Of a stretch of 64,000 bases of DNA, positions 1-64,000 are shown piece by piece. Source of the stretch: a virus (lineage: Duplodnaviria > Caudoviricetes); IMG/VR virus record IMGVR_UViG_3300037851_000542, positions 32,001 to 96,000 of that record. The stretch is one strand, 5' to 3'. The notes beneath the pieces are model-generated. The model ran no database searches and was not told the DNA's origin. It saw only the letters and a list, made by a program, of their open reading frames with translations. The position numbers and the translations under genes are program-made. Numbering within the stretch: the stretch's first letter is position 1; each line of letters opens with the position of its first letter.

Positions 1-38
1 ATTGCTATTATCAATGTGCTTATTATGGTAGGTTAGAT

Positions 39-767
39 ATGCTTAAGCATTTAATAGCTTACCATAACACTTCGAGTAAATCTTATATAAATTTTGCAGC
101 TAATTCAGCTTTGTTTAGTGGGCAACTAAACATTATTAAATACCTAGATAAATTAGGGGCAGAATACAGTTGGGATGCCTTTAAGGACGCTTGTGAGAAT
201 GGACATTTTGAAGTTATAAAGTATATAATAAATGGAGAATGTTATAGTACAGGAACTATAATTAAAGGTTTAAAAGGCTCTGTTTTAGGAAATCAATTAG
301 AAATAACCAAGTTTCTGTTAAATATTCTTTTAAACTTGCCCCCAGAAAGCTTTTATTGTGACCCTTATGATGTTATTAGTGACTGTGCTCATACAAGCAT
401 TGTCAGTCATAATGGGGATATTTTAAACTTATTGTGGAAAACTACATCTTTAAATCCGTCTACTGAGTTATTAGAGTCAGCAGTTAATTCAAGAAACCTA
501 TATGCTTTAAAACTTCTAACAAAACATAAAGCGTGGTTAACTCCAGAGCTATTAATATTCAGTATTATGTTAGATATAGCTGAACCATACCCTAATAGCC
601 CTATAACGGCGTATATTCTCAAAAATATAAATGTAAGTACTATTAAATTTGTGCACCTTACTCGTTTACTGAGAATTAAACAGCACCAACTAGTAAAAGA
701 ACTTACCGTGAATAGAGGGTGTAAAGTTAATAAACGAATAATGAAAAGATTATATTATGTTATTTAA
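39..767 (+). CDS. Ankyrin-repeat-like protein
   Basis: Ank-like segments (AFKDACENGHFEVIKYII; LLESAVNSRNLYALKLL); ends ...LYYVI. Confidence 0.6.
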   Translation: MLKHLIAYHNTSSKSYINFAANSALFSGQLNIIKYLDKLGAEYSWDAFKDACENGHFEVIKYIINGECYSTGTIIKGLKGSVLGNQLEITKFLLNILLNLPPESFYCDPYDVISDCAHTSIVSHNGDILNLLWKTTSLNPSTELLESAVNSRNLYALKLLTKHKAWLTPELLIFSIMLDIAEPYPNSPITAYILKNINVSTIKFVHLTRLLRIKQHQLVKELTVNRGCKVNKRIMKRLYYVI

Positions 768-774
768 ATTCAGC

Positions 775-801
775 TAAAGTTTATTTTAATGTGCGCCGAT
801 A
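775..801 (+). promoter_or_regulatory. sigma28-like promoter
   Basis: cTAAAgt, 16 nt, GCCGATA; upstream of ORF 845. Confidence 0.8.
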
Positions 802-844
802 GTAATATTATAGGGAAAAAGATTAACTGTTAAAAAGGACTACA

Positions 845-1027
845 ATGAGTCAAAATTTAAATAAAGAAAGCGAGCAGGCGAAAAAAGAACAAATTATTGA
901 CGATATTAATAATAGTCTGTTAGAAATTAAACAAGTAACAGGAGCAGGAATATTAAACCTTTCCCAGTTAGGATATCTTCAAGGTATTCTCAAAAGCCTT
1001 ATAACCCCTGTCGTAATTGAGGAATAA
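845..1027 (+). CDS. hypothetical protein
   Basis: ORF with AAGGA SD; overlaps next ORF. Confidence 0.6.
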   Translation: MSQNLNKESEQAKKEQIIDDINNSLLEIKQVTGAGILNLSQLGYLQGILKSLITPVVIEE

Positions 1028-1415
1028 GATGAATCAAGACTTAAACAGAGAAGAGTATTTAAAAAAGATTTCAGAGTTAGTTTTAGGAGAGCTAGTTGTA
1101 GTTAGCACTTGGGACTACTCGACTCAGCATTTTGAGGTTAGAAAAGTAGAAAAATTAACCAATAAACTAATAGTTTTAGATAATAATTTGAGATTCAACA
1201 AAGAGAATGGTAGAGTTTGGGGAGGTAACCACGGAAGAACTCCTTACTTATTGATCCTAACACCAGAGGTGGGTAATGCAGTAAGGAAATACAAGTTAAT
1301 TAGATCTGTAAAAACTAACTTGGACAAAGTAAAAAGTTTAAAACTAGATGAGCTAAGCACTGATACCCTGAGTATTTTAAAAGAAGTGCTAGAAAAGACT
1401 CTTGAGAAAAAATAA
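1017..1415 (+). CDS. hypothetical protein
   Basis: 132-aa ORF in operon-like run. Confidence 0.6.
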   Translation: MRNKMNQDLNREEYLKKISELVLGELVVVSTWDYSTQHFEVRKVEKLTNKLIVLDNNLRFNKENGRVWGGNHGRTPYLLILTPEVGNAVRKYKLIRSVKTNLDKVKSLKLDELSTDTLSILKEVLEKTLEKK

Positions 1416-1437
1416 CAATTAGTTTAAAACTTTATAT

Positions 1438-1806
1438 ATGTCTGCAGAATTAAAGAAAAAAGAAAAAGACTTTTGGACACTAGAAAAAGTCATTAGTAGT
1501 GCCCAAAATGCCCGCAACCTAGGTCACGGAATTGCTTGGTGGCACGCTAACGGTGAAGGTGCTTGTGCTTGGGCAATAAGACACGGGTACTATACCGAAA
1601 TTACTAAGATTATCTTTAAAACTAAAAAACGGCATACAAAAGCTTCGGCTTTTAAAAGTGCCAAAATTGCAGCAGATGCAGGTCTTAGAATTAGCGATTG
1701 GCGCAGAAAAGATGCTGTAGCTTATAATTGGGTAATTAATAAAGGGTATTTACCTGAAGTCAGACAAAGTATTTTTAAACTAAGTCCAGTTTATAGAAGC
1801 AAGTAG
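1438..1806 (+). CDS. Two-repeat small protein resembling homing-endonuclease-associated WT.E...AY.WA...G.L repeats
   Basis: FWTLEKV..ACAWAIRHGYY and HTKASAF..AYNWVINKGYL. Confidence 0.4.
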   Translation: MSAELKKKEKDFWTLEKVISSAQNARNLGHGIAWWHANGEGACAWAIRHGYYTEITKIIFKTKKRHTKASAFKSAKIAADAGLRISDWRRKDAVAYNWVINKGYLPEVRQSIFKLSPVYRSK

Positions 1807-1826
1807 TTTTTGAAAATTATTAATTA

Positions 1827-2612
1827 TTAATTATTAGTATCTGTATCTACCCATTCAAAACTGTACCCTTTGTAAGTTTTAGTTGTAGTTTTATTATATA
1901 ATATGCTACTCAAATAACTGAGGTTAATTTTTAATTCTCTAGCGCAGGCTGCTTTAGATTTATAGATGCGTTCTTTTTTAGTTTGTGTATGAATTGCTTT
2001 TACAGGTTTAGATATAGCAGAAACTACAGTTCTTTTATCATATAACCTTTGTTGAGAGCCTCCAGAGAATACAATATTTTTATTTTTTATATCTTTAATT
2101 TTGGAATCTATGGTTTTTTTAATTTCGGTCTCTGGGTAATCATTAGCAAAACTAAATGTTAAAAAATGCTTAAATGATTTTTGAGAACCGTACCTAACTC
2201 TTTCACATATCTTCTGAGCTTTTTCTTTTGATATTTTTAAATCTTTACTTAAAGTGGCGTAATCTTTATAAAATTTAACCTCTAATGTTCTGACATTAAG
2301 CGTAACATTTGTAAACCTTTGTAGGCGATTTTCATTATCAAACAAGGGTACAAACTGTCTTTTTACTTCTAGTTCTACTATAAACCTATCACTCTCCTTT
2401 AACACTGAGCAAATAGGCTCTAATTTAAAATTGTTTTTATTTGGGATATATTTCCTTATATATTTATATTGAGGTATAACACTTCTATGCATGTAGCATA
2501 AGTCTCTATGTTTTCTTGTTCTTGCTCTTAAGTTTGTAGTTGACCCTATATATGCTGGGGTTTCTATATTGGGTAAGAAAATTCCGTAGATGATCGCATG
2601 TTTTTTACTCAT
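1827..2612 (-). CDS. GIY-YIG homing endonuclease with C-terminal NUMOD1-like domain
   Basis: IIYGI..AYIGST..R; KPVKAIH..IYKSKAACARELKIN..YKGYSFEW. Confidence 0.75.
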   Translation of the reverse strand: MSKKHAIIYGIFLPNIETPAYIGSTTNLRARTRKHRDLCYMHRSVIPQYKYIRKYIPNKNNFKLEPICSVLKESDRFIVELEVKRQFVPLFDNENRLQRFTNVTLNVRTLEVKFYKDYATLSKDLKISKEKAQKICERVRYGSQKSFKHFLTFSFANDYPETEIKKTIDSKIKDIKNKNIVFSGGSQQRLYDKRTVVSAISKPVKAIHTQTKKERIYKSKAACARELKINLSYLSSILYNKTTTKTYKGYSFEWVDTDTNN

Positions 2613-2697
2613 TATGTTAAAATAGCATACGCCTTTTAACTAGACAAGTTTATTTAAAACCTGAAAATTAAATTTTACATTTTGCGCCCGAAAAAAC

Positions 2698-2724
2698 TTA
2701 AGTTTCTAAAGAGAAGTGCCGATA
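2698..2724 (+). promoter_or_regulatory. sigma28-like promoter (TTAA -35 variant)
   Basis: cTTAAgt, 16 nt, GCCGATA. Confidence 0.7.
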
Positions 2725-2754
2725 GAGTAATATGGAATTAACTTTTAATATGAA

Positions 2755-3087
2755 TTGGCACATATGGATTGGGATCAAATATTCTCAGAAGCTTGTGAAA
2801 CAGGAGATTTAGCCACAGTTAAAAAACTTTCAAAGGTGGTTACAAAAAGAGCACTAAAAGAGGGTTTGTGGATAAGCGCCCAAAATTACGAAGGCAACGC
2901 ACCGGAAGATCAAGAAGATCAGTTCGAAATAATTAAGTATTTAGTAGAAAAGAAAAAAATAAATGTTAAAGAGTTTGATGATGGTTTAATTAGCGGGATT
3001 GACAGTATAAAAATAGGTAGATATTTAATTGAAAAAGGTTTAAAATGTAGTTCTGCGTATCTTCTTGGGTTTTTTCACTTTATTTAA
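2755..3087 (+). CDS. Ankyrin-repeat-like protein
   Basis: FSEACETGDLATVKKL; FEIIKYLVEKKKINV; ends ...FHFI. Confidence 0.6.
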   Translation: MAHMDWDQIFSEACETGDLATVKKLSKVVTKRALKEGLWISAQNYEGNAPEDQEDQFEIIKYLVEKKKINVKEFDDGLISGIDSIKIGRYLIEKGLKCSSAYLLGFFHFI

Positions 3088-3255
3088 TTTTATGTTTTTT
3101 GGGACAACAATGAAATTAGTCAGTATCGATCTAGATGTAATGTTTCTAGAAGTAGTTCTAGAGAGAAGTAATGGAGAAATTGTAAGTATTAAGGTATTCA
3201 CAATGTTTGTTGTATTTATTATTTGTATTGTTGCGCACTTGCTGGGGTTAATGTA

Positions 3256-3702
3256 ATGAGTAGTTCTAATACTATATTTCTAGATCCTTTAGAACCTCTT
3301 GTATTCTCCAGTAACAATTATATTGTACCTAATAATGCCGAGTTTAAATTTAGAGAATACGATAAATCTGTAAAAATACTAGGAACTATAACTAAAACAT
3401 TAGTAGACTTCCGTGAAGATCGTATGAGTTTAAAAATACCTAGAGGCTGGACAACAAGAGCATCTGCAAAAGACATACATGATGCTATGGTAAAAAGTCT
3501 TATAAGTTTCGGAACATCTACCTTAACAATAAGAGCTGGTAATAAAATAGTATTCGAATGTAGTATGAAAAAACCTGGTCTTATCCATAGTTATAAGAAA
3601 CTCAAACCAACAGACAAGCAATTTCTTAAACACTTGGCAGAAGAGATAAGGAAAACTATGTTGGCTGAAGCTATAGTTACTAAAAAACTACATTTTATCT
3701 AA
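3256..3702 (+). CDS. hypothetical protein
   Basis: ATG at 3256 overlaps previous stop; ends ...LHFI. Confidence 0.55.
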   Translation: MSSSNTIFLDPLEPLVFSSNNYIVPNNAEFKFREYDKSVKILGTITKTLVDFREDRMSLKIPRGWTTRASAKDIHDAMVKSLISFGTSTLTIRAGNKIVFECSMKKPGLIHSYKKLKPTDKQFLKHLAEEIRKTMLAEAIVTKKLHFI

Positions 3703-3726
3703 AGTTATTTTAAATAGCTGTCGATA
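3700..3726 (+). promoter_or_regulatory. sigma28-like promoter
   Basis: cTAAAgt, 16 nt, GTCGATA; -35 overlaps the upstream TAA stop. Confidence 0.75.
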
Positions 3727-3769
3727 CAAGCTATAGTAGATAAACTTTATTTTAAAAAGGATTAGTATT

Positions 3770-3880
3770 ATGGTTAATTTTATAAAAGGCGTGACATTTA
3801 TTTGGATTTTTGCAGTATCTGTATACCTACTGATAACTATCTTAAATCACCTTCCATTATTTTGCTTTAAGGTAGGATAG
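3770..3880 (+). CDS. 36-aa hydrophobic peptide not in ORF track (MVNFIKGVTFIWIFAVSVYLLITILNHLPLFCFKVG)
   Basis: AAAGGA SD; follows the promoter at 3700; one TM-like stretch. Confidence 0.5.
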   Translation: MVNFIKGVTFIWIFAVSVYLLITILNHLPLFCFKVG

Positions 3881-4147
3881 TCAAATCAGGTAAAGTAAAA
3901 AACTCATATTGCTATGCCCTTTCTTCATTGCTGATGGAAAGGCATAGAATACTTGTTTTTTAGATTTACTAAATGTTATTTTAGCAATCTTGCTTTCGTT
4001 ATCCCATCGTTCTATTTTAGAAATACTATAAGAGGAAATACACAACGGACTAGAGAGATCAAAATATAAAAATTTATACTCTATAACAGTTTTGTCTTTT
4101 AAAAGACCTTCTGGGTCTATGCTTTTAAGTGCGTTTAAATAGTCCAT
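3881..4147 (-). CDS. hypothetical protein, ends LLYLI
   Basis: tightly packed minus-strand trio. Confidence 0.55.
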   Translation of the reverse strand: MDYLNALKSIDPEGLLKDKTVIEYKFLYFDLSSPLCISSYSISKIERWDNESKIAKITFSKSKKQVFYAFPSAMKKGHSNMSFLLYLI

Positions 4148-4148
4148 A

Positions 4149-4445
4149 TTAGATTAGATATAGTAATCTGTGAGGTGGGCTATTTCTTTCATTCCTAGGA
4201 TTAAATACATCCAAGTTTAATTCTGAAGGAAACATACGGTTTCTAATTGGAGAAGTATATTCAAAACTAAGTGTTTGTAGTCTGCTGCCTCCGGCATTAT
4301 AAGGTCTAATAACTATTTTTACATTCTTTATAGAAGAGTAAAGGTAGCCATCATTACCACTGCTCACGGGGGTGACTAATATATATCTACTTTTTGCATC
4401 TATTAAAGGAAAGGACTTTAAAAACGAACCGTATTGAAAAATCAT
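4149..4445 (-). CDS. hypothetical protein, ends LLYLI
   Basis: tightly packed minus-strand trio. Confidence 0.55.
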   Translation of the reverse strand: MIFQYGSFLKSFPLIDAKSRYILVTPVSSGNDGYLYSSIKNVKIVIRPYNAGGSRLQTLSFEYTSPIRNRMFPSELNLDVFNPRNERNSPPHRLLYLI

Positions 4446-4449
4446 GTGT

Positions 4450-4689
4450 TTAAATTAAATAAAAAACTTGCCAGTTCATTCCATAATTAGGTATATAAAA
4501 TATGGTTTTGTCTACGTCCTCAAACTTTTCAATAGGTACAATATCAATGTGGTTGCGATCCATTTTATAGTAAACCCTATCAAATATGTAAGCCCACTGA
4601 TCCTCCATCTTGGCTACCAGTAAAAAATGAGTACCAAGGTACCTTTCGTTAAAGGTTTTTAGAAACATATGAATTTGAATTTCTTTCAT
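4450..4689 (-). CDS. hypothetical protein, ends VFYLI
   Basis: tightly packed minus-strand trio. Confidence 0.55.
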   Translation of the reverse strand: MKEIQIHMFLKTFNERYLGTHFLLVAKMEDQWAYIFDRVYYKMDRNHIDIVPIEKFEDVDKTIFYIPNYGMNWQVFYLI

Positions 4690-4759
4690 CTATTGATCTT
4701 AACATTTAATTGTTGTAAAATCAAATCATAACAAGTCTGCACTAATTGTTCTATAATTT

Positions 4760-5254
4760 ATGACAAATTTAACACCTCAGCCCCAAAAAATACAACTACA
4801 ACAAGTATCTAAAGACGAATTAATATCCTATGTCAAATTTAACAATTTAGCTGTACTAAAAAAGGTACTAACAAGGTATAATGTTTCAGCTATAGTACCT
4901 TACCTGCATACAAGTACTTTAGCTATTTTAAAGCATTGTACTTCTAACAAACTTCTCAGTAAACCTCAGATACAAAATATACTTACTGCTGCTCTTTTTT
5001 CCAGAAATAAAAAGACTGTTTCGTATCTAAAAAGTCTAGGGTATAAGGTTGAAATTAAACACCTTCTTAATGTGATAGGTAAACTGGAGGAGTTAGATGA
5101 GAAAATTAAATCAGCCAAACTAAAATTACATCTTTACTACTCTGCAGAAGATACAATAAAATATAATAAGCAGCTAGATAAAGTTATTAACCTTAAAAAA
5201 GAATATAAAAAAACCTATTACGCTTGTTTATATACACTTTCTGAGATTTTTTAA
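4760..5254 (+). CDS. hypothetical helical protein
   Basis: 164-aa ORF. Confidence 0.55.
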   Translation: MTNLTPQPQKIQLQQVSKDELISYVKFNNLAVLKKVLTRYNVSAIVPYLHTSTLAILKHCTSNKLLSKPQIQNILTAALFSRNKKTVSYLKSLGYKVEIKHLLNVIGKLEELDEKIKSAKLKLHLYYSAEDTIKYNKQLDKVINLKKEYKKTYYACLYTLSEIF

Positions 5255-5263
5255 TAAACTAAA

Positions 5264-5731
5264 ATGTATCATACAAATTTAAAATTACTCACAGGCAAGC
5301 TACAAAAAATAAAAACAGATCATTTAAACAATACTACTGTAGACTTACCTGATGCTTGGAAACAGTACCCAGTTTTTAGAAATAAGTTTAAAAATGTAGT
5401 AGATGCTGCTATAGAAGAAATGTTATATTTAAACTCTAATATTGTTAATTCGGGCTGTAAATTAAACATGTTTGGCTATGATTCTATTAAAAGTAAACTA
5501 CTAGATCATCACTACTTGGTGTACTTTAAAATACTAAAAGACACAACCAGCATAGGGTTCCCTACACTATACTTGGAAGGTAATTCACTTACCAATGAAG
5601 TATATACCAGAATAGTGAGTAACAGCACAGAAGATGTATTACAAATGAATATAAACGATTGGGATAAAGACTCCGTAATGTTTGTATTTGAAAAGTTTGC
5701 AGAAGAGTGTTTAAATGGGTACTTGTTGTAG
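5264..5731 (+). CDS. hypothetical protein
   Basis: 155-aa ORF, TAG stop. Confidence 0.55.
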   Translation: MYHTNLKLLTGKLQKIKTDHLNNTTVDLPDAWKQYPVFRNKFKNVVDAAIEEMLYLNSNIVNSGCKLNMFGYDSIKSKLLDHHYLVYFKILKDTTSIGFPTLYLEGNSLTNEVYTRIVSNSTEDVLQMNINDWDKDSVMFVFEKFAEECLNGYLL

Positions 5732-5742
5732 GATCTAATAGA

Positions 5743-6294
5743 ATGTTTGATGCCACAGCCTGTTTTGTAATAAACCCAGATAGAGAAAAGGCTCATATTG
5801 ATAGTTTGGTTAGAGATAATAAAAGAACAGCTCTAAAATTTTATATTAAAATAAGAGCTAGTTTCGCAGTTTCGTATTGCGATAAAAGAAAAGAGGTAAT
5901 CAGGTATGGTCTTTCTGAGCTGGAAAAAACCTATAAAGCAGGCAAGAAAGTTTTTTATTATAAATTTATAACAAAATTAATAGATCATTTGATTAGGAAA
6001 GGTCTGTATAAGCCTGATATTTTTTTGTTTGATTTACTAGGTGATTTTATCTATGAATTTAAGAATAAACATTTGATGTTAAAGTTACTTGATTGCCTTG
6101 TATACTTTACACCAGATATTTCTTACATTAAAAGTCTTATGAGGACTTTAAAACTCACTTACATACCATTGCACACTGCTTGTATCTTTTGTATAAAATT
6201 TTCTATAAAAGACATTTTAGATATGCACGAGTTGTATGGTTTAAGTCTGCATATCACTAAAGGAGATTTAAGCCGTAAAGTAATTTTAGTCTAA
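5743..6294 (+). CDS. hypothetical protein, ends VILV
   Basis: ATG at 5743 after preceding stop. Confidence 0.55.
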   Translation: MFDATACFVINPDREKAHIDSLVRDNKRTALKFYIKIRASFAVSYCDKRKEVIRYGLSELEKTYKAGKKVFYYKFITKLIDHLIRKGLYKPDIFLFDLLGDFIYEFKNKHLMLKLLDCLVYFTPDISYIKSLMRTLKLTYIPLHTACIFCIKFSIKDILDMHELYGLSLHITKGDLSRKVILV

Positions 6295-6318
6295 AGTTTT
6301 ATTATACCTCTGCCGATA
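6292..6318 (+). promoter_or_regulatory. sigma28-like promoter
   Basis: cTAAAgt, 16 nt, GCCGATA; overlaps upstream TAA. Confidence 0.8.
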
Positions 6319-6349
6319 TAATATTTAGGCTAACTTTAATAGAACTAAA

Positions 6350-6568
6350 ATGGATTTAATTGTAATAGAGTATACAACCCTTGCTTCTTACTTCTGTTCA
6401 GTGGTATTATTTGGACTAGGGTTTATTGGCTTAGGTATTTATAAGCTCTTAGAGTCTAATAGTATAGCTCCTATAGTGGTACCTGTTTATTATTGTGTAG
6501 TTGCTTCTTTTGTATTTATAGAAATGTTTAGTTTTTTATTATTATTGGCAGTAAAATGGCAACTTTAG
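6350..6568 (+). CDS. small two-TM membrane protein
   Basis: two hydrophobic stretches. Confidence 0.55.
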   Translation: MDLIVIEYTTLASYFCSVVLFGLGFIGLGIYKLLESNSIAPIVVPVYYCVVASFVFIEMFSFLLLLAVKWQL

Positions 6569-6729
6569 CCCCGAAAAAAAATAAACAATCAGGTGATTCA
6601 GACATTGGAAGTATGTTTATGATACTTGTAATCATATTTATGTTTATTATTTGGTTTAGTTGGTACTTGGATGTTAGAAGAAAAAGTTGGCATAATAATG
6701 ATCAAAACAAGTTAATTATAGAAGGTTGA
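6556..6729 (+). CDS. small membrane protein truncated by IS607 insertion (…KLIIEG*; empty site would read …IIEGSKYVQS*)
   Basis: 57-aa ORF with TM segment; its stop is supplied by the IS left end. Confidence 0.5.
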   Translation: MATLAPKKNKQSGDSDIGSMFMILVIIFMFIIWFSWYLDVRRKSWHNNDQNKLIIEG

Positions 6730-6754
6730 CAAGCAGTAGTGTTTTTGCTACTAT
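6726..6754 (+). promoter_or_regulatory. sigma70 promoter at the IS left end
   Basis: TTGACA-17-TACTAT, followed by a perfect 12-bp inverted repeat (ctataccttaac/gttaaggtatag, 6751-6780). Confidence 0.7.
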
Positions 6755-6780
6755 ACCTTAACTCTAAAGTTAAGGTATAG

Positions 6781-7380
6781 TTAACTAGGCGATACTATAA
6801 GAGGAAGGAAGCAAGTCAGATTCTTGGATTGCACCCGAATACAATTAGAAGATATGAGAAAGAGGGAATTATCAACGGGATTAGGAATTCAGCAGGACAG
6901 AGGCTGCTTGATCTCGACTCCTATCTTGGCAGATCTAAAAGAAACAGAACAATCTGTTACTGCCGAGTCTCGTCGTCGAAGTAAAAAGACGATCTTGTCA
7001 GACAAATCCTCTACATGCAAGAGCAATTCCCAAACGCAGAGATTATCTCGGATGTCGGAAGTGGGATCAACTTTAAAAGAAAGGGACTTAAAGCCATTTT
7101 GGAATCAGCAATGTGCGGAGATAAGTGCACAGTTATTGTTGCCCACAGAGATCGTCTTGCGAGATTTGGCTTCGAACTCATTGAGTTTGTCCTTGAACAA
7201 AACGGTGGGAGGATCTTGGTTCTCGACAAAAGTTTACACTCACCTCAATCCGAGCTTACCAACGATCTGCTCGCAATACTTACCGTCTTTAGCTGCAGGA
7301 TGCACTGGCTCCGTAATTACCGTACAAAAATCAAAGAAGATAAAGCTCTTTCTAACAGCGGACCAAAGAAGAAAGATTAG
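6781..7380 (+). pseudogene. tnpA: IS607 TnpA (MerR-HTH + serine recombinase) with in-frame TAA at 6982-6984 and no clear start codon
   Basis: KEASQILGLHPNTIRRYEKEG HTH; ICYCRVSSSK*KDDLVRQ; VAHRDRLARFGFELI. Confidence 0.85.
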
Positions 7381-8449
7381 ACATTGGGAAGGGGTGTCCC
7401 GACTTCTTTTTAATAAAACCGTAGCTCTTTTAAAGGATGGTACGGTTAAGTCCTCTTGGAGGTCTATAAAGACCGATCTTATTACTTCCCTACCAGACTG
7501 GTCGCATACAGCGCCCTACCAAGTTAGATCTATAGCTATACGAGATGCTTGCTTAGCAGTATCTGCAGCAAAGAAAAAATTCCTGAAAACAGGGGAGTTT
7601 CAAGAAGTAAGCTTTCGAAGAAAGCATACAGCCCTGAAAAGCATCTATATCCCTAGCTCTGCGGTAAAACCAAGTAAAGTCAGAGCTAAAAGCGCCAAAA
7701 TCTATTTCCGCCTTTTAGGTGATGTTAGATTAGCTGAAAAATTACCAGAATCGCACGGAGACTGTCGGTTAGTAATCTCGAACGGAGAATACTTTCTGAA
7801 TGTATCTTACAAAGCAACCTTCTTACCTAACTCTAGCGAAAACCAAACGAAAGTTAGGCAGAGAGTAGTTGCTTTGGATCCTGGTATTCGTTCGTTTGTT
7901 ACTTTTTTCGCTGAGAACTCTTTTGGTAAGATCGGGCAAGGAGATATTGGGAGGATAGGGAGGCTTTGCTATTACCTAGACTCTCTTTATTCTAAAATTG
8001 CCAAAGCAACGTCTAAATCAAAATATCGAATGCGGAAAGCTGCTGCTAGAATTAGAAAGAAAGTCAGAAACTTAATCGACGAACTTCATCATAAGTCCGC
8101 TGCCTTTCTAACTTCAAATTACGATTTAATCCTTCTTCCTAAATTCGAAACATCTAAAATGGTTCAAAGAAGTTACAGAAAGATTAGATCCAAAACCGCC
8201 AGAGCTATGTTGACTTTCGCGCATTATAAATTTAAGATGTTCTTAAATCATAAAGCGAACGAAAATAATGCAAAAGTCTTAGAAGTTTGCGAAGCTTACA
8301 CTTCGAAAACTAAATCTTGGTCGGGCGAAATAGTAAAAAATCTCGGCGGCAATAAGTATATAAAAGAAAAAGATCTAATTTTAGATCGAGATTTTAACGG
8401 CGCTAGAAATATCCTCGTTAAAACTTTAAGCGGGTTTAACAAAAGTTAA
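7052..8449 (+). CDS. tnpB: IS607-type TnpB RNA-guided endonuclease (frame open back to 6824; start uncertain)
   Basis: VVALDPG (RuvC-I), VCEAYTSKT, LDRDFNGARNI (RuvC-III). Confidence 0.85.
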   Translation: MSEVGSTLKERDLKPFWNQQCAEISAQLLLPTEIVLRDLASNSLSLSLNKTVGGSWFSTKVYTHLNPSLPTICSQYLPSLAAGCTGSVITVQKSKKIKLFLTADQRRKIRHWEGVSRLLFNKTVALLKDGTVKSSWRSIKTDLITSLPDWSHTAPYQVRSIAIRDACLAVSAAKKKFLKTGEFQEVSFRRKHTALKSIYIPSSAVKPSKVRAKSAKIYFRLLGDVRLAEKLPESHGDCRLVISNGEYFLNVSYKATFLPNSSENQTKVRQRVVALDPGIRSFVTFFAENSFGKIGQGDIGRIGRLCYYLDSLYSKIAKATSKSKYRMRKAAARIRKKVRNLIDELHHKSAAFLTSNYDLILLPKFETSKMVQRSYRKIRSKTARAMLTFAHYKFKMFLNHKANENNAKVLEVCEAYTSKTKSWSGEIVKNLGGNKYIKEKDLILDRDFNGARNILVKTLSGFNKS

Positions 8450-8545
8450 ACCCTTTGGGAGATTCCCCCTGTTTTTATCCGGCGCAATCCGAATAAAAAT
8501 TGCAGTGTTTTCGAATGGTAACATTAGTTAACATAATTGAATCGG
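8440..8545 (+). ncRNA. probable omegaRNA scaffold at IS607 right end
   Basis: non-coding segment between tnpB end and terminal ATCGG; position expected from TnpB biology; folding not computed. Confidence 0.5.
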
Positions 8546-8553
8546 TAGTAAGT

Positions 8554-8694
8554 ATGTTCAGAGTTAAAAAAGTAGATAGACTTCTTAATCCCTCAAATGT
8601 TAAACTGAGTAAGGAAGCACAAGAAGTAGCTTTACAAAGATTTAAGGTGTTAGAAAAAAGTATTAAAGATTACGTAAAAAGATATAAGAAATGA
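8554..8694 (+). CDS. hypothetical protein
   Basis: ATG at 8554 just outside the IS; upstream part of the track ORF lies inside the IS end. Confidence 0.45.
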   Translation: MFRVKKVDRLLNPSNVKLSKEAQEVALQRFKVLEKSIKDYVKRYKK

Positions 8695-8901
8695 GAAAAG
8701 TACCCTATACAGAAAAAAGAGAAAATGAGGAATATTTTATCAAAGGTAGTGCAATAAAATACAATGACCCTTTGGAAGATAAAGAAAGTTTAAAACAAAT
8801 TGTAAAAAATATTATAATTACTTTTGCAGTGTTTACAGCATTTATGATTATAATAGGTCTACTTATTTCTGTAATGAAATAAATATCTTAAAAAGATAAA
8901 C

Positions 8902-9237
8902 ATGAAATTACAAGTTAAATACCACTCTAATTACGACTATAAAGACTTAACGAAGCCTTTTCAATCTGTTAGCCTTGTAACTGATTCTGTAGCTCTTTTT
9001 ACTGAAAACTACGATGAAGAGGTCCTTATAAGACTTTTCTTTGGCGTATGTCCTGAGATTACAATATCCTTAACAAAAAAAGACAAGCATTTTACTAAGG
9101 ATTTAGAAATATTAAAGGGACTACGAGGAGACATAGATCATAGTTGGTTGCGTAATCCAGCAGGAGGAAAACCATATTTAGGCAACTCTTGCTGTTGTTT
9201 CTCAGTATGTTTTTTAAACATTGAAAGGTTAGAATAG
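8902..9237 (+). CDS. hypothetical protein (possible paralog of 9257..9571)
   Basis: both start MKLxVxY, contain FQSxSx and end xIERxx. Confidence 0.55.
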   Translation: MKLQVKYHSNYDYKDLTKPFQSVSLVTDSVALFTENYDEEVLIRLFFGVCPEITISLTKKDKHFTKDLEILKGLRGDIDHSWLRNPAGGKPYLGNSCCCFSVCFLNIERLE

Positions 9238-9256
9238 CCCTTAAAATTAATAAATT

Positions 9257-9571
9257 ATGAAATTAAAAGTTATCTATAAACAGAATACTGCTAACTTCAG
9301 GAACTTTGAGTATTTTAATTTTACTGGAGAGTTTCAAAGTATTTCTGTGGATAATTGTAGCAAAGGTACTGGCATAAAGATAATTTTTAAAGAAGCGCCT
9401 GTAGTTAAAATTATTATAGGCGATACTACTCAAGAAGATGAAATATATTTAGAAAGGTTAAGGCAAAACCTAGAAAATGAGTATAAAGTCTGTCTAAGTG
9501 ATTCCGGTTACTTCAGCGCGATAAGCTATAAATTTTCAGCAGGTACTTTAAGAATTGAAAGAGTAAATTAG
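9257..9571 (+). CDS. hypothetical protein (possible paralog of 8902..9237)
   Basis: see previous. Confidence 0.55.
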   Translation: MKLKVIYKQNTANFRNFEYFNFTGEFQSISVDNCSKGTGIKIIFKEAPVVKIIIGDTTQEDEIYLERLRQNLENEYKVCLSDSGYFSAISYKFSAGTLRIERVN

Positions 9572-9576
9572 GATAT

Positions 9577-9969
9577 ATGAAAAGTAAATTAGATTTTTCA
9601 GATCTTGTAGGAGGTGTTATAATTGAAATTAAGGGTTTGCAGAGCGGATCCGATGAAATAATATTTGTCTTAAAAGACGGACGTAAACTCACAATGTACC
9701 ACGATCAAGATTGTTGTGAGAATGTTGCTGTAGAGGATTTTGAAGGCGATATATTAGATATGCTAAATACACCTATACTCAAAGCAGAAATGTCAACTAA
9801 TCAAAACGATCCTGAAGAGGACGCCGGTGATAGTTTTACTTGGACTTTCTATAAACTAGCAACAATTAAAGGATCTTTAGATATAAGATGGTATGGGACA
9901 TCAAATGGTTACTATTCTGAAGAGGTCTATTTAAAGTGGGAAATTCCTGAGTTTAAATATATTATTTAA
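9577..9969 (+). CDS. conserved phage protein (HDQDCCE..WTFY..RWYGxSNGYYSE family)
   Basis: recognisable motif string common in phages. Confidence 0.7.
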   Translation: MKSKLDFSDLVGGVIIEIKGLQSGSDEIIFVLKDGRKLTMYHDQDCCENVAVEDFEGDILDMLNTPILKAEMSTNQNDPEEDAGDSFTWTFYKLATIKGSLDIRWYGTSNGYYSEEVYLKWEIPEFKYII

Positions 9970-9992
9970 TTTAAAAATAGGAAATTTTATAC

Positions 9993-10019
9993 TCAAGTAT
10001 TTTACCATTAGTACCGATA
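9993..10019 (+). promoter_or_regulatory. sigma28-like promoter (TCAA/ACCGATA variant)
   Basis: cTCAAgt, 16 nt, ACCGATA. Confidence 0.65.
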
Positions 10020-10821
10020 TATTCTATGGAAATAGTAATTTTATAAAAGGGAAGATATGGAATACCAAATTGTAAATCAAGATAATAAAAGAAGTTATAT
10101 AATTGTAACTGTAGGTAATAGTCAAGTAAAAATTACCAAAGATATAGGCGACTGGTTTACAGTAGAAAAACTAAATCCAGAAGTAACTAGTTACAATGAT
10201 TATATTTTTCTGCGTAGTGTTCCAGCAACCAGTTTTAATGAAGCTATTGAAAAAGTAAAAGAACTTCAAGAAAAATTTAGTTTGTAAACTACTAAAGGAT
10301 TAATGGAACTATACAAAGACATTGACTTTGAAGAGCTTGAAAAAAAGATTAAAAGTATAGTAAAATTAAAAGATATACACATGTTTGATCTACTGGATCA
10401 TAAGGATCTAGCCAAAGAAAATGAAGACGGTATTAGAATAGCTGTTTCACGTCTCCTACAGAAAGGAGAAATCGTATTTAAGAATGAACTGCTGTCGTCA
10501 ATTAGTAAATTTTCTCATCTTATTTAAATTAAGGGATTAAAAATATGTTACAACAACCAAAACCTGTAGTACCTATAAATGAATATTTTGGTGGATCAGA
10601 TTATATGTACGTTATTTACGTCTCAGTCGGATTTGGTCTAGTTTTAGGCTTTCTTCCTTTAATTTGTGACGGCGCAAGAAAAGAAGAAGAAGAAAGAAAA
10701 CGAAAAGTATGTTTAGACCACGGGGGCATCTTGAGTATATAGCATTATCTGATGGTACCTTTTATTGTACAGACGTAGAGTCAGAGGTTATTATTAATAT
10801 AGAAAACTTAAAACAACTAAG

Positions 10822-11907
10822 ATGAGAGATCAATTAGAAGAGGTCACTGAGAGGTACGAGCAGGTTGGGCAGATGTTGTCAGATCCGTCTACTATCCACG
10901 ACCGTGAGAAGTTTTCGAGATTGTCCCGTGAGCATAAAGACCTAAAGGAAATTGTTGCCACCTTTACTGCCTTTAAGCGGGTAGCTGAAGAGATTGAGGG
11001 AAATCAAGCGATTATTAAGGAGGGTAGTGATAATGAGTTGGCAGAAATGGCTCAGCTTGAGCTTAAGGAGCTTCAAGATAAAAGTGAAGCATTGGAGGAG
11101 CAGTTGCATGTTCTACTGCTGCCAAAAGATCCTCTTGACGAAAAAAACGTAATTTTGGAAATACGGGCAGGTACTGGTGGAAATGAGGCATCTCTGTTCG
11201 CTGGGGAATTGCTCCGCATGTATCTTCGATATGCTGAGCACCGTGGTTGGAAAAGTGAGCTGATGGACAGTAACTCATCTGAAGCTAGGGGTTTCAAGGA
11301 GGTGTCAGTGCTGTTATCCGGTGAAAAGGTCTATAGTAGGTTAAAGTTTGAGGCGGGAGTACATCGAGTACAAAGAGTGCCGGTAACCGAATCGCAGGGC
11401 AGAATCCATACTTCTACGGTAACAGTTGCAGTGATGCCGGAGGCTGAGGATATAGAAGTAGACGTTTATGATAAAGACATTCGGGTTGATGTTTATCGTG
11501 CGGGCGGACCCGGAGGGCAGTGTGTAAATACAACTGATTCAGCAGTTCGCCTTACCCATCTTCCCACGGGAATAGTTGTAGCGATGCAGGACGAAAAATC
11601 GCAACACAAGAACAAAGAGAAGGCGATGCGAGTTCTGAAGGCTCGGATCCTAGCAAAAAAAGAGGAGGAGCAGGCTGCTGAACGACGGGATGAAAGGCGG
11701 AGTCAAGTGGGGACCGGAGAACGTTCGGAGAAGATCAGGACATATAACTTTCCACAGTCAAGAGTTACTGATCATAGAATTCATTTGACGGTACACGCTT
11801 TGGATCAAGTGCTTAATGGAAGCCTTGATCTTTTGCTTGAGCCTATTATTGTGGAGTCTAGGGCTCAAAGTATTTCGCAGCAGAAGCAGGGAATTACCAA
11901 TATCTAA
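10822..11907 (+). CDS. prfA: Peptide chain release factor 1
   Basis: EIRAGTGGNEA, RVQRVPVTESQGRIHTS (PxT = RF1), GGPGGQ, SEKIRTYNFPQSRVTDHRI. Confidence 0.95.
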   Translation: MRDQLEEVTERYEQVGQMLSDPSTIHDREKFSRLSREHKDLKEIVATFTAFKRVAEEIEGNQAIIKEGSDNELAEMAQLELKELQDKSEALEEQLHVLLLPKDPLDEKNVILEIRAGTGGNEASLFAGELLRMYLRYAEHRGWKSELMDSNSSEARGFKEVSVLLSGEKVYSRLKFEAGVHRVQRVPVTESQGRIHTSTVTVAVMPEAEDIEVDVYDKDIRVDVYRAGGPGGQCVNTTDSAVRLTHLPTGIVVAMQDEKSQHKNKEKAMRVLKARILAKKEEEQAAERRDERRSQVGTGERSEKIRTYNFPQSRVTDHRIHLTVHALDQVLNGSLDLLLEPIIVESRAQSISQQKQGITNI

Positions 11908-12069
11908 AACTTAAAATAAATTATTTAATTTAAAAATACGGGGAGTTAATGAGAATAGTAAACAACTTAGATCCATTACTTTTATTGAGCAATGTTAAAG
12001 GTGAGCTTAGATGTACAAAAGGAGGAGAAAAAGTTGGACGTTTATATAGTGATGACTAAATTTTTAGCC

Positions 12070-12096
12070 TAAAGTTTTGTTATATTGTTGCCGATA
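12070..12096 (+). promoter_or_regulatory. sigma28-like promoter
   Basis: cTAAAgt, 16 nt, GCCGATA. Confidence 0.8.
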
Positions 12097-12134
12097 ATAT
12101 ATACATAAGAGTTATTTATTGGAGATATTTATAT

Positions 12135-13247
12135 ATGTGTGACAATATAACAAAGTTTGAGATGTCTATCGCAGGGTGTAACAAGAATAACCAGTTATTA
12201 GCTAAATTACATGAAAAATACGGTACTACTAAGGCTTTACCTCCTGAGACTGCATTCGTAGTAGGTCATACTCTACTATACGGTCCTGCAGGCTGTGGCA
12301 AAACTTCCTCAGCTTTAAAATGTGTAGAATTAGCAGGAGCGTCTGAAGAAAATAAAACTTTTTTTAAACTGTCTGCAGACAGTATTAATACAACTATAGA
12401 ATTTGTCAGAATACTAGAAGCAATATTAAACTGGGAAGGGTATCTTTGCAACTATGGTAAAATAGACCATAAGCATTGCGGTAAAAGGTGTTGTATTAAG
12501 GATCCAGTTCACCCTAGAGGACCAATTAAGCCTATTTACTTATTTATTGATGAAATTCACAACCTCAAAAAAGAAGTCCAAGAAGGGCTATTACTAATAT
12601 TAGAAGATTTCAGGTATCAGTATCGTGACGGAAATATAAACTATGATGTTCGATTTCCAAAGTTTACATTGCTTGCAGCTACAACTGATCCTGGGTTGCT
12701 TTTAAAGCCACTTATTAGCAGGTTTAAAATCAAATTAAAGGTTGATAGAAAAACTGATCAAGATATGGAATCAGTAGTTACTAGATTAGCAACAGAAAGA
12801 GGGCTAATACTAGAGCAAAAATCAGTTGAAGTTTTAAGTAGGATTTCGCAGGGGATTCCAAGAGAAGCACGTAACCACGTAGAGGGTTTATATAATTGCT
12901 GGGCTTATTTATTACATAATAATTCATCCATAGAAGGGCTTAGGGAGGATATTATTACTGGTAATGTAGCTGCCTACTATGCTAAAATTAATAATTTTAT
13001 ACAAGACGGTACTTCCCAAGAGCAATTAAATGTATTACTATATTTGAGCGGTAAGAGTGATAACGGTAAGTATATTACTGCCGGGGTCAAAAAATTATGT
13101 AATTCTTTAAGCTTTGATGAAAATTATTATTTATCCTTTATAGAGCCTAGGTTAATATTGAACGGATTGATTGATACGGCGCAATCAAGAAAGATTACTA
13201 ATAAAGGGCTAGAGTACTTAAACAGTATAAATAACAACTTGGATTAA
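12135..13247 (+). CDS. ruvB: RuvB-like AAA+ Holliday junction branch-migration ATPase
   Basis: HTLLYGPAGCGKT, LFIDEIHNL, FTLLAATT, GIPR, IEPRLI. Confidence 0.75.
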   Translation: MCDNITKFEMSIAGCNKNNQLLAKLHEKYGTTKALPPETAFVVGHTLLYGPAGCGKTSSALKCVELAGASEENKTFFKLSADSINTTIEFVRILEAILNWEGYLCNYGKIDHKHCGKRCCIKDPVHPRGPIKPIYLFIDEIHNLKKEVQEGLLLILEDFRYQYRDGNINYDVRFPKFTLLAATTDPGLLLKPLISRFKIKLKVDRKTDQDMESVVTRLATERGLILEQKSVEVLSRISQGIPREARNHVEGLYNCWAYLLHNNSSIEGLREDIITGNVAAYYAKINNFIQDGTSQEQLNVLLYLSGKSDNGKYITAGVKKLCNSLSFDENYYLSFIEPRLILNGLIDTAQSRKITNKGLEYLNSINNNLD

Positions 13248-13248
13248 A

Positions 13249-13449
13249 ATGAGAGACCCTAAACGTATACCAAAATTACTAGATCTTATTAAAAAATTAT
13301 GGGAAAAAAATCCAGATTTAAGGTTACTTCAAATGTTGGGCAATCTATTTAATAGTGGTTTTGATCCTTATTACACGGAAGATGATATTTTATATAAAAA
13401 GTTAATTCAAATGTATGGCGATCCTGATTTAAAGGATAAAAACAACTAA
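13249..13449 (+). CDS. small conserved phage protein (MRDPKRI..PDLRLxQ type)
   Basis: characteristic N-terminus. Confidence 0.65.
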   Translation: MRDPKRIPKLLDLIKKLWEKNPDLRLLQMLGNLFNSGFDPYYTEDDILYKKLIQMYGDPDLKDKNN

Positions 13450-13473
13450 AGTTATTTTTAACTTATACCAATA
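13447..13473 (+). promoter_or_regulatory. sigma28-like promoter (ACCAATA variant)
   Basis: cTAAAgt, 16 nt, ACCAATA; overlaps upstream TAA. Confidence 0.55.
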
Positions 13474-13504
13474 TATAAATATCAACTTAAATTATAGGAA
13501 CAGT

Positions 13505-13864
13505 ATGGGAAGAACAATTATTAAACTGGCAGATAGATACTTAGAGTGGTCTTCTATAGTTGACGCTCCTGCCACTTATGGTATGACTCTTGAGGAATTT
13601 AAAAATTACTACGAACAGTCCTACGGTACCAGTTCTATGGCTGAATTAGAGGAAAGACTTAAAAGGGTAGAAAAAACAGGCACAAGCTCTATGTCAGAGG
13701 AAACTGTAGACGAGTTGATATCTTTTAATAGAGCCGGATTTGAGGAAAGTTGTTTAAGCAAGGAAGAACTTATTGATCATTATGTAATAATTCCGGAACA
13801 GTTTTCAGTTAAGTTGGGTAAGAAGTTATCCTTAAGTAAAGATTTAGAAAACCTAAAAAAGTGA
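13505..13864 (+). CDS. hypothetical phage protein
   Basis: 119-aa ORF after promoter, SD present. Confidence 0.6.
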   Translation: MGRTIIKLADRYLEWSSIVDAPATYGMTLEEFKNYYEQSYGTSSMAELEERLKRVEKTGTSSMSEETVDELISFNRAGFEESCLSKEELIDHYVIIPEQFSVKLGKKLSLSKDLENLKK

Positions 13865-14168
13865 AATAATTTAAGCACTCTGTATAATTAATCATAAAAC
13901 TCTTGAGGATATTATCCTTAACACTGGTAATTTAAAAATTAAAAATTATTACTTATAGCCAAGATGTTTAATAACCCTTTAATTAAAACCATTAAAGTTC
14001 CGGCAAACTTTAATGGAACTGTTATAGTGAAATATGATATAACCTATGAGAAATTTAGGAGAATAAATCTTTTAGCTAATGGACATACTTACCCTAAAAT
14101 TTCAACAGCTAATACTTGCTCTAAATACCCTACTAGTCATTTTGATAAGAATTAAATTAATTTTTAAT

Positions 14169-14195
14169 TAAAGTTTTTTATAATCTGCGCCGATA
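14169..14195 (+). promoter_or_regulatory. sigma28-like promoter
   Basis: tTAAAgt, 16 nt, GCCGATA. Confidence 0.8.
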
Positions 14196-14223
14196 TAAAT
14201 ATTGTTAATAACATTTAAAACCA

Positions 14224-14487
14224 ATGGAAAATACGGCTACAATAAACATCTCATTACCAGACCAGCTATCAGACTATGTTAAATCTAGAATAGATATAGA
14301 AGGCTATCAAACTGTAAGTGAGTATTTTAGACATTTAGTTAGAGAAGATCAGAAAAGTAAAACTGTGTCTACAATTAACAATCTTATTGAGGAAGCTTTA
14401 AATTCTCCAAGTACTCCTTTAACTGATGAGGACTGGTCCTTACTTAGAAATAAACTAGAGCAACATAGAGCTAAAAAAATAGATTAA
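14224..14487 (+). CDS. ParD-family ribbon-helix-helix antitoxin (orphan)
   Basis: TINISLPDQLSDYVKSRI..GYQTVSEYFRHLVREDQ..LIEEALNS..PLTDEDW. Confidence 0.75.
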   Translation: MENTATINISLPDQLSDYVKSRIDIEGYQTVSEYFRHLVREDQKSKTVSTINNLIEEALNSPSTPLTDEDWSLLRNKLEQHRAKKID

Positions 14488-15286
14488 ATTATATGGCGTT
14501 AAAGGTTAAACAAGATTTTATTAATATACCTTATAGAGATATTGGGGCAGGACAATTTACAACTGAAAGGGTAATTTCTGTAAATGGTAATACAGTCATA
14601 GTCCACAGCTCAAATTTAGAAAACGGTAATATTAAATGTGAAATTACCAACCGTATTAAAAATGAAGTATGTTTTATTATACCTTGCACTGATGTTTTAG
14701 ATGGATATAGATTCTCTAGTATAATTTTAGTATAGTTAAAAATATGTTTGATAAATTTATTTCTATAAAACTGCCCTGTAAGTGTCTAAGTAATCCTGTT
14801 ATAGATTTTCTTACTGATACACGCACTGTTTCAGTTTTTGGTCATAAGTTTATAGTAGATAGAAGTTCATACTGGAATGGTGCTATTTTCTGCACTGCTT
14901 ATAAAAATCCTTCTAATAGTACCATTAGAGTGAAAATACCTTATAATAAAATTGTGACTAAAGTCAGTAGTGGAACTTTCATTTTAAATTTGATATAATT
15001 AAAAATATGTTTGAACAAAGAATAGAAGATATAGCTGAAATGATTTATTTTCTGGGGCACCAAGGCAAAGGTGTAACAGATATAACTGTAGCAATCAGTA
15101 ATAAATATAACCTAAATGAAACCAGTTCTATCTCTAGAATATTAGAGGAGTACTTTGATCCTAGTACTAAGCTGGGTTTACAAAAATCAGCAGAATTAAT
15201 AAATAGTGAAATAATGCTAAAGGAGTTAGAACAACATTCCGATATAATCTATGACAGTTTTAGATAGATTAAAATAGGATTATAGT

Positions 15287-16336
15287 ATGAGTAAGTTTGA
15301 AGCACCTTTAACAACCTTTACTTTATCACCCCATGAGAATGCAGATTCATTATCTATAGCTCAAGTAGGCGGATGGACTTGTGTTGTAAAAACAGAAGAT
15401 TTTATTAATGAAACTCTAGGTGTATACTTACCTTTAGATTCTATTGCTGATGAAAATCATCCATTACTTTTTTTTCTTGGCGGCAAAAGAGTTAAAACTG
15501 TTAAACTAAGAGGAGTTATATCACAAGGTTTATTATTACCTTTTTCAAAAGTAATAGAATATATGAAAACTACTTTGGGAATGTCTGAAGCTTCTATAGA
15601 AAAAGTTAGTATATTAGGTAAAGACTTCGTAGGCATACTAAGGGTTAGAAGATGGGAAGACTCTACTAAACTATCTTTAGGCGGTGATGCTGAAACCCCT
15701 AATCCTTTATTTAATAAGTATACAGATATTGAGAATATTAAAAACTTTACAAATGTTATAGTTAAAGGGGAACATATAAATCTCCAAGAGAAGCTTCACG
15801 GTTCTAGTAGTCGGTTCTCCCTAATCAATAATGAACTTATGATCGGTTCTAGAAATATCCAATTAAAAATTGAGGCTGAAAAAGAACCTAACTCTATATG
15901 GCATTATGTTTACAGAAGCAATAACCTAAAAGATAAACTTGAGCTGCTAGCTAAAATAACTGGCTCTTCTCATGTAGGTATATATGGTGAAATAGTGGGT
16001 AAAGGTATTCAGGATCTTCACTATAATCATAATACCCCTTATCTTTATGTTTATGATATAGTAGTAGATGGTAATTATGTTAGCCCCGATCTTTGTGAGC
16101 ATTATTGCAAAGAACTATCTTTAACTCATATTCCTATTCTTTTTAAAGGTCAATACACAGAAAACTTATTGCAATTAAGGTTAGGAAAAAGTACACTTGC
16201 TGATCATGTGAGAGAGGGTATTATTATAAAACCTATGATACCTAGGACTGATCCAGCTTTAGGTAGAGTAGTTTTAAAAGTAATTAGTGAAGACTACTTG
16301 ATGAGAAAGAATCCAAAAGATGCTAAGGATATTTAA
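15287..16336 (+). CDS. ATP-dependent RNA ligase (DRB0094/Rnl2-like) with N-terminal OB-like domain
   Basis: HENADSLSIAQVGGWTCVV; EKLHGSS (motif I); YGEIVG; REGIIIKP; LKVISEDYL. Confidence 0.85.
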   Translation: MSKFEAPLTTFTLSPHENADSLSIAQVGGWTCVVKTEDFINETLGVYLPLDSIADENHPLLFFLGGKRVKTVKLRGVISQGLLLPFSKVIEYMKTTLGMSEASIEKVSILGKDFVGILRVRRWEDSTKLSLGGDAETPNPLFNKYTDIENIKNFTNVIVKGEHINLQEKLHGSSSRFSLINNELMIGSRNIQLKIEAEKEPNSIWHYVYRSNNLKDKLELLAKITGSSHVGIYGEIVGKGIQDLHYNHNTPYLYVYDIVVDGNYVSPDLCEHYCKELSLTHIPILFKGQYTENLLQLRLGKSTLADHVREGIIIKPMIPRTDPALGRVVLKVISEDYLMRKNPKDAKDI

Positions 16337-18700
16337 AGGAACTCTATGGCTTACTACTTCATTGTTAAGAGCAGCACTGATTCTAGGTATGGAGTACTTT
16401 CTATTGAAAAGACTACCTCTAAAAAAAGAATAAAGAGTTTTCTCCTGCAACATGAGAAAACTAAAGATAATTATGAGTTTACTTTTCCTGATTTAGCAAA
16501 AGAAAATACTTATGGTTCTAATTTTCATAGGAATATAGTTAGAGTTTATGGATTAGAGAAAGCTTTACCTTTACGGGAACTAAAAAAAGAAGCATCTAAA
16601 GCACAAAAAGCTAATTATGGATCAATCTATTCTAAATCTTACTCTCTAGACAATATTATAGAGAATTATCTTTATAAGCACGCATACAGGATTGATCAAG
16701 TTGAGGATCTTTAAGTGAGCAAATTTAAAAAAGTTACATCTGGTTTTTATTATAAAAATAATGATATAATATCCAATAGTCTTTCTCCTTTAACTTTCTC
16801 TATAAGTAATTGCCCTAGACTTAAAGAAAAAATATTAGCACTGGCTAAACAGGTTTACAAGTTGAACAATAAATATGATGACGGGGTGAATAATATTTCT
16901 TTTTATGATTATAGAAATTTTCAAATTCACAGTAAAACAGGTAAAAGTTTAGGGATTAATTTTGCTATTTTTCACGTAGAGGTAGATGGATTTATTGTTA
17001 CTGGTGAACTAGGCGACGAGAAAACAGAATTTAAAACAGGCTGGATACAACTAAAGTGAAAAGAAGAAGAATAAAAAAACTCGCGCCGCCATTAAAAAAA
17101 CAGTGGAAAACTACAGATATTATGTTAGACTTAGTTTATTATACTAAAGAAATACCTTATCCTGTATATAAACATCCAGACGGTGGGTACGTAATAGCTG
17201 ATAATACACCTAGAACTTTAATCTGGTGGCAGGATTATATAGGGGATTTTTTAAGGATAATAAGAGCATCTAATCCAGAAGAATTAGCAGTAAAGTATTT
17301 AGTATTCTTTCTAAACCCAGAGGTTATACAAATACAGCTCGAAGAGGATGCCGAAGTTTATGAAGATGATGAATTTAATAATTGAATAAACATATGAGAT
17401 CTGAAATTAGAATAGAAGTAGAAGAAGTAAAAAATTTAACTGAAGAACAGTTTGAGTATTTACTATTAAACTTTAGATGCATCTTTACAGAAAACAAAGT
17501 AGACAAAGGGGTGAGTTTACCCTATGAAGATGCTAAAATTCTATTTGAGGTAGAAGAAAAGTACAATCAAACTTTAGAAGAGCTAAAAGAAAAACTGTTA
17601 TAATCTGAGTAAAAGTATGAACATAAAACTACAAGACTTTAAAGATCACATTGATAGTGCTATTGTATTAGGTGATATTAAAAAAGATACTGAGTATAGA
17701 TTATTTTATAATTACCCTAGGATCTCAGAGTCTGATATAACAGTGGATAATGACATATGCACTTTAAATGGTATAGTCTTAGACACGTATTATATCTTTA
17801 AATCTGAGCACAAACTAATTAAATTGTTAGCTTTTGAAAATAAAGATTATCTAAAAAACTGGTACTTAAAAGAAGTTTAAAATGAGAGGACTATCAACCT
17901 GTTTCTTTTTATTTATAGTCTTAATATATCTTTATGGGTTTTACTGGGTCGCCGCGCTCAACCGTAATAATTACTTAGATAGAAGCAAGATCTGGTATGA
18001 TATTGATCCTAACAGTGAAGAGTACCTTGAGTCTAAAAGTCCGTACCAATCTTTTAAAATTATAGCTAGAGTTCTTCTATTTATGATCTGTATAATAGTC
18101 ATAACTATTATTAGGATTGCATTTAATTTACCTTAAATAATGCTAAAAGTTATTTTTTAATATCAATTAAAGGAATAAAATGACAAAAAATGTTGAGATA
18201 AAGAATTATAAAAATAAGGAAGTCTCTTGGGGTCGAGGATTGAGAGATGGTCTATTGGGGCTTAAAAATTTAGATGAAAATACTGCATATTTTGAAGGCT
18301 ATAAAAAAGTGCCCATCCAAAGGAAAGCACTTGGACCTGTTTATGTTGAAGTACCTAAAACTGTTATAGAAATGTTATCGTTTGAGGAGAACACAGAAAA
18401 GAAACTAGGAGTAAACAAGCAATATGGCAGACGATAAACTTCCAGACGAAAGTATGTGTACATCCTTTGCAAGGCTAGTCAGTGCTATTCAACACGCCGA
18501 GGAAACCGGCGCTCTCGATAATATCGAATTCTTGGCAGAGGCATTAGAAATCTACCAAACCAACTTTGAGTATAACCACTCTTTTATGCGTAAGGGACCT
18601 GCATATATGCTAAAAGCGAGGGAATTACTTCGTTTATGGGCAGAGAAAAAGTATTCGGAGGATTCGAACGACGTAGCTAAGGTAAATACTAAGGTAGTCA

Positions 18701-19024
18701 ATTAATGAAATAGAAAGAACATGTCTTTATTAATTTCCTGAGAGTAACCAGTGGGAAGCAGAAGTTTGGACTTTATTCGTTCACTTAACCAAACCCTAAG
18801 CAGATAAAATTAGATCTAAAATAAAGAAAGCTTCTGGTTCTTATTTAAACCTGTCTACTAGGGTCTCCTGCTCTCAACCTTATAGCTTTAAACTTTGTAA
18901 GCGTTCAGCTGAGGAAGTTGAAAGTCTGGTGAAGAGAAGCTCCGGTGGGTATCACCCAAGATACTCTGTAGCTAAGAAGGTAGATCTTAAAAAGGATTTA
19001 TACAAGCTGGGTATATTCAGATAG
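18701..19024 (+). pseudogene. possible decayed gene with two in-frame TAA (18731, 18797)
   Basis: 400-bp gap in an otherwise dense region; one frame reads protein-like across the stops. Confidence 0.35.
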
Positions 19025-19031
19025 AATTAAC

Positions 19032-19058
19032 TAAAGTTTTGTAGCATATTGACCGATA
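19032..19058 (+). promoter_or_regulatory. sigma28-like promoter
   Basis: cTAAAgt, 16 nt, ACCGATA. Confidence 0.75.
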
Positions 19059-19083
19059 AGTAATAAGTAATAAGTAATAAGTA
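19056..19083 (+). repeat. 4 x ATAAGTA tandem repeat
   Basis: exact copies at 19056, 19063, 19070, 19077. Confidence 0.9.
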
Positions 19084-19108
19084 AACATTAACTTATATAA
19101 GGTAAAAT

Positions 19109-19882
19109 ATGATAATTAAAATAAAAATACTTCTATTAATTTTAGTAACTATTTGTACTACAGCAACTGCTCAAGAAGTTGTTCCGGAAACAATAGTAGT
19201 TAACATACATACCAAATACTTAAAGGAGGTGATATTTGCTTACGCTGATTACGATCCTAATGAAAGTGGTACCTTAAATAAAAGTTCTTCCATTCGTACC
19301 GTAGTTGTCACAAAAGATTCTAAAGTTTATTTCAGTGAGCCTTTTGATTCTGAAGATACAGAATTAACCAGATTTCTTGGAAACTGGATGAAGCCCTACT
19401 CTGGAGAGTATAGAATGGTTACAGATGGTTTTGGTAGAATTTTTGTTAAACCGTCTCTTTGGTGGTATGAGGATGATCAAGTAAAAGAGCACCAATTACT
19501 ATATGAGGATGAGTTTGGAAAGCAGTATAAACGTGTTAGTCCAAAAGATGCTCCAAGTTCATTAAAAAACTCTTGTAAGTGTATAGATATTACTCATCAA
19601 ATGTTTCACGCGCAAAAGCATAATTTAGAAATTGTGACTTATGATTTAGAAAATAATGATTGGGATAAATTAGTTAGAACTCTAGACCGAGAAGAACTTA
19701 GTCTTGCAACTGATGAAGTAAGATTACAAAAGTATATAGATAATGGTTACTCAGATACTAGCATTTTTTACCAAGTATTTCCAACTTTAATAACAGCCTT
19801 TTTACTGAGCTTTATCCCAGTAATTGTAATTGTACTTATCGTGATAATTCTCCTCTATCTTCGCGCTGCTACCTGGAGGTAA
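19109..19882 (+). CDS. membrane-anchored exported protein
   Basis: N-terminal signal peptide, C-terminal TM helix. Confidence 0.65.
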   Translation: MIIKIKILLLILVTICTTATAQEVVPETIVVNIHTKYLKEVIFAYADYDPNESGTLNKSSSIRTVVVTKDSKVYFSEPFDSEDTELTRFLGNWMKPYSGEYRMVTDGFGRIFVKPSLWWYEDDQVKEHQLLYEDEFGKQYKRVSPKDAPSSLKNSCKCIDITHQMFHAQKHNLEIVTYDLENNDWDKLVRTLDREELSLATDEVRLQKYIDNGYSDTSIFYQVFPTLITAFLLSFIPVIVIVLIVIILLYLRAATWR

Positions 19883-19887
19883 ATAAC

Positions 19888-19914
19888 TAAAGTTTATTTT
19901 AATTTGCTCCGATA
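19888..19914 (+). promoter_or_regulatory. sigma28-like promoter
   Basis: cTAAAgt, 16 nt, TCCGATA. Confidence 0.75.
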
Positions 19915-20393
19915 TAATTAATTAGAAGAAGATTTGTTATAAACTTAAATAAGGATATATAAAATGTCGCTTGAACATGTAAAAGACTACCTAGAAACTT
20001 TACCTCAAATTAAAGGAATTGAATTAGTACTTCATAGTTATGCTAGCATCTGCGATGCTTACGGCAATATCATTGTTGGAGCAAATGGTTATATTACTAG
20101 AAAAGACTATTTTTCTATCCACGAGCGTATGCAAATCTTAAAAGAGCTAGACCGACCGGAAGAAAAGATGAGAGTTAGTGAGTTTTTACTGGCTCATCCA
20201 GAGATATCACGTAGAGCAGACGATGAGTACTGTATAGCAGTAAAAGGCATCGCTACTATTTATGCTGTGGTGCGCCCAGAAGAGGAAGGAGATAAACCGG
20301 GACTCTGGTGGGGCTCTTCTTGGTGGGATGACTTGTCCCCTTCTGTTTTACGCCGTATAGCAGAAGCTAAAGAGTTATTAGAAGAAGGAGAGC

Positions 20394-20780
20394 TTGTACA
20401 TGGTTAAAGTTGAACCTGAAAAAAACAATACTGAACATTTAGATAGGAAAATTCAAGAAAGATTAGAACATTTAAAGTCTCTAGAAAAAGGTTGGTACTG
20501 GGATGGAGAAGGAGAGCCTGTATCTGAAATAGCAATTAATGAAGCTAATAAATTAATAAGTGCAAGACCAGACCTGAAATCGTATTACCGATTGTATCCT
20601 GTACCAGAGGGTGGCATTTCTATAGAGTTTGAAAAATCAAATTTATTAATATCAATTTATATTAATAATGATGGTATTGTTATAGCAGATCAAAGTGGTA
20701 TAGCTTCAGAAAGAGAATTTGAAGGTGAGTTTACTGGGGTTAATGCAGAGTTTTTAGCGTTATTTAATAAATATGTCTAA
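20394..20780 (+). CDS. hypothetical protein (LKSLEKGW..DGE..P family)
   Basis: similar fold pattern to 40278..40640. Confidence 0.55.
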   Translation: MYMVKVEPEKNNTEHLDRKIQERLEHLKSLEKGWYWDGEGEPVSEIAINEANKLISARPDLKSYYRLYPVPEGGISIEFEKSNLLISIYINNDGIVIADQSGIASEREFEGEFTGVNAEFLALFNKYV

Positions 20781-20804
20781 AGTTATTCTCTATTAGCGCC
20801 GATA
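20778..20804 (+). promoter_or_regulatory. sigma28-like promoter
   Basis: cTAAAgt, 16 nt, GCCGATA; overlaps upstream TAA. Confidence 0.8.
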
Positions 20805-21155
20805 TAAATAATATAAGATTTATGGAGTAATAAATGAAATTGCCAGAACTTACCTGTCCAAAAATTGATTATATTGCAGAAGCTATTAAATCTAGTTTAA
20901 AAAATTGTGATAAAATTGAGTTTTATGAATCTTGGGCAGAAACTCCTGAGCAGTATTCAAAAGAAATACAAGAACTTAAAGATCGAGCCCGTGAAATTTC
21001 TTGGAAACTAAGTGATTTAGAAAGTACCTTAGAAGAAGTTAGGTCAGCTAATAAAGAATTAAGGGAAAAAGCTTTAGAGTATATGGATTTATATTTAGAA
21101 CTTTTTAAAGAAAAAAGTAAGGAAAAACAAGTAGCAGGAATAACTATTTATTGTT

Positions 21156-21629
21156 ATGATAAGGATTAATATGGGATTTTTTAGTTGGAAAACAGCAGAT
21201 ACAAATCTTAGTATTCCTAATATACACTCGTGTCGTAAAACTTTTACGGTTTATATGATTACAGAAGATAAAATTTGGGAAGAAACCAGCTATAACGGCT
21301 ATGGAATCTTCGGAGGTAAGGATATTTATGCCCTTATAGTTGAAATGAATGGTTTAGTACCAGAAGGGTTAAGCACAGAAGATGAGAATTATGAAGAGGT
21401 AATTAGGGACAAGGGTATAGGTTTAATATTTAATAATAACCCCTCCGGAGATTTTGAAGTTGCCGCAAATAACGGTATTAAAGTACCTAAATTAGTTGAG
21501 AATAAAGGGGTTAGATATGATGAAGTAGGTCATAGTGCCCCTTGTCTAGATCAAGGCTTTTTCTATGACAACGATGATTCAGCTATTGACGCAGATTGGG
21601 ATACTGATTATGACGGCTGTGGTGGATAA
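21156..21629 (+). CDS. conserved phage hypothetical (MGFFSWKT..YxGYGxFGGKDxY)
   Basis: motif pattern. Confidence 0.6.
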   Translation: MIRINMGFFSWKTADTNLSIPNIHSCRKTFTVYMITEDKIWEETSYNGYGIFGGKDIYALIVEMNGLVPEGLSTEDENYEEVIRDKGIGLIFNNNPSGDFEVAANNGIKVPKLVENKGVRYDEVGHSAPCLDQGFFYDNDDSAIDADWDTDYDGCGG

Positions 21630-21673
21630 AGGATAAAATTAAGCATATAATTAATTTAAAAATAAAAGGAAAA

Positions 21674-22156
21674 ATGAAAAATAAAATAGTACTAGCACTT
21701 TTAATTACAGCAGTAGGTTGCACCCCTATGGCTAAAAGGACAAACTCTATTGAAGGTGGGTGGGTCTCTAAACCTTTAAATAAGCGAACATTTTACATAA
21801 GCTACCAGGGTAATTATTTAACTAGCAACACTACAGCAGAACAATTAGCTCTTGACCAGGCGCACAATACTTGTTTAAAAGCAGGAAATTCAGGAGAATT
21901 TAAAATAGTAAACGGCAGTACAACATCGTCGCATCTCCAAATTGGAGCATTTATGGCTTCGGTGTCACTGGATAAACCGACTGCTTCATACATTATAGAG
22001 TGTGAATCTACTCAAAGGTTAAATAACCTTGTAAATTATAGATTTAATACGCCTAAGACTATAGTGTCATATCCTGAAAATAATACTGGGACTATTAATA
22101 GGCAGAGATTCAACAAAGCTTGGGAAAAATATCTTAAAAATAACAGTAAGGAATAG
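21674..22156 (+). CDS. lipoprotein (CC0125/CC1285-like)
   Basis: lipobox LLITAVG|C; FYISYQGN..TS..A.Q.AL..A...C...G. Confidence 0.6.
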   Translation: MKNKIVLALLITAVGCTPMAKRTNSIEGGWVSKPLNKRTFYISYQGNYLTSNTTAEQLALDQAHNTCLKAGNSGEFKIVNGSTTSSHLQIGAFMASVSLDKPTASYIIECESTQRLNNLVNYRFNTPKTIVSYPENNTGTINRQRFNKAWEKYLKNNSKE

Positions 22157-22710
22157 TATTATGATTTACCTTTTAATAATTATATTTCATCATACTGGTA
22201 GAGCTGTTGCTATAGACCATATAGAATTCAATAGTAGTGCCAGCTGTGAGATCACAGCAAGCTCTGTGAGAAAGTTAGACCCAAGGATAGAAACATTTTG
22301 TGTATTTAAAGGTTAAATGAAATGAAGTGGTTTAAATATTTCTTATTAGGTCACAGCGATATAAATACTGTAATAGGCGATATTGCAGTAGCTGTATTAG
22401 AGTTAGAGGATTTGCTTAATATAAAAGAAAGACTTAAAACGTCTACTAAAGGCGTAACCTACGGTATTCTAGTAGATCATAATAAGTTAATTGTAGAATC
22501 TACTAAAAAACTTGTAGGTCTTATTGGAATAGTAAAAGCATTAGAAGATATAGACGGTAAAGATTATAGTAGTAGTTTTTCTAGAGTTGCACTTTTAAAT
22601 GCTGTATTAAAAAATGAACTACCTGCTTTTTTAAAGGAGCTAAGGGAGGTTACAACTATTAAACCAGATGTTACTAAGAGACAAATAATTACATTTAACC
22701 CAAATTAAAT

Positions 22711-24141
22711 TTAAATATAGTTCACATTATTATATAAAGCTTTTAATGTATTTTCTCTTTCAATGCTCCAATTAGTGAGCATTGAATGTGGGTTTGATTT
22801 ATCTTGATAATCTAGTACTACAGCTACTGCTTTTTCAGGTAAATATCTTAGTATTCTACCAGTACTTTGAATCATAGTTGTAGTATTCTTTCCTGTAAAA
22901 GGACCTACTAATTGAATAGCACTCAGTTGTGGAACATTAAAACCTGTATCAAATAACTTATAGGTACCCACAATAACATCTATAAGATTATCTTTAACTG
23001 CTTCTACATCTAAGTCTAATTGTTTGTGGTCTACTGAGAATCCACCTTTATTGTCTGATTTATATGGAAAGGATACACTTAGTCCTTGCTCCCTTAATAA
23101 ATTAGCTAATGTTTTACCGTGGTCTACTCTATTAACACACATTATAACTTTATGGTTTAAGGTTTTAACTAGGTTATATGTGTCTGTAATAATCATTAGG
23201 TTGCGCGGAATGCTATTACTGATATCTTCTTCTAAGGAGTGTTTAGCTTTGAACTTAGCCCACTGGGGCATACTGTTACTAAAGTTATAGTAAAAGTTTA
23301 AGTTTGTTTTTCTAATCATACAGACTGGTGTTAGTCTCTTGGGTATTGATGTTTCTGGTATATGGACTTGTATTGGACCAAAAAGGGCTTCCATTAATTT
23401 ATTTTTCTGTTCATCTCTATAATGTTCTGGTGTGGCAGAAAACCCATATAATCTTTCTGCGCCCAGATTTAAAATAGCATTTCTACTTGTTAAGGCACTA
23501 CTAAAATGAACCTCATCATAGAGAACCATATAGAACTGATTCCTGAGCCTCTCAATATCAAAAGAGGACTTTCCAATAGTTCTTAAAGATCCTACTGTAA
23601 TAGGTTTTATACTAAATTGCTTTTGTTTTATTAGTCCAATATCTTCTTTTGGTATGCCTAATACTTTTTCTACTTCTCTAGTAAATTGTCTAAGTAGTAT
23701 GTCTTTGTCTGCTAAGAATAAAATAGGACCTTTATTCTGGAGCCCTATTATTAGATTCATACAAATAGTTTTACCTGAGCCTGCAGCGCTTTGAAATCTG
23801 CCTACTTTATGCTTTAATAAGCTTTTTACAGCATCTCCTTGGTAAGCAAAAGGACCTGTAGTATAATTTATATTAGGACTTATTCTAAAACTTTGATCAG
23901 TATATTTATGTTCCTGATCTTCTAATTTATAACTTAGGTTAGCTTGTTCCAGGTATTTAATAAGATTATATAAAAGACCCCTTGGTATTTTTACATAATC
24001 TTTGTCTTCACTGTAAAGATTAACGTATTCTACTTGTTCATCTGACTCTAAAGTAAAATAACAATCTGATTGTAATCTTTGTCTTATAATAAGAGGAAGG
24101 TTATAAACATATAACCCATCCTCGATTTTTATGGTGACCAT
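22711..24141 (-). CDS. SF2 DEAD/H-box helicase
   Basis: SAAGSGKT, DEVH, SAT, FDTGFNVP, QSTGRILR. Confidence 0.9.
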   Translation of the reverse strand: MVTIKIEDGLYVYNLPLIIRQRLQSDCYFTLESDEQVEYVNLYSEDKDYVKIPRGLLYNLIKYLEQANLSYKLEDQEHKYTDQSFRISPNINYTTGPFAYQGDAVKSLLKHKVGRFQSAAGSGKTICMNLIIGLQNKGPILFLADKDILLRQFTREVEKVLGIPKEDIGLIKQKQFSIKPITVGSLRTIGKSSFDIERLRNQFYMVLYDEVHFSSALTSRNAILNLGAERLYGFSATPEHYRDEQKNKLMEALFGPIQVHIPETSIPKRLTPVCMIRKTNLNFYYNFSNSMPQWAKFKAKHSLEEDISNSIPRNLMIITDTYNLVKTLNHKVIMCVNRVDHGKTLANLLREQGLSVSFPYKSDNKGGFSVDHKQLDLDVEAVKDNLIDVIVGTYKLFDTGFNVPQLSAIQLVGPFTGKNTTTMIQSTGRILRYLPEKAVAVVLDYQDKSNPHSMLTNWSIERENTLKALYNNVNYI

Positions 24142-24150
24142 TTAAGGATA

Positions 24151-25032
24151 TCACATAGTAGGCATAACAGCACTAGGTAAACTGTTACCTAACGCATTCT
24201 GAATATTATTTACATCCTGTTGATTTGCCGGTTGAACTTGAGGCACTGGATTATGAATAATCACTTGCTCTTGTTGCTGCGGAACAACCTGCTGCTGTTG
24301 CACATACTGTGGCTGCTGAACAGCTTGAGTAGGCTGTACGTATTGTGGCTGCTGAGGTTGATGCGGCACAAACTGTGACTCTACAGGAGTCTGCACGTAC
24401 TGTGGCTGTTGCTGAAGCGCTGTGGATGGTGCCTGAACATACTGCTGCGTCTGAGGCTGTTGTACATACTGTTGCTGCTGTTGCTGTTGCTGTTGAGGAA
24501 CAAATTGCTGAGGTGCTGCCATAACTTGTGGAGGAGGTTGCATCCCAGGAGCATACACAGGCTGTTGCTGCTGCGGTTGTTGCATCTGCTGTTGTTGTGG
24601 GGCTTGACCTTGATTATCATTACTAGGTTTAGCAAAGATGTTTTTTAGCATAGCGTTAACTTTATCATCTATAACCATACCCTTAACGTAGGTAAGATTT
24701 ACATAGACTCCGCCACCTTCTCCACCTACTTCTTTTAAACTGAGCTGTCCGTTAACTGCTACCTTAACAGATTTATACATTTCACCTAAGTATGCATTTG
24801 GATTAGCTTTATCGTGATAAACATTGGCAATTGCAAGAGCAAATCTGTCTTGAGCTGGGTCTTTACAGAAGTATGAACAGTTAATTTTTCCGGCGGTAAA
24901 CTTATTTTCAACATCTTTCCCTAGACCATCTACATATACGGTGAATCCCATTATAGTACCGTTTTGATCTTGCTTAACTATCTTGGCAGGGTATATAACT
25001 TTACCAATAAATCCGTGACTAAATATATCCAT
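24151..25032 (-). CDS. putative SSB-like OB-fold protein with long Gln/Pro-rich tail
   Basis: N-terminal beta-rich 135 aa; C-terminal polyQ and QYVQ repeats; adjacent to helicase. Confidence 0.45.
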   Translation of the reverse strand: MDIFSHGFIGKVIYPAKIVKQDQNGTIMGFTVYVDGLGKDVENKFTAGKINCSYFCKDPAQDRFALAIANVYHDKANPNAYLGEMYKSVKVAVNGQLSLKEVGGEGGGVYVNLTYVKGMVIDDKVNAMLKNIFAKPSNDNQGQAPQQQQMQQPQQQQPVYAPGMQPPPQVMAAPQQFVPQQQQQQQQQYVQQPQTQQYVQAPSTALQQQPQYVQTPVESQFVPHQPQQPQYVQPTQAVQQPQYVQQQQVVPQQQEQVIIHNPVPQVQPANQQDVNNIQNALGNSLPSAVMPTM

Positions 25033-25061
25033 TTTTCTTTTCCTATCTGTAAAAATATACC

Positions 25062-25088
25062 TAAAGTTTTATCTTAATTGTTCCGATA
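25062..25088 (+). promoter_or_regulatory. sigma28-like promoter
   Basis: cTAAAgt, 16 nt, TCCGATA. Confidence 0.75.
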
Positions 25089-25487
25089 GAACATATGTGA
25101 TTAGAGTATATTAAAGCACAAGGGTAGAATATGCAAGTTAAAAACCAAGAAATTATTAAAAACTTAGTAACTTTATTAACAATCAGTGAAGAAATGTCTA
25201 ACTCTAAGGACAGTTCCTGTAAGTTTAATGCCTTTTTTTCTACGGTGCAATCAGAATTAGAAACTATTGGTAATCTCCTAGATCAAGTAAGAAATGACTA
25301 CATTGAACAAGTAAAGGACGGTACTATACAAAATGTATGCCAAAGTTTACTTGAAATATCAAATGTAAATTTAAATATAAATTACTCTCAGGAAAATGTT
25401 GCTTTATCGGATGAGTTTAATGTAAACTATAATACTGAAACAGTAGATTCAAGTTTATTCCTAACAGACCTGTCGGAACTAAATTAA

Positions 25488-26228
25488 ATGGAAAAAAGTA
25501 ATATACGTTATATTCTAACAATTGATTTAGAACTGACTTGTGATGATCACCCTAATTGGTCTCCAGAATTTCAAGAAATTATAGAAATAGGATGGGTTCT
25601 ATCTGATCTAGAATATAATATTATAAAAGAAGGTCAGTTCTTTGTAAAACCTCTAAGAAATAGGATAATATCTGATTATTGCACTAAACTTACAGGGATA
25701 ACACAAGAAGACGTAAAATATGAAAAAAAACTATCAGTTGCTGTACACAACTGGTATAATGAATTAGAGTGCCCTTCAAATGAGATAATGTTAGCTGGTT
25801 GGGGAAATGACGCTGAGTGGCTAAAAAAGGAATTAAAAGAGCAGGGTTATGATCTTGCATTTGATTATAATTATATTAATATAAAATTAGCTGACCAACT
25901 TTTATATAAGAGACCACAAGGTAGACGGGGCTTAAAAGCTGTTTGCGAAAGTTTAAACCTAAGTATGGAGTCTCCCCAACATAGGGCGCTTCCTGATGCT
26001 AAAACAGCGTTTAAAGTATTAAAAACTCATAAACTAGGTGTATTAGATTACGCTATTAGTAAGGATAGGACTTACAAACAAGCTCTCACTAGAAAATATA
26101 GTAATATGGTAGATAAACTAGTTAAAAGATCCAACCTGACACAAGAAAAATCATTAAAATTGCTACAATATACCGATTATGATTTTACTAAAGCTTTAAA
26201 CATTTTTAAACTTTTAAAAGAAGATTAA
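25488..26228 (+). CDS. DEDDh 3'-5' exonuclease
   Basis: IDLELTC, EIIEIG, WGNDAEWL, HRALPDA. Confidence 0.85.
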   Translation: MEKSNIRYILTIDLELTCDDHPNWSPEFQEIIEIGWVLSDLEYNIIKEGQFFVKPLRNRIISDYCTKLTGITQEDVKYEKKLSVAVHNWYNELECPSNEIMLAGWGNDAEWLKKELKEQGYDLAFDYNYINIKLADQLLYKRPQGRRGLKAVCESLNLSMESPQHRALPDAKTAFKVLKTHKLGVLDYAISKDRTYKQALTRKYSNMVDKLVKRSNLTQEKSLKLLQYTDYDFTKALNIFKLLKED

Positions 26229-27634
26229 TTTTAATGTACAGTGATCAATTAGACCTTTGTGTAAAAAACATTCTTTTTTTAGAAGACCAGCTACTAAAAT
26301 TAGCTGCCAGAAAGGATCTTCCATCTTTTGTTTATGGTAGACTAGAACAACATTTAGAAATAGTTAAAGTTCAGAAAAAAAATGTAATTAGAATGAATAC
26401 TTTAATTAAACAAAACTATGAATCTGATGAGATCTTTCAATGTTCGGCTAGAATTAAAGCACTTGCTGAGATGATCAATAGAGACTGTCTAGATATAATT
26501 AACACTTTAAAAAACAAACAAAATCCTAAGGAAAGCGAAAACAATGAAAATTAAACTAACAGTAACAGATACAAAAAAACCTATGAAGTTTCAAACCAGA
26601 CAAGGGAATTTAACCTCTTTTGATAGCGACCCTGCTACTGACTACTCGCATGTTACATTTGGGTTTGAAGATGCAACACCAGTCTCAATAATTTTTAGTA
26701 TACCTGATATGCCAGTTATTTTACAGCTAAAAGATGACTTCCTTAAAGGTAAAATTGGAGGCACTTATAAAATTAATACTTCTGAAATCACAATTGTTAA
26801 AGTTAACTAGTAGAAATTTAATGGACTATACTGAAAAGAAAATATATAAAATAACTGCATCTATAAAAGCCCTTTACTCTGGAGTAGAAATATCTTACCC
26901 TCCTTATGGACACATAGTTATGTTCAAGGAAGGGGAGCCTATTACTACAAACGGTAAGACTTTTGTACTGCACGAAGATACTTTGTTTGTAAAATATATA
27001 AACAAAGAAGGGGAGATTACTTTTTCTAATTTTTATTTATTAAATATAAGTGGGTTCTTTAATTTCTTGGCAGAACTATCAGATCACGAGTTAGCTATTT
27101 ATACGGGACAAGCTATATTAAATACAAACAACTTTAAATAACTTTAACTAACCACCAAGTATTGCTATAATCTTTAAAGTTACGTATTATTTTAACCTGT
27201 TTGTTGTTTTTAAGACACATTATATAAAAATCAGCTAAAGGGTTATCTATTTTTTGGTATAACTTCTTTATGTTATATAAAGTCCCATTGCTATAGAGTT
27301 GATAATATTTATATTTTCTTACTATATCTTTATAGTCCCTTATACCTACTTCTAGGTCCCTAAAGGCGGTTTTTATATTTGGTTTTTTTAAAAGCCCCCA
27401 AATTACTTTATACTGACCGGTCGTTCTTAACTGTCTGTGCTTTGATTGGGTCTGTAAATCAAAGTACTCTACTATAACCATATAATTTTTAACATAGATA
27501 CTAATAATATCGTATATTCTGCCACCACTTAAAAAGTAATAATGTTCTGGATCAATGTTATTAAACTGAGATAGATCTCTGGGGTTTAGGTCTGGAGACC
27601 TGCTTAATAATAGATTAAAGTCCATTGTTTTACT

Positions 27635-27668
27635 ACAATTTTCACAATTTTCACAATTTTCACAATTT
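27635..27668 (+). repeat. tandem 9-mer ACAATTTTC x3 plus partial copy, followed by AATTTACA/TGTAAATT inverted repeat
   Basis: copies at 27635, 27644, 27653, partial 27662. Confidence 0.85.
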
Positions 27669-27926
27669 GTGAGCTGTGAATTTACAGTTTGTAAATTGTA
27701 AATTTACTCAACGTTCTCATCTGATAAATCGCTTTCCAACATCACAGGTTGAGCGCTTTTAATTTTCCACATTGAATAAACATCAAATAACATACTGCCT
27801 ATAAGAAACATAAACAACAAAAAGAATAATACAAAAAAATCTCTGGCTATTACAAATAAGAACTTCACTTTTGTCTCCTGAAAAGGTATAATAAATAGAT
27901 ACATCTTCTTCAATTATATATAAAAA

Positions 27927-28505
27927 TTGGAACAATTTCAAATGGTTAATCCAAATAATTCTAAAATTTTAGTTATTGCAGGTCCTACTGGGTCAGGTAA
28001 AACCACAATTCAGGCTGAATTACTTAAAAGAAATCCTGAATCGCTGTGTAAAATTGTAACTTGCACCAGTAGACCCTTAAGATCCAATGAAAAACAAGGG
28101 GATCCTTATTGTTTTCTTAGCCAATCAGAGTTTGAGGATAAGATAAATAATGGTGAATTTTTAGAATGGGTTAAGTATGATAATAGCTACTATGGTACCC
28201 CTAAAGATGCTTTTTTGGGCTTAATAGCTACTCCAGTAGCTATTATGGACTTAAGAGGTGTTATAGAATTAATTGAATTATACCCTGATCGTACTGAAGG
28301 AATTTTAATTTATGCTGGCTTTGAAACCCTTAAATCTAGGTTAAGTAAAAGAACAGATTCTAGTTATGATAGAGCTTCTTTACTTTTAGCAAACGAGTTA
28401 GAAGAGTTTAAGGAAGTTGAAAATATATTTACTTTGGCTTTTGATAATGATATTTATGATTTAGATCATATTTGCACTTCTATAGAGAAGAAATTTCTTC
28501 TATGA
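27927..28505 (+). CDS. gmk: Guanylate kinase
   Basis: GPTGSGKTT, TCTSRPLRSNE..G..YCF, FLEW, YYGTP. Confidence 0.9.
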   Translation: MEQFQMVNPNNSKILVIAGPTGSGKTTIQAELLKRNPESLCKIVTCTSRPLRSNEKQGDPYCFLSQSEFEDKINNGEFLEWVKYDNSYYGTPKDAFLGLIATPVAIMDLRGVIELIELYPDRTEGILIYAGFETLKSRLSKRTDSSYDRASLLLANELEEFKEVENIFTLAFDNDIYDLDHICTSIEKKFLL

Positions 28506-29218
28506 CCCGATTTAATAACACAAAGTCTTTAACCTATAAAGAATTAGAATACTTATTACAGACTCAGAAATTCTTTAGGGTACTAAACGACAAGAATAAT
28601 AAGACCTATTTTTGTGAAGTAGAGGTAATTGATAATAATATTTGTTGCTTTAATACTGTTTCAAATAGGCTCATTTATAGGTTCCCCAAGGAGGAGCTGG
28701 GTATAAAGTATAAAATAATACCAGACTCTCATTATTTAAATTTTAAAAAAATACAATCTATAGGTGCAAAGGAGCTTACTGAGTTTTTACTAGGAGCAAA
28801 AAGAAAAGGTATTATTCACATCCCTGTAACAATTTATTTTGAGTGCAAGCCAAAGATTTATAACAAATGTGCTTTTCTAGACGTTACATATAGTAGCCTT
28901 ACTGATATAACAGAAGGGGACATTGAGTTAGGATACTTAAGTCCCGATATGACAACTAGACATAATTTAAAATTAGGAGATCTAGGGACAGCTTTTAAAT
29001 TACAAATACCTAAGGATTTTGTATTCTTTTCTACTCTGGCTAGCCGTAATAGTTTGAGAACCGTGAATACATTTTCCTCTGAGGAAAGCAGAAATATACT
29101 TAAGGTTATGTATGATTTAAAGTTCGGATTAAGAGGTTACGTACTAAGTAATATACACAGTGTAAAGTTACCATACTCCTCTAGTAACTATCCTGTAAAA
29201 TTTCTCTATCTGGTTTAG
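28472..29218 (+). CDS. hypothetical protein, ends FLYLV
   Basis: long ORF. Confidence 0.55.
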   Translation: MHFYREEISSMTRFNNTKSLTYKELEYLLQTQKFFRVLNDKNNKTYFCEVEVIDNNICCFNTVSNRLIYRFPKEELGIKYKIIPDSHYLNFKKIQSIGAKELTEFLLGAKRKGIIHIPVTIYFECKPKIYNKCAFLDVTYSSLTDITEGDIELGYLSPDMTTRHNLKLGDLGTAFKLQIPKDFVFFSTLASRNSLRTVNTFSSEESRNILKVMYDLKFGLRGYVLSNIHSVKLPYSSSNYPVKFLYLV

Positions 29219-29219
29219 A

Positions 29220-29552
29220 ATGCTTACCATAGATCAATTATATAACTACTGGGCGAAGTATCAACACACTACTTTTATAACTTTAAACAATGAAAATAGA
29301 CCTTACAAAGTAAGTTCTAACCCGCTTAGAGCGCCCTGGAAATTTAAATTAAAAGGGCATTGTATTTATATTGAAGAAAGATGTTTTGTTTTTAATAAAA
29401 TAAGGCACAATATGATAGGAAATGCCCTTATAATATTAGATCATAAAACTGAAACAGACTCTATAGAAACAGTGGTTATAAAACTGCCTAGGTTTTATAA
29501 CCAAGATGCTTTAATCACTGATCCTAGGATTAAAAAAATACATTTAATTTAA
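29220..29552 (+). CDS. hypothetical protein, ends IHLI
   Basis: coupled to previous ORF. Confidence 0.55.
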   Translation: MLTIDQLYNYWAKYQHTTFITLNNENRPYKVSSNPLRAPWKFKLKGHCIYIEERCFVFNKIRHNMIGNALIILDHKTETDSIETVVIKLPRFYNQDALITDPRIKKIHLI

Positions 29553-29857
29553 AGCAAATTGTAACCATTAGGATAAAGAGAATTATACTGAGCAATAAAC
29601 TGACGCTCTTTAATTCTTACCTCTGATAAAGTTAAACCTTCTTCTAAAACTTCCATAACAAAAGATTCTTTTCCCAGAAGTCTTATGGCTGAATATAAAG
29701 GTTTATTATAATACTTATGGTGATGTGATCCATAAGCAATTGAAAAATGTGTTAATCTTCTTCTATTAGCATCATTAGTAATGCCTATATAAACTCTGTC
29801 TGGTTTATTTGTTGACCAGAGTTTGTATAGTAGATATTGTTTACCTTGACATTCCAA
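29549..29857 (-). CDS. stand-alone GIY-YIG nuclease domain
   Basis: LLYKL..VYIGIT..RR..H..E..FI..YNS..PNGYN. Confidence 0.8.
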   Translation of the reverse strand: MECQGKQYLLYKLWSTNKPDRVYIGITNDANRRRLTHFSIAYGSHHHKYYNKPLYSAIRLLGKESFVMEVLEEGLTLSEVRIKERQFIAQYNSLYPNGYNLL

Positions 29858-30276
29858 TAGTTAGTTTTCTTTATTAAGTGTGCTTTTTAATTTCTTGTAC
29901 TCTGCAAGAGAATCTCTTTTCTTAATTTCTGGAGCGGCTTTAATTTCAACATTACTAGTCTGAACTTCAATATCAAAAATATCGTTTACTTTATTCAACT
30001 CAGAAAGTACACTTCTACTGACACTTAAGGTATTCACATTAGGTTCTTCCGTGAATTCAGGTGTATGAATAGGCTCATCAGAAAAGTATAGGTTTAGTTC
30101 AAAAATTAAAGCATCTTCTGAACTATCAAACCCGATAACTTTATAGCTTTCTATACCTATGTTTTTAGACCTTAATCCTGTGGGTAAGCTGGGCGTAACT
30201 TCTGAGACCAGAAACCGCCTAAAAACGGGGGTTTCTGGTATGAATACTTTTGAAATAGGCACTGTTATAGTTTTTT

Positions 30277-31119
30277 TCATTTTAAAAAATCCTGTGCTAG
30301 GTTCCACATATCTACATTAAAGTCTATAACAAAATTTATACCTGTTGGCGTTTTAGGTTTTCTGTATTTTGTCTCATTGTTTTTAACTGTGCCTACTTCA
30401 TAATGAGGTACTAGTAAGTTCTCATGTACCCTATTATACACTTTCCAAAGTCTGTTTCCTTCATCAGCTTCTCTATGTACTTTAAGTACATCTTTTACAT
30501 TTACTACTTTATCAAGAAATCTGAGTTTTATAGCTTTTTCAGCAAACTCTCTTGTTTCAGCACTAGTAAGTATTTTACTATACATTTTATTAATTTGCAA
30601 CTTTAACAGAGGCAAATGTTCAACTAATTCTTGCATAACTTTAGGAAGATACTCGGGTTGATCTGAGTAATGTTTCATTGACCATTTAAAAATACCCCCA
30701 GCAATTACATTATGCAAACTAACTGTTCTAAAAAATCCTAGTTGTAGTGTTTGCTTAGTGGTACCGTCGTGAGCACCTGTCTGAACTATTGTAAGCTTTC
30801 CTTCTCCTTCTAGGTCAAAGCTAGTAGATCCGTGATGATATGTTGCCCTGTATTTTTGAAACCCTACCCTGTGCTGGTTTCTTTTTTGGCGGCGCTGTTC
30901 TTGGTACTGTTGAATCTTCCATCCTCTTGTATTTAGATTTTCAATAACTGAGATATCGTCAGTTTTTCTAAACTTAGAAGTAGTACTTTGTGGATCTCTT
31001 TCAGTAATTATTATGGCGCTTTTTGGTAACAAAATTTCATTGTTTAAGAGGGCTTTAAGTTGTCTTTCAGACAATCTAGATTCTTTTTTTACTGGGACAG
31101 TTGCTATAGAAGGTTGCAT
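30277..31119 (-). CDS. DUF932/DUF945-like protein
   Basis: GAHDGT..LQLGFFRTVSLHNVIAG; R..D.GN.LWKVYNRVHENL; start placed at 31119 because the promoter lies at 31171-31197. Confidence 0.7.
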   Translation of the reverse strand: MQPSIATVPVKKESRLSERQLKALLNNEILLPKSAIIITERDPQSTTSKFRKTDDISVIENLNTRGWKIQQYQEQRRQKRNQHRVGFQKYRATYHHGSTSFDLEGEGKLTIVQTGAHDGTTKQTLQLGFFRTVSLHNVIAGGIFKWSMKHYSDQPEYLPKVMQELVEHLPLLKLQINKMYSKILTSAETREFAEKAIKLRFLDKVVNVKDVLKVHREADEGNRLWKVYNRVHENLLVPHYEVGTVKNNETKYRKPKTPTGINFVIDFNVDMWNLAQDFLK

Positions 31120-31170
31120 AGAAGTTTCCAATATGTTAAAATTAAAAAGTAAAATATCTTCTATTAAGTA

Positions 31171-31197
31171 TATCGACACCGAATACAAATAACTTTA
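31171..31197 (-). promoter_or_regulatory. sigma28-like promoter
   Basis: minus strand cTAAAgt, 16 nt, GTCGATA. Confidence 0.75.
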
Positions 31198-31632
31198 GAC
31201 TATAATTAACTCCATGTCATATTTTTTTATTTATTTACTAGGTTGCTTTGCTTCTGGTCTGTTAGTACCTTGCACGACAAAGATACTAGAATCTCCACCA
31301 TCGGTACTAGAGTTCATTATTACTATAGTAGCCTCTTGGATAGGTGTTGTGTTACAGATAGGGCTTATTATAGTTTTTATACTGCTTTATTTTTTGACCT
31401 AATCTACTATTCTAATATAATTTCAAATACTAGATTATCCTTTACAATAGAGGATTTTATAGATTTCAGGTTATAGTACCTTTTATAATTTAAAAAAGAC
31501 TTTCCTGCTAAAAATTCTTCTAGTACTTCTTGAGGATCAGTCTTTTTATAATTACAAGGTAGATGCATAAACTCCAACTTAGAGTTTATGTAGAACTTAT
31601 AGTGAATGTCTGAGTCAAAGTTTGTCATATAG

Positions 31633-32175
31633 TTAAATTAAAAATACTCTATCGGGAGCAGTCCATAATCTCTGTTCCTGTGTTAAGGTATAATCCTCAA
31701 ACTTCTCATCGCCTTTAAATAAAAATAGATACTTAAAATCCTTACTGGGGCTGTAAGTGTAAACTTTATTAGTGTCTAAATCGAGGTAATAGGCAAAACG
31801 TTTATTGCTAAACAAATACACATAATTTTCTAATCTAATTTGCCCTACTGCTAAGCGTGGATTCCTATTACTGGTATGGTTTGAATAGGGAATAGGCTGC
31901 CATTTACCTTCTTCAATGTATCTTAAAACCTGTTTAAAAGATAGTGGACCAAAGCTTGACCTTGACCCCCAATAAGAAGTATTTGAACTATAAGTGTGTA
32001 ACATTGCATAAGAAGAATTTTCGAACTTTTTACTAGTATACCAGACAAGATCTATATTACTATCGGCAAAGTAAAATGTTTTATCCTTAGCAATAAATAA
32101 CATAAAACATTCAAACAAAAGTTTTAATAATGAAATAAGCATTATAGTTATGTATGACGCTATAACGAATTTCAA
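31633..32175 (-). CDS. hypothetical membrane-anchored protein, ends RVFLI
   Basis: N-terminal TM. Confidence 0.55.
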   Translation of the reverse strand: MKFVIASYITIMLISLLKLLFECFMLFIAKDKTFYFADSNIDLVWYTSKKFENSSYAMLHTYSSNTSYWGSRSSFGPLSFKQVLRYIEEGKWQPIPYSNHTSNRNPRLAVGQIRLENYVYLFSNKRFAYYLDLDTNKVYTYSPSKDFKYLFLFKGDEKFEDYTLTQEQRLWTAPDRVFLI

Positions 32176-32862
32176 ATTAAAAACCTTTGATGAATATTAA
32201 AGCTTCATTGATTTTACTTAGCAGTTCTTTTTTGCCCTCAATAAGAATACCGGAATCTCGATTAGCACTCTCCCCTTTTAAAGTTATTAATAAATAAGTA
32301 GCTTTAAAAGATATGGTTTTTATGTCCCCTGTATTAAAGAGTTCAGATCTTATTGCGAAAGCTTGTCTCCCCTCAGGGTACTCCTCTAACTGAATAAAAC
32401 CTCTTTGTAGTTTTTTTAATGACCAAAAAGCTGGTAAATCGGAGTAAGTATTGTGATAAAATCCTGCTGAATCAGAAATATAAAGCGTTTTTGCATCATA
32501 CCAGCAATTATATTGAATATAATAAGTAGGTTCTTCTTGTGCCATATTAACTAACTCTAAATCTTTTTCAAACTATTCAAGGATTGCCTGTCCAAGCTGA
32601 CTCTAACTCTAAGTCTTGTTCAAGCTCTTCTAACCTAGCCTCTAGTAATAATATTTTGTTAGCAGTTTCTACTCTCTTATCATTAAGAAGATCTAATACA
32701 TTATTTAATCTATCTATGTAACCTTGTAATAAAGATTCTACTACTTGATTATCACTTTCCATTTGCCTGATTACATATTTTAACTGTCCTTCAATTTCCC
32801 TAAATGATGCCATAATTTATCCTTTTTAATTATTTAATTATTTAATTAACCGATAATTATAT

Positions 32863-32889
32863 TATCGACAGGATAATGTTTTTTCTTTA
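32863..32889 (-). promoter_or_regulatory. sigma28-like promoter
   Basis: minus strand cTAAAga, 16 nt, GTCGATA. Confidence 0.7.
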
Positions 32890-33303
32890 GGTATTTATTT
32901 AACTATGAGGCAAAGTGGATGAATAGATGTCTTTTAGTGCTGTAGCTTCTTGTAGAGTAAAATCAAGCAGTAACATAAAATATGCCAATCCTAGTACCGC
33001 CATAGTTGCTAACACAGTTACTACTGTATATTTTGCAGACTTAATAAAACAACAATCAAGAGATGTTAGTTCAATAATAGCACTAAACAAGGCAACTAAC
33101 CCACCACAAGCGCTAATAACCATCGCTGTCAATATAAAAACTCTAATAATTAAATAAATCACAAATTGTGTAAAAGCGTCCATATTTTTATGCGTCCTTT
33201 AGTTTTTAAAATTACTACATACCTATCCCATAGTACTTGTTGAGAAATTAGTTATTCAACTAAATTACCACATTTTACGGTAGATTCACAATAGTACCAG
33301 ATA

Positions 33304-33343
33304 CAAAAAAACCTAGGTAGGTCCGATTGGACCTACCTAGGTT
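33304..33343 (-). terminator. Rho-independent terminator
   Basis: perfect stem acctaggtaggtcc/ggacctacctaggt with 4-nt loop, followed by a T-run on the minus strand, downstream of 33371..34612. Confidence 0.85.
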
Positions 33344-33370
33344 AAAGGATTAACTAATGCGATTTAAGTA

Positions 33371-34612
33371 TTATTTATCAGCACATACCTTATTTTTACA
33401 CTTTTGGATCTCTTTTTGAAGTCTTTCTAGGTCTGATTTAGTCGCAGCAATTCCTGGTCCTTGTGTGTTGCAGTACTTGCGTGCTGCTCTTTGAGCTGGT
33501 GCGGCAAAGTCTACATATAACTTTACTGACAACTTTTTAAGTTTTCTAATTAAAGTCTTATTTTCTGTTACTACACATTCTCCTGGGCACAAGTACACTT
33601 CTGTGATTAAGGAATCTACTAGATTTTTAAATGCGTCCCATACTTGTTTAGACTTTTTAGTGTAATCTAGCTTTGGTGCCCCGCAACTTTCTGCTTTACT
33701 GCTGTAAATTTCAGTTTTGGTAACTAAAATTTTAGATTTTGAAAGTAGCGCACTTACGTCAGTTTTTGTATAGTAAGGTTCTGGTATACAACCTGCAACG
33801 GTAGGCTCTACAACTGGAATCTCTGTGGGCACTTCAGTAGGTACTTCAGTCTGTACGATTATTACTGTAGGCGCAATCGTAGGTTCAGATGTGGGTACAG
33901 TAGTAGGCGTTTCAGAGGGTATTGCGGTTGGTGTATTTGTAATCGCTACGGTTGGCGTTTTCGATGGAGTGCTAGACGGAGTACTTGTAACCACCTTAGT
34001 CGGAGTACGAGACGGCACTGTTGTAGGAGTACTTGTCGATACTTTAGTAGGTGTCTTAGACGGAGTGCTTGTTGGCGTACTTGTAACCACCTTAGTAGGA
34101 GTATTAGACGGTACTTTTGTTGGAGTGCTTGTAGGCACTTTTGTAGGCGTGGCGCTTGGAGCACAGACAGTAGGGGTATTTGTTGAAACCGCTGTAGGAG
34201 TGCTTGTTGGCGACTTAGTAGGAGTTTTTGAAGGTGTTCTAGTAGGAGTAGGAGTAGGAGTAGCACATACATTTGAGTTAGGGTTTGTAAACTGCTGCCC
34301 TAGTCCGTTTACAGTGCTGTTGCACCCGCTCTTAATAAAAACTGTAGTTATAGGTTTTTGAGTACTGTAAGTTTTAGTATAACCTGACAAGTTATCATAT
34401 TTAATTTCAGTGTCGTCGCAAAACCTAATAATAACATTGGACAATTCCTTATTAGAGCTAACCGTTACTGAGGTATTACTATTAAATATAGCCGAAGGGG
34501 TTGATAAGCAACTACTGTCTTCAAAAGTCTCCTGTGTTTGAGCCTGTAGAACAGGTTGCTCTATAATAAGAAGTAAAAGTAAACATAAGTATAAGATTCT
34601 ATTATTCATCAC
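33371..34612 (-). CDS. secreted Pro/Thr-rich mucin-like protein with Cys-containing N- and C-terminal domains
   Basis: signal peptide; repeated PTSTPSKTPTKV-like units; paired Cys. Confidence 0.8.
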   Translation of the reverse strand: MMNNRILYLCLLLLLIIEQPVLQAQTQETFEDSSCLSTPSAIFNSNTSVTVSSNKELSNVIIRFCDDTEIKYDNLSGYTKTYSTQKPITTVFIKSGCNSTVNGLGQQFTNPNSNVCATPTPTPTRTPSKTPTKSPTSTPTAVSTNTPTVCAPSATPTKVPTSTPTKVPSNTPTKVVTSTPTSTPSKTPTKVSTSTPTTVPSRTPTKVVTSTPSSTPSKTPTVAITNTPTAIPSETPTTVPTSEPTIAPTVIIVQTEVPTEVPTEIPVVEPTVAGCIPEPYYTKTDVSALLSKSKILVTKTEIYSSKAESCGAPKLDYTKKSKQVWDAFKNLVDSLITEVYLCPGECVVTENKTLIRKLKKLSVKLYVDFAAPAQRAARKYCNTQGPGIAATKSDLERLQKEIQKCKNKVCADK

Positions 34613-34781
34613 TGTGCCTTAAAATATTTAATTAAACAAAAAGTCCGATTTAAAGGTATTACGGCATATATTTAAATAAACTTGAGTGAAAAATTAAAAA
34701 AATGCCTTGTTGAGTTGTTAGTTTTAACACTAAAATGGGCAAATAGCAACCTATTTGAGGAAAACAGACTATATCTTTTAA

Positions 34782-35162
34782 ATGGGAAAATTAAAATTAA
34801 AACACCTTACGCCAGAACAATATGAATTCTATAAGAAAAATATCTTTAACGGTGTGGGTACTAGTTTTGCTGGTATAAATCCTCCCGATTTTAAATTTGA
34901 AGAAGCAGCATTATATCACGATTTAGCCTATTGGGTTGGAGGTAATGAACTAGACAGGTTACAGGCTGACTTTATATTTTTTTATATAGGTGTAAAATGC
35001 ATTTTTAAATCACCTTGGTATATGTGGTTAGGGCTTTCAATAATTTTACCTATTTATAGTCTTTTTGTGTTATTATTCGGTTGGATCTCTTTTGAGTATG
35101 GTAAACCTTCTAAAAACTGGGAAGAACTTCTAGATAAATATAATAAATCTAAAACAAATTAA
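34782..35162 (+). CDS. phage membrane protein with HD motif (DUF1353/PLA2-like)
   Basis: NGVG..FEEAALYHDLAY..G..DRLQAD. Confidence 0.45.
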   Translation: MGKLKLKHLTPEQYEFYKKNIFNGVGTSFAGINPPDFKFEEAALYHDLAYWVGGNELDRLQADFIFFYIGVKCIFKSPWYMWLGLSIILPIYSLFVLLFGWISFEYGKPSKNWEELLDKYNKSKTN

Positions 35163-35169
35163 AGCACTT

Positions 35170-35198
35170 GTAACTTAAAAAAACTTAGTATATACTGT
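35170..35198 (+). promoter_or_regulatory. sigma70-like promoter upstream of the S2 gene
   Basis: TTGTAA-17-TATACT. Confidence 0.5.
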
Positions 35199-35266
35199 TG
35201 TATATAAGCAAGAATTGCTTTACCATACTATCTAAATGTATAATTTTTAACTTGGATATCTAAAAT

Positions 35267-35368
35267 ATGATGTATTTTGTTATAGGATTTGTTACAGGAC
35301 TTGTTTTTCATAAATATAAAGATAAGCTATTAACTAAAGCTATATCCTTTTTAAAAAAGGATGAATAA
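35267..35368 (+). CDS. 33-aa membrane peptide coupled to S2 (TAATG overlap)
   Basis: MMYFVIGFVTGLVFHKYKDKLLTKAISFLKKDE. Confidence 0.45.
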   Translation: MMYFVIGFVTGLVFHKYKDKLLTKAISFLKKDE

Positions 35369-36297
35369 TGGAACTTAGCAATAGTAACGAAAACGAGAAT
35401 AAAATTAGTAATTTATCTGAAATACCAGTATTTGAGGTAGGATTTCAATCCCTATTGGACGCTAAAGCCTTTTATGGTACCTCGTGTGATGACTGGAATC
35501 CTAAAAGTGCCCCTTTTATCCTGTGTACAAAAACCAATAGACAGCCTAAAAGAAAGGGAAGATCAAAACATACTTATTTAATTGATTTAAGTATAACATT
35601 AAAGTCTTGGAACCGCGCCAAACAGTTTATTGAAAATACCGCATCTGCGGGTGGCAATTTTATGTTTGTAGGTACCCAACCAGAAGCAGGCAAGCTAATA
35701 CGAAGATGCGCTGAACAAGTGGAGGCGCTTCATGTGACAAAAAAGTGGAAGGGAGGAACTCTAACTAATTTAAAAATAACTCTAAACTCTATAAAAAGAT
35801 TAGCTAATCTAGAAAAACTTATTAAAAAACTAGACGATGCCGAAGCAGAAGGTACTTCAATCAATAAGAAAGAATTAAATTTATTAAAAAAAGAACAAAT
35901 TAAACTAGATGAACAGTATGGTGGAATAAGAAAGTTAAAAAAACTACCTAGTGCTTTAATAGTTTTTAACATGCTAGAACATAAAACAGCAATATATGAA
36001 GCTAAAAAATTAGGAATACCTGTTATTTGCGTATCTGATACTTTGGGTAATCCTGAACTCTCTGAATATTTTATAGCCTGTAATACTTCCTCTACCTCAG
36101 CTTTAAGACTCTTTATTATAAATATGTTTTCTGCTATTGAAACGGGATACAGAAAAAGAGACTTTAAACTATCCCAAGAAAATTTAATTAAAGAATTTGA
36201 TACCTTAGAAGAAGATACTAATATGGTAGTGAGTATTACAGCTACTGATATTCCAGTGGTGTACAAAAATAACAAAAACAGCTTGACTGTTAAGTAA
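35368..36297 (+). CDS. rpsB: divergent 30S ribosomal protein S2 (uS2)
   Basis: WNPK, YLIDL, FVGTQ, KKWKGGTLTN, GGIRKLKKLP, AIYEAKKLGIPVI..DT..NP. Confidence 0.85.
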   Translation: MELSNSNENENKISNLSEIPVFEVGFQSLLDAKAFYGTSCDDWNPKSAPFILCTKTNRQPKRKGRSKHTYLIDLSITLKSWNRAKQFIENTASAGGNFMFVGTQPEAGKLIRRCAEQVEALHVTKKWKGGTLTNLKITLNSIKRLANLEKLIKKLDDAEAEGTSINKKELNLLKKEQIKLDEQYGGIRKLKKLPSALIVFNMLEHKTAIYEAKKLGIPVICVSDTLGNPELSEYFIACNTSSTSALRLFIINMFSAIETGYRKRDFKLSQENLIKEFDTLEEDTNMVVSITATDIPVVYKNNKNSLTVK

Positions 36298-36315
36298 TTA
36301 CTTTATATAATTAAA
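36287..36315 (+). promoter_or_regulatory. sigma70 promoter
   Basis: TTGACT-17-TATAAT, upstream of 36364..36585 (coordinates approximate). Confidence 0.65.
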
Positions 36316-36681
36316 TAAACAATTAGTGTTTAATTAATGTAAATTAAAATTTTAAGGTAAATTATGCAACAAGAAGAACTCCAAATGCAACTAAGAACGT
36401 TTGTTGAATCGCAATCAGAGCCTGTAACTAAGTCTATGTTTAGCAGAGAATTACGAAGGTTAACAAAAAACCCTAGAGTAGATTCTGGGGCTATTTTGCT
36501 TGAACTGGCTGACATTTTTGAAGTTGAAAAAGTAAGAAATACACCTAAAGGTAGACCTACTGAAGTAGTTAGACTAAGGTCTTAATACTACCAACAAGGC
36601 TACATTAGCCCAATCCTCTTGATACTATTTATACTATAGGAAGATTGACCTATAGTATAAAATATTTAAGGGGATTTTTTT

Positions 36682-38943
36682 ATGATTACATTACCTAGTG
36701 GATCAATTCTAGTACAAAGGGTTATAAACAATGATTTTATTGATACTAAACTAGAATCTGATTTAATTCCAGTTTCTGTAACAGGAATTAATTATATCAC
36801 TGCTGGTATTTCAGGTTCAAACTTGCAGGAACTTCTAGACGACATTGTAATCACTTTAGCAACCAGCGGAAATCTAACAGCATACTCCGGTTATGCTGAA
36901 ACCAATTTTGTTACAGTAACTGGAACTCAAAACGTAACAGGTGCAAAAACATTTACCAACACACTAACATTTAGTGGCAATGTGCTTCCCGCCACTTCCG
37001 GAACTTTAAATATAGGATCTGATACTCTTGCAACTGCTAGTGTATTTACAAGAAATGTTTCAAGTGATGTAGGACAAAGTTTAACCCTTAAGACCGGCAG
37101 TGCTGGTGCTTTATGGGTTATATCCACAGATTCTATTGGAGTAAAATCATCCTTAAGTAGCTCTAACCAGGTTGGAGTAATAGGTCTAAATACTACTGAC
37201 GGTTCTGATAATGGCAGGTTAGAGTTAAGAGGTTATAGTGCTGATGGTTTTCCTAGCCCTTCTACAAGAGGAGGGGCTATATATTTAAACGGTAATGAAA
37301 ATAGCGGTACTGTCGGTATACTAGCAGGATCGTCTGGAAATATAGAATTTAGCACAGATAATACTGAAAGATGGAGAATTGCTACTAACGGGACACTGAT
37401 CAACCCGCAATCTGGTATATCAGCAATTCAATGGAGCGCTGCTAGTTCAGTTGGTAGAATTTTAGGGGCAACAAACAACACTGGACGGTTACAAATTGCC
37501 TCTGCTTCTTTGCCTGATAATACTTTGGGACCTTATATTGATATGAATGCAGCCACAGGGGACTGTAGTATTGTTGGTAAGACTGGGTTTGGAGTTGTGC
37601 TAAACACAGCAGGTGGAAACACGCTTACCGCGAACAGCAATGGGACTGTTAGTATAAACACTACTAATAACTCTGACGTGTTAAACGTACAAACCAATTC
37701 GCCCGATCAAGGAATAACAATAGACGGTTTTGGTAGTGGTACAAGAGCCCAACTTACTTTAAAATCTACAGGTACTACACAGGCTTGGATATCTTGTGAC
37801 AATGGGGCTTTTGCAACCGGGTATAATGGGGCTCTGATTTGTGCATCGACATCAGCAATAGTCTTATTTTCGAACGGTGCAAGTAGGTGGGTTGTTGATC
37901 CTTCTGGAAACGTTCTGCCATACGCCAATACTACTTATGATATCGGTAGTGGTAGTAATGCTTGCCGAATAGTACATACAAGAAATTTAATTAGTGATAC
38001 CGGACAAAACTTGGGTATCGAAGGAAAAAGTGAAATTTACTTTTACACAGGAGGAAGCTCTTCTATTAGGTGGGCATTTTCATCAGCTGGTCATTTTGTG
38101 CCTATCCTAAACCAAGGTTATAATATAGGAGTAGGCGGATCAAACGCTGTGGGATCTATTTTTGCTGTAAACTATTTTGGACCATCAGATATAAACAGAA
38201 AGAGAGATATATCTTCTTCTGATTATGGACTAAATGTTTTAAAACAAATTACACCTATAAAATACAAATATAAGAAGTTTAAATTAAAAACAGTTGACAA
38301 CAAACAGGTAGAAGACTTAGAAGATGAAGATACTCAAGGGGTCTCTAATAAACCACTACAGTTGGGGCTGAGTGCACAAGAAGTAAAAAATTTAATACCT
38401 GAGGCTGTAGTAGGAGATGAAGAAGATTTTAGCCTTTCTATCGACTATACTAAATTAATACCTGTATTAATTAAAGCAATTCAAGAGTTGGACTGTGAAC
38501 ATAAGCCAGTATTTCCTTGTCATTCTGGTTATAGTCCTGTTTTAAATGATATTGTTACTTTGAACTCTGAACTTAAAATTATTGCAAGTACTGAAGCACA
38601 ATCAACTACATCCTTGGGGCTTGTAGGAGAAATTTTAGGTGTAATGCCTTCAGGTACTACTATTGTAGATGCGTTTAATAATAGTTATATATACAACGGG
38701 GTAGTATCTTATAACCTCTGCTCATTAAACTTAAATGGTATTGTTAATAATATCAAAGTATCATCAGAGGGAGGTAACATTGTAGAAGGAGACCTTTTGT
38801 GTACCTCTAGTGTTAGCGGATGTCTTATGAGACAGTCTACAGATTCAGTAAAATCATATTCAATTGCACGGGCTCTAGTTCCAGTTACTTTTAGCGGTGG
38901 GGTCACAGTAATTTCAGGAGTAACAGCTAAAATGTTTAATTAA
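36682..38943 (+). CDS. tail fibre/spike with peptidase S74 intramolecular chaperone and extra C-terminal domain
   Basis: G/S/T/N-rich shaft; SDINRKRDI, GLSAQEV, IDYTKLIPVLIKAIQEL; later GDLLCTS..G. Confidence 0.8.
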   Translation: MITLPSGSILVQRVINNDFIDTKLESDLIPVSVTGINYITAGISGSNLQELLDDIVITLATSGNLTAYSGYAETNFVTVTGTQNVTGAKTFTNTLTFSGNVLPATSGTLNIGSDTLATASVFTRNVSSDVGQSLTLKTGSAGALWVISTDSIGVKSSLSSSNQVGVIGLNTTDGSDNGRLELRGYSADGFPSPSTRGGAIYLNGNENSGTVGILAGSSGNIEFSTDNTERWRIATNGTLINPQSGISAIQWSAASSVGRILGATNNTGRLQIASASLPDNTLGPYIDMNAATGDCSIVGKTGFGVVLNTAGGNTLTANSNGTVSINTTNNSDVLNVQTNSPDQGITIDGFGSGTRAQLTLKSTGTTQAWISCDNGAFATGYNGALICASTSAIVLFSNGASRWVVDPSGNVLPYANTTYDIGSGSNACRIVHTRNLISDTGQNLGIEGKSEIYFYTGGSSSIRWAFSSAGHFVPILNQGYNIGVGGSNAVGSIFAVNYFGPSDINRKRDISSSDYGLNVLKQITPIKYKYKKFKLKTVDNKQVEDLEDEDTQGVSNKPLQLGLSAQEVKNLIPEAVVGDEEDFSLSIDYTKLIPVLIKAIQELDCEHKPVFPCHSGYSPVLNDIVTLNSELKIIASTEAQSTTSLGLVGEILGVMPSGTTIVDAFNNSYIYNGVVSYNLCSLNLNGIVNNIKVSSEGGNIVEGDLLCTSSVSGCLMRQSTDSVKSYSIARALVPVTFSGGVTVISGVTAKMFN

Positions 38944-38946
38944 GTT

Positions 38947-38978
38947 AAAATAGCATAGCCCAAAGGCTATGCTATTTT
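38947..38978. terminator. bidirectional terminator between convergent genes
   Basis: perfect 14-bp stem aaaatagcatagcc/ggctatgctatttt with CAAA loop. Confidence 0.85.
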
Positions 38979-38982
38979 ACAC

Positions 38983-39465
38983 CTAAAATGGGGCATCCAC
39001 TTCCCAATGCTCATTATTAGATTCTGTATGATTTATTGGACCTTTTACAGTAGCAGTTCGATTCTCAAAAGGATTAATCTGCTGTGTGTCTGAATTACTA
39101 TTAACCTTCTTTTTTAAACTTTTAACTTCAAAATCAATATCAAAAGCTACAATCTCTACTCTTCTAATACTAGTTTCTTCTATTGCTCCGGTTTTAGTGT
39201 TTAGTGCATTAATTTTATAATTATAAGAGCTAAGTTTCCCTCTTAGTGTAATTTGATCACCTTTTGATAACAAGTTAGAAACTCTATCTGCTTGACTACC
39301 ATATACTACAATATTATGCCACTCAGTAGATTCTTGTTTAGAATCACTATTATATTCATTAGTTGCTAGTGTAAATGCTGCATAAGAAGTACCTTTAGCA
39401 GTTTCTTTGCGTACAGGATCTTTTCCTATACGTCCTGATAGTATTACAAAATTCATATTTCCCAT
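38983..39465 (-). CDS. ssb: Single-stranded DNA-binding protein
   Basis: MNFVILSGRIGKDP, FTLAT, TEWHNIVVYG, acidic ..APF tail. Confidence 0.9.
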   Translation of the reverse strand: MGNMNFVILSGRIGKDPVRKETAKGTSYAAFTLATNEYNSDSKQESTEWHNIVVYGSQADRVSNLLSKGDQITLRGKLSSYNYKINALNTKTGAIEETSIRRVEIVAFDIDFEVKSLKKKVNSNSDTQQINPFENRTATVKGPINHTESNNEHWEVDAPF

Positions 39466-39555
39466 TTTGCTGCCTATAAAAAAACAAGTTAATATAGGAA
39501 TTATATACGGATGTTTAGTTAACAGCAAGTGCTAATTTTGAATTAAATATACTAT

Positions 39556-40230
39556 ATGATTAACATGTCTATATTATTACAAAAAATTATTCAATTATTT
39601 AAAACAGTTTTTAGTATTACCACTGCTGCTGATCAGGAAGATACTGTAGGAACTGAGCAAGTTGGCATAGATATGCAACTAATTTATGCTCAATTTCCTT
39701 ATGCTAAAAAAGAAGATATAGACTTAAACTACCCTCTTTTAGTTAAAGCATTAAATAAACATGGAATTTTTAGTAGAGAAATGCTTATTTATGCGTTAGC
39801 TACTGTATCTGTTGAAGTTCCTAAATTTAAACCAGTAAAAGAAATACCTTCAAAATACTCTACTAAAAATAAACTAAAACCGTATGATTTTTCAGGATAC
39901 GTTGGAAGAATGGGAAATAAGGATCTTGAAATGGCTACAAAATACTCAGGAAAAGGACTTATTCAACTTACCGGCTATAATAACTACTGTGATCTTGATA
40001 AAAAACTTTTATTAAATGGTGAGTTAGTACAAAATCCAGATTTAGCCTTGGACGCTAAAATCTCAGCAGAGGTGTTAGCTATATACTTTAAAGACAGAAT
40101 TGACAGGGTAAAACAGGCGCTAATTAATAAAGATTTTGCTGAGTTAAGAAAAATAGTAAATGGTGGTTTTCACGGTCTTGATAAATTTGTAGCAAAATTT
40201 AAAGAATTAGATCAAGTTTTTCCTAAATAG
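39556..40230 (+). CDS. GH19 chitinase-like endolysin
   Basis: YALAT..VE, GKGLIQLTGYNNY, NPDL, RKIVNGG..GL. Confidence 0.85.
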   Translation: MINMSILLQKIIQLFKTVFSITTAADQEDTVGTEQVGIDMQLIYAQFPYAKKEDIDLNYPLLVKALNKHGIFSREMLIYALATVSVEVPKFKPVKEIPSKYSTKNKLKPYDFSGYVGRMGNKDLEMATKYSGKGLIQLTGYNNYCDLDKKLLLNGELVQNPDLALDAKISAEVLAIYFKDRIDRVKQALINKDFAELRKIVNGGFHGLDKFVAKFKELDQVFPK

Positions 40231-40685
40231 CCTTTAGTATATCTTTCTAGTTTTAAAAATGCTATCATACTTATATTATGAGCTTTGACCAAATTCCTTA
40301 CAAATTTATTAAAGAATTAAACTCTTTAGAGGATTGTTTTACCAAGCAATGGGTCATTAATTTCTATAACCATATAAAAAAATTAAACCTTTTATGGGTC
40401 TCACCTCATATAACTTTCGACGAGGATAATAATTCTTGTTTAGAATGGTGGTACAATAATAGAAAAGTTACAATATACTTAGAGTTAGAAAATAAACAAA
40501 TTACTGTGTTATTTTATGAAGAACCTGACCAAGATGCTATTTTAAAGTTGGATAAAATTACTGATTTAGTTTTACCTTTAAGCAATTTACAAGAAGTTAC
40601 TAGGATATGGTGTTGGTTTACATGTAAGTATAGGATTTAAATATACTATATACTATTAAGTATATAATTATAATGGGGTTTTTAT

Positions 40686-41363
40686 TTGATGTCTGTAGAC
40701 GACCGTGTAAATCTTCAAAAAGCTCTTTACACTATATCACATGAGTTTAAAAATGACATTATAACCCTGCAAGGTTTAATAACTATTCTTGCCCAAAAAT
40801 ATGAAAAAACCTGGGACGAAGACGATAAGGAAAATATAGACTTGTTATTTGAGTCTATTAAACACCAAGAATCATATATTCAAAGTTTGCTAGATTATTC
40901 TAGAGTCAATACTAGAGGCAGACCAAGCTCTATAAAGTCCATACAAGAGCTTATAGCCATAGCGTTAAAGTCTATAAACAACGAACAAGTTAAAATTGAA
41001 TGTAACTGTAATACTAAATTAAAGCTGGACAATGCTCAATTTACAAAAGCTCTAAGTTGTATAATTATTAACTCTATTCAGTACTCTAACTGTAACCCCG
41101 TTATTATTAACTTTAATTGTGATTCTAAAGAAAATGACTATATATTAAAAATTAAAGATAACGGTACTGGTATAGATGATAAGTTTAAAGATCAGATATT
41201 CTCTGTGTTCTCTCCTGGTAAGAATTCGGTATCAGGAATAGGTATGGGACTTGCCACGGTAAAAAAGATAGTAGAGAGGCAAGGAGGTTCTATTTCTTAT
41301 GATTTTAGTACCAAAGAGTTTATAATAATTTTACCAATTGCATTGTGTTACCAAGATGTCTAA
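40686..41363 (+). CDS. sensor-less histidine kinase (HisKA + HATPase)
   Basis: ISHEFKN, INSIQYS, IKDNGTGI, GIGMGLATVKKIVERQGG. Confidence 0.85.
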   Translation: MMSVDDRVNLQKALYTISHEFKNDIITLQGLITILAQKYEKTWDEDDKENIDLLFESIKHQESYIQSLLDYSRVNTRGRPSSIKSIQELIAIALKSINNEQVKIECNCNTKLKLDNAQFTKALSCIIINSIQYSNCNPVIINFNCDSKENDYILKIKDNGTGIDDKFKDQIFSVFSPGKNSVSGIGMGLATVKKIVERQGGSISYDFSTKEFIIILPIALCYQDV

Positions 41364-41796
41364 TGATTTAATAAATATCTTAATGGTAGAAGACAGCAAA
41401 GCACATGTAAAGCTTACTCAAGAAGCTTTAAAAAGGGCTAAACTTATAGCTAATTTTTACTATGCTAAAGACGGAGAGGAAGCATTAAATTTTATTTATA
41501 AAAAAGGCAATTATTCAAATGCCCCTACACCAAATTTAATACTACTTGATTTAAAGTTACCTAAGTACAGTGGTAAAGAAATATTAAAAATACTAAAAGA
41601 GGATGAAGATTTAAAGTCTATACCTGTAATTATTTTAACTACTTCATCGGCTATACTAGACATAGACGAGTCTTATAAAAGCCACGCTAATAGTTATATT
41701 ATAAAACCTATATCTTTTGAAGGATTGATTCAAACCTTAATGGGTCTAAATAATTTCTGGTTTGTTTTATCTACAAAACCACCAGTTAATGATTAA
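41356..41796 (+). CDS. single-domain response regulator (Rcp1/CheY-like)
   Basis: VEDS, LILLDLKLP, IPVIILTTS, ANSYIIKP. Confidence 0.9.
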   Translation: MSNDLINILMVEDSKAHVKLTQEALKRAKLIANFYYAKDGEEALNFIYKKGNYSNAPTPNLILLDLKLPKYSGKEILKILKEDEDLKSIPVIILTTSSAILDIDESYKSHANSYIIKPISFEGLIQTLMGLNNFWFVLSTKPPVND

Positions 41797-42982
41797 TTAC
41801 ATAATATTTGTATCTTTACTATTATGCTTGCTGTCATACAGGTCAGGTTATAAAAAAGGACTAGACTTAAAAAATAAAACACTAAGTGAGAATCGTCTCT
41901 TAATAGAGGAATTGAATTTTAGGTTAAATTTAATCTTAAATGTTTCTAAAGTAGGTATATGGGTACTAGACATAAAAACCAGAGAATTAAATTGGAACAA
42001 GGAAATGTTTGCAATTTATGAACTAGACCCTAATGAATCCGCTTGTCAAAGTAGATGGTCAGCATCTCTTCTTCCTGATGATTTAGTATTAACATTAGCT
42101 CAGTTAGAAGACAGCATAGCTAATACAAAAGAATTCAATACTTCTTTTAGAATTGTTACAAAAACTGAAGGAATCAGGCATATAAAAGCAATTGGAAATT
42201 TTCTCATAGACGATGATGGACTAGCTTATAAAATGGTAGGTATCAACTACGACAATACAAGTGAAGAAGTATTTAAAAGTAATATTTTATCTTTAAACAG
42301 GGAACTTTTAGATTTTACCTCGATTTTGAGCCACGATCTTCAACAACCTACAACAATAGCTTCTATGTACTTGGATCTTTTGGGCGCTAAAAACCCATAT
42401 TTAGACCCAGACAGTCAGGAGTATTTTAATTATGTTAAAACTTCTTTGAACGAGATAAGTTGCATTTTAAAGGATCTAATAGATCTTATACGTGTAGATA
42501 ACTTAGAAAAAAACCAAGAAGTTAACAAGTCAGAATTATTAAATTTAATAAATTTTAAAGAGATCTTAGAATCTTTAAATTACAACAAGAATTTGATTGA
42601 AATAGTTCTACCCAAAGAAGATTGTTACTTAAGTATGTGCAATAGAGATATTAAATCTCTTTTTACTAACTTAATATCTAACGCTATAAAGTTTTCTGAC
42701 CATAATAGAAAAAACACAATAACAATTACCTCTGATTGTTTAGATAATGGTAAAGTTTTTACAGTATCAGATAAAGGCATAGGTATAGACTCTAGGCATT
42801 TAAATGAGGTAATTAAGCCTTTTTTTAGAGTATACAGTTCTGAGGACTATCCAGGTACAGGGTTAGGTTTAGCTTTATGTGATAAAATAGCAAAAAAATA
42901 CGGAGGTACCTTAAGAATTGAATCTAAATTAGGAGTAGGTACAGATATAATTATAAAATTTCCTTGTCAAGGTACTATATAG
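41789..42982 (+). CDS. membrane-anchored PAS-domain histidine kinase
   Basis: N-terminal TM; PAS (GIWVLDI..WNKEMFAIY..FRIV..MVGINYD); LSHDLQQP; NLISNAIKF; PGTGLGLA. Confidence 0.9.
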   Translation: MINYIIFVSLLLCLLSYRSGYKKGLDLKNKTLSENRLLIEELNFRLNLILNVSKVGIWVLDIKTRELNWNKEMFAIYELDPNESACQSRWSASLLPDDLVLTLAQLEDSIANTKEFNTSFRIVTKTEGIRHIKAIGNFLIDDDGLAYKMVGINYDNTSEEVFKSNILSLNRELLDFTSILSHDLQQPTTIASMYLDLLGAKNPYLDPDSQEYFNYVKTSLNEISCILKDLIDLIRVDNLEKNQEVNKSELLNLINFKEILESLNYNKNLIEIVLPKEDCYLSMCNRDIKSLFTNLISNAIKFSDHNRKNTITITSDCLDNGKVFTVSDKGIGIDSRHLNEVIKPFFRVYSSEDYPGTGLGLALCDKIAKKYGGTLRIESKLGVGTDIIIKFPCQGTI

Positions 42983-42987
42983 AGATA

Positions 42988-43407
42988 ATGCCTAACTCTG
43001 ATTTAAACTCTAAAGATAAGATAGCACTAGCTCGATTAGAAGAGAAGTTTAAAAACCTATCTGAATCTCATAAAGATTTAAAAGAGAGGTATAAACTAAC
43101 TCAAGAAGATCTTATTAAGAAATCAGAAGAAATATCTGAGGCTCATATACAAAATAAACTTTTAGAAAAAGAATTAAAAAGAAATGTAGAGCTGCTGTAC
43201 AAAGATTTTGATGCATTTCTAGATAATATGCAGAAAATAGAGTTAAGTCATAACCTGTTTGAAAAAAAAGTAACAGAAGAACTAAAAACAATAAAAGAAA
43301 AGGGATCTGAAACATTTCTCCTATATGGAAAAATGGCTATGTATTTTATAGGCGGGGTTTTTGCAACAGTGTCTACATTTATAGGTATAGGTATTCTTAA
43401 ATTCTAG
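42988..43407 (+). CDS. coiled-coil protein with C-terminal TM (holin/XhlA-like architecture)
   Basis: heptad-rich body; terminal hydrophobic helix; lies between endolysin cluster and tail fibre. Confidence 0.45.
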   Translation: MPNSDLNSKDKIALARLEEKFKNLSESHKDLKERYKLTQEDLIKKSEEISEAHIQNKLLEKELKRNVELLYKDFDAFLDNMQKIELSHNLFEKKVTEELKTIKEKGSETFLLYGKMAMYFIGGVFATVSTFIGIGILKF

Positions 43408-43482
43408 AGTGGTTTTGGTGAGATTAAATACTATAGAAACGGTATCTATTCACACTTTTAACCACTTTTAGAGGTCTTTATA

Positions 43483-45519
43483 ATGATTCAATTAAACCCT
43501 GTTTTAACCTCCCAGAATGGAAAGCTTTTAGTTGGGGATACCAATAGTACTGGAAAATTTACAAATTTAAGTTATTCAGAATCAGGTAGTAATTCTAACT
43601 TAATATCTTCTGGAACTTTTTTATTAGGTACCACAGGATCTAATGAGTTCAGAATACAAACTAATGGATCTTTAAAATGGTCTGTTGGGTCAAATGGTGC
43701 GCTTAGTGCTGCGGTCGCTGCCAATATAACGACTGGAGGTAGCGTTCAAAGTCCTACTTTAGAAAACATTGGATTCACAGACTTAAACTTAAACTCTAAT
43801 AATGCTGGTATAAAATTCTATACGTCCAACACTAGCCGTTGGGAAATGAGTAGCGCTGGTAATTTACTCCCTGCTACTTCTGGGACTTTAAATATTGGAT
43901 CTTCGTCTAATCCTATTCAAGTTATTACGGGTAACAATTTAAGTTCTTCTCCAGCACAGCAATTAAATCTTCAAATTGGTGGATCTACAAGGTGGATAGT
44001 AGAACCTAATAGCGGAAATCTTCAGCCCAATGGTGCTAATACTTACGGTATTGGAGGAGGATCAAGACCTTGTAATCAGGTGTGGACAAGAGTACTAACC
44101 TCTGATGCTGGGCAGAATCTAGTTTTAGCTGAAAACGGTGCTGCTAGGTGGACACTAGAGGCAGGTGGAAACAACTTAACTGCTGTCGGAGGGGCTGTAA
44201 TTAAATCTAGCAATAGTAATTTATCTTTACAAGGAAACTACTCATTTGGTTCTACAGGGGCTGCTATAGAACTTTTAAATAATGGACCTTTAAATTTAGT
44301 AGCTCAAGATGTAATCAGCATTTATAATGCGGGCGGGCTTAGATGGACTTTTAATACCTCTGGTGATATTGTACCTGCTAGTGGTTCTCAAAGTATTGGT
44401 ACAAATTCTTCTGCAATACTTTCAACTTATACTAGAAATGTATCCTCCGACGGCACTAATAATTTAAATTTACAAGTAGGAGGGAGCACAAAAGTATACA
44501 TAACTAATGCTGGAGATCTCATTGCAGGTGGAATTAGCACTACTTATTTAAATATAGATAACACTTTAACCTTAAACGATAATAATTTAACCTCAACTGG
44601 AGATTTAATTTTTAATAATGGGCAGTGGTTAAGATTATACGCTAGCGGTACAGAACGCTGGAGAATGTTTGGTAATGGAGAACTTTTAGCAGTACAAGAA
44701 TCTGTGAATCATTTTTTTGGTACTTTTAGCAATACGTCCTTATTCTTTAGAACAAACAATCAAAACAGGCTTTATTTAGAAGCAAACGCTAGTAACTTAG
44801 TAGGGGTAGGTTCTGTAGGTTTAGCTAGTAATGGTGGGGTAGTTACACTAGGATCAACAAATGATGGTAATCAGGATCCAAATAGCGCTACTATTATTAT
44901 AACTGGATTTGGAGGACCTTCTCCTAAAACTTTAGCTAGATTTACAAAAAATTCAATCAATCTTCAATGTCCTGATCGGGCTGGATTTAGCGGAGATCGC
45001 TTTTGGCTTAAAATTTATCACGGTGCTCAAGAGATGTGGGCATTTTATAACGCTATTGATGATTCATTAGCTGATGGAATGTTTGCCCCTCCGGTAACAA
45101 ACGCTTTTAATATTGGTCACCCTTCTCACAGAGTTAGAGATATACATACACAAGCAATAACAATATACTCTGACGAAAGAGGTAAAAATACAATACAACC
45201 TTCTACATTAGGGTTAGACTTTATTAATTCATTAAATCCAGTATCATATAAAATGAATGTTGGTAGGAATCAAACACTTGAAGAAGAAGATGGTACTCCT
45301 ATAATAGTGCCAATATCTGGAGTAAGAACACACTGGGGATTACTAGCCCAAGAAGTTAAAGCTGTAATTCCAAGTGGTGTAGATTTTGCGGGATGGGTAC
45401 TAGCAGATCTTGAAGACCCGGATAGTCAACAGTCTTTACGGTATTATCAATTTATTTGTCCTTTAATTAAAGCAATTCAGGAGCTGACCGCAAGAGTAGA
45501 GTCTTTAGAAAATCCTTAA
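43483..45519 (+). CDS. tail fibre with C-terminal peptidase S74 chaperone
   Basis: YSDERGKNTI..LGLDFINSLNPVSY..HWGLLAQEV..PLIKAIQEL. Confidence 0.85.
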   Translation: MIQLNPVLTSQNGKLLVGDTNSTGKFTNLSYSESGSNSNLISSGTFLLGTTGSNEFRIQTNGSLKWSVGSNGALSAAVAANITTGGSVQSPTLENIGFTDLNLNSNNAGIKFYTSNTSRWEMSSAGNLLPATSGTLNIGSSSNPIQVITGNNLSSSPAQQLNLQIGGSTRWIVEPNSGNLQPNGANTYGIGGGSRPCNQVWTRVLTSDAGQNLVLAENGAARWTLEAGGNNLTAVGGAVIKSSNSNLSLQGNYSFGSTGAAIELLNNGPLNLVAQDVISIYNAGGLRWTFNTSGDIVPASGSQSIGTNSSAILSTYTRNVSSDGTNNLNLQVGGSTKVYITNAGDLIAGGISTTYLNIDNTLTLNDNNLTSTGDLIFNNGQWLRLYASGTERWRMFGNGELLAVQESVNHFFGTFSNTSLFFRTNNQNRLYLEANASNLVGVGSVGLASNGGVVTLGSTNDGNQDPNSATIIITGFGGPSPKTLARFTKNSINLQCPDRAGFSGDRFWLKIYHGAQEMWAFYNAIDDSLADGMFAPPVTNAFNIGHPSHRVRDIHTQAITIYSDERGKNTIQPSTLGLDFINSLNPVSYKMNVGRNQTLEEEDGTPIIVPISGVRTHWGLLAQEVKAVIPSGVDFAGWVLADLEDPDSQQSLRYYQFICPLIKAIQELTARVESLENP

Positions 45520-45522
45520 CTT

Positions 45523-45903
45523 TTACCAAATCCCAGTATAGATTATTTTATACTGGGATTTAATAGAAGTTAGTGCAAAAGTTAAAACCTCAAATTCTTC
45601 TGATACAATATCGTCCGGCTCTATTTTAAATTTTGCTTTTACTTTAGTAATTTCAGTTAATCCCTCATCTACTCTACAAAAGCTTTTTAAATCGGAGTAA
45701 TTATTATAGTTATCTGGTATCCACAGTTGACCTTTTACAGTAGATATACCTAACCTTGTATAGCCGCTGTCATTACCTATATCCCACAAGGTTCCATCAA
45801 CTTCAGCATTCCAAGTTAGCACTCTAAATCCTGGAATTGCAGCCTCAGCAAGAGGATTTAAAGGTTTTGCTTTTAAGTTGTTATAAATAAAAAACAGATC
45901 CAT
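45523..45903 (-). CDS. gamma-glutamylcyclotransferase-like protein
   Basis: LFFIYNNLK, GTLWDIG, TVKGQLW. Confidence 0.5.
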   Translation of the reverse strand: MDLFFIYNNLKAKPLNPLAEAAIPGFRVLTWNAEVDGTLWDIGNDSGYTRLGISTVKGQLWIPDNYNNYSDLKSFCRVDEGLTEITKVKAKFKIEPDDIVSEEFEVLTFALTSIKSQYKIIYTGIW

Positions 45904-46287
45904 ATGCTATGTCAACATTTCTAGAGCAATACCACATATAACTTTATCCTCTGCATCAAATTTGGTAATTAGTTGCTTATTGTTAGTTAGATAAGCAGAT
46001 ATAAAGTTTATTAAATGATCTAATACTATCCTAGCTAATGCTTTTGTACTGGCTTTTAAATTAGCATTATTACCAAACTCAGAAATCCACAGCAAGACCA
46101 TATCTCGACGGGTTTCGAGTTCCTTTAACTTATCAAATCTAGCGGTCGTTAGAATCAATTCCATACTTATAATATAGTATGCCATTTGATTAAATTAATC
46201 TATATAAATTACATAGTTGCATTAAAAATAAAAATATGTTAATATTATTAAATAGTTATCTATTATAAAAAATAACGAGGAACATGA

Positions 46288-47259
46288 GTGACAAAAGAAT
46301 ACAAATTTAAAAACTACTATGAATCTGAACCTCAAGTAGATAAAATACTTTATGACGAATCTAAAGAAAAAGTATTAAAAGCTTTTGCTAACATTAGTCA
46401 AACCTATGCAAGAAAACACGTTAGACCAGGTATTGACTATGAAGATCTGTATAATGAAGCCCAACTTGGAGTTTTAGAAGCTATTGAGTACTTTTCTGAT
46501 CCAAGTAAGGTAGAAAAAAAATATCCATTCAAGCAATATGTTCTTTACAAAATTAGGGAAAGAACTTATCAGTACTGCTTGCGTAATGCTATAAAAATAA
46601 AAACTCCTTATTATATTCAGCGCGGTTCAAAACATGTAGCTCAGATTACAACTTTATTAAAAAATGCTCCGGTTGCTTTTCAAATTCTTGGTAAAGAGGA
46701 CGTTAGTGATAGTGATATTAGAGAGTTTTTATATAATGAGAATGAAAGGTTACCTTTAAAATCTGATGAGTTTATTCGTGCTCAAATAAATAAAAATCTA
46801 ACTACAGATCAGTTTAATCAGGTTTATGATAACGTAGTAAATCATAAAAGAGGAAGTGCTCATTCTTTTGTAAAGAAAAACTTAACTGATGTTGGTAAAA
46901 TATTACATATAAAAGAAAAGATCTGGTATAATGCTACAAGTAACAATATGCCATTTAGTAGAGTAATATCTTTAATATTAGAGGCTCGTAGTGCCAGATC
47001 CAGCCACGATTCTGTTTTTTGTGGGACTATAAATGGGCTCTCAGAAAAAAATATTATTTTTGCAGAAATGGTAAAACGGGGCAGGGAAGTTTGTGGGACT
47101 AAAAATTTTGATATATTTTTATCAAATAAATACTTAAATAAAACCTATAAAGAAATCTCAGTACTTTATAACGTCCCTAAGAATGATATAACTGAAATTA
47201 TAAAAAGGTGTATAAAAAGTCTAAAAGAAGACGACATAATAAACGAATTTAACGATTAA
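46288..47259 (+). CDS. sigma70-family RNA polymerase sigma factor
   Basis: region 2: YEDLYNEAQLGVLEAIEYF..FKQYVLYKIR; region 4: KTYKEISVLYNVPKNDITEIIKRCIKSLK. Confidence 0.8.
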   Translation: MTKEYKFKNYYESEPQVDKILYDESKEKVLKAFANISQTYARKHVRPGIDYEDLYNEAQLGVLEAIEYFSDPSKVEKKYPFKQYVLYKIRERTYQYCLRNAIKIKTPYYIQRGSKHVAQITTLLKNAPVAFQILGKEDVSDSDIREFLYNENERLPLKSDEFIRAQINKNLTTDQFNQVYDNVVNHKRGSAHSFVKKNLTDVGKILHIKEKIWYNATSNNMPFSRVISLILEARSARSSHDSVFCGTINGLSEKNIIFAEMVKRGREVCGTKNFDIFLSNKYLNKTYKEISVLYNVPKNDITEIIKRCIKSLKEDDIINEFND

Positions 47260-47263
47260 TGCT

Positions 47264-48061
47264 ATGGCACTGGAAATAGGAGATAAAGCAGTACCCAAGT
47301 CTGATGTACAGGTTTTAAACGCTACATATAGAACAGGCGGGATAGAAGGTTTAGTACTAAATAGAAAACTAATAACTATTAACTCAGAAAATCAGGACAT
47401 TTTTACCTATCAAGTAAGTTTTCCTTCACCTATTACTGGGACTACGACTAGTGGTACTGAAGCAGATGTTCAAAGTTTGTTTTGGTTTTCCTCTGAGGAG
47501 CTTGGACAAGAGGGTATTCTAATAGAAGAATACGATTATAATAAAATTAACTCTGATCTAAACAATGCTAGATCTACATCGGCGCAAGCACTAAGTATTG
47601 TAGGATCTATAGAAAACGAGGTAGTACCTACTGATTTATTTTCAGAGTCTATTTATACAATTGCAAAGTCTGTACAAGAAAATAATAACACATTGGCTGA
47701 AGCGTCTTTTAACAGTAATGATTCTAAAGTAAGAGAACAAGAAGCAAGTAAAGTAGGATTTGACTCCCTTGGATTAGAGGTTAATCAGGCAGTTTTACAG
47801 GAAATAGCTGAAAATATGTCTAATTTTAATAGCTTACAGTCACAAACACAAGCAGAGATTGACAGGCAAGGTCAACAGACAGCAGAACAAGTCAAACTTT
47901 ACAATACCTCAAAGGAAGAGGACCACTTGGCGTATACAGAAGCTTTAGTAGAAACTGGACAGAGGCTCCCTCAGGGTTCTATTTATAAATTAAGAACAAC
48001 TGACTGGGAGACTGCTCTAACCCCACCTCTGACTGTAAATATTACGCCAGAAGTGGAGTAG
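47264..48061 (+). CDS. hypothetical protein
   Basis: 265-aa ORF coupled to the sigma gene. Confidence 0.6.
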   Translation: MALEIGDKAVPKSDVQVLNATYRTGGIEGLVLNRKLITINSENQDIFTYQVSFPSPITGTTTSGTEADVQSLFWFSSEELGQEGILIEEYDYNKINSDLNNARSTSAQALSIVGSIENEVVPTDLFSESIYTIAKSVQENNNTLAEASFNSNDSKVREQEASKVGFDSLGLEVNQAVLQEIAENMSNFNSLQSQTQAEIDRQGQQTAEQVKLYNTSKEEDHLAYTEALVETGQRLPQGSIYKLRTTDWETALTPPLTVNITPEVE

Positions 48062-48077
48062 AAGCTTTAAACTAAGA

Positions 48078-48974
48078 TTACCAAGTGGATAAAGAAAATC
48101 TCTTCCAGCTGTTAGTATTTACTGCATAGTAACCATAATCATCAGCAAATATAAAAGTACCTTTAACCCCTGATGTAGTTGTTGTAGGAGGCTCAGAAGC
48201 TGAGCTTAAAAGCAATAAGTTTCCAGAAACTGTAAGGTTATTTAAAACACTAAGGTTTCCTGTTACTTCTAAATTTCCTCCAACATAACCTGCAGTATTA
48301 CCCTGTACTCCTCCTGGAACATTGTCCACGTAAAGACCTACTAACGAAATATCGTTGTTTAATGAGTCCGACAGCCCACTTCTGCTTATATTAAACGATC
48401 CAATAAAAGGAGCAGACCCCGATGAAAAGTTACTAGCAGGTATGCTAAAGTTAACCAATTTTAGCTGCTCTAAAGAGTTTGTACTTATTGTGAGGGTTTG
48501 AGGTGTGCTATAAGAAAAAGCACCGGGCGTTAAATCTGCATTGGTATTTTGGTTAAATAAGTTATAACTCATGTTAAAATCGGCATCACCTGTGCCACTA
48601 CCTCTGACAGTGCAAAGCATTCTAACTACTACTGGAGACACAGGTTGTGCCCCTAAAGTTAGCTGAAATCCTGCTGTAGACACAATACCATCTGGAAATG
48701 AAACTACTGCTAAATCTCCAACATTGTCAGAAGTTAGCCCTGACACATTTATTATATCATATATTTCTACAACACCACTTGCCGCCGAAAATTGTAAACC
48801 CGAAAATACATTATCTACTGTTTTAAAAACATCCTGTGAATTGTCGCCGGATATTACTACAAACGTGGAGTCATCTATTGTTATCATAGATCCGTCTAAT
48901 TTAGATTGCACGAACCCACCAGAAGCACTATAAAACCGATCTACTGAAACTTCACCGTCATCAAATGTTATCAT
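48078..48974 (-). CDS. probable virion structural (tail-associated) protein
   Basis: SG-rich; C-terminal PPTTTTSGVKG..DDYGYYAV.TNSWKR.SLSTW motif seen in phage fibre-related proteins. Confidence 0.55.
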   Translation of the reverse strand: MITFDDGEVSVDRFYSASGGFVQSKLDGSMITIDDSTFVVISGDNSQDVFKTVDNVFSGLQFSAASGVVEIYDIINVSGLTSDNVGDLAVVSFPDGIVSTAGFQLTLGAQPVSPVVVRMLCTVRGSGTGDADFNMSYNLFNQNTNADLTPGAFSYSTPQTLTISTNSLEQLKLVNFSIPASNFSSGSAPFIGSFNISRSGLSDSLNNDISLVGLYVDNVPGGVQGNTAGYVGGNLEVTGNLSVLNNLTVSGNLLLLSSASEPPTTTTSGVKGTFIFADDYGYYAVNTNSWKRFSLSTW

Positions 48975-49047
48975 TTTTTAATTACTCCAAAGGTCTGTAT
49001 TTTATATAAGTGTGTTACTGTAGCACATTCTTATTTAAAAATTTACT

Positions 49048-49076
49048 TGACAATACCTTAACAATAGTATATATTT
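49048..49076 (+). promoter_or_regulatory. sigma70 promoter
   Basis: TTGACA-17-TATATT (coordinates approximate). Confidence 0.6.
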
Positions 49077-49997
49077 ATTATTTTAATTTAAAAATTACCA
49101 ACATAAATTACCAACATTTGAAAGAATGGTAGGCACTTATATACCACCTGAGCTATCTTTACTTCTAAGATCTGACCTAGAAGAAATAATAACTGAAAAG
49201 TTTGCGGAGCACTACTCAGTAAATATTAATAACTGGATTATACCGGATTTATATTATAATCAGTCTCTTAAAAAACTAATTTATAATAAAAAACCTGCTA
49301 ATGGTATGTACTGCTTATTAGGTAAAATAAACTACGGTAGTCCTGATAAAAGAAGTAAACATACTGTCTTTCAATTTAATCTTGCTAGCATAAATCTTGC
49401 TGAAACAGTTTGGGCAGATTCATTTTTACCCTATCCAAATATAACAGGTGAGGTCAAAGAAAACTTATACTTTCCTCTATTTAAAGTAGGACCATATTCA
49501 AAATATAAAAGGTACTTTGATATTTATCACTCTGAGTTAAATGCTTCTTTTACTCTAGATGCTTTAAAAGATAAAATCAATTATATGCAGTTTAGAGACC
49601 CAGATAAAGATGTAGTAAAAATAAGGATATATAAACTGAGACTAGCGCTCCAGAGGATGATAGATTTAGAAAAAGTTTAATTACTGTTGATTTTACCTAA
49701 AGCTGCCTGTATACTAATTAAACATATTTAACTTAAACTTATTAACTGCAGAACTATGGCTAGTAAATTAAAAATATTCACTGTAAAACAACTTGGTCAG
49801 AAGGATGACTATTCAGATCCGAAAAACCCTACAATCATCCCTGCTGAGACGGAAGAAGACCTGATGTTAAAAATTCAAGCAGTTATAGATGACGCTGGTA
49901 TTGCGCCTGGCGCTTTGACTAACTGGAGCATTGTGAAGTTAGAGCGTATTATAAAAGGCTCTGGGGATGCTAGTTATTGGGTAGTAGTTGAGGGCGA

Positions 49998-50639
49998 CTA
50001 ACCTTCGGAAGTATTAGCAGCTGCTTCGGACAAAGAGTTAAAATAATCTTGGACTGTAATAATTCTTATAGGATAGGTTATTTTTGACCTTTTTGCCCAG
50101 CTCTTTAGCTTATCCTCGTCCTCAATGCCTTTTTTCGAGCAATTAATCTTTCTACACACAGGTATTAGGGTCGGAGTATTTAAGTCTGAGAGATTATACT
50201 CTAACTGAAAAGCATCGCTAGCCTTGTAATTATGACATTGCAGAGGTATCTTGGAGTAGGCACATCTCCACCCATACCTATCTAAAAGGGTCTCAATATC
50301 AAGATCGTCAAACTCTATACTATTTAGGGTTTTATAGCCCTTTTTTCCAACAGGATGCCTTTTTTCCCCTACCAATAGGTTGAATTTATTCCATTGATCA
50401 TTATATAACCTATGTGTTATTGATAGTCTTCTGTAACATGATCTGCACAACCCTTTAGCCCAGTGAGATTTATTACCTTCTGGGTTCTTAGTCTTACATA
50501 ACTTGCAGCATACGTAGCTGCTTGTATCCCAAGGACCTTTATGGTAAGATGAGCCGTGGAAGTAAACTTCGCCTGGCAGGAATTGCTGTAAACTATTTAA
50601 ATTATCAAAATGTCCCATACTCAAAATATAGTACGGCAT
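49998..50639 (-). CDS. Zn-finger/HNH-like protein
   Basis: CKLC..H.AKGLCRSCY; WRCAYS..L..LE...PVC..IN.SK. Confidence 0.5.
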   Translation of the reverse strand: MPYYILSMGHFDNLNSLQQFLPGEVYFHGSSYHKGPWDTSSYVCCKLCKTKNPEGNKSHWAKGLCRSCYRRLSITHRLYNDQWNKFNLLVGEKRHPVGKKGYKTLNSIEFDDLDIETLLDRYGWRCAYSKIPLQCHNYKASDAFQLEYNLSDLNTPTLIPVCRKINCSKKGIEDEDKLKSWAKRSKITYPIRIITVQDYFNSLSEAAANTSEG

Positions 50640-50651
50640 CCATTATTTATT

Positions 50652-51722
50652 TTAGTAAATAATTTCCCCTGATGGGCTCTCATGCCCGAGAGCGAAAATA
50701 AGAATATTCTTTGCCGCGTTTACATCTCTTTGATGCTGACTTCCACAAGAGGAACACTCCCATTCTCTTACCCCTAACGCACTTAGTCCACTCGGTCCTG
50801 TTTTTTGAAGACAATGCGAGCAAGTTACGGTAGAGTATTTTTCGTTGGTTACTCGGAAGTCAATACCAAGCTTTAGAGCTTTATATGCAAGCATTGATTT
50901 AAATCGCCCCCAACTGGCGTCTAAAACGGACTTTGCCATTTTAGTTTTTACAAGTTTAAGGGCATTTACGTCTCCAACGAAAATTTGTTTATTCTCCTGC
51001 GCTAATTTAGTGGTAGCTTTATGCAGGAAATCTTTACGCACGTTCTTAATTTTGGCGTAGATTTTAGTGACTTGTTTTTTCTTTCTAGCTCTTTGGGCTT
51101 TAGCGAGTTTTTCTGCGTATTTTGACAAAACTTTGGGATTTTCTATTGTACTACCATCCGAGCATGTTGCTAAGGTCTTAAGACCTAGATCAATCCCTAT
51201 GACTCCTTGCCCTAAATGCTTAGCCTGAGGTTCAACTTCACAGTTTAGGTTTATGTACCATTTTCCCTCGGAGTCCTAATTAAAAGAGGCTGTCTTAAGT
51301 TTTCCTTGAACCTCTCTGGACTTCCAGAATTTAAATTTACGTTTAAGGTAAACTACCGAGTCACCTTTAAGTTGAATACCTTTTGAGTTAACAGGTATCC
51401 ATCCTAAGTTTCTTTTGTGACTTCTCCATCTTAACTTAGGCTTCTTTAAATTGTTTCTCTTAGCTATAAATTCTCTAGCTATCTCATTGATAGTAGTGGA
51501 GCTAAGTCCTAATTCTTTAGAAGATCCTACTGTTAGATAATTTAAATCGTATTCCGATATCCATCTTTTATTTCCACCTGCAGATCTTCGATCAGCGGAT
51601 TTTTTAGATACCTCATTGCAGTAATTCCATACAAAGTTCACTGATTTTGCCTTACAATTGAGCAGGTTTAAATGCGTAGAATCTTTTATTCGGAATTTGT
51701 AAGTAATCATTGCTTTCGCCAT
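50652..51722 (-). pseudogene. tnpB: IS200/IS605-type TnpB split by one in-frame TAG (51276-51278)
   Basis: read-through gives TASFN*DSEGKWYINL..GIDLGLKTL..FVGDV..TCSHC..CSSCG..RDVNAAKN in one frame. Confidence 0.9.
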
Positions 51723-51805
51723 TCGGTTAGTTTATACTTTTTAAATGAAACTTTCAAGTTTAAAAACATTATCAGAATCAAACAGCGGGTTTTGAGCTTA
51801 ATTTT

Positions 51806-52639
51806 ATGAATAATTATAAACTAAAGCCCTTCTTTAAATGTCCTGGTGGTAAAACTAAATTGCTAGCAGAGCTGCACAGTAATTTGCCCAAAGACTACCA
51901 AGATCATAAATATGTTGAATTATTCCTTGGAGGTGGGGCTTTATTTTTAAGCCTTTTACAAAGCGAGATGTCAGAATTTTATATAAATGATTATAATTTT
52001 GATACTTTTAACTTATGGAGTACTTTAATAAATGATCCTAGTAAACTTAACTATACAGAAGAACAGGATTATTATAAAAACAGATTAAAATTAAATACAG
52101 TCACCTTGTCGCCAGAGGAAAGAGCAAGTACCTTTTTATATTTAAATAAAAATTGCTTTAACGGTCTTATAAGGTATAACTCCTCTGGAAAATTTAATTC
52201 CCCAGCAGGTAAGTACGCCCGAATTCAAATGCCTAATATGCAACTTATTAACGATTTGAGCCAAGCTATCAACTCTAAATTAGTCCATTTATCAAACTCG
52301 GACTTTAAGGGATATTTTGATACACATTTTAGTTCTAAATCTTGCTTAAACGGGTGGTTTTTTTACTTTGACCCTCCTTATATTCCTATTTCTTCTACTT
52401 CTAATTTTACCGATTATACTCAACAAGGATTTAATATAGAAGGTCAACTTAAACTTGTAGAATGTATGAATAAAATTAATGAACTAGGAGGTAAGTTCTT
52501 ATTATCTAACTCATCTTCCCCTATTGCTTTAGACCTGTATAAAGATTACAATATAGTTAATATAAAAGCCTTAAGAACTATAAACAGTAAGGTTCAGAAT
52601 AGAGGACCTATATTAGAAATTTTAGTAAAAAATTATTAA
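51806..52639 (+). CDS. dam: Dam-family DNA adenine methyltransferase
   Basis: GGKTKL, ELFLGGGA, LNKNCFNGL.RYN..G.FN.P.G, DPPY. Confidence 0.9.
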   Translation: MNNYKLKPFFKCPGGKTKLLAELHSNLPKDYQDHKYVELFLGGGALFLSLLQSEMSEFYINDYNFDTFNLWSTLINDPSKLNYTEEQDYYKNRLKLNTVTLSPEERASTFLYLNKNCFNGLIRYNSSGKFNSPAGKYARIQMPNMQLINDLSQAINSKLVHLSNSDFKGYFDTHFSSKSCLNGWFFYFDPPYIPISSTSNFTDYTQQGFNIEGQLKLVECMNKINELGGKFLLSNSSSPIALDLYKDYNIVNIKALRTINSKVQNRGPILEILVKNY

Positions 52640-52854
52640 AGGGGAAGAAAACTAAAAATGTTATCAGAGTTTATAAACTACATCTTATCTTTGATTTCTA
52701 GTGTTTCGGGTGAAAATTTACAGAATTTAGCCCTGCTGGTACTGGCTATATCTGTCTGGATTTTAGCACTGCGAGTAAAAGCTATAAGTAAATTAAATGG
52801 TATACGGGATCTTTTGGCTGCGAAGAAGTTAAACCGTAAAAACAAAAAACAATA

Positions 52855-54240
52855 GTGACTAAGTGTAGTAATAATATTCTAGGAAAAGTTGGATTTAGTA
52901 TAACTCAGCAAACTATAAAAGAACTGTGTTATAACCTATCAGCTTATTCTGTAATTAATCTATACCCCAGTGTTGTATTAGGTTACAATGGATCTTACTG
53001 GTCTAAAGAATTTTATAATGAACTTATTAGGCAATTTACTGAGCTTAATATTGATTTAGTATTAATCGACCGCCCGACTACCTTGTATGAGACCTGTTGG
53101 CTCTCTAAAGAGTTAAAAACGCAACCACTGGTTGTTTATCTTACTGAGACAATGCAAGGTCCAGAATACATAAGTATCTCTCTTTTTAAAAGAGATTTAG
53201 AACCTTTAACTACTGATGAGTTAAAAGATTTAAAACTTGAATCTAACAGTACCTCTAAAGGTAACATAGATACGGTAAATATAAAGGGCTTAGTTAAATA
53301 CCTACAGGACTCTAAAGTTTCAGATTTAAGCGGGCTGTCCGAATTTAAACTGTATATCGACTCTATGTTTGGTGCAGGTGAGTACATCTTTAGGGACTTA
53401 AATCAGCAGAAGCTTATAGATGTTTCTTTCTTTAACCCTCAATCTTCACCTACAAGAATAGTAAATTATACCTCTAACCCTACTGGACAATTTCTTAGCA
53501 ATTACGCAAAGGTATGTTTAAATCCTGACTTTAAGACTTTATTTTTTGGTCTAGGTCCTGATGGCGAGAAAATAGGTCTTTATGACTTAAAACAAGATAC
53601 CGAAATTAGCTCTTCTAGTGTTATAGCGTTACTGGCATATTATTATGCTAAAATACGTAAAAAAAAGGGAACTGTTATTCTAACACCTCTTACTGGAAGT
53701 AAAACTTTAGAAGTCATAAACAAATTAGATTTAAGTTATGAAATCGTTGATTGTGGGGCTCAGGCTTTTTATGAAAGCATACATAAAAAACGAAGAAGAC
53801 CTGCATTATTTTATGCGAATGAGTATGGTAATATATGGTTTAAAGGGGATATAAATGCTTGTAATAATGTATTAGCTGTATTGGCTATAACTAATTTATG
53901 TAAAGAAATGTCCAGGTCCCCCGGAGAAATATTAGATATAATTCATACTTCGTTTTTACAAAATAATTATTTACATTTTAATTATGCTGTTATCAAAGAT
54001 GTAATAAGTGTAGAAGAATTTGAATTTATAATGAAAGATTATATAAATGATAAGAAAAATTATAATAATAGTTCCGTATACTTATTAAATAACTCATCTA
54101 GGCTTGCACTAAAAGATAATTTAAATTATAATAGATTAGAGATAAGTGTAGAATCCACTAATCAAGAAGATTTAAAGAATATTGCTATATTTTTACAAGA
54201 GGAAATAGGTAAAAAATGTTTAGAGGTATATGCTCCTTAG
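52855..54240 (+). CDS. phosphomannomutase/phosphoglucomutase-fold protein with catalytic motifs lost
   Basis: VVLGYNGSYWSKEF, LIDRPTT, PEY, LGPDGEKIG, TPLTGS, VDCGAQ, ANEYGN map to PMM blocks; TASHNP absent. Confidence 0.65.
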   Translation: MTKCSNNILGKVGFSITQQTIKELCYNLSAYSVINLYPSVVLGYNGSYWSKEFYNELIRQFTELNIDLVLIDRPTTLYETCWLSKELKTQPLVVYLTETMQGPEYISISLFKRDLEPLTTDELKDLKLESNSTSKGNIDTVNIKGLVKYLQDSKVSDLSGLSEFKLYIDSMFGAGEYIFRDLNQQKLIDVSFFNPQSSPTRIVNYTSNPTGQFLSNYAKVCLNPDFKTLFFGLGPDGEKIGLYDLKQDTEISSSSVIALLAYYYAKIRKKKGTVILTPLTGSKTLEVINKLDLSYEIVDCGAQAFYESIHKKRRRPALFYANEYGNIWFKGDINACNNVLAVLAITNLCKEMSRSPGEILDIIHTSFLQNNYLHFNYAVIKDVISVEEFEFIMKDYINDKKNYNNSSVYLLNNSSRLALKDNLNYNRLEISVESTNQEDLKNIAIFLQEEIGKKCLEVYAP

Positions 54241-54709
54241 TATTGTTATTACTTACTTTCACTCCTACTGCCGATACGGAATGTAGAGAGAATTATAACA
54301 TAAAGGAGCATTTTAGAGGATCCCAATTATTTATAGCATCATCTGTTGATACTTTACCTTCTGCTACAGATATTACTTGTATATTGTTAGAAACTATCAG
54401 CCTTAAGTCTAAAAATCTCCCTACGGATTTTATTATAGCAATCTCTGATTTAAATAATATAGGTGGGGCTATTTTGAGAGTCTCTGTAAAAGATAATCTT
54501 TTTATATTAATGGATTTTGCTAAATCTGATAGTAATAATTATACAATTACAGCTATTACATATCCAGACCCTTTAAAGAGGATTCAAGAGGTATTAAGTA
54601 AAAAAAGATTACCTACTACTTCCGATTTAACTACTTATGAGCTTTTAAAGTATAAAGCTTTAAAGTCTTCAATTACAAGTACTGAGCTACTAGAGGTAAT
54701 AGGAAAACA

Positions 54710-55387
54710 ATGATAAAATATAATTCCGATAACGAAGTTTTAGAAGCTTTAAAAAAAGAATTTAGTAGAGACTCCGAAAAGGTTTTATCTATTGGGTATG
54801 GCAAAGGTAAGAAAGATTTAGTTTACTTGTCCGTTGAAAGTGTAAGAGCACGTTTAGATGACGTTCTTGGTTTAAACTGGAATTGGGAAACTATTGAAAC
54901 TGTTTATTCTCAGTTTATAAAAGCCCCATCTAAACAGAAGCTGGACGACGGTTCCTACGGTGTTCCTGCCGGAGCAGGTCCTGTCTCGATACCTACAGTA
55001 TCTGTTACAGGCAGACTCACCTTACACTTACCTTCAGGGATTGCTGTATTTAGAGACGGTAACGGTGGAAGCTCTTTAGACAAAGGTACTGGACCTGGTG
55101 ACCCTGAGAAAATTGCAGCTAGTGATGCTTTTAAGAGAGCTGCCTGGTTTTTTGGTATAGGGGCATACTTAAGAAACGGTACTGCTTCTATAGATAATAC
55201 TTCAGTTATGGACTCAAGCAGACAGGGTTTTATTCCTCAGGTGCCAAACCAGCAGCAGCAGAATTGGAACCGAAATACAACAGTAGGAGGAGTTGTTCCC
55301 CACAATAACACTTTTACTGGACCTACGAATCATCAACAAGAACCTATAATTCACCAGACAGGTGGGTTAAAACCGGGCAGACCATAA
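54710..55387 (+). CDS. Rad52/Sak-like single-strand annealing protein
   Basis: YLSVESVRARLDDVLG..W, KIAASDAFKRAAWFFGIGAYL. Confidence 0.8.
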   Translation: MIKYNSDNEVLEALKKEFSRDSEKVLSIGYGKGKKDLVYLSVESVRARLDDVLGLNWNWETIETVYSQFIKAPSKQKLDDGSYGVPAGAGPVSIPTVSVTGRLTLHLPSGIAVFRDGNGGSSLDKGTGPGDPEKIAASDAFKRAAWFFGIGAYLRNGTASIDNTSVMDSSRQGFIPQVPNQQQQNWNRNTTVGGVVPHNNTFTGPTNHQQEPIIHQTGGLKPGRP

Positions 55388-57228
55388 TGGAAATAAAACC
55401 TGTTTATATTAAAGATCTTTATAGTAAGATAAATATAATTGTTTTAAATAAAAGAGAAAGCGTAAATGAGTTAAAAAAGGTTAGTGTAAAGATAACAGAA
55501 GAGGACTACAAGCTGTGGGTATTAAATACCTGTGTTATAGGTATAAATAATATATCCTCTTATTTAAAGGACGGGACTGCTTCTTTAATATCCCAACTAC
55601 AGGAAGCTAATGAGGATATTTATAAAAGAGTAATAGCACTAAATGAATTTTTAGATCCTAAAAACTTGTTTATTAGCAACAAACGTGAACTTACGCACAA
55701 CAATACCAAACACCTTTTAACAAAGACTAAAAACTGGTCAAAAGAAGGTACATATAAAGAGATAACTACTGTAGATTTTCAGAACTTTTTAGATATATGC
55801 TCTGCATCTAGTTTGATGGAGTACACTCAAGTACCTGAAACCTTTAAAGATTTAAATTTAATTGTAAATATAAGATCTTTTTCTGAGAATGATCTCACTG
55901 CTCTTGTAAACTTAATGGATCTGGAAACAGACAGTCATTTAAAGTACTCAGTACTAGCAGAATGTATAGATAACTTCTCAGAAATTATTACGTTAATTAT
56001 AGACGAGGTAAATAAAAGTAGACTGGATATGGTTAAAACTGTATCCAGTCTTTACAGTTTATGCATCAAGCATAACTCTTTTCTTTATTTAAATTTAAAT
56101 GAAGCAAAGTATTTAAAGAAAGAACAGATAACTTCGTCATTTTCACAGACTAGTTCTGCTTTTAATAGCTTGTTTGAAAAATTAGAAGCTGACGAAGAAG
56201 AGGAAGAATTAAAAACTAAACCACTTAAAAGTGTACCACTAGCGCAGGTAACTGAACTAGAAGATAAACTAAAAAGTAGCATTTATGGGCAGGATGATGC
56301 AATTAAAGCTATTTACAATTCCGTAAAGCGTGCGCATATGGGTTTAAAACCTCAAAACAGACCTATAGCTGCGTTTTTATTCTATGGTCCTACTTCTACT
56401 GGTAAAACGGAGCTAGCTAAGGTTCTAGCCGAGTGTTTAAGGGGTTCTGCGTCAGAAGGTCTTGTAAAAATACCTTGTGGTACTGTCTTGAATGAATCTC
56501 ATACTATACAAACTTTAATTGGTGCGCCCCCTAGCTACGTAGGGCACGAATCTAAAAGTCTATTTGGAGCGCATTTTTCTAAGGATCCTAATTTAAAAAT
56601 TATATTATTTGATGAGATAGACAAAGCACATCCTAAAGTTTTTGATTTCTTGTTAGAAGCAATGGATGAAGGTAATATGATGGATAGTAAAGGTAACTGT
56701 TTAAACTTAAGAGATTCCATATTAATCTTTACTTGTAATACTGGACAAAAAGAGGCTATAAAAGCATCTAAAGCCGCAGGTTTTACATTAAATACTAGCA
56801 ATGAGAGCCATCAACATACAGTAGAAGAAATATATAAAACCACTATAGACAATAAATTAGTAGCTGAATTTAGAGCTAGACTTAACGGGCAATTCTTCTT
56901 CCGGAGGTTAAGTGAGAGTGAACTAATACTCACAGGTAAAAAATACCTTAATGACTTTTTTAAGGTCTGGGAAAAAGAAAATAAATCTATAGTGAATGTT
57001 TCTGAAGAAGTTTATAACTTTATGCTAAAAAAATGTATAAGCAGTCAGAAAGATTGTCACGCTAGACATTTAAATCACTTTATTGACGATCAGATTATAG
57101 ATAAGTTAGGAGATTTGCTAATAGATAAAAATATTACCCCATCTTCTATAAAGTCAATAGACATTACTATAGAAAATGATTTAATTGACTTTCATATAAT
57201 AGAAAAAAAGAAAAAGCTAAAAAAGTAG
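55387..57228 (+). CDS. ClpA/ClpB-type AAA+ ATPase (D2 module only, unrecognised N-terminus)
   Basis: IYGQDDAI, FLFYGPTSTGKTELAK, LIGAPPSYVGH, FDEIDKAHP. Confidence 0.85.
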   Translation: MEIKPVYIKDLYSKINIIVLNKRESVNELKKVSVKITEEDYKLWVLNTCVIGINNISSYLKDGTASLISQLQEANEDIYKRVIALNEFLDPKNLFISNKRELTHNNTKHLLTKTKNWSKEGTYKEITTVDFQNFLDICSASSLMEYTQVPETFKDLNLIVNIRSFSENDLTALVNLMDLETDSHLKYSVLAECIDNFSEIITLIIDEVNKSRLDMVKTVSSLYSLCIKHNSFLYLNLNEAKYLKKEQITSSFSQTSSAFNSLFEKLEADEEEEELKTKPLKSVPLAQVTELEDKLKSSIYGQDDAIKAIYNSVKRAHMGLKPQNRPIAAFLFYGPTSTGKTELAKVLAECLRGSASEGLVKIPCGTVLNESHTIQTLIGAPPSYVGHESKSLFGAHFSKDPNLKIILFDEIDKAHPKVFDFLLEAMDEGNMMDSKGNCLNLRDSILIFTCNTGQKEAIKASKAAGFTLNTSNESHQHTVEEIYKTTIDNKLVAEFRARLNGQFFFRRLSESELILTGKKYLNDFFKVWEKENKSIVNVSEEVYNFMLKKCISSQKDCHARHLNHFIDDQIIDKLGDLLIDKNITPSSIKSIDITIENDLIDFHIIEKKKKLKK

Positions 57229-58122
57229 TCAGTGTTTTCTAGTTCTAAGTCTTCTTTTCCTCTGTCCTAAAGCTATAACTGAAGTTGAGTTATCTGTTTT
57301 TCTAGTCTTTAAAACAGACTTAACTCCTTGAAAAAATCTGCAATAAGGTATATCTAAGTGCTCACATATGCTTCTGTAAGCATACAGATAACTATCGTTA
57401 TCACTTTCAAACCAACCTTTAGCCTCCTCGTGTCTTGTAATATCTTCGGATAAAAAATCATTAACTGCCGAAATTAAAACGTGCTGCATCAAGTCCTTTT
57501 CGTGGTAAGCAGGATCTGTTACATCAAGAAAGTCAGCATCTAATACTGGTCTATTTTGAGACATTACTTGTCTCCGAGTTTATTAAAGTAATCTTTAATT
57601 ACAACTCCGCTTGAAGTTTCTTTCTTTAAAACCAAGTCTCCATTATAGACGTAAAACTCCCATCCATCGTTAAACAACTCATCTAGCGTCTGCTCTTGTG
57701 CAGGCTTAAATATAAGACTACAAGATGATAAAAATAAAGTTATAAGTACGAATATTAGTTTATTGATCTGCATTGGTCCTCTTTCCAAATATAACTGTAG
57801 AACACTCTATAACTAGCTCGTCGTCTGTTTTGCTCCTGACTGTTCCTACGAAAATTCCAGGTTCTAGTGATCTTTGTTTAAGAACATTAACCTTATCTTG
57901 CTCATAAACATTTAACTTGGCTTTAATTTTAAAATTAAGTTCTACTTCTACTTTACCAGGTGTATCATTTATAAACTTGGTAATCATACCGTATATTGGA
58001 TACGACTTGCCTACCTCTACCTCGCCCTCTTGAACTTCTAGTCCAAACTTTTCAAAAAAGTTCTCTGCTTTGCTATCTTCCATTTATCTCCTGAAGTTAT
58101 TAAAAGTTTACTCACAATTGTA

Positions 58123-58149
58123 TATCGGCAAGGTAGGTTCAATACTTTA
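58123..58149 (-). promoter_or_regulatory. sigma28-like promoter
   Basis: minus strand cTAAAgt, 16 nt, GCCGATA; upstream of 57760..58083. Confidence 0.8.
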
Positions 58150-58246
58150 GTAGTTATTTGAATAAAATTAAAGCTTGAAGTCTTTAAACAGATATAGTAA
58201 CATTATATCATTAAATTTAATATAATATCTATAGATTTTTTACAGT

Positions 58247-58909
58247 ATGAAAGTTTTAGCACTAAGTGATACTCACGAAAAAGAACATCTGTTACTTAAC
58301 GATCCTATATATTTAGATTATTATGATCTAGTACTTGTTGGAGGGGATGTTACAGGAGACGGGTGCCTATTTAAATATGAGCAGTTCCTAAAGTGGTTAA
58401 ATACTATCTGTGCTACCCATAAAATAATTATAGCGGGTAACCACGATTTTCAATTTTACCTACCTTCTAAAAGAAAGGAAGCATTAGAATTAACAAAACA
58501 ATATAACTGCATTTATCTTGAAGATCAATTAATTGAAATTGATGGTAAAAGAATATATGGATTCCCTTGGACTCCTGTATTTTTTAACTGGGCTTTTATG
58601 TTAGAGAGAAAAGGGGAACAAATGCAAAGAAATGTTAATTTTATACCAGAAAACTTAGATATATTACTAACACACGGTCCTTGTTATAGCATACTAGACT
58701 CTAATAAAGCGGGGCACCTTTGTGGTTGTGAAACTTTAAAAGAGCGTGTAGAACTGATAAAGCCTAAATATCATCTTTTTGGGCACATACATAGTTATAA
58801 TAAGGAGGTCCCAAGAGAGTATATAACTGCCTCTACTACTTATTATAACATCTCTATATGTGATGAGAGAAATAAGCCAATAAGCCAGCCTAGGGTTTTT
58901 GATATCTAG
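58247..58909 (+). CDS. calcineurin-like metallophosphoesterase
   Basis: SDTH, GGD, AGNHD, THGP, FGHIH. Confidence 0.9.
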   Translation: MKVLALSDTHEKEHLLLNDPIYLDYYDLVLVGGDVTGDGCLFKYEQFLKWLNTICATHKIIIAGNHDFQFYLPSKRKEALELTKQYNCIYLEDQLIEIDGKRIYGFPWTPVFFNWAFMLERKGEQMQRNVNFIPENLDILLTHGPCYSILDSNKAGHLCGCETLKERVELIKPKYHLFGHIHSYNKEVPREYITASTTYYNISICDERNKPISQPRVFDI

Positions 58910-59297
58910 AAATACCCTTCTATACTATTTACTTGGTATGGAAGATAAATTGTACTTTTACAAAGCTTTTTGCTATAACTGTGTAGACGGCGACACTATA
59001 GATGTTAATATAGACCTAGGTTTTAATTTATCTAGTCAAAATACAAGAATTCGGCTTCTACACATTAATACACCAGAAAAGAATAGAAAATCAAGTAAAA
59101 AAGCAGGGTTAGAAGCAAAGGCTTTTTTAGAAGAACAAATTTTAAATAAAGAAATATATGTACACTCCACAAAGTGGGACCACTTTGGTAGAGTGTTAGC
59201 AGACGTTTGGACTTTAGAAGGTCAAAGTATAAACACCCTATTAATAGAAAAGGGTTATGCTGTTGCGTTGGACCCTAATGATAAGAAATCCAAGTAA
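58899..59297 (+). CDS. thermonuclease (SNase) family protein
   Basis: VDGDTIDV, IRLLHINTPE, FGRVLADV, INTLLIEKGYA. Confidence 0.85.
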   Translation: MISRNTLLYYLLGMEDKLYFYKAFCYNCVDGDTIDVNIDLGFNLSSQNTRIRLLHINTPEKNRKSSKKAGLEAKAFLEEQILNKEIYVHSTKWDHFGRVLADVWTLEGQSINTLLIEKGYAVALDPNDKKSK

Positions 59298-60043
59298 TCC
59301 CTAACAGTATTTCTTGAAATACCTAGCTCCTCAGAAATTTGATAAACGCTCAAACCATCTTCATCTAGGTCGTTTACAGCAATCTTTAGAAATTCAACCC
59401 TAGAAAGTCTTCTATCTGCCTTTATTTTGTTTCTTTGAGATAGATTTTGTAAGTTAGTCTTTCGTCTATGGTTACGAGCAATGCCTTTATAGAGCCAGCT
59501 GTATAGGCTAGGAGCTTGTGAACTAGATACCCATACTCTGTGTACTACGGTACCAAAATCTCGCTCCTCTGCCCCATAGGTAGCCTCTATACCGTTAGCT
59601 TTAAGCAGTTTAATTAAACTTTCGGCAAATACCTTAGAAGGTACTGTAAATCTTGGTCTGTCGCTTGGTGTTACATAACCGTGTCTCTCATAGAATCCCC
59701 TAACAAAAGAAGATTGCAGCTCTTTCTTAATTACGGGCAAAACTTTAGCACTCTCTTTAGCAAAGTACCATTTTTCTAGGGTCTCTGAAAGACCTTCAGA
59801 AGATGCTACTAGTCTAAAGCTTAAGGTCTGAGTATTAGTATTGATCTTAGGAGAAATCTTAGTATTGACCCTAAAAAGGTTTTTAATAGTGTTTAAATCT
59901 GACTTTTCTGTAGCAAGGACTTGAATCGCAAACTTATCAAATGTAGTATCTCTTCCACCCGCCCAAGCTAGATACCCTAATACGTAAGCAGTCTCTGCAT
60001 CTTTTATGTTCGATAACTTATCTAGATTAATATGCTTATTCAT
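59255..60043 (-). CDS. degenerate LAGLIDADG protein with C-terminal HTH
   Basis: AYVLGYLAWAGG and FVRGFYERHG; GLSVYQISEELGISRNTVRDYL. Confidence 0.65.
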   Translation of the reverse strand: MNKHINLDKLSNIKDAETAYVLGYLAWAGGRDTTFDKFAIQVLATEKSDLNTIKNLFRVNTKISPKINTNTQTLSFRLVASSEGLSETLEKWYFAKESAKVLPVIKKELQSSFVRGFYERHGYVTPSDRPRFTVPSKVFAESLIKLLKANGIEATYGAEERDFGTVVHRVWVSSSQAPSLYSWLYKGIARNHRRKTNLQNLSQRNKIKADRRLSRVEFLKIAVNDLDEDGLSVYQISEELGISRNTVRDYLDFLSLGSNATA

Positions 60044-60059
60044 TTTTTCCTATCTAAAT

Positions 60060-62033
60060 TTAAATACTAGTTTGAGTCATTTTTAAAGATTCCATTTCTA
60101 AATCATAATCTACCATTTCTTTAACTAAACTGTCAAATGAAATTTTAGGTTCCCAACCTAATACTGTTTTAGCTTTAGTTGGATCTCCTATAAGTAAATC
60201 TACCTCTGCTGGTCTAAAAAAGGCAGGATCTACAACTACATACTCTTCCCAATTAAGCCCAACATGTTCAAACGCAATCTTTACAAATTCCCTAACGGAA
60301 TGGGTTTCGCCAGTGGCGACTACATAATCGTCTGCTTGTGGTTGTTGCATCATTAAATACATAGCTTCACAATTACCAATCACATTTATAGTACCAGAAT
60401 CTCTAGTAATCATGGTGCCGTTCTTTGTAGTTATACACCATGTTTCACTTACACCGTCGTTATAAACTTTACTTTCCGTAATATAATTATATCTTTTTCT
60501 AGCAGATATAACATAAACAATCCACATATTGTTTGAATTTTCCACTAACTGAGTTGTATTATATCCTGAAAGATGAGCTATAGATTGAAAATCGGCGGCA
60601 AGTTCCGATTTCTTGGAGTGGTAAGAAAGAGAACCCCATGACCCATCCCCATCCATCATTGCCTCAAAGACAATATGAGCTTGTCTTCTACTTAAAGAGT
60701 AGAAGTATTTTGGAACTCTATGTACATTTGGAGTATCAAACCAAGTTAAAATTTTTCTACTATCTTCAGCGTTAAAAATCCACTCACAAAGTCCGTCATT
60801 TCGCACCCGTTCTCTTGGAGAAAATGATAAAAGTTCTAGTGTAGAAAGTATTTTATTATAAACTTTTTTATTCTGAATTTTAGATTGTGATAGGGATACA
60901 CTTACTCCGTTTCCAGGTCTTTCAGAATTACCTGAATCCAAGCAACCTTCTGCCAATAACATGCCTATTAAATATAATTGAGGATCTATCACACCTTCTA
61001 AATCTGGCTGTTGATACCCAAAAAAATCTGGTAAAGCACAGCTATACTTAACACTATGGGATTTATTATGAACCATTTGATGAAACTCTAAAGCTGTACA
61101 AAATCTCCACTCAGAGTAATTTTTCTTGTGTCTGTAAACCTTTTTATACAGAATTCTATGGTCCGGTGTAACATTTATGTAAGAGTTTCTACCTTTTAAT
61201 AATACTTTTTCCCCATTGGTACGGTTTTCAATTTTATTGATTACAATATCTCTTTCTATGTTACCAGTATGTGTATTAAAATTAATTACCTCATCTCCTA
61301 TATTTAGGTCAGAATAAAACTTCCAACCATTGGGGGTAAGTACAGGAACATCTTTATTTATACAATAATCTTTCGCATGTCCCCAATCTCGCTGTGCATC
61401 TAAATTACCTAGTCTTAACTCTGATTGTAATCCTAATTTTATTCTAGCTACAGCATTACTTATTTTTCTTGTAACAAATTCTAGACCCCTCCTCGGACCC
61501 TCGTGGTTAAAAAGTATACCCGAAGTACAGAACATACCATAGCTTTCTCTATAATTGATCGTCATGTAGTGAGCAAACACTTTAGCTACTCCGTATGGTG
61601 ACCTGGGATGTAGAACAGTATCTTCTTTTTGTGGTACCTCATGTACTTTACCAAACATTTCAGAAGAAGAAGCTTGATAAAACTTAGCGGTAGGCTTTAC
61701 TTCTTTAAGTGCTTGTAGAAAGTTTAAACAACCTATACCTGTTATTTGGCTCGTTAATTCTGGCTGTTTCCAAGATAATCCAACAAAAGACTGCGCTGCT
61801 AAATTATAAACCTCATCTGGATCTGATACTCTTATGGCTTCCCTCAAAGAGGAAGGATCAGTAAGATCGGCTTCTAAAATAGTAACCTTATCTAGGACGT
61901 GTTTAATCCTAGAGAAGTTAGGATTAGCTGAGTGCCTTACAATACAGAAAACTTTATAGTTTTTTTCTAATAACAGTTCTATTAAATAACTACCGTCTTG
62001 TCCTGTAGCGCCACTTATTAATGCGGTTTTCAT
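60060..62033 (-). CDS. gmd: GDP-mannose 4,6-dehydratase interrupted by an intein
   Basis: ALISGATGQDGSYL, YNLAAQSFV, QASSSEMFG, SPYGVAK, LGNLDAQRDWGHAKDY|intein|CEAMYLMMQQ. Confidence 0.95.
   Translation of the reverse strand: MKTALISGATGQDGSYLIELLLEKNYKVFCIVRHSANPNFSRIKHVLDKVTILEADLTDPSSLREAIRVSDPDEVYNLAAQSFVGLSWKQPELTSQITGIGCLNFLQALKEVKPTAKFYQASSSEMFGKVHEVPQKEDTVLHPRSPYGVAKVFAHYMTINYRESYGMFCTSGILFNHEGPRRGLEFVTRKISNAVARIKLGLQSELRLGNLDAQRDWGHAKDYCINKDVPVLTPNGWKFYSDLNIGDEVINFNTHTGNIERDIVINKIENRTNGEKVLLKGRNSYINVTPDHRILYKKVYRHKKNYSEWRFCTALEFHQMVHNKSHSVKYSCALPDFFGYQQPDLEGVIDPQLYLIGMLLAEGCLDSGNSERPGNGVSVSLSQSKIQNKKVYNKILSTLELLSFSPRERVRNDGLCEWIFNAEDSRKILTWFDTPNVHRVPKYFYSLSRRQAHIVFEAMMDGDGSWGSLSYHSKKSELAADFQSIAHLSGYNTTQLVENSNNMWIVYVISARKRYNYITESKVYNDGVSETWCITTKNGTMITRDSGTINVIGNCEAMYLMMQQPQADDYVVATGETHSVREFVKIAFEHVGLNWEEYVVVDPAFFRPAEVDLLIGDPTKAKTVLGWEPKISFDSLVKEMVDYDLEMESLKMTQTSI
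60372..61364 (-). mobile_element. 331-aa intein with LAGLIDADG endonuclease
   Basis: starts CINKDVPVLTPNGWK; LIGMLLAEG and AMMDGDGS; ends WCITTKNGT..GN, then Cys+1. Confidence 0.9.
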
Positions 62034-62037
62034 ACTT

Positions 62038-62532
62038 TTAAACTCCTGTACTTCCAAAGCCTTTATCTTCTCTTTGAGTTTGATTTAACTCTTCAACTTC
62101 CTCTAGCGCAAAATCATTATTAAAGCTTCTTAAAATAATAGCTTGTGCTATTTTTTCACCTTTCTTTATAAAATAACCTGATATACCTGTACCTACTAAT
62201 CTGGAATTAGGATCTTGTTTGTAGATATCGGAAGTATTAAACTGGCTCCCATTTGTTACACGTAATGAAACTAGAATTTCACCTGTGTAACCTTGATCTA
62301 CTATACCTGCATTGGTCTCATAGAACAAGGCTTTTGATGACCTATCTTTTATCATTAACCAAAATCCTTTTGGGGGCTGTAGAGCTATACCAGTACTTAT
62401 TCTTGCTGAGTACCCGTTACAAATAAAAACAGACTCTGCTGCATAAAGATCTATACCTACATCCTCACTAGGTATAGACATTTCAACATTTTCTGGAAAG
62501 TTACTGAACTTTTTTATCTTTAAAGTATTCAC
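62038..62532 (-). CDS. dut: trimeric dUTPase
   Basis: GIDLY, ISTGIA, DRSS, GIVDQGYTGEI, GEKIAQ, R..KGFGSTG. Confidence 0.9.
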   Translation of the reverse strand: MNTLKIKKFSNFPENVEMSIPSEDVGIDLYAAESVFICNGYSARISTGIALQPPKGFWLMIKDRSSKALFYETNAGIVDQGYTGEILVSLRVTNGSQFNTSDIYKQDPNSRLVGTGISGYFIKKGEKIAQAIILRSFNNDFALEEVEELNQTQREDKGFGSTGV

Positions 62533-62906
62533 AGACTGTCTCTCAAAATTAAAATTGAACCAATACCAATAAGTGAATTGTCAAATAAATCTTTTGATAC
62601 CTCTAAAGCGTATCTATACCACGAATTACCTGCACACACCTTCGACTTATCGCCTGCCCTCAGATGAATAAAATCTGAAACTGCACCTACTTTTCCATAC
62701 ATATCTTCTATAAGAAGGACTGTAATATTTTCATTAACCCCTGTATTATGAAACGATAATGGCATTTTAGTTTTAAAGTCAAATAAAATAGAATGAGTAT
62801 TACCTAAAGGGGGTACTAATTTAGCGCCCCCCTTATACTCAGAGATTGTATTAGGTACATAAGCTACTAATGAAATATTATTTAATGTTATAAGTATTTC
62901 ATTCAT
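62529..62906 (-). CDS. DUF192-like protein
   Basis: ILFDF..SFHNTGV..ITVLLI..YALEV. Confidence 0.55.
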   Translation of the reverse strand: MNEILITLNNISLVAYVPNTISEYKGGAKLVPPLGNTHSILFDFKTKMPLSFHNTGVNENITVLLIEDMYGKVGAVSDFIHLRAGDKSKVCAGNSWYRYALEVSKDLFDNSLIGIGSILILRDSL

Positions 62907-64000
62907 ACTAACGTATTGAAACCCTAGGTAATGCTCTAGTTATTTGATCTAGTACTTTTACAATTTCATCATTTTTAGCGTTAACTGCATCGCCAACTGC
63001 TATAAGCTGAGTTAATCTAGTTTGACCTAATTTAATTGTAGTTAATAGAAACTCTAAATCAGTATAGCTTATGTTAACATCTTTAAAGTCTGCTGATTCA
63101 CTAGAATTCCTTAAGTTCTCTACTATACTTAGAGCTTTAGAAAATCTAACATTCTCTTTTTCAAATAAACTCTTCTCTTGCACAACTGGGGAAACGCTTT
63201 GAGCTTCGTTTAGTGCTTCTTCTACTTCTGGGTTTATTTTTTGTAACATAGTATTCATTATTTTCTCCTAACTTTTTTATTACGTCTCTTTCCTATTTTT
63301 AAACTCTCTCTAACTTTTAAAACCTTTTCTTGTCTTTCAGTATTAAGTCTCTGAGAAAATTCATTAGCTATATCTGGGAACTTTTTTAGAAAAAACTCAA
63401 ACCTTGTGCCGTCCAAGATGTAGTCCTCTAAAGACATATTATGATTGCCTGGTTTTTGACATAGCTTTAAAACTCTATTAATTAAGGTTTCATCTTGAGC
63501 TATCCTTAGCGATATTTCAACTAATGCCCATTTTTTAGCGCTAGGTTTTTCTGTAATGTTACCATCTAAGTCCATCACAGTTTCTGTTTTAATATTACTT
63601 ATTTCAAAACTTGACTGCTCTCCTGTTGCTGTTGCAACCCTAGTAAGAGCTTCAGCCATCTCACTTTCCATTGATCCAGTTAATCCAGAAACATCTGAAG
63701 GACTTGTTGTATCCATTATTTTCCTTATGAGTAGTTTTAATAATCAAAACACAGTTCTTTTAAATCTTTTAACTCTAAGTATCCTATCATAGATCCTTTA
63801 CTATATCTAGATATTTTATAACTAATTGGTTCATTATTTTTATTAACAAAGACGCTAAGCAGTAATCCAGTTTTTAGATTAATTTTAGGCAACCTGTGTG
63901 GCATCTTTTCAGATTTGGTAGTATGTACAGAAAGCATAATACTTTCAAAAGTATCCCTATTAATTAACCTGAAAACGTCCCCCTTAAGTCTTAAGACAGT

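Follow-up and report, generated by a model that had tools for sequence, protein, structure and literature searches.

A putative phage-resident two-component system between the endolysin gene and a tail-anchored protein gene of a freshwater jumbo phage

Judged from its sequence, the cassette described here is a real, functional-looking two-component system resident in a freshwater jumbo phage with a genome of 259,994 bp (~260 kb). The window, a 64,000-nucleotide stretch covering positions 32,001 to 96,000 of IMG/VR record IMGVR_UViG_3300037851_000542, contains six ORFs between positions 39556 and 43407 (endolysin, ORF120, the kinase HK1, the receiver RR, the kinase HK2 and ORF139), all six being present where an earlier note on this DNA had placed them. 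With moderate confidence, we read the signalling genes as a functional accessory system, acquired once, that would couple late infection events or host physiology to cell state.

Results

Organization of the cassette

Across the 259,994 bp genome, HK1 and HK2 are the sole two-component kinases and RR is the sole receiver. The cassette sits in a variable hot spot with a tail-fibre gene on either side, and the features of the locus, in window coordinates, are as follows.

36682..38943, + strand: upstream tail-fibre gene, 753 aa, Peptidase_S74 chaperone domain at the C-terminus (Pfam PF13884 1.2e-7; PHROG tail spike/fibre families)
38983..39465, - strand: single-strand DNA-binding protein (SSB), 160 aa, public gene call (Pfam SSB 1.4e-22)
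39543..39556, + strand: promoter-like motif TTAAATATACTATA, directly 5' of the endolysin gene and overlapping its first ATG (motif scan)
39556..40230, + strand: endolysin, GH19-like muramidase/chitinase fold, 224 aa (phrog_181 endolysin 6.9e-25)
40278..40640, + strand: ORF120, in the slot of variable content that separates the lysin gene from HK1 (ORF; no family match)
40637..40650, + strand: second TTAAATATACTATA copy, 49 nt 5' of HK1, candidate promoter of HK1-RR-HK2-ORF139 (motif scan; inferred)
40689..41363 (alternative start 40686), + strand: HK1, class-I histidine kinase, soluble and sensor-less, 224 aa, consisting solely of DHp and CA domains (Pfam HisKA 1.4e-7, HATPase_c 1.1e-13)
41356..41796 (alternative start 41338), + strand: RR, stand-alone receiver of the Rcp1/RcpA/RcpB family, 146 aa (Pfam Response_reg 1.4e-17)
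41789..42982 (alternative start 41762), + strand: HK2, PAS_3-HisKA-HATPase_c sensor kinase, 397 aa, one N-terminal TM helix (Pfam; TM scan)
42988..43407, + strand: ORF139, N-terminal coiled coil and one C-terminal TM helix (tail-anchored), last gene of the operon (TM scan)
43424..43435, + strand: shorter motif copy TTAAATACTATA, 59 nt 5' of the downstream tail-fibre gene (motif scan)
43483..45519, + strand: second tail-fibre gene, 678 aa, Peptidase_S74 (Pfam 2.3e-11; phrog_4636 1.6e-20)
46288..47259, + strand: phage sigma-70-family factor, 323 aa (phrog_351 2.2e-8; TIGR02937 1.6e-9, below cut-off)

With the starts used by public gene callers, HK1 and RR overlap by 8 nt (ATGTCTAA), as do RR and HK2 (ATGATTAA), in agreement with the overlapping start and stop codons first described, and the HK2 stop lies 5 nt from the ORF139 start. 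No terminator-like sites were found within 38900-43600. The promoter-like motif was counted 15 times in the genome as against 4.25 times in shuffles, with ~8 of the 15 copies standing 13-113 nt 5' of ORFs, and its core, ACTAT(A/G)T, also lies 5' of the lysin gene in two related phage lineages (L003 and L004). A promoter function for TTAAATATACTATA is something that we only infer; the operon would probably be transcribed from its own promoter-like element, and since this element is common to the operon, the lysin gene and the tail-fibre genes, they would be co-expressed. The cassette falls outside the TAAAG-N16-CCGATA promoter class, members of which stand before those genes of replication type that were checked in the window's first half. 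Cassette genes have a GC of 0.28-0.31 and a GC3 of 0.19-0.27, matching the other phage genes checked (GC3 0.18-0.24) and upholding the claim of a phage-like composition; the recently acquired release factor gene RF1 (GC3 0.44) is unlike them.

The endolysin matches GH19-type phage endolysins of solved structure (9ms7, PWe2 endolysin, 9.4e-9; 4ok7, 3.8e-7), its Pfam Glyco_hydro_19 score is under that model's cut-off, and the TM scan found no TM helix or signal-anchor in it. ORF120 has no match in Pfam, PHROGs, NCBIfam or PADLOC, and its neighbours in the Atlas are viral clusters without names.

The receiver and its two kinases

RR is of the Rcp1 type, as had been suggested: its closest solved structures are Rcp1, RcpA, RcpB and bacteriophytochrome response regulators (E 1e-26 to 2e-37), including 5te9 (2e-37), Rcp1 (1i3c, 4e-32) and RcpA (1k68, 6e-30), and many proteins that JGI names Rcp1 are ~50% identical to it. 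Pfam detects no second domain beside Response_reg, consistent with a receiver that lacks an output domain. HK2 combines PAS_3 (4.2e-11), HisKA (8.5e-8) and HATPase_c (1.5e-23) domains with an H-box of the form H-D-L-Q-Q-P (SHDLQQP), and is at most ~35% identical to any cellular homologue. HK1 has the H-box SHEFKN (H-E-F-K-N), and its best PDB match is to HK853-type kinases (1e-14). In each kinase the H-box is intact, and so are the N, G1 and G2 boxes; E12/D13, D65, T95 and K117 of RR are intact as well. The two-component set is complete and intact, as the earlier note had it, and adapted to the phage.

The DHp domain of HK1 is atypical in that Pro is absent at His+5, and the HK1 family has only 4 members among 1.84 billion protein representatives, after which match scores drop from 224 to 170 bits. 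Cys105, Cys107 and Cys144 are invariant across five phage lineages. When HK1 was compared with a set of eleven kinases and receivers taken from operons of cells and of the Microcoleus phage, its top matches were the kinases encoded just upstream of the nearest cellular RR homologues (28.5% identity, E 4e-23), and by sequence reading the motif YSR-x-x-TRG is common to HK1 and these upstream kinases. HK1 appears, on these comparisons, to be the cognate kinase of the phage receiver.

Conservation and loss in related phages

The gene order lysin-HK1-RR-HK2-ORF139 is kept in three further lineages (L003, L004 and L002/L108) at 33-83% amino acid identity, and the catalytic motifs of kinases and receiver are invariant across these relatives. 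dN/dS was 0.05-0.42 where dS was estimable, dS being saturated. The HK2 motifs are kept in L002, L003 and L004, with two PAS_3 stretches in the orthologues of L003 and L004 (531 and 552 aa), and the HK1 of L003 has Asn at His+1 and no detected Pfam HisKA. Additional sensor genes occur in relatives, namely an ETR1_N kinase gene ~9 kb upstream and a BLUF gene in the slot beside HK1. Among the flanking genes, endolysin orthologues (50-59% identity) and a fibre gene at the position of the upstream one are found in L003, L004 and L110, and L003 and L110 also keep the SSB gene beside the lysin gene. L002 lacks the second tail-fibre gene here, its ORF139 orthologue being followed directly by two minus-strand genes, and candidate counterparts of the sigma factor were seen in L002 (sequence reading) and L003 (gene table) by matching size or position alone. 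The slot between lysin gene and HK1 holds a BLUF gene in L003 and a minus-strand ORF unrelated to ORF120 in L108, and is empty in L004 and L110.

L110, the fifth lineage, has neither RR nor HK2, though the lysin, HK1 and ORF139 are still there, and its HK1 has Glu in place of His and a degenerate DHp domain, the ATP-binding domain being kept. Absence or decay in relatives, which would have spoken against the reading in the earlier note, is thus seen in part in L110 and mostly does not apply, the cassette being syntenic and under purifying selection in three other lineages. The losses in L110 imply that the module is accessory and dispensable, and the disappearance of the HK1 histidine together with RR and HK2 ties this histidine to the phage receiver. 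The L110 protein also suggests a possible role for HK1 that does not depend on phosphotransfer.

These losses, together with the high gene turnover in the slot beside HK1 and the fact that many public "phage" records matching kinases are bacterial contigs (e.g., MW462191.1), could instead mean that the cassette is passenger DNA, either a captured bacterial operon heading to decay or a non-phage assembly or binning chimera. We consider this very improbable, in view of the intact ORFs, catalytic motifs that are invariant at 38-71% identity, dN/dS well below 1 and the phage-like composition, and because the block was assembled independently in several metagenomes, always among phage genes (uS2, tail fibres, SSB, sigma factor, methyltransferase).

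ORF139 and the proposed lysis region

The cassette had been described as embedded in a lysis region with a holin-like ORF at its end. This description is weakened, since the region has one credible endolysin plus ORF139, and ORF139 matches no family, holins included, in Pfam, PHROGs or NCBIfam. Its TM helix comprises residues 119-137, and the orthologue lies directly 3' of HK2 in L002, L003 and L004 and directly 3' of the degenerate HK1 in L110. The holin-like label was not sustained, the sole hint being language-model resemblance in the Atlas, where its feature neighbours are phage clusters that include DUF7201, DUF2951 and XhlA, which we treat as a lead only. Like ORF139, XhlA of the Bacillus PBSX lysis cassette is a small protein with a coiled coil at its N-terminus and one TM helix at its C-terminus, and its gene lies near that of an endolysin; the resemblance comes from Atlas features only, the Pfam XhlA model is not matched, XhlA serves Gram-positive hosts, and no XhlB-like holin adjoins ORF139.

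The organization of the locus raised the possibility of a lysis-timing circuit, in which phosphorylated RR or HK1 would act on ORF139 (as a holin/XhlA-like protein) or on the endolysin, so that lysis would be triggered or delayed according to cell state. In each of the five lineages, the signalling genes have the endolysin gene on one side and the ORF139 orthologue on the other; HK2 apart, ORF139 is the sole membrane protein of the block, the endolysin lacking a TM helix or signal-anchor. The motif upstream of the lysin gene recurs upstream of the HK1 operon, the Atlas neighbours XhlA and DUF2951 share the layout of coiled coil and C-terminal TM helix (again a lead only), and the lysin, an HK1-like protein and ORF139 stay together in L110 after RR and HK2 are gone. 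This same lineage, however, shows that lysis does not need RR and HK2. ORF139 has no match to a holin, spanin or XhlA model, and its TM helix sits at the very C-terminus, no charged tail following it, which differs from the canonical holin layout. Cargo genes commonly insert in late operons that adjoin lysis and fibre genes, an example being stx upstream of S-R-Rz, so that position alone is weak evidence for a timing role. The idea that the phosphorelay times lysis, put forward in the earlier note, is linked to the data by gene position only, and we regard it as unlikely.

Origin of the cassette and relation to known systems

The phage RF1 is 84.5% identical in nucleotides and 89% in amino acids to the RF1 on a Bdellovibrionota MAG contig (47% GC) that is otherwise not phage-like, and the next-best matches are mostly in Bdellovibrionota MAGs. 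The phage hosts are therefore probably Bdellovibrionota, on the basis of this one transferred gene. Candidate host MAGs have 8-33 receiver matches each, and none contains a close homologue of the phage RR (best 39% identity), so that they offer no hint of a partner in the host. In a quick tree, the phage RR copies form one clade (SH-aLRT 97), and this monophyly fits with a single acquisition of the cassette. An ancestor of a freshwater jumbo-phage clade would have acquired it once, the likely source being a bacterial operon that paired two kinases with an Rcp-type receiver, after which the phage lineage would have kept the HK1-RR-HK2-ORF139 operon beside the endolysin gene.

Among the closest known systems are the phytochrome pairs Cph1-Rcp1 (Synechocystis) and CphA/B-RcpA/B (Calothrix). 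RR is homologous to Rcp1, RcpA and RcpB over nearly its full length (E 1e-26 to 4e-32), shares their C-terminal FW motif and, as in these and the bacteriophytochrome pairs, is encoded directly beside HisKA kinases; the H-D-L-Q-x-P of HK2 and the YSR..TRG of HK1 resemble the kinases that accompany Rcp-type receivers. Unlike these systems, the cassette is phage-encoded and has no phytochrome, GAF or PHY module detected by Pfam, its inputs being PAS_3 in HK2 and none in HK1. The cellular kinases compared are ~25-32% identical to the phage kinases, and the PDB matches of HK2 to solved kinase modules of bacteriophytochromes belong to its weaker ones (E ~1e-10).

The arrangement is not unique, since two-kinase operons occur in cells and kinase-receiver cassettes occur on other viral contigs. 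Two Elusimicrobia MAGs (GCA_002412545.1, L112; GCA_003530275.1, L113) have the order kinase, single-domain receiver, second kinase, and GCA_020629475.1 (L111) has two adjacent kinases followed by a receiver, the three receivers being 51-54% identical to RR. In these cellular operons the upstream kinase has PAS sensors, which HK1 lacks, the downstream kinase starts with a REC domain where HK2 starts with a TM helix, and there is neither an ORF139-like gene nor a neighbouring lysin or fibre gene. Among viruses, Microcoleus phage My-WqHQDG (OR578706.1) has a PAS-kinase, REC, REC cassette, and large IMG/VR contigs of partly putative phage status (L114, L115, L117, L118/L119, L120 and L121) have kinase-receiver pairs, with a HisKA kinase beside a single-domain receiver, overlapping or tightly spaced, as here. 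They differ in having one kinase where this cassette has two and in lying in other neighbourhoods (primase/helicase; DHFR), with no ORF139 or lysin linkage, and they are independent acquisitions, the Microcoleus phage receiver being 31% identical to RR and on a separate long branch. Clostridioides difficile phage phiCDHM1 reportedly carries agrB, agrD and agrC, an HPK10-type peptide quorum-sensing cassette with no response regulator; it is likewise a phage with a bacterial sensor histidine kinase, whereas the cassette described here is a complete HisKA-type kinase-receiver set. A full-text literature search for phage-encoded two-component systems gave no relevant paper.

Discussion

The mechanism proposed here is built from domain architecture, and each of its steps is conditional. 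The N-terminal helix of HK2 would hold the kinase at the inner membrane, where its cytoplasmic PAS domain would read an intracellular or membrane-proximal signal; HK2 would then autophosphorylate on the SHDLQQP histidine and pass the phosphoryl group to Asp65 of RR. HK1, which is input-free but has H-E-x-x-N, would serve as a second kinase and/or phosphatase for the same RR, and in acting on it would set the level of phosphorylated RR. In HisKA kinases, T or N at His+4 is usual for phosphatase activity, and by sequence reading HK2 has neither, so that this division of labour between HK1 and HK2 is a guess. Having no output domain, RR must act by protein-protein contact, like other Rcp1-type or single-domain receivers.

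Such contacts might be made with host proteins, and the cassette could be a device for taking over host signalling, with the phage kinases adding phosphate to host response regulators or removing it from them, or RR draining host kinases or binding a host target (e.g., in motility or developmental switches), in which case the host would be reprogrammed during infection. Single-domain receivers are known as phosphate sinks or allosteric kinase regulators (CheY paralogues, DivK), the pathway has no DNA-binding or enzymatic output among the genes of the phage, and the candidate host MAGs are rich in two-component proteins. In contrast, with RR at most 39% identical to a host-MAG receiver and HK1 and HK2 at most ~35% identical to any cellular kinase, nothing indicates that a host pair is being mimicked, the joint loss of RR and the HK1 histidine in L110 suggests that HK1 works on the phage receiver rather than on host regulators, and kinases and receiver show the joint inheritance and translational coupling that a closed set of cognate partners should have. 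A takeover of this kind therefore seems improbable to us.

We continue to favour a phage-resident accessory system with its own cognate partners. Because the signalling operon is complete and selectively maintained, the phage is likely to be monitoring the state of the cell that it infects, and the net effect would be to couple late infection events or host physiology to that state.

A two-component operon in a jumbo phage genome

The two-component operon of this cassette is real, conserved and resident in the phage; its parts are ordinary and its setting is uncommon. All the elements of the cluster that the earlier note had placed in the lysis region were present at the locus, in the order listed here.

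Genes of the cassette (window coordinates)
39556-40230, endolysin, matching phrog_181 (6.9e-25) and PDB 9ms7 and 4ok7
40278-40640, ORF120, no family
40689-41363, HK1, HisKA and HATPase_c domains, without a sensor domain or a transmembrane helix
41356-41796, RR, receiver domain alone
41789-42982, HK2, one N-terminal transmembrane helix, then PAS_3, HisKA and HATPase_c
42988-43407, ORF139, coiled coil and one C-terminal transmembrane helix

The overlaps seen between the kinase, receiver and PAS-kinase genes are of 8 nt each (ATGTCTAA for HK1/RR and ATGATTAA for RR/HK2), and 5 nt separate the stop codon of HK2 from the start of ORF139. The residues for phosphotransfer were likewise found intact, with H, N, G1 and G2 boxes in both kinases and E12/D13, D65, T95 and K117 in RR, and in GC and GC3 the cassette is like the other phage genes checked, in keeping with the phage-like composition first noted. 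HK1 and HK2 are the sole kinases of the whole genome, and RR is its sole receiver. None of the cassette proteins reached the cut-off of an NCBIfam equivalog (PhoR/PhoB, WalK, EnvZ and others), the scores falling far below it, as in the phoR_proteo match (118.9 bits against 334). PADLOC returned no meaningful defence-system match, and a defence or anti-defence reading was therefore dropped. ORF120 was considered as a sensor and left outside the system, since its slot is variable and it belongs to no family.

The source IMG/VR record, of which the window covers bases 32001-96000, is 259,994 bp long (completeness 95% by CheckV), and the cluster DNA is present in two freshwater metagenome runs. 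Gene content around the cassette is typical of a jumbo phage: it includes two Peptidase_S74 tail-fibre genes and genes for a single-stranded DNA-binding protein (SSB), a diverged ribosomal protein uS2, a sigma-70-family factor, a helicase, a clamp loader, an RNA ligase and release factor 1 (RF1).

Other genes of the window, with uS2 counterparts in two related phage contigs, L003 and L004
window 6824-8449, full transposase gene (phrog_506)
window 10822-11907, RF1 gene, GC 0.46 against 0.33 for the genome
window 35368-36297, L003:2590-3579 and L004:5753-6709, uS2 gene
window 46288-47259, sigma-70-family factor, about 3 kb downstream of the cassette
window 50652-51128, short OrfB_IS605/TnpB-like fragment

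Because uS2 stands at an equal relative position in L003 and L004, it has belonged to this clade of phages for a long time. At the position of the sigma factor, a further related contig (L002) has an ORF that resembles sigma region 2 when read by eye, and L003 has a gene that matches the factor in size and position.

The receiver and the two kinases

Response_reg (64.3 bits) is the sole Pfam domain of RR, which bears out the description of a receiver without an output domain. An alignment of 10 sequences has E12, D13, D65, T95 and K117 unchanged throughout, and likewise W135. Matches to PDB entries 5te9, 1i3c, 1jlk, 1k68, 5ic5 and 1k66 span residues 3-144 at 1e-26 to 2e-37, the closest solved structures being Rcp1, RcpA, RcpB and bacteriophytochrome response regulators, and RR has the features of Rcp1-type receivers, including the C-terminal extension with its FW motif. 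Many metagenomic homologues are ∼50% identical to RR and carry the JGI name Rcp1; since structural relatives and named homologues agree, the likeness to Rcp1 pointed out in the earlier note holds. In a quick tree the phage receivers form one clade inside the Rcp family (SH-aLRT 97).

By its domains (HisKA 31.9 bits against a cut-off of 26.9; HATPase_c 52.1 bits, both Pfam) and its motifs, HK1 is a class I (HisKA-type) histidine kinase with predicted kinase activity. His18 in SHEFKN is kept in the window and in the related contigs L003, L004 and L108, and is Glu in a reduced locus, L110; N128, D157-x-G159-x-G161 and G183-x-G185-x-G187-L are invariant across the copies. The family is tiny, with 4 representatives among 1.84 billion, after which matches drop to generic kinases. 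HK2 exceeded the Pfam cut-offs for PAS_3 (43.4 bits), HisKA (32.6) and HATPase_c (83.8), and its motifs are conserved in four lineages. Recent paralogy of HK1 and HK2 is ruled out by their identity of 23%, and cellular kinases reach at most ∼35% identity to either.

Three cysteines of HK1 (Cys105, Cys107 and Cys144) are invariant in all five lineages, although HK1 overall is only 31-45% identical between the divergent ones (82% for the close relative L108), two of them as a CxC that opens the ATP-binding domain and one ∼37 residues further on. These may be the residues of a metal or redox site through which the "sensor-less" kinase receives its input.

The cassette is syntenic and under selection in related phages

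Relatives recovered through protein look-ups comprised four further lineages. The short contigs L002 and L109 (same JGI metagenome) and L108 (ENA assembly) were counted as one lineage, closest to the window in HK1 (82%), HK2 (71%) and ORF139 (83%), with the N-terminus of RR also present; the others are L003 (29.6 kb), L004 (21.6 kb) and L110 (4 kb). The first ∼12 codons of L002 (positions 1-40, TVTGVQTCALPIS) appear to be a sequencing or assembly artefact fused to an HK2 fragment. No relatives were returned by IMG/VR scans with single proteins (HK2, RR and a 126-aa neighbour gene) or by a metagenome-contig scan with an ORF139 alignment, and the cluster DNA had no match among 50,697 phage records.

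The order lysin-HK1-RR-HK2-ORF139 is identical in L003 and L004, so the cluster, whose loss or decay in relatives would have counted most heavily against the earlier proposal, is intact and syntenic in related phages. Synteny with L003 takes in uS2, a fibre gene, SSB, the lysin, the cassette, a second fibre gene, two small minus-strand genes, the gene of sigma-factor size and a methyltransferase, and synteny with L004 takes in uS2, the lysin, the cassette and the fibre gene. Among the divergent lineages, identities are 41-45% for HK1, 58-61% for RR, 38-41% for HK2 and 33-44% for ORF139. Ratios of dN/dS were 0.05-0.42 where dS could be estimated, dS being saturated and four comparisons giving none, and the catalytic motifs are invariant across the cassette lineages so compared. 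Taken together, the synteny, the low dN/dS, the single receiver clade, the small HK1 family and the composition of the genes indicate that the cassette was acquired once, long ago, and then inherited vertically under purifying selection.

Other parts of the locus turn over. The slot between lysin and HK1 holds ORF120 in the window, a minus-strand gene for a BLUF protein in L003 and an unrelated minus-strand ORF in L108, and is empty in L004 and L110; the fibre gene 3' of ORF139 is missing in L002. L110 reads fibre, SSB, lysin, an HK1-like gene and an ORF139 homologue, and has neither RR nor HK2, which makes the system accessory.

Variant genes in the related contigs
L003:8786-9217, minus strand, BLUF gene in the slot directly upstream of HK1 (Pfam 86.8 bits against a cut-off of 25)
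L004:1-266, minus strand, running off the locus, additional kinase bearing a membrane domain of the ETR1_N (ethylene-receptor-like) type, located ∼9 kb before the cassette
L110:2758-3453, HK1 homologue with His replaced by Glu and a degenerate DHp, ATP-binding domain retained, ORF139 homologue directly after it

The HK1 histidine and the receiver were lost together in L110, suggesting that this residue is functionally tied to the phage receiver, a pattern with one instance so far. This coupled loss bears on the possibility that the phage kinases and receiver take over host signalling, as it speaks against HK1 acting on host regulators; we found no positive support for such a takeover.

Sensory inputs

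GAF, PHY and phytochrome domains are absent from HK1 and HK2 by Pfam and, with no PAS-GAF-PHY module on either kinase, the cassette of the window is not a phytochrome (Cph1-type) system. Reading the HK2 PAS sequence by eye, we found no LOV-type NCRFL motif. The number of PAS domains in HK2 varies, with one in the window and two in both L003 and L004. The BLUF protein of L003 has the photoactive residues by sequence reading (Y6 in LIYIS, Q48 in FFQYLEG, and W89/M91) and matches BLUF structures in the PDB at ∼1e-8; its gene is absent from the window's own genome.

Cellular relatives and phage precedents

The closest cellular receivers are 51-54% identical to RR and sit in two-kinase operons. In two Elusimicrobia MAGs the receiver stands between a PAS-kinase (upstream) and a REC-PAS-kinase (downstream), and in another genome a kinase and then a MASE6-kinase both precede it. 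Among the kinases compared, HK1 is best matched by those whose genes immediately precede these receivers (28.5% identity, E 4e-23), with which it has a YSR..TRG motif in common, so that HK1 looks like a kinase of this kind that has shed its sensor.

It is known that phages can sense signals of the host by way of individual receptors, and virome gene lists contain individual two-component genes. PHROGs include kinase and receiver families, and there are phage precedents. In Microcoleus phage My-WqHQDG, two receiver proteins are encoded after a PAS-kinase, and in several large IMG/VR contigs a kinase adjoins a single-domain receiver; all of these are uncharacterised, and such pairing of kinase and receiver seems to be recurrent among large phages. 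Two unrelated huge-phage contigs (L118 and L119, 344-348 kb) carry DHFR, a HisKA kinase and a single-domain receiver in order, and another contig, L115, carries a REC protein, a PAS kinase and a receiver. Matches of HK2 by tblastn in a "phages" collection were mostly unannotated fragments or bacterial-looking records; MW462191.1, one of two inspected, was rejected as a phage precedent, having bacterial housekeeping genes on the record.

A full-text literature search returned no paper on a complete phage two-component system, as judged by title and abstract, and none for the exact phrase, and the receiver domain treated in the jumbo-phage survey of Iyer et al. is a divergent one, unrelated to kinase systems. 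We found no earlier description of a complete, inherited, selected and remodelled kinase-receiver-kinase system within a phage lineage.

Expression context and the link to lysis

The motif TTAAATA(TA)CTATA occurs in 15 copies in the genome, against ∼4 in shuffles. Copies precede the lysin gene, HK1 and the fibre gene that follows the cassette by 13-59 nt, and in L003 and L004 both the lysin gene and HK1 are again preceded by the core, ACTAT(A/G)T. Genes that follow the other copies of the full motif in the genome have no PHROG annotation. A second motif, TAAAG-N16-(C/T)CGATA, is found at window 775-32889, where it precedes first-half genes including replication-type ones, and at 58149, with no good copy between ∼33 kb and 58 kb. 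A sigma-70 promoter scan did not rise above chance, and no terminator-like sites were found inside the cluster. From the gene layout and these motifs, we infer that HK1, RR, HK2 and ORF139 form one transcription unit, which would be co-expressed with the lysin and fibre genes, probably late in infection.

The endolysin is homologous to GH19 endolysins, matching 9ms7 at 9.4e-9 and 4ok7 at 3.8e-7, with a Pfam GH19 score (18.2 bits) under the 25.5 cut-off. As to the catalytic Glu pair, in one pairwise alignment to 9ms7 a glutamate of the endolysin lies opposite that of what we read as the HE motif. The earlier note had called ORF139 holin-like, a label that found no backing in the families searched, as ORF139 matched no holin, spanin or XhlA family in Pfam (to E 5), PHROGs or NCBIfam. 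Its language-model (Atlas) features do resemble those of XhlA-like proteins.

These observations bear on the idea that the signalling genes gate lysis. The signalling genes lie constantly between the lysin gene and ORF139, which are 2.8 kb apart in the window and have the degenerate HK1 alone between them in L110, and this arrangement would fit such a role, as would the XhlA-like resemblance of ORF139. However, ORF139 stands outside all the holin families searched, the locus, flanked by fibre genes, is a hot spot for cargo, and RR and HK2 are dispensable, judging from L110. A complex prediction with two HK1, one RR and residues 1-115 of two ORF139 copies as the partner scored 0.00, was made with no controls and weighs neither way. 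Thus the proposal of a phosphorelay that times lysis or rewires host signalling was borne out as to an intact, conserved two-component operon, whereas its link to lysis consists of gene position and the resemblance to XhlA-like proteins.

The probable host

The best clue to the host is RF1, a gene that by its similarity is a recent host-to-phage transfer. The phage protein is 89% identical (84.5% in nucleotides) to RF1 of a Bdellovibrionota MAG from Lake Mendota, encoded on a 7-kb, 47%-GC contig whose remainder shows no match to this phage and is not phage-like, and the next-best matches, at 56-63%, are mostly from Bdellovibrionota MAGs. This evidence favours a Bdellovibrionota host; confidence in the assignment is moderate, as a single gene stands behind it. 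A cyanobacterial host, suggested by the Rcp1, BLUF and ETR1_N themes, was displaced by the RF1 evidence. In five candidate host MAGs the best homologue of the phage RR was 39% identical and none was close, so the cassette is no recent copy of a host system. A Bdellovibrionota host, if this probable assignment is right, would be unusual for a jumbo phage.

A model for the system and its implications

In the mechanism that we propose, HK2 would be a membrane-anchored sensor whose PAS input faces the cytoplasm, HK1 would serve as a second kinase and/or a phosphatase on the same receiver, and phosphorylated RR would act through partner binding, as single-domain receivers do. A fuller version, which we think improbable as a whole, would make the cassette the clade's own evolving "sensory island", in which two kinases, a PAS kinase in the membrane and a soluble one, feed a single output-less receiver and relatives have added to the inputs (the BLUF blue-light/redox sensor, the ethylene-receptor-like kinase); it would read the physiology of a Bdellovibrionota host, in terms of energy, redox or light, and gate the end of infection via the tail-anchored ORF139 and the endolysin, and so be a phosphorelay that times lysis.

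What makes the system interesting is that its natural variants (HK2 with a single or a double PAS domain, a BLUF gene, and an HK1 that lacks His in a locus devoid of RR and HK2) make its function directly testable. If active, the cassette would mean that a lytic jumbo phage imports its own sensor-to-response pathway, with a bearing on the timing and course of infection, and it would offer a model system, compact and self-contained, for how Rcp1-type single-domain receivers exert their output.

Follow-up and report, generated by a model that had tools for sequence, protein, structure and literature searches.

The window, by which we mean the whole 64,000-nucleotide stretch that was analysed, belongs to an uncultured phage of about 260 kb. 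The sole gmd gene of this genome, encoding GDP-mannose 4,6-dehydratase (Gmd), is interrupted in frame by a genuine, probably splicing-competent intein with a nested homing endonuclease; the features are collected in Table 1. The protein collection holds an identical 657-aa protein (P0002), and use of a TTG start would extend the frame to 665 aa (60060..62057, minus strand).

Table 1. Features of the interrupted gmd gene (window positions; residue numbers of the intein count from Cys1)
Feature	Position	Strand	Evidence or remark
gmd precursor ORF (N-extein, intein, C-extein)	60060..62033	-	657 aa plus stop, from ATG at 62033
N-extein of 223 aa, the Rossmann portion of Gmd, carrying the catalytic SSE and YxxxK motifs and ending in RDWGHAKDY	61365..62033	-	2z1m, E 1.2e-78; 1rpn residues 15-238
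Intein (P0001), 331 aa, Cys1 to Gly330-Asn331	60372..61364	-	exact translation, CINKDVPVLTPNG to TINVIGN, then CEAMY
N-terminal HINT half, residues 1-99, blocks A (Cys1) and B	61068..61364	-	profile match to AceL NrdHF 6zgq, E 1.6e-5 over residues 6-76; beta-strand pattern of the model
Block B core T66-P-D-H69-R70-I71 (TxxH, basic residue at B:11)	61152..61169	-	H69, R70 and I71 invariant in alignment A2
Predicted LAGLIDADG homing-endonuclease domain, about residues 121-285	60510..61004	-	Foldseek: I-DmoI, I-Tsp061I, I-SceI, E 8e-6 to 2e-4
LAGLIDADG motif 1, LIGMLLAEG (132-140), acidic E139	60945..60971	-	E139 and G140 invariant in A2
LAGLIDADG motif 2, FEAMMDGDG (233-241), acidic D240	60642..60668	-	G241 invariant, D238 and D240 nearly invariant in A2
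Blocks F and G: W309-C310 (F:4 Cys), N315-G316, I329-G330-N331	60372..60452	-	W309, C310, N315, G316, T317, G330 and N331 invariant in A2
C-extein, 103 aa plus stop, beginning with the Cys+1 codon (60369-60371)	60060..60371	-	1rpn residues 240-331, E 5e-34

Exteins and insert of the gmd gene

The Pfam model GDP_Man_Dehyd (PF16363) matches the ORF in two stretches (E 6.6e-123), and TIGR01472 (gmd) matches it with an E value of 1e-121 at 406 bits, just short of the cut-off of 415 because the intein splits the alignment. The best PDB matches of both exteins are all Gmd structures, and the catalytic motifs of the enzyme are conserved (SSE at 122-125, Y147 and K151), with E125 and K151 invariant in alignment A1. 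When the exteins are laid on Pseudomonas aeruginosa Gmd (1rpn), the C-extein aligning from its second residue, only position 239, which corresponds to the +1 Cys, lies between them, so that removal of the intein restores a colinear and intact Gmd. The same colinearity is seen on 2z1m (227/229) and 1n7g (261/263). The sequence-only reading had placed a 331-aa intein with a LAGLIDADG endonuclease after RDWGHAKDY and had proposed that the host residue was changed from Val to Cys at +1; translation bears out its coordinates to the base, and the +1 residue is Val in 114 of 119 intein-free Gmd sequences (Met in 3, Ile in 2) and Cys in every intein-bearing gmd allele.

The AF2 model of the insert (pLDDT 89.7, pTM 0.88) contains a HINT splicing domain and a two-motif LAGLIDADG endonuclease. 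Its best Foldseek matches are the TliVMA, PhoVMA, PI-SceI and PI-PfuI inteins, at a probability of 1.00, E values of 4e-14 to 5e-10 and TMq of 0.57-0.70. Searched as a single sequence, the intein matched nothing in the PDB, and the Pfam intein models did not match the insert, on which Pfam LAGLIDADG_3 gave a weak hit below the cut-off (E 0.0016). A profile of 13 alleles recovered solved inteins from the PDB, namely 6zgq (E 1.6e-5), the BIL domain 2lwy and NrdJ-1. The DNA pattern for blocks F and G occurs once in the window, against an expectation of 0.

The features of a class 1 intein are present: Cys1, the TxxH of block B, and a C-terminal Asn followed by Cys at +1. The penultimate (G:6) His and the F:4 Asp are absent, with Gly330 and Cys310 in their places, the F:4 register being set by the strand pattern and the distance to the C-terminal Asn rather than by a solved structure. 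The His and the Asp are common assisting residues of class 1 inteins but are not obligatory, and inteins that splice without the penultimate His have been described. At G:5 the window copy has Ile329, while 11 of the 13 A2 alleles have Ser and one (L011) has Val. A domain fusion or a chance open frame is rejected by the fold, the catalytic residues and the colinearity of the exteins; chance is further excluded because about 34 distinct sequences carry homologous inserts at the same site with C1, H69, G330, N331 and C+1 invariant.

Splicing signature and characterised relatives

The sequence-only reading had singled out the Gly-Asn ending as lacking the usual penultimate His. In the wider, phage-rich intein clade (n = 149), Cys1, the B:10 His and a Ser, Cys or Thr at +1 are found in all 149 members, Thr or Ser at B:7 in 147 and Arg or Lys at B:11 in 126; F:4 is Cys in 139, G:6 is Gly in 144, and 94 members carry Thr or Ser at G:5; B:12 is Met, Val or Ile, with Trp in only 10. 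The missing His is thus real (Gly330), but since 144 of the 149 members are alike it is not unusual; judged from these sequences, Gly-Asn is the normal state of this clade, and characterised relatives indicate that an intein with this ending can splice fast (PMC5050341, PMC7891396).

One such relative is the phosphoesterase (RDF, gp51/gp52) intein of mycobacteriophage Bethlehem, which splices completely, is slowed by G316H and was classed as class 1 by Kelley et al. (2016, mBio, PMC5050341). Like the Gmd intein, this element of about 317 aa is phage-borne, has Cys1, a LAGLIDADG endonuclease and a penultimate Gly, and is inserted beside an invariant motif of an enzyme; the two also have in common the block F/G signature VWC..NG..TGN/S. 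BLASTP aligns them over the C-terminal half (E 4e-6, identity about 23%). They differ in the host, a metallophosphoesterase instead of Gmd, and in the +1 residue, Ser instead of Cys. Related metallophosphoesterase inteins (L015, L017, L019) also turned up in our scan.

The best solved sequence match is the AceL NrdHF split intein (6zgq). Hoffmann et al. (2020, PMC7891396) found that its B:11 Arg is in contact with the carbonyl of the C-scissile bond and that the G145H mutant is inactive. It shares with the Gmd intein the block B pattern [ST]-P-[ND]-H-R-[MI], the F:4 Cys, a Gly-containing kink in block F, the lack of the F:13 and penultimate His, and the Gly-Asn end, and is itself probably phage-derived (block B S-x-x-H-R-M, end T-G-N). 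Unlike the Gmd intein, it begins with Ala1, splices by the class 3 pathway, occurs in nature as two separate halves and lacks an endonuclease domain; its G:5 is Thr, its +1 residue is Ser and its host is an RNR subunit. The architectural relatives TliVMA and PhoVMA (7qsu, 7qst), PI-SceI (1vde) and PI-PfuI (1dq3) have the same HINT fold with a nested two-motif LAGLIDADG domain, but their sequence identity is only 9-14% and their hosts are V-ATPase or RNR. By the usual class 1 consensus, inteins of this kind have a penultimate His and an F:4 Asp.

From these features we infer splicing, endonuclease activity and the Gmd activity of the Cys-containing product. The 657-aa precursor would be inactive before splicing because the intein is inserted 8 residues beyond the conserved RDWG Arg. 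Self-removal would follow the canonical class 1 route, in which an N-S acyl shift at Cys1, assisted by Thr66 and His69, and attack by Cys+1 would give the branched intermediate, and Asn331 cyclisation with a subsequent S-N shift would release a 326-aa Gmd with Cys replacing Val at one position. The clade-typical set of Gly330, Cys310 (F:4) and Arg70 (B:11) would substitute for the penultimate His and the block-F Asp/His, the basic B:11 residue Arg70 probably activating the C-terminal scissile bond. For horizontal entry, the endonuclease would cut intein-free gmd at ..GAT TAT/GTN GAA GCN ATG.., followed by repair from an intein-bearing copy.

Among alleles, conservation of the endonuclease domain matches that of the splicing domain (mean pairwise identities of 0.49 and 0.52). 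At 15 of 33 near-invariant columns, mostly basic or aromatic positions at 72-110 together with R152 and R252, the window copy alone deviates, and it departs from residues conserved in all other alleles at K76V, W83Y, R104S, R110A, R152N and R252K. Therefore, its endonuclease may be retargeted or decaying, and its activity is uncertain, given the conserved basic residues lost. A separate LAGLIDADG+HTH ORF (59255-60043), 16 nt downstream of gmd, is no relative of the intein endonuclease (BLASTP E 0.22).

Distribution and history of gmd inteins

The insertion site, which the sequence-only reading took to be unusual, is not unique to the window. The same site, which we call site b, is occupied in about 34 distinct Gmd sequences, all with Cys1, the block-B His, Gly-Asn and Cys+1; a second site in gmd, site a (YQAS/SSEMFG), also bears inteins; and a Thermosynechococcus gmd intein is mentioned in PMC9403480, which does not state its insertion site. 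The site-a and Thermosynechococcus inteins share the host enzyme with the window intein, while the site-b inteins of metagenomes share its insertion point and catalytic signature as well. C1, H69, R70, C310, G330, N331 and C+1 do not vary among the allelic inteins, which share only 30-50% identity with that of the window. The window intein is the most divergent of its subclade, with at most 50% identity to any other in the collections searched. A literature search combining "intein" with the full enzyme name found no report. The intein of the window is a further case of a selfish element of familiar type, gmd inteins themselves being already known.

Site-b inteins occur in bacteria and archaea from metagenomes, DPANN among the latter, and in three further large viral contigs; most carriers are MAGs of Patescibacteria, Omnitrophota, Anaerolineae and DPANN type. 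Scanning viral contigs with the intein protein alone gave no match, and only the degenerate DNA pattern on blocks F and G revealed the three viral carriers. The INPHARED set contains no phage record with a Gmd intein, and the best 80 viral Gmd loci are all uninterrupted. These results, and the intein-free state of the nearest relatives of the window Gmd, speak against the earlier suggestion of exchange among these phages. We found no synteny between the window phage and other Gmd-intein loci.

The nearest Gmd relatives have exteins 88% identical to those of the window overall and 93% over the N-extein, which argues that the intein arrived horizontally. The identity of intein-free relatives falls from the N-extein to the C-extein, from 93% to 74% in one (P0045) and from 86% to 70% in another (P0046), and at the protein level it drops to 55% just 3' of the junction. 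In the extein tree the window falls in a clade of eight rows of which the other seven are intein-free (support 97-99), so that no other member of this clade carries an intein, and the tree as a whole requires 4-7 intein gains or losses. The correlation between intein and extein identity is poor (r = 0.31), there being pairs in which inteins 71% identical lie in exteins only 46% identical, and alleles with an empty site b are found within one 90% cluster. The GC content of the inteins is 1 to 16 points below that of the host gene, and at least 8 points below it in 7 of 13 loci. Metagenome and viral scans for the DNA of the P0045 allele brought up no relative above 65% identity.

Alternative readings and significance

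A splicing intein that still homes is not the only way to read these data. It is quite conceivable, at somewhat under an even chance, that the element is a resident, immobile one late in the homing cycle, whose splicing is kept since Gmd is needed and whose inactive or decaying endonuclease leaves it to vertical inheritance only. The loss of the six residues conserved in all other alleles, from K76 to R252, fits such a history, as does the distance from its closest intein relative, and the GC content of the intein (0.33), near that of the extein (0.37) and of the surrounding window (about 0.27-0.41), suggests long residence. However, both acidic LAGLIDADG residues and the surrounding motifs are intact and the endonuclease domain is modelled with high confidence; moreover, since relatives whose N-exteins are 86-93% identical carry no intein, its gain here, or its loss from them, must be recent relative to Gmd divergence, and the abrupt fall in identity 3' of the junction fits a co-conversion tract. 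The opposite extreme, a non-splicing intein in a gmd pseudogene that is open by chance, is very improbable. Ile instead of Ser or Thr at G:5, the unusually many private substitutions of the window copy and the TIGR01472 score could be cited for it, but the last is accounted for by the split alignment, a frame of 1974 nt stays open in a region of 33-38% GC, the catalytic residues of intein and Gmd are all intact, and the exteins match their intein-free relative without any disabling change.

The splicing chemistry may also be read differently. Membership of class 3 (WCT) is rejected, as three of the four defining features fail (Cys1 is present, B:12 is Ile71, G:5 is Ile329) and only the F:4 Cys310 agrees. 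A hybrid, class-3-like route, in which Cys310 acts as a true nucleophile, forms the block-F branched thioester and replaces Cys1 or works in relay with it, seems unlikely; under it, a disulfide trap among Cys1, Cys310 and Cys+1 could make Gmd maturation redox-dependent. The joint prevalence in the clade of F:4 Cys, G:6 Gly and G:5 Thr/Ser favours it, and WCT inteins that keep Ser1 or Cys1 are said, by Tori and Perler in 2011, to use the class 3 route. The closest solved relative in sequence, AceL NrdHF, has moreover been proven to belong to class 3 (it has the MCT triplet and the B:11 Arg and lacks the F:13 and G:6 His), an F:4 Cys redox-gates a class 3 DnaB intein (PMC6195587), and with G316H the Bethlehem RDF intein gives disulfide-bonded precursor conformers (PMC5050341). 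On the other hand, Cys1 is invariant in all 149 clade members, which argues that it is needed, class 3 inteins usually losing it; B:12 is Ile and not Trp and G:5 is Ile in the window copy, the TxxH typical of class 1 is intact, and the Bethlehem intein was itself assigned to class 1. A long shot is that the layout common to the Gmd intein and its mostly phage-borne clade (Cys1, TxxH plus a basic residue, F:3-4 Trp-Cys, Gly-Asn) represents a naturally occurring step between class 1 and class 3 of the AceL type, Cys310 being either an additional nucleophile or part of a redox switch formed with Cys1 and Cys+1. If so, maturation of the only Gmd of the phage, and hence its supply of GDP-deoxyhexose, would hinge on the thiol status of the host cell during infection.

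With the canonical class 1 route as the preferred reading, the phage's sole gmd product would require a post-translational step before GDP-4-keto-6-deoxymannose synthesis. The conditional control of splicing put forward in the sequence-only reading is speculative. The current understanding of inteins is unchanged by this one. Inteins cluster in proteins of replication, recombination and nucleotide metabolism, and therefore an enzyme of sugar-nucleotide metabolism is a less common place to find one. The Gmd intein is a compact, well-modelled member of the Cys1/F:4-Cys/Gly-Asn clade, and it may interest protein engineers, as two fast-splicing inteins, AceL NrdHF and Bethlehem RDF, come from that clade. 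The window locus and its roughly 34 allelic relatives form a natural series for the study of the homing cycle. This gmd series spans the occupied site, the empty site that carries Val, a Cys that may be the scar of a precise loss, and alleles with two inteins, and it includes transfers across domains of life.

The window's insert in the gmd gene

The window spans positions 32001-96000 of a 259,994-bp IMG/VR virus contig (CheckV completeness, 95%) and carries the sole gmd gene, for GDP-mannose 4,6-dehydratase, of this phage genome. The likeliest start codon of gmd sits four bases past the stop codon of the upstream dUTPase gene, and the metagenomic protein P0002 has the same sequence as the gene product. 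The ORF matches Pfam GDP_Man_Dehyd (E 6.6e-123, split over two stretches) as well as NCBIfam gmd TIGR01472 (E 1e-121). The extent of the insert proposed by the sequence-only reading was borne out by translation. On the solved Gmd structures 1rpn, 2z1m, and 1n7g, the alignment of the N-extein (the Gmd part preceding the insert) stops at residues 238, 227, and 261, and the second residue of the C-extein aligns from 240, 229, and 263, respectively; both flanks align without loss or gain, and the +1 Cys is the sole residue between them.

Features of the phage genome (window positions, unless a locus or the phage's own record, G000:C1, is named; slashes in motifs mark intein junctions)
Feature	Position	Strand	Remarks
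gmd precursor ORF	60060-62057	-	likeliest start, ATG at 62033; 657 aa
gmd intein	60372-61364	-	331 residues; begins CINKDVPVLTPNG, ends TINVIGN, then CEAMY
Free-standing ORF	59255-60043	-	262 aa; 16 nt downstream of gmd
Terminase-large-subunit-like ORF with mini-intein	L002:1-1977, ~G000:C1:195.4-197.4 kb, outside the window	-	mini-intein of ~210 aa
Second SDR gene, epimerase/dehydratase family	L111:1018-2298, ~G000:C1:99.0-100.3 kb	-	426 aa; PF01370, E 5.5e-18
Class-I peptide chain release factor	10822-11907	+	
TnpB/Cas12f-like ORF	6824-8449	+	

When metagenomic proteins were searched with the insert and a short flank on either side, about 30 Gmd proteins turned out to carry homologous inserts at exactly this point, only 30-50% identical to that of the window. 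C224 (Cys1), H292 (block-B His), G553-N554 (Gly-Asn), and C555 (Cys+1) are invariant in a 26-row alignment, and a profile of 13 intein-only sequences matches the solved inteins AceL NrdHF (6zgq, E 1.6e-5), BIL domain, and NrdJ-1. The AlphaFold2 model built from the same 13 sequences (pLDDT 89.7, pTM 0.88) has as its top Foldseek matches the endonuclease-bearing TliVMA, PhoVMA, PI-SceI, and PI-PfuI (E 4e-14 to 5e-10, TMq at most 0.70), followed by free-standing LAGLIDADG enzymes such as I-DmoI, which match its middle domain. Each LAGLIDADG motif of the window's intein keeps an acidic residue (E139 and D240), and mean pairwise identity across alleles is 0.49 in the endonuclease domain versus 0.52 in the splicing domain. 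Because of these allelic inserts, invariant residues, profile, fold, and endonuclease motifs, both the original observation and its core interpretation as an intein in gmd are confirmed, and the insert is a real, well-formed homing intein.

The intein lies directly after RDWGHAKDY (site b), where R215, D216, W217, and G218 are invariant in the alignment of intein-bearing Gmd proteins. As in other extended short-chain dehydrogenases (Arg231 in the equivalent RDY motif of E. coli GalE), the RDWG Arg would bind the phosphates of the nucleotide sugar. Since the +1 residue is Cys in every intein-bearing Gmd and Val in most intein-free ones (Val 114, Met 3, and Ile 2 of 119), the spliced Gmd would be the usual enzyme with one Val-to-Cys change. 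In the analyzed metagenomic sequences, gmd inteins occupy two sites, b and a (YQAS/SSEMFG). Three nearly identical metagenomic Gmd proteins, forming one 90% cluster and none of them from the window, present different states: P0003 has inteins at both sites, and P0036 and P0042 have the site a intein only, with Cys and Val, respectively, at the empty site b. The Cys of P0036 looks like the scar of a precise intein loss, and this allele suggests that Cys is tolerated at the junction of Gmd.

The Gly-Asn ending and the splicing route

Searched with a profile, 1.84 billion representative proteins gave 12,196 matches (E <= 0.001); the first six were Gmd inteins, and the remainder lay in other host proteins, often very large. 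Among the 149 full-length domains from the best 150 of these proteins, position 1 is always Cys, B:10 always His, and the C-terminal residue always Asn, while 126 have Arg or Lys at B:11, 139 have Cys at F:4, and the +1 residue is Ser in 82, Cys in 35, and Thr in 32. The penultimate residue (G:6) is Gly in 144 of the 149, nearly always together with the F:4 Cys. The Gly-Asn ending was correctly seen in the sequence-only reading. The absent penultimate His is no oddity; within the domains from these best 150 proteins it is the rule for the clade.

The Bethlehem phosphoesterase (RDF) intein (from AY500153; BLASTP E 4e-6 to the Gmd intein) has the same signature, CSW...VWC..NG...TGN/S; it splices completely, and strongly slower as G316H (PMC5050341). 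The AceL NrdHF intein also shares the signature, with S65-x-x-H68-R69-M70, Cys124 at F:4, and T144-G145-N146; its Arg69 lies close enough to the C-scissile carbonyl for a hydrogen bond, and its activity was abolished by G145H (PMC7891396). From this analogy, Arg70, which is invariant in the Gmd inteins, probably stands in for the penultimate His. AceL NrdHF takes the class 3 route because its first residue is Ala (PMC7891396). In the Gmd intein, three of the four class 3 features are absent (Cys1 is present, and B:12 and G:5 are both Ile); for this reason, and because Cys1 is invariant in the clade, the canonical class 1 route is most likely. Under a minority reading, Cys310 of the Gmd intein may serve as a second nucleophile or take part as redox partner.

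Mobility and distribution of gmd inteins

The nearest Gmd relatives of the window lack the intein; among them, P0045, P0046, and P0047 are 93%, 86%, and 77% identical to it in the N-extein and 74%, 70%, and 54% in the C-extein, respectively. In the extein tree, the window falls in an eight-row clade with seven intein-free members (support 97-99), and the intein label needs 4 to 7 changes on this tree, whose intein-free rows are biased toward the window's relatives. Intein and extein identities are weakly correlated (r = 0.31); for example, the inteins of one Patescibacteria and one archaeal genome are 71% identical within exteins that are 46% identical. In each of 13 loci the intein has a lower GC content than its host gene; the gap ranges from 1 to 16 points and reaches 8 or more in seven (examples among L021, L014, L016, and 10 further loci, intein versus extein: 0.39/0.53, 0.37/0.53, and 0.33/0.48), in keeping with an AT-rich, foreign origin.

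In the first 20 residues past the junction, on its 3' side, the window and P0045 share 55% identity (EAMYLMM..PQA versus YGMWLML..DTP), compared with mostly 75-100% elsewhere, a drop that fits either a donor co-conversion tract or target-site divergence in intein-free relatives. At 15 of 33 near-invariant columns, the window's intein alone deviates; most of these columns are basic or aromatic residues in the stretch 72-110, joined by R152 and R252. The endonuclease of this copy may be retargeted or decaying.

With a degenerate DNA pattern built from blocks F and G, we located site b Gmd inteins in three contigs (86, 200, and 388 kb) of a 2.9-million viral set and in nine species-representative genomes: Anaerolineae, two Patescibacteria, two Omnitrophota, Woesearchaeota, Micrarchaeota, a Methanosarcinales MAG, and an unclassified archaeon. 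The intein was present in none of the 292 Gmd-bearing phage records of the INPHARED set, and the 80 best viral Gmd loci all lacked any interruption. The pattern also picked up related inteins in metallophosphoesterases, helicases, and other phage-type proteins. Inteins sharing the Cys1/WC/GN signature lie in metallophosphoesterases, Snf2-type helicases, and further phage-type proteins at genome and viral loci L015, L017, L019, L013, L005, L006, and L008-L010; within this set, those of metallophosphoesterases have the insertion context HGHC/...GNC/HGN.

Our literature search found no paper describing the site b insertion. A full-length intein in gmd, at an unstated site, was reported in Thermosynechococcus strains by comparative genomics (PMC9403480); in the accessible part of the survey by Novikova et al., inteins are listed in UDP-glucose/GDP-mannose dehydrogenase, Gmd not being among them. 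NCBIfam has no model of an intein-containing Gmd. The value of the window's intein is modest and lies mainly in a natural homing-cycle series and in its membership of the F:4-Cys/Gly-Asn clade.

Other genes of the phage

The Walker-A loop of the terminase-like ORF (ASRGFGK/) is interrupted by a mini-intein with the class 3 WCT signature (DHQW, GRCIMIED, IVTHN/T), so that one phage has two inteins of differing mechanistic type. In the free-standing ORF next to gmd, a LAGLIDADG-like core, matching Pfam LAGLIDADG_3 at E 1.2e-3 and phrog_4645 'endonuclease' at E 1e-6, is joined to a helix-turn-helix at the C-terminus; the first motif of this ORF, LGYLAWAGG, seemingly has no acidic residue, and kinship to the intein's endonuclease was rejected (BLASTP E 0.22). 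The second SDR gene (epimerase/reductase), about 6 kb from gmd and flanked by genes for a patatin-like phospholipase and a 3'-5' exonuclease, may encode a reductase or epimerase acting on the Gmd product. Of the remaining genes in the table, that for the release factor matches PCRF at E 1e-74 and RF-1 at E 4e-44, and the TnpB/Cas12f-like ORF has OrfB_IS605 and a TNB domain.
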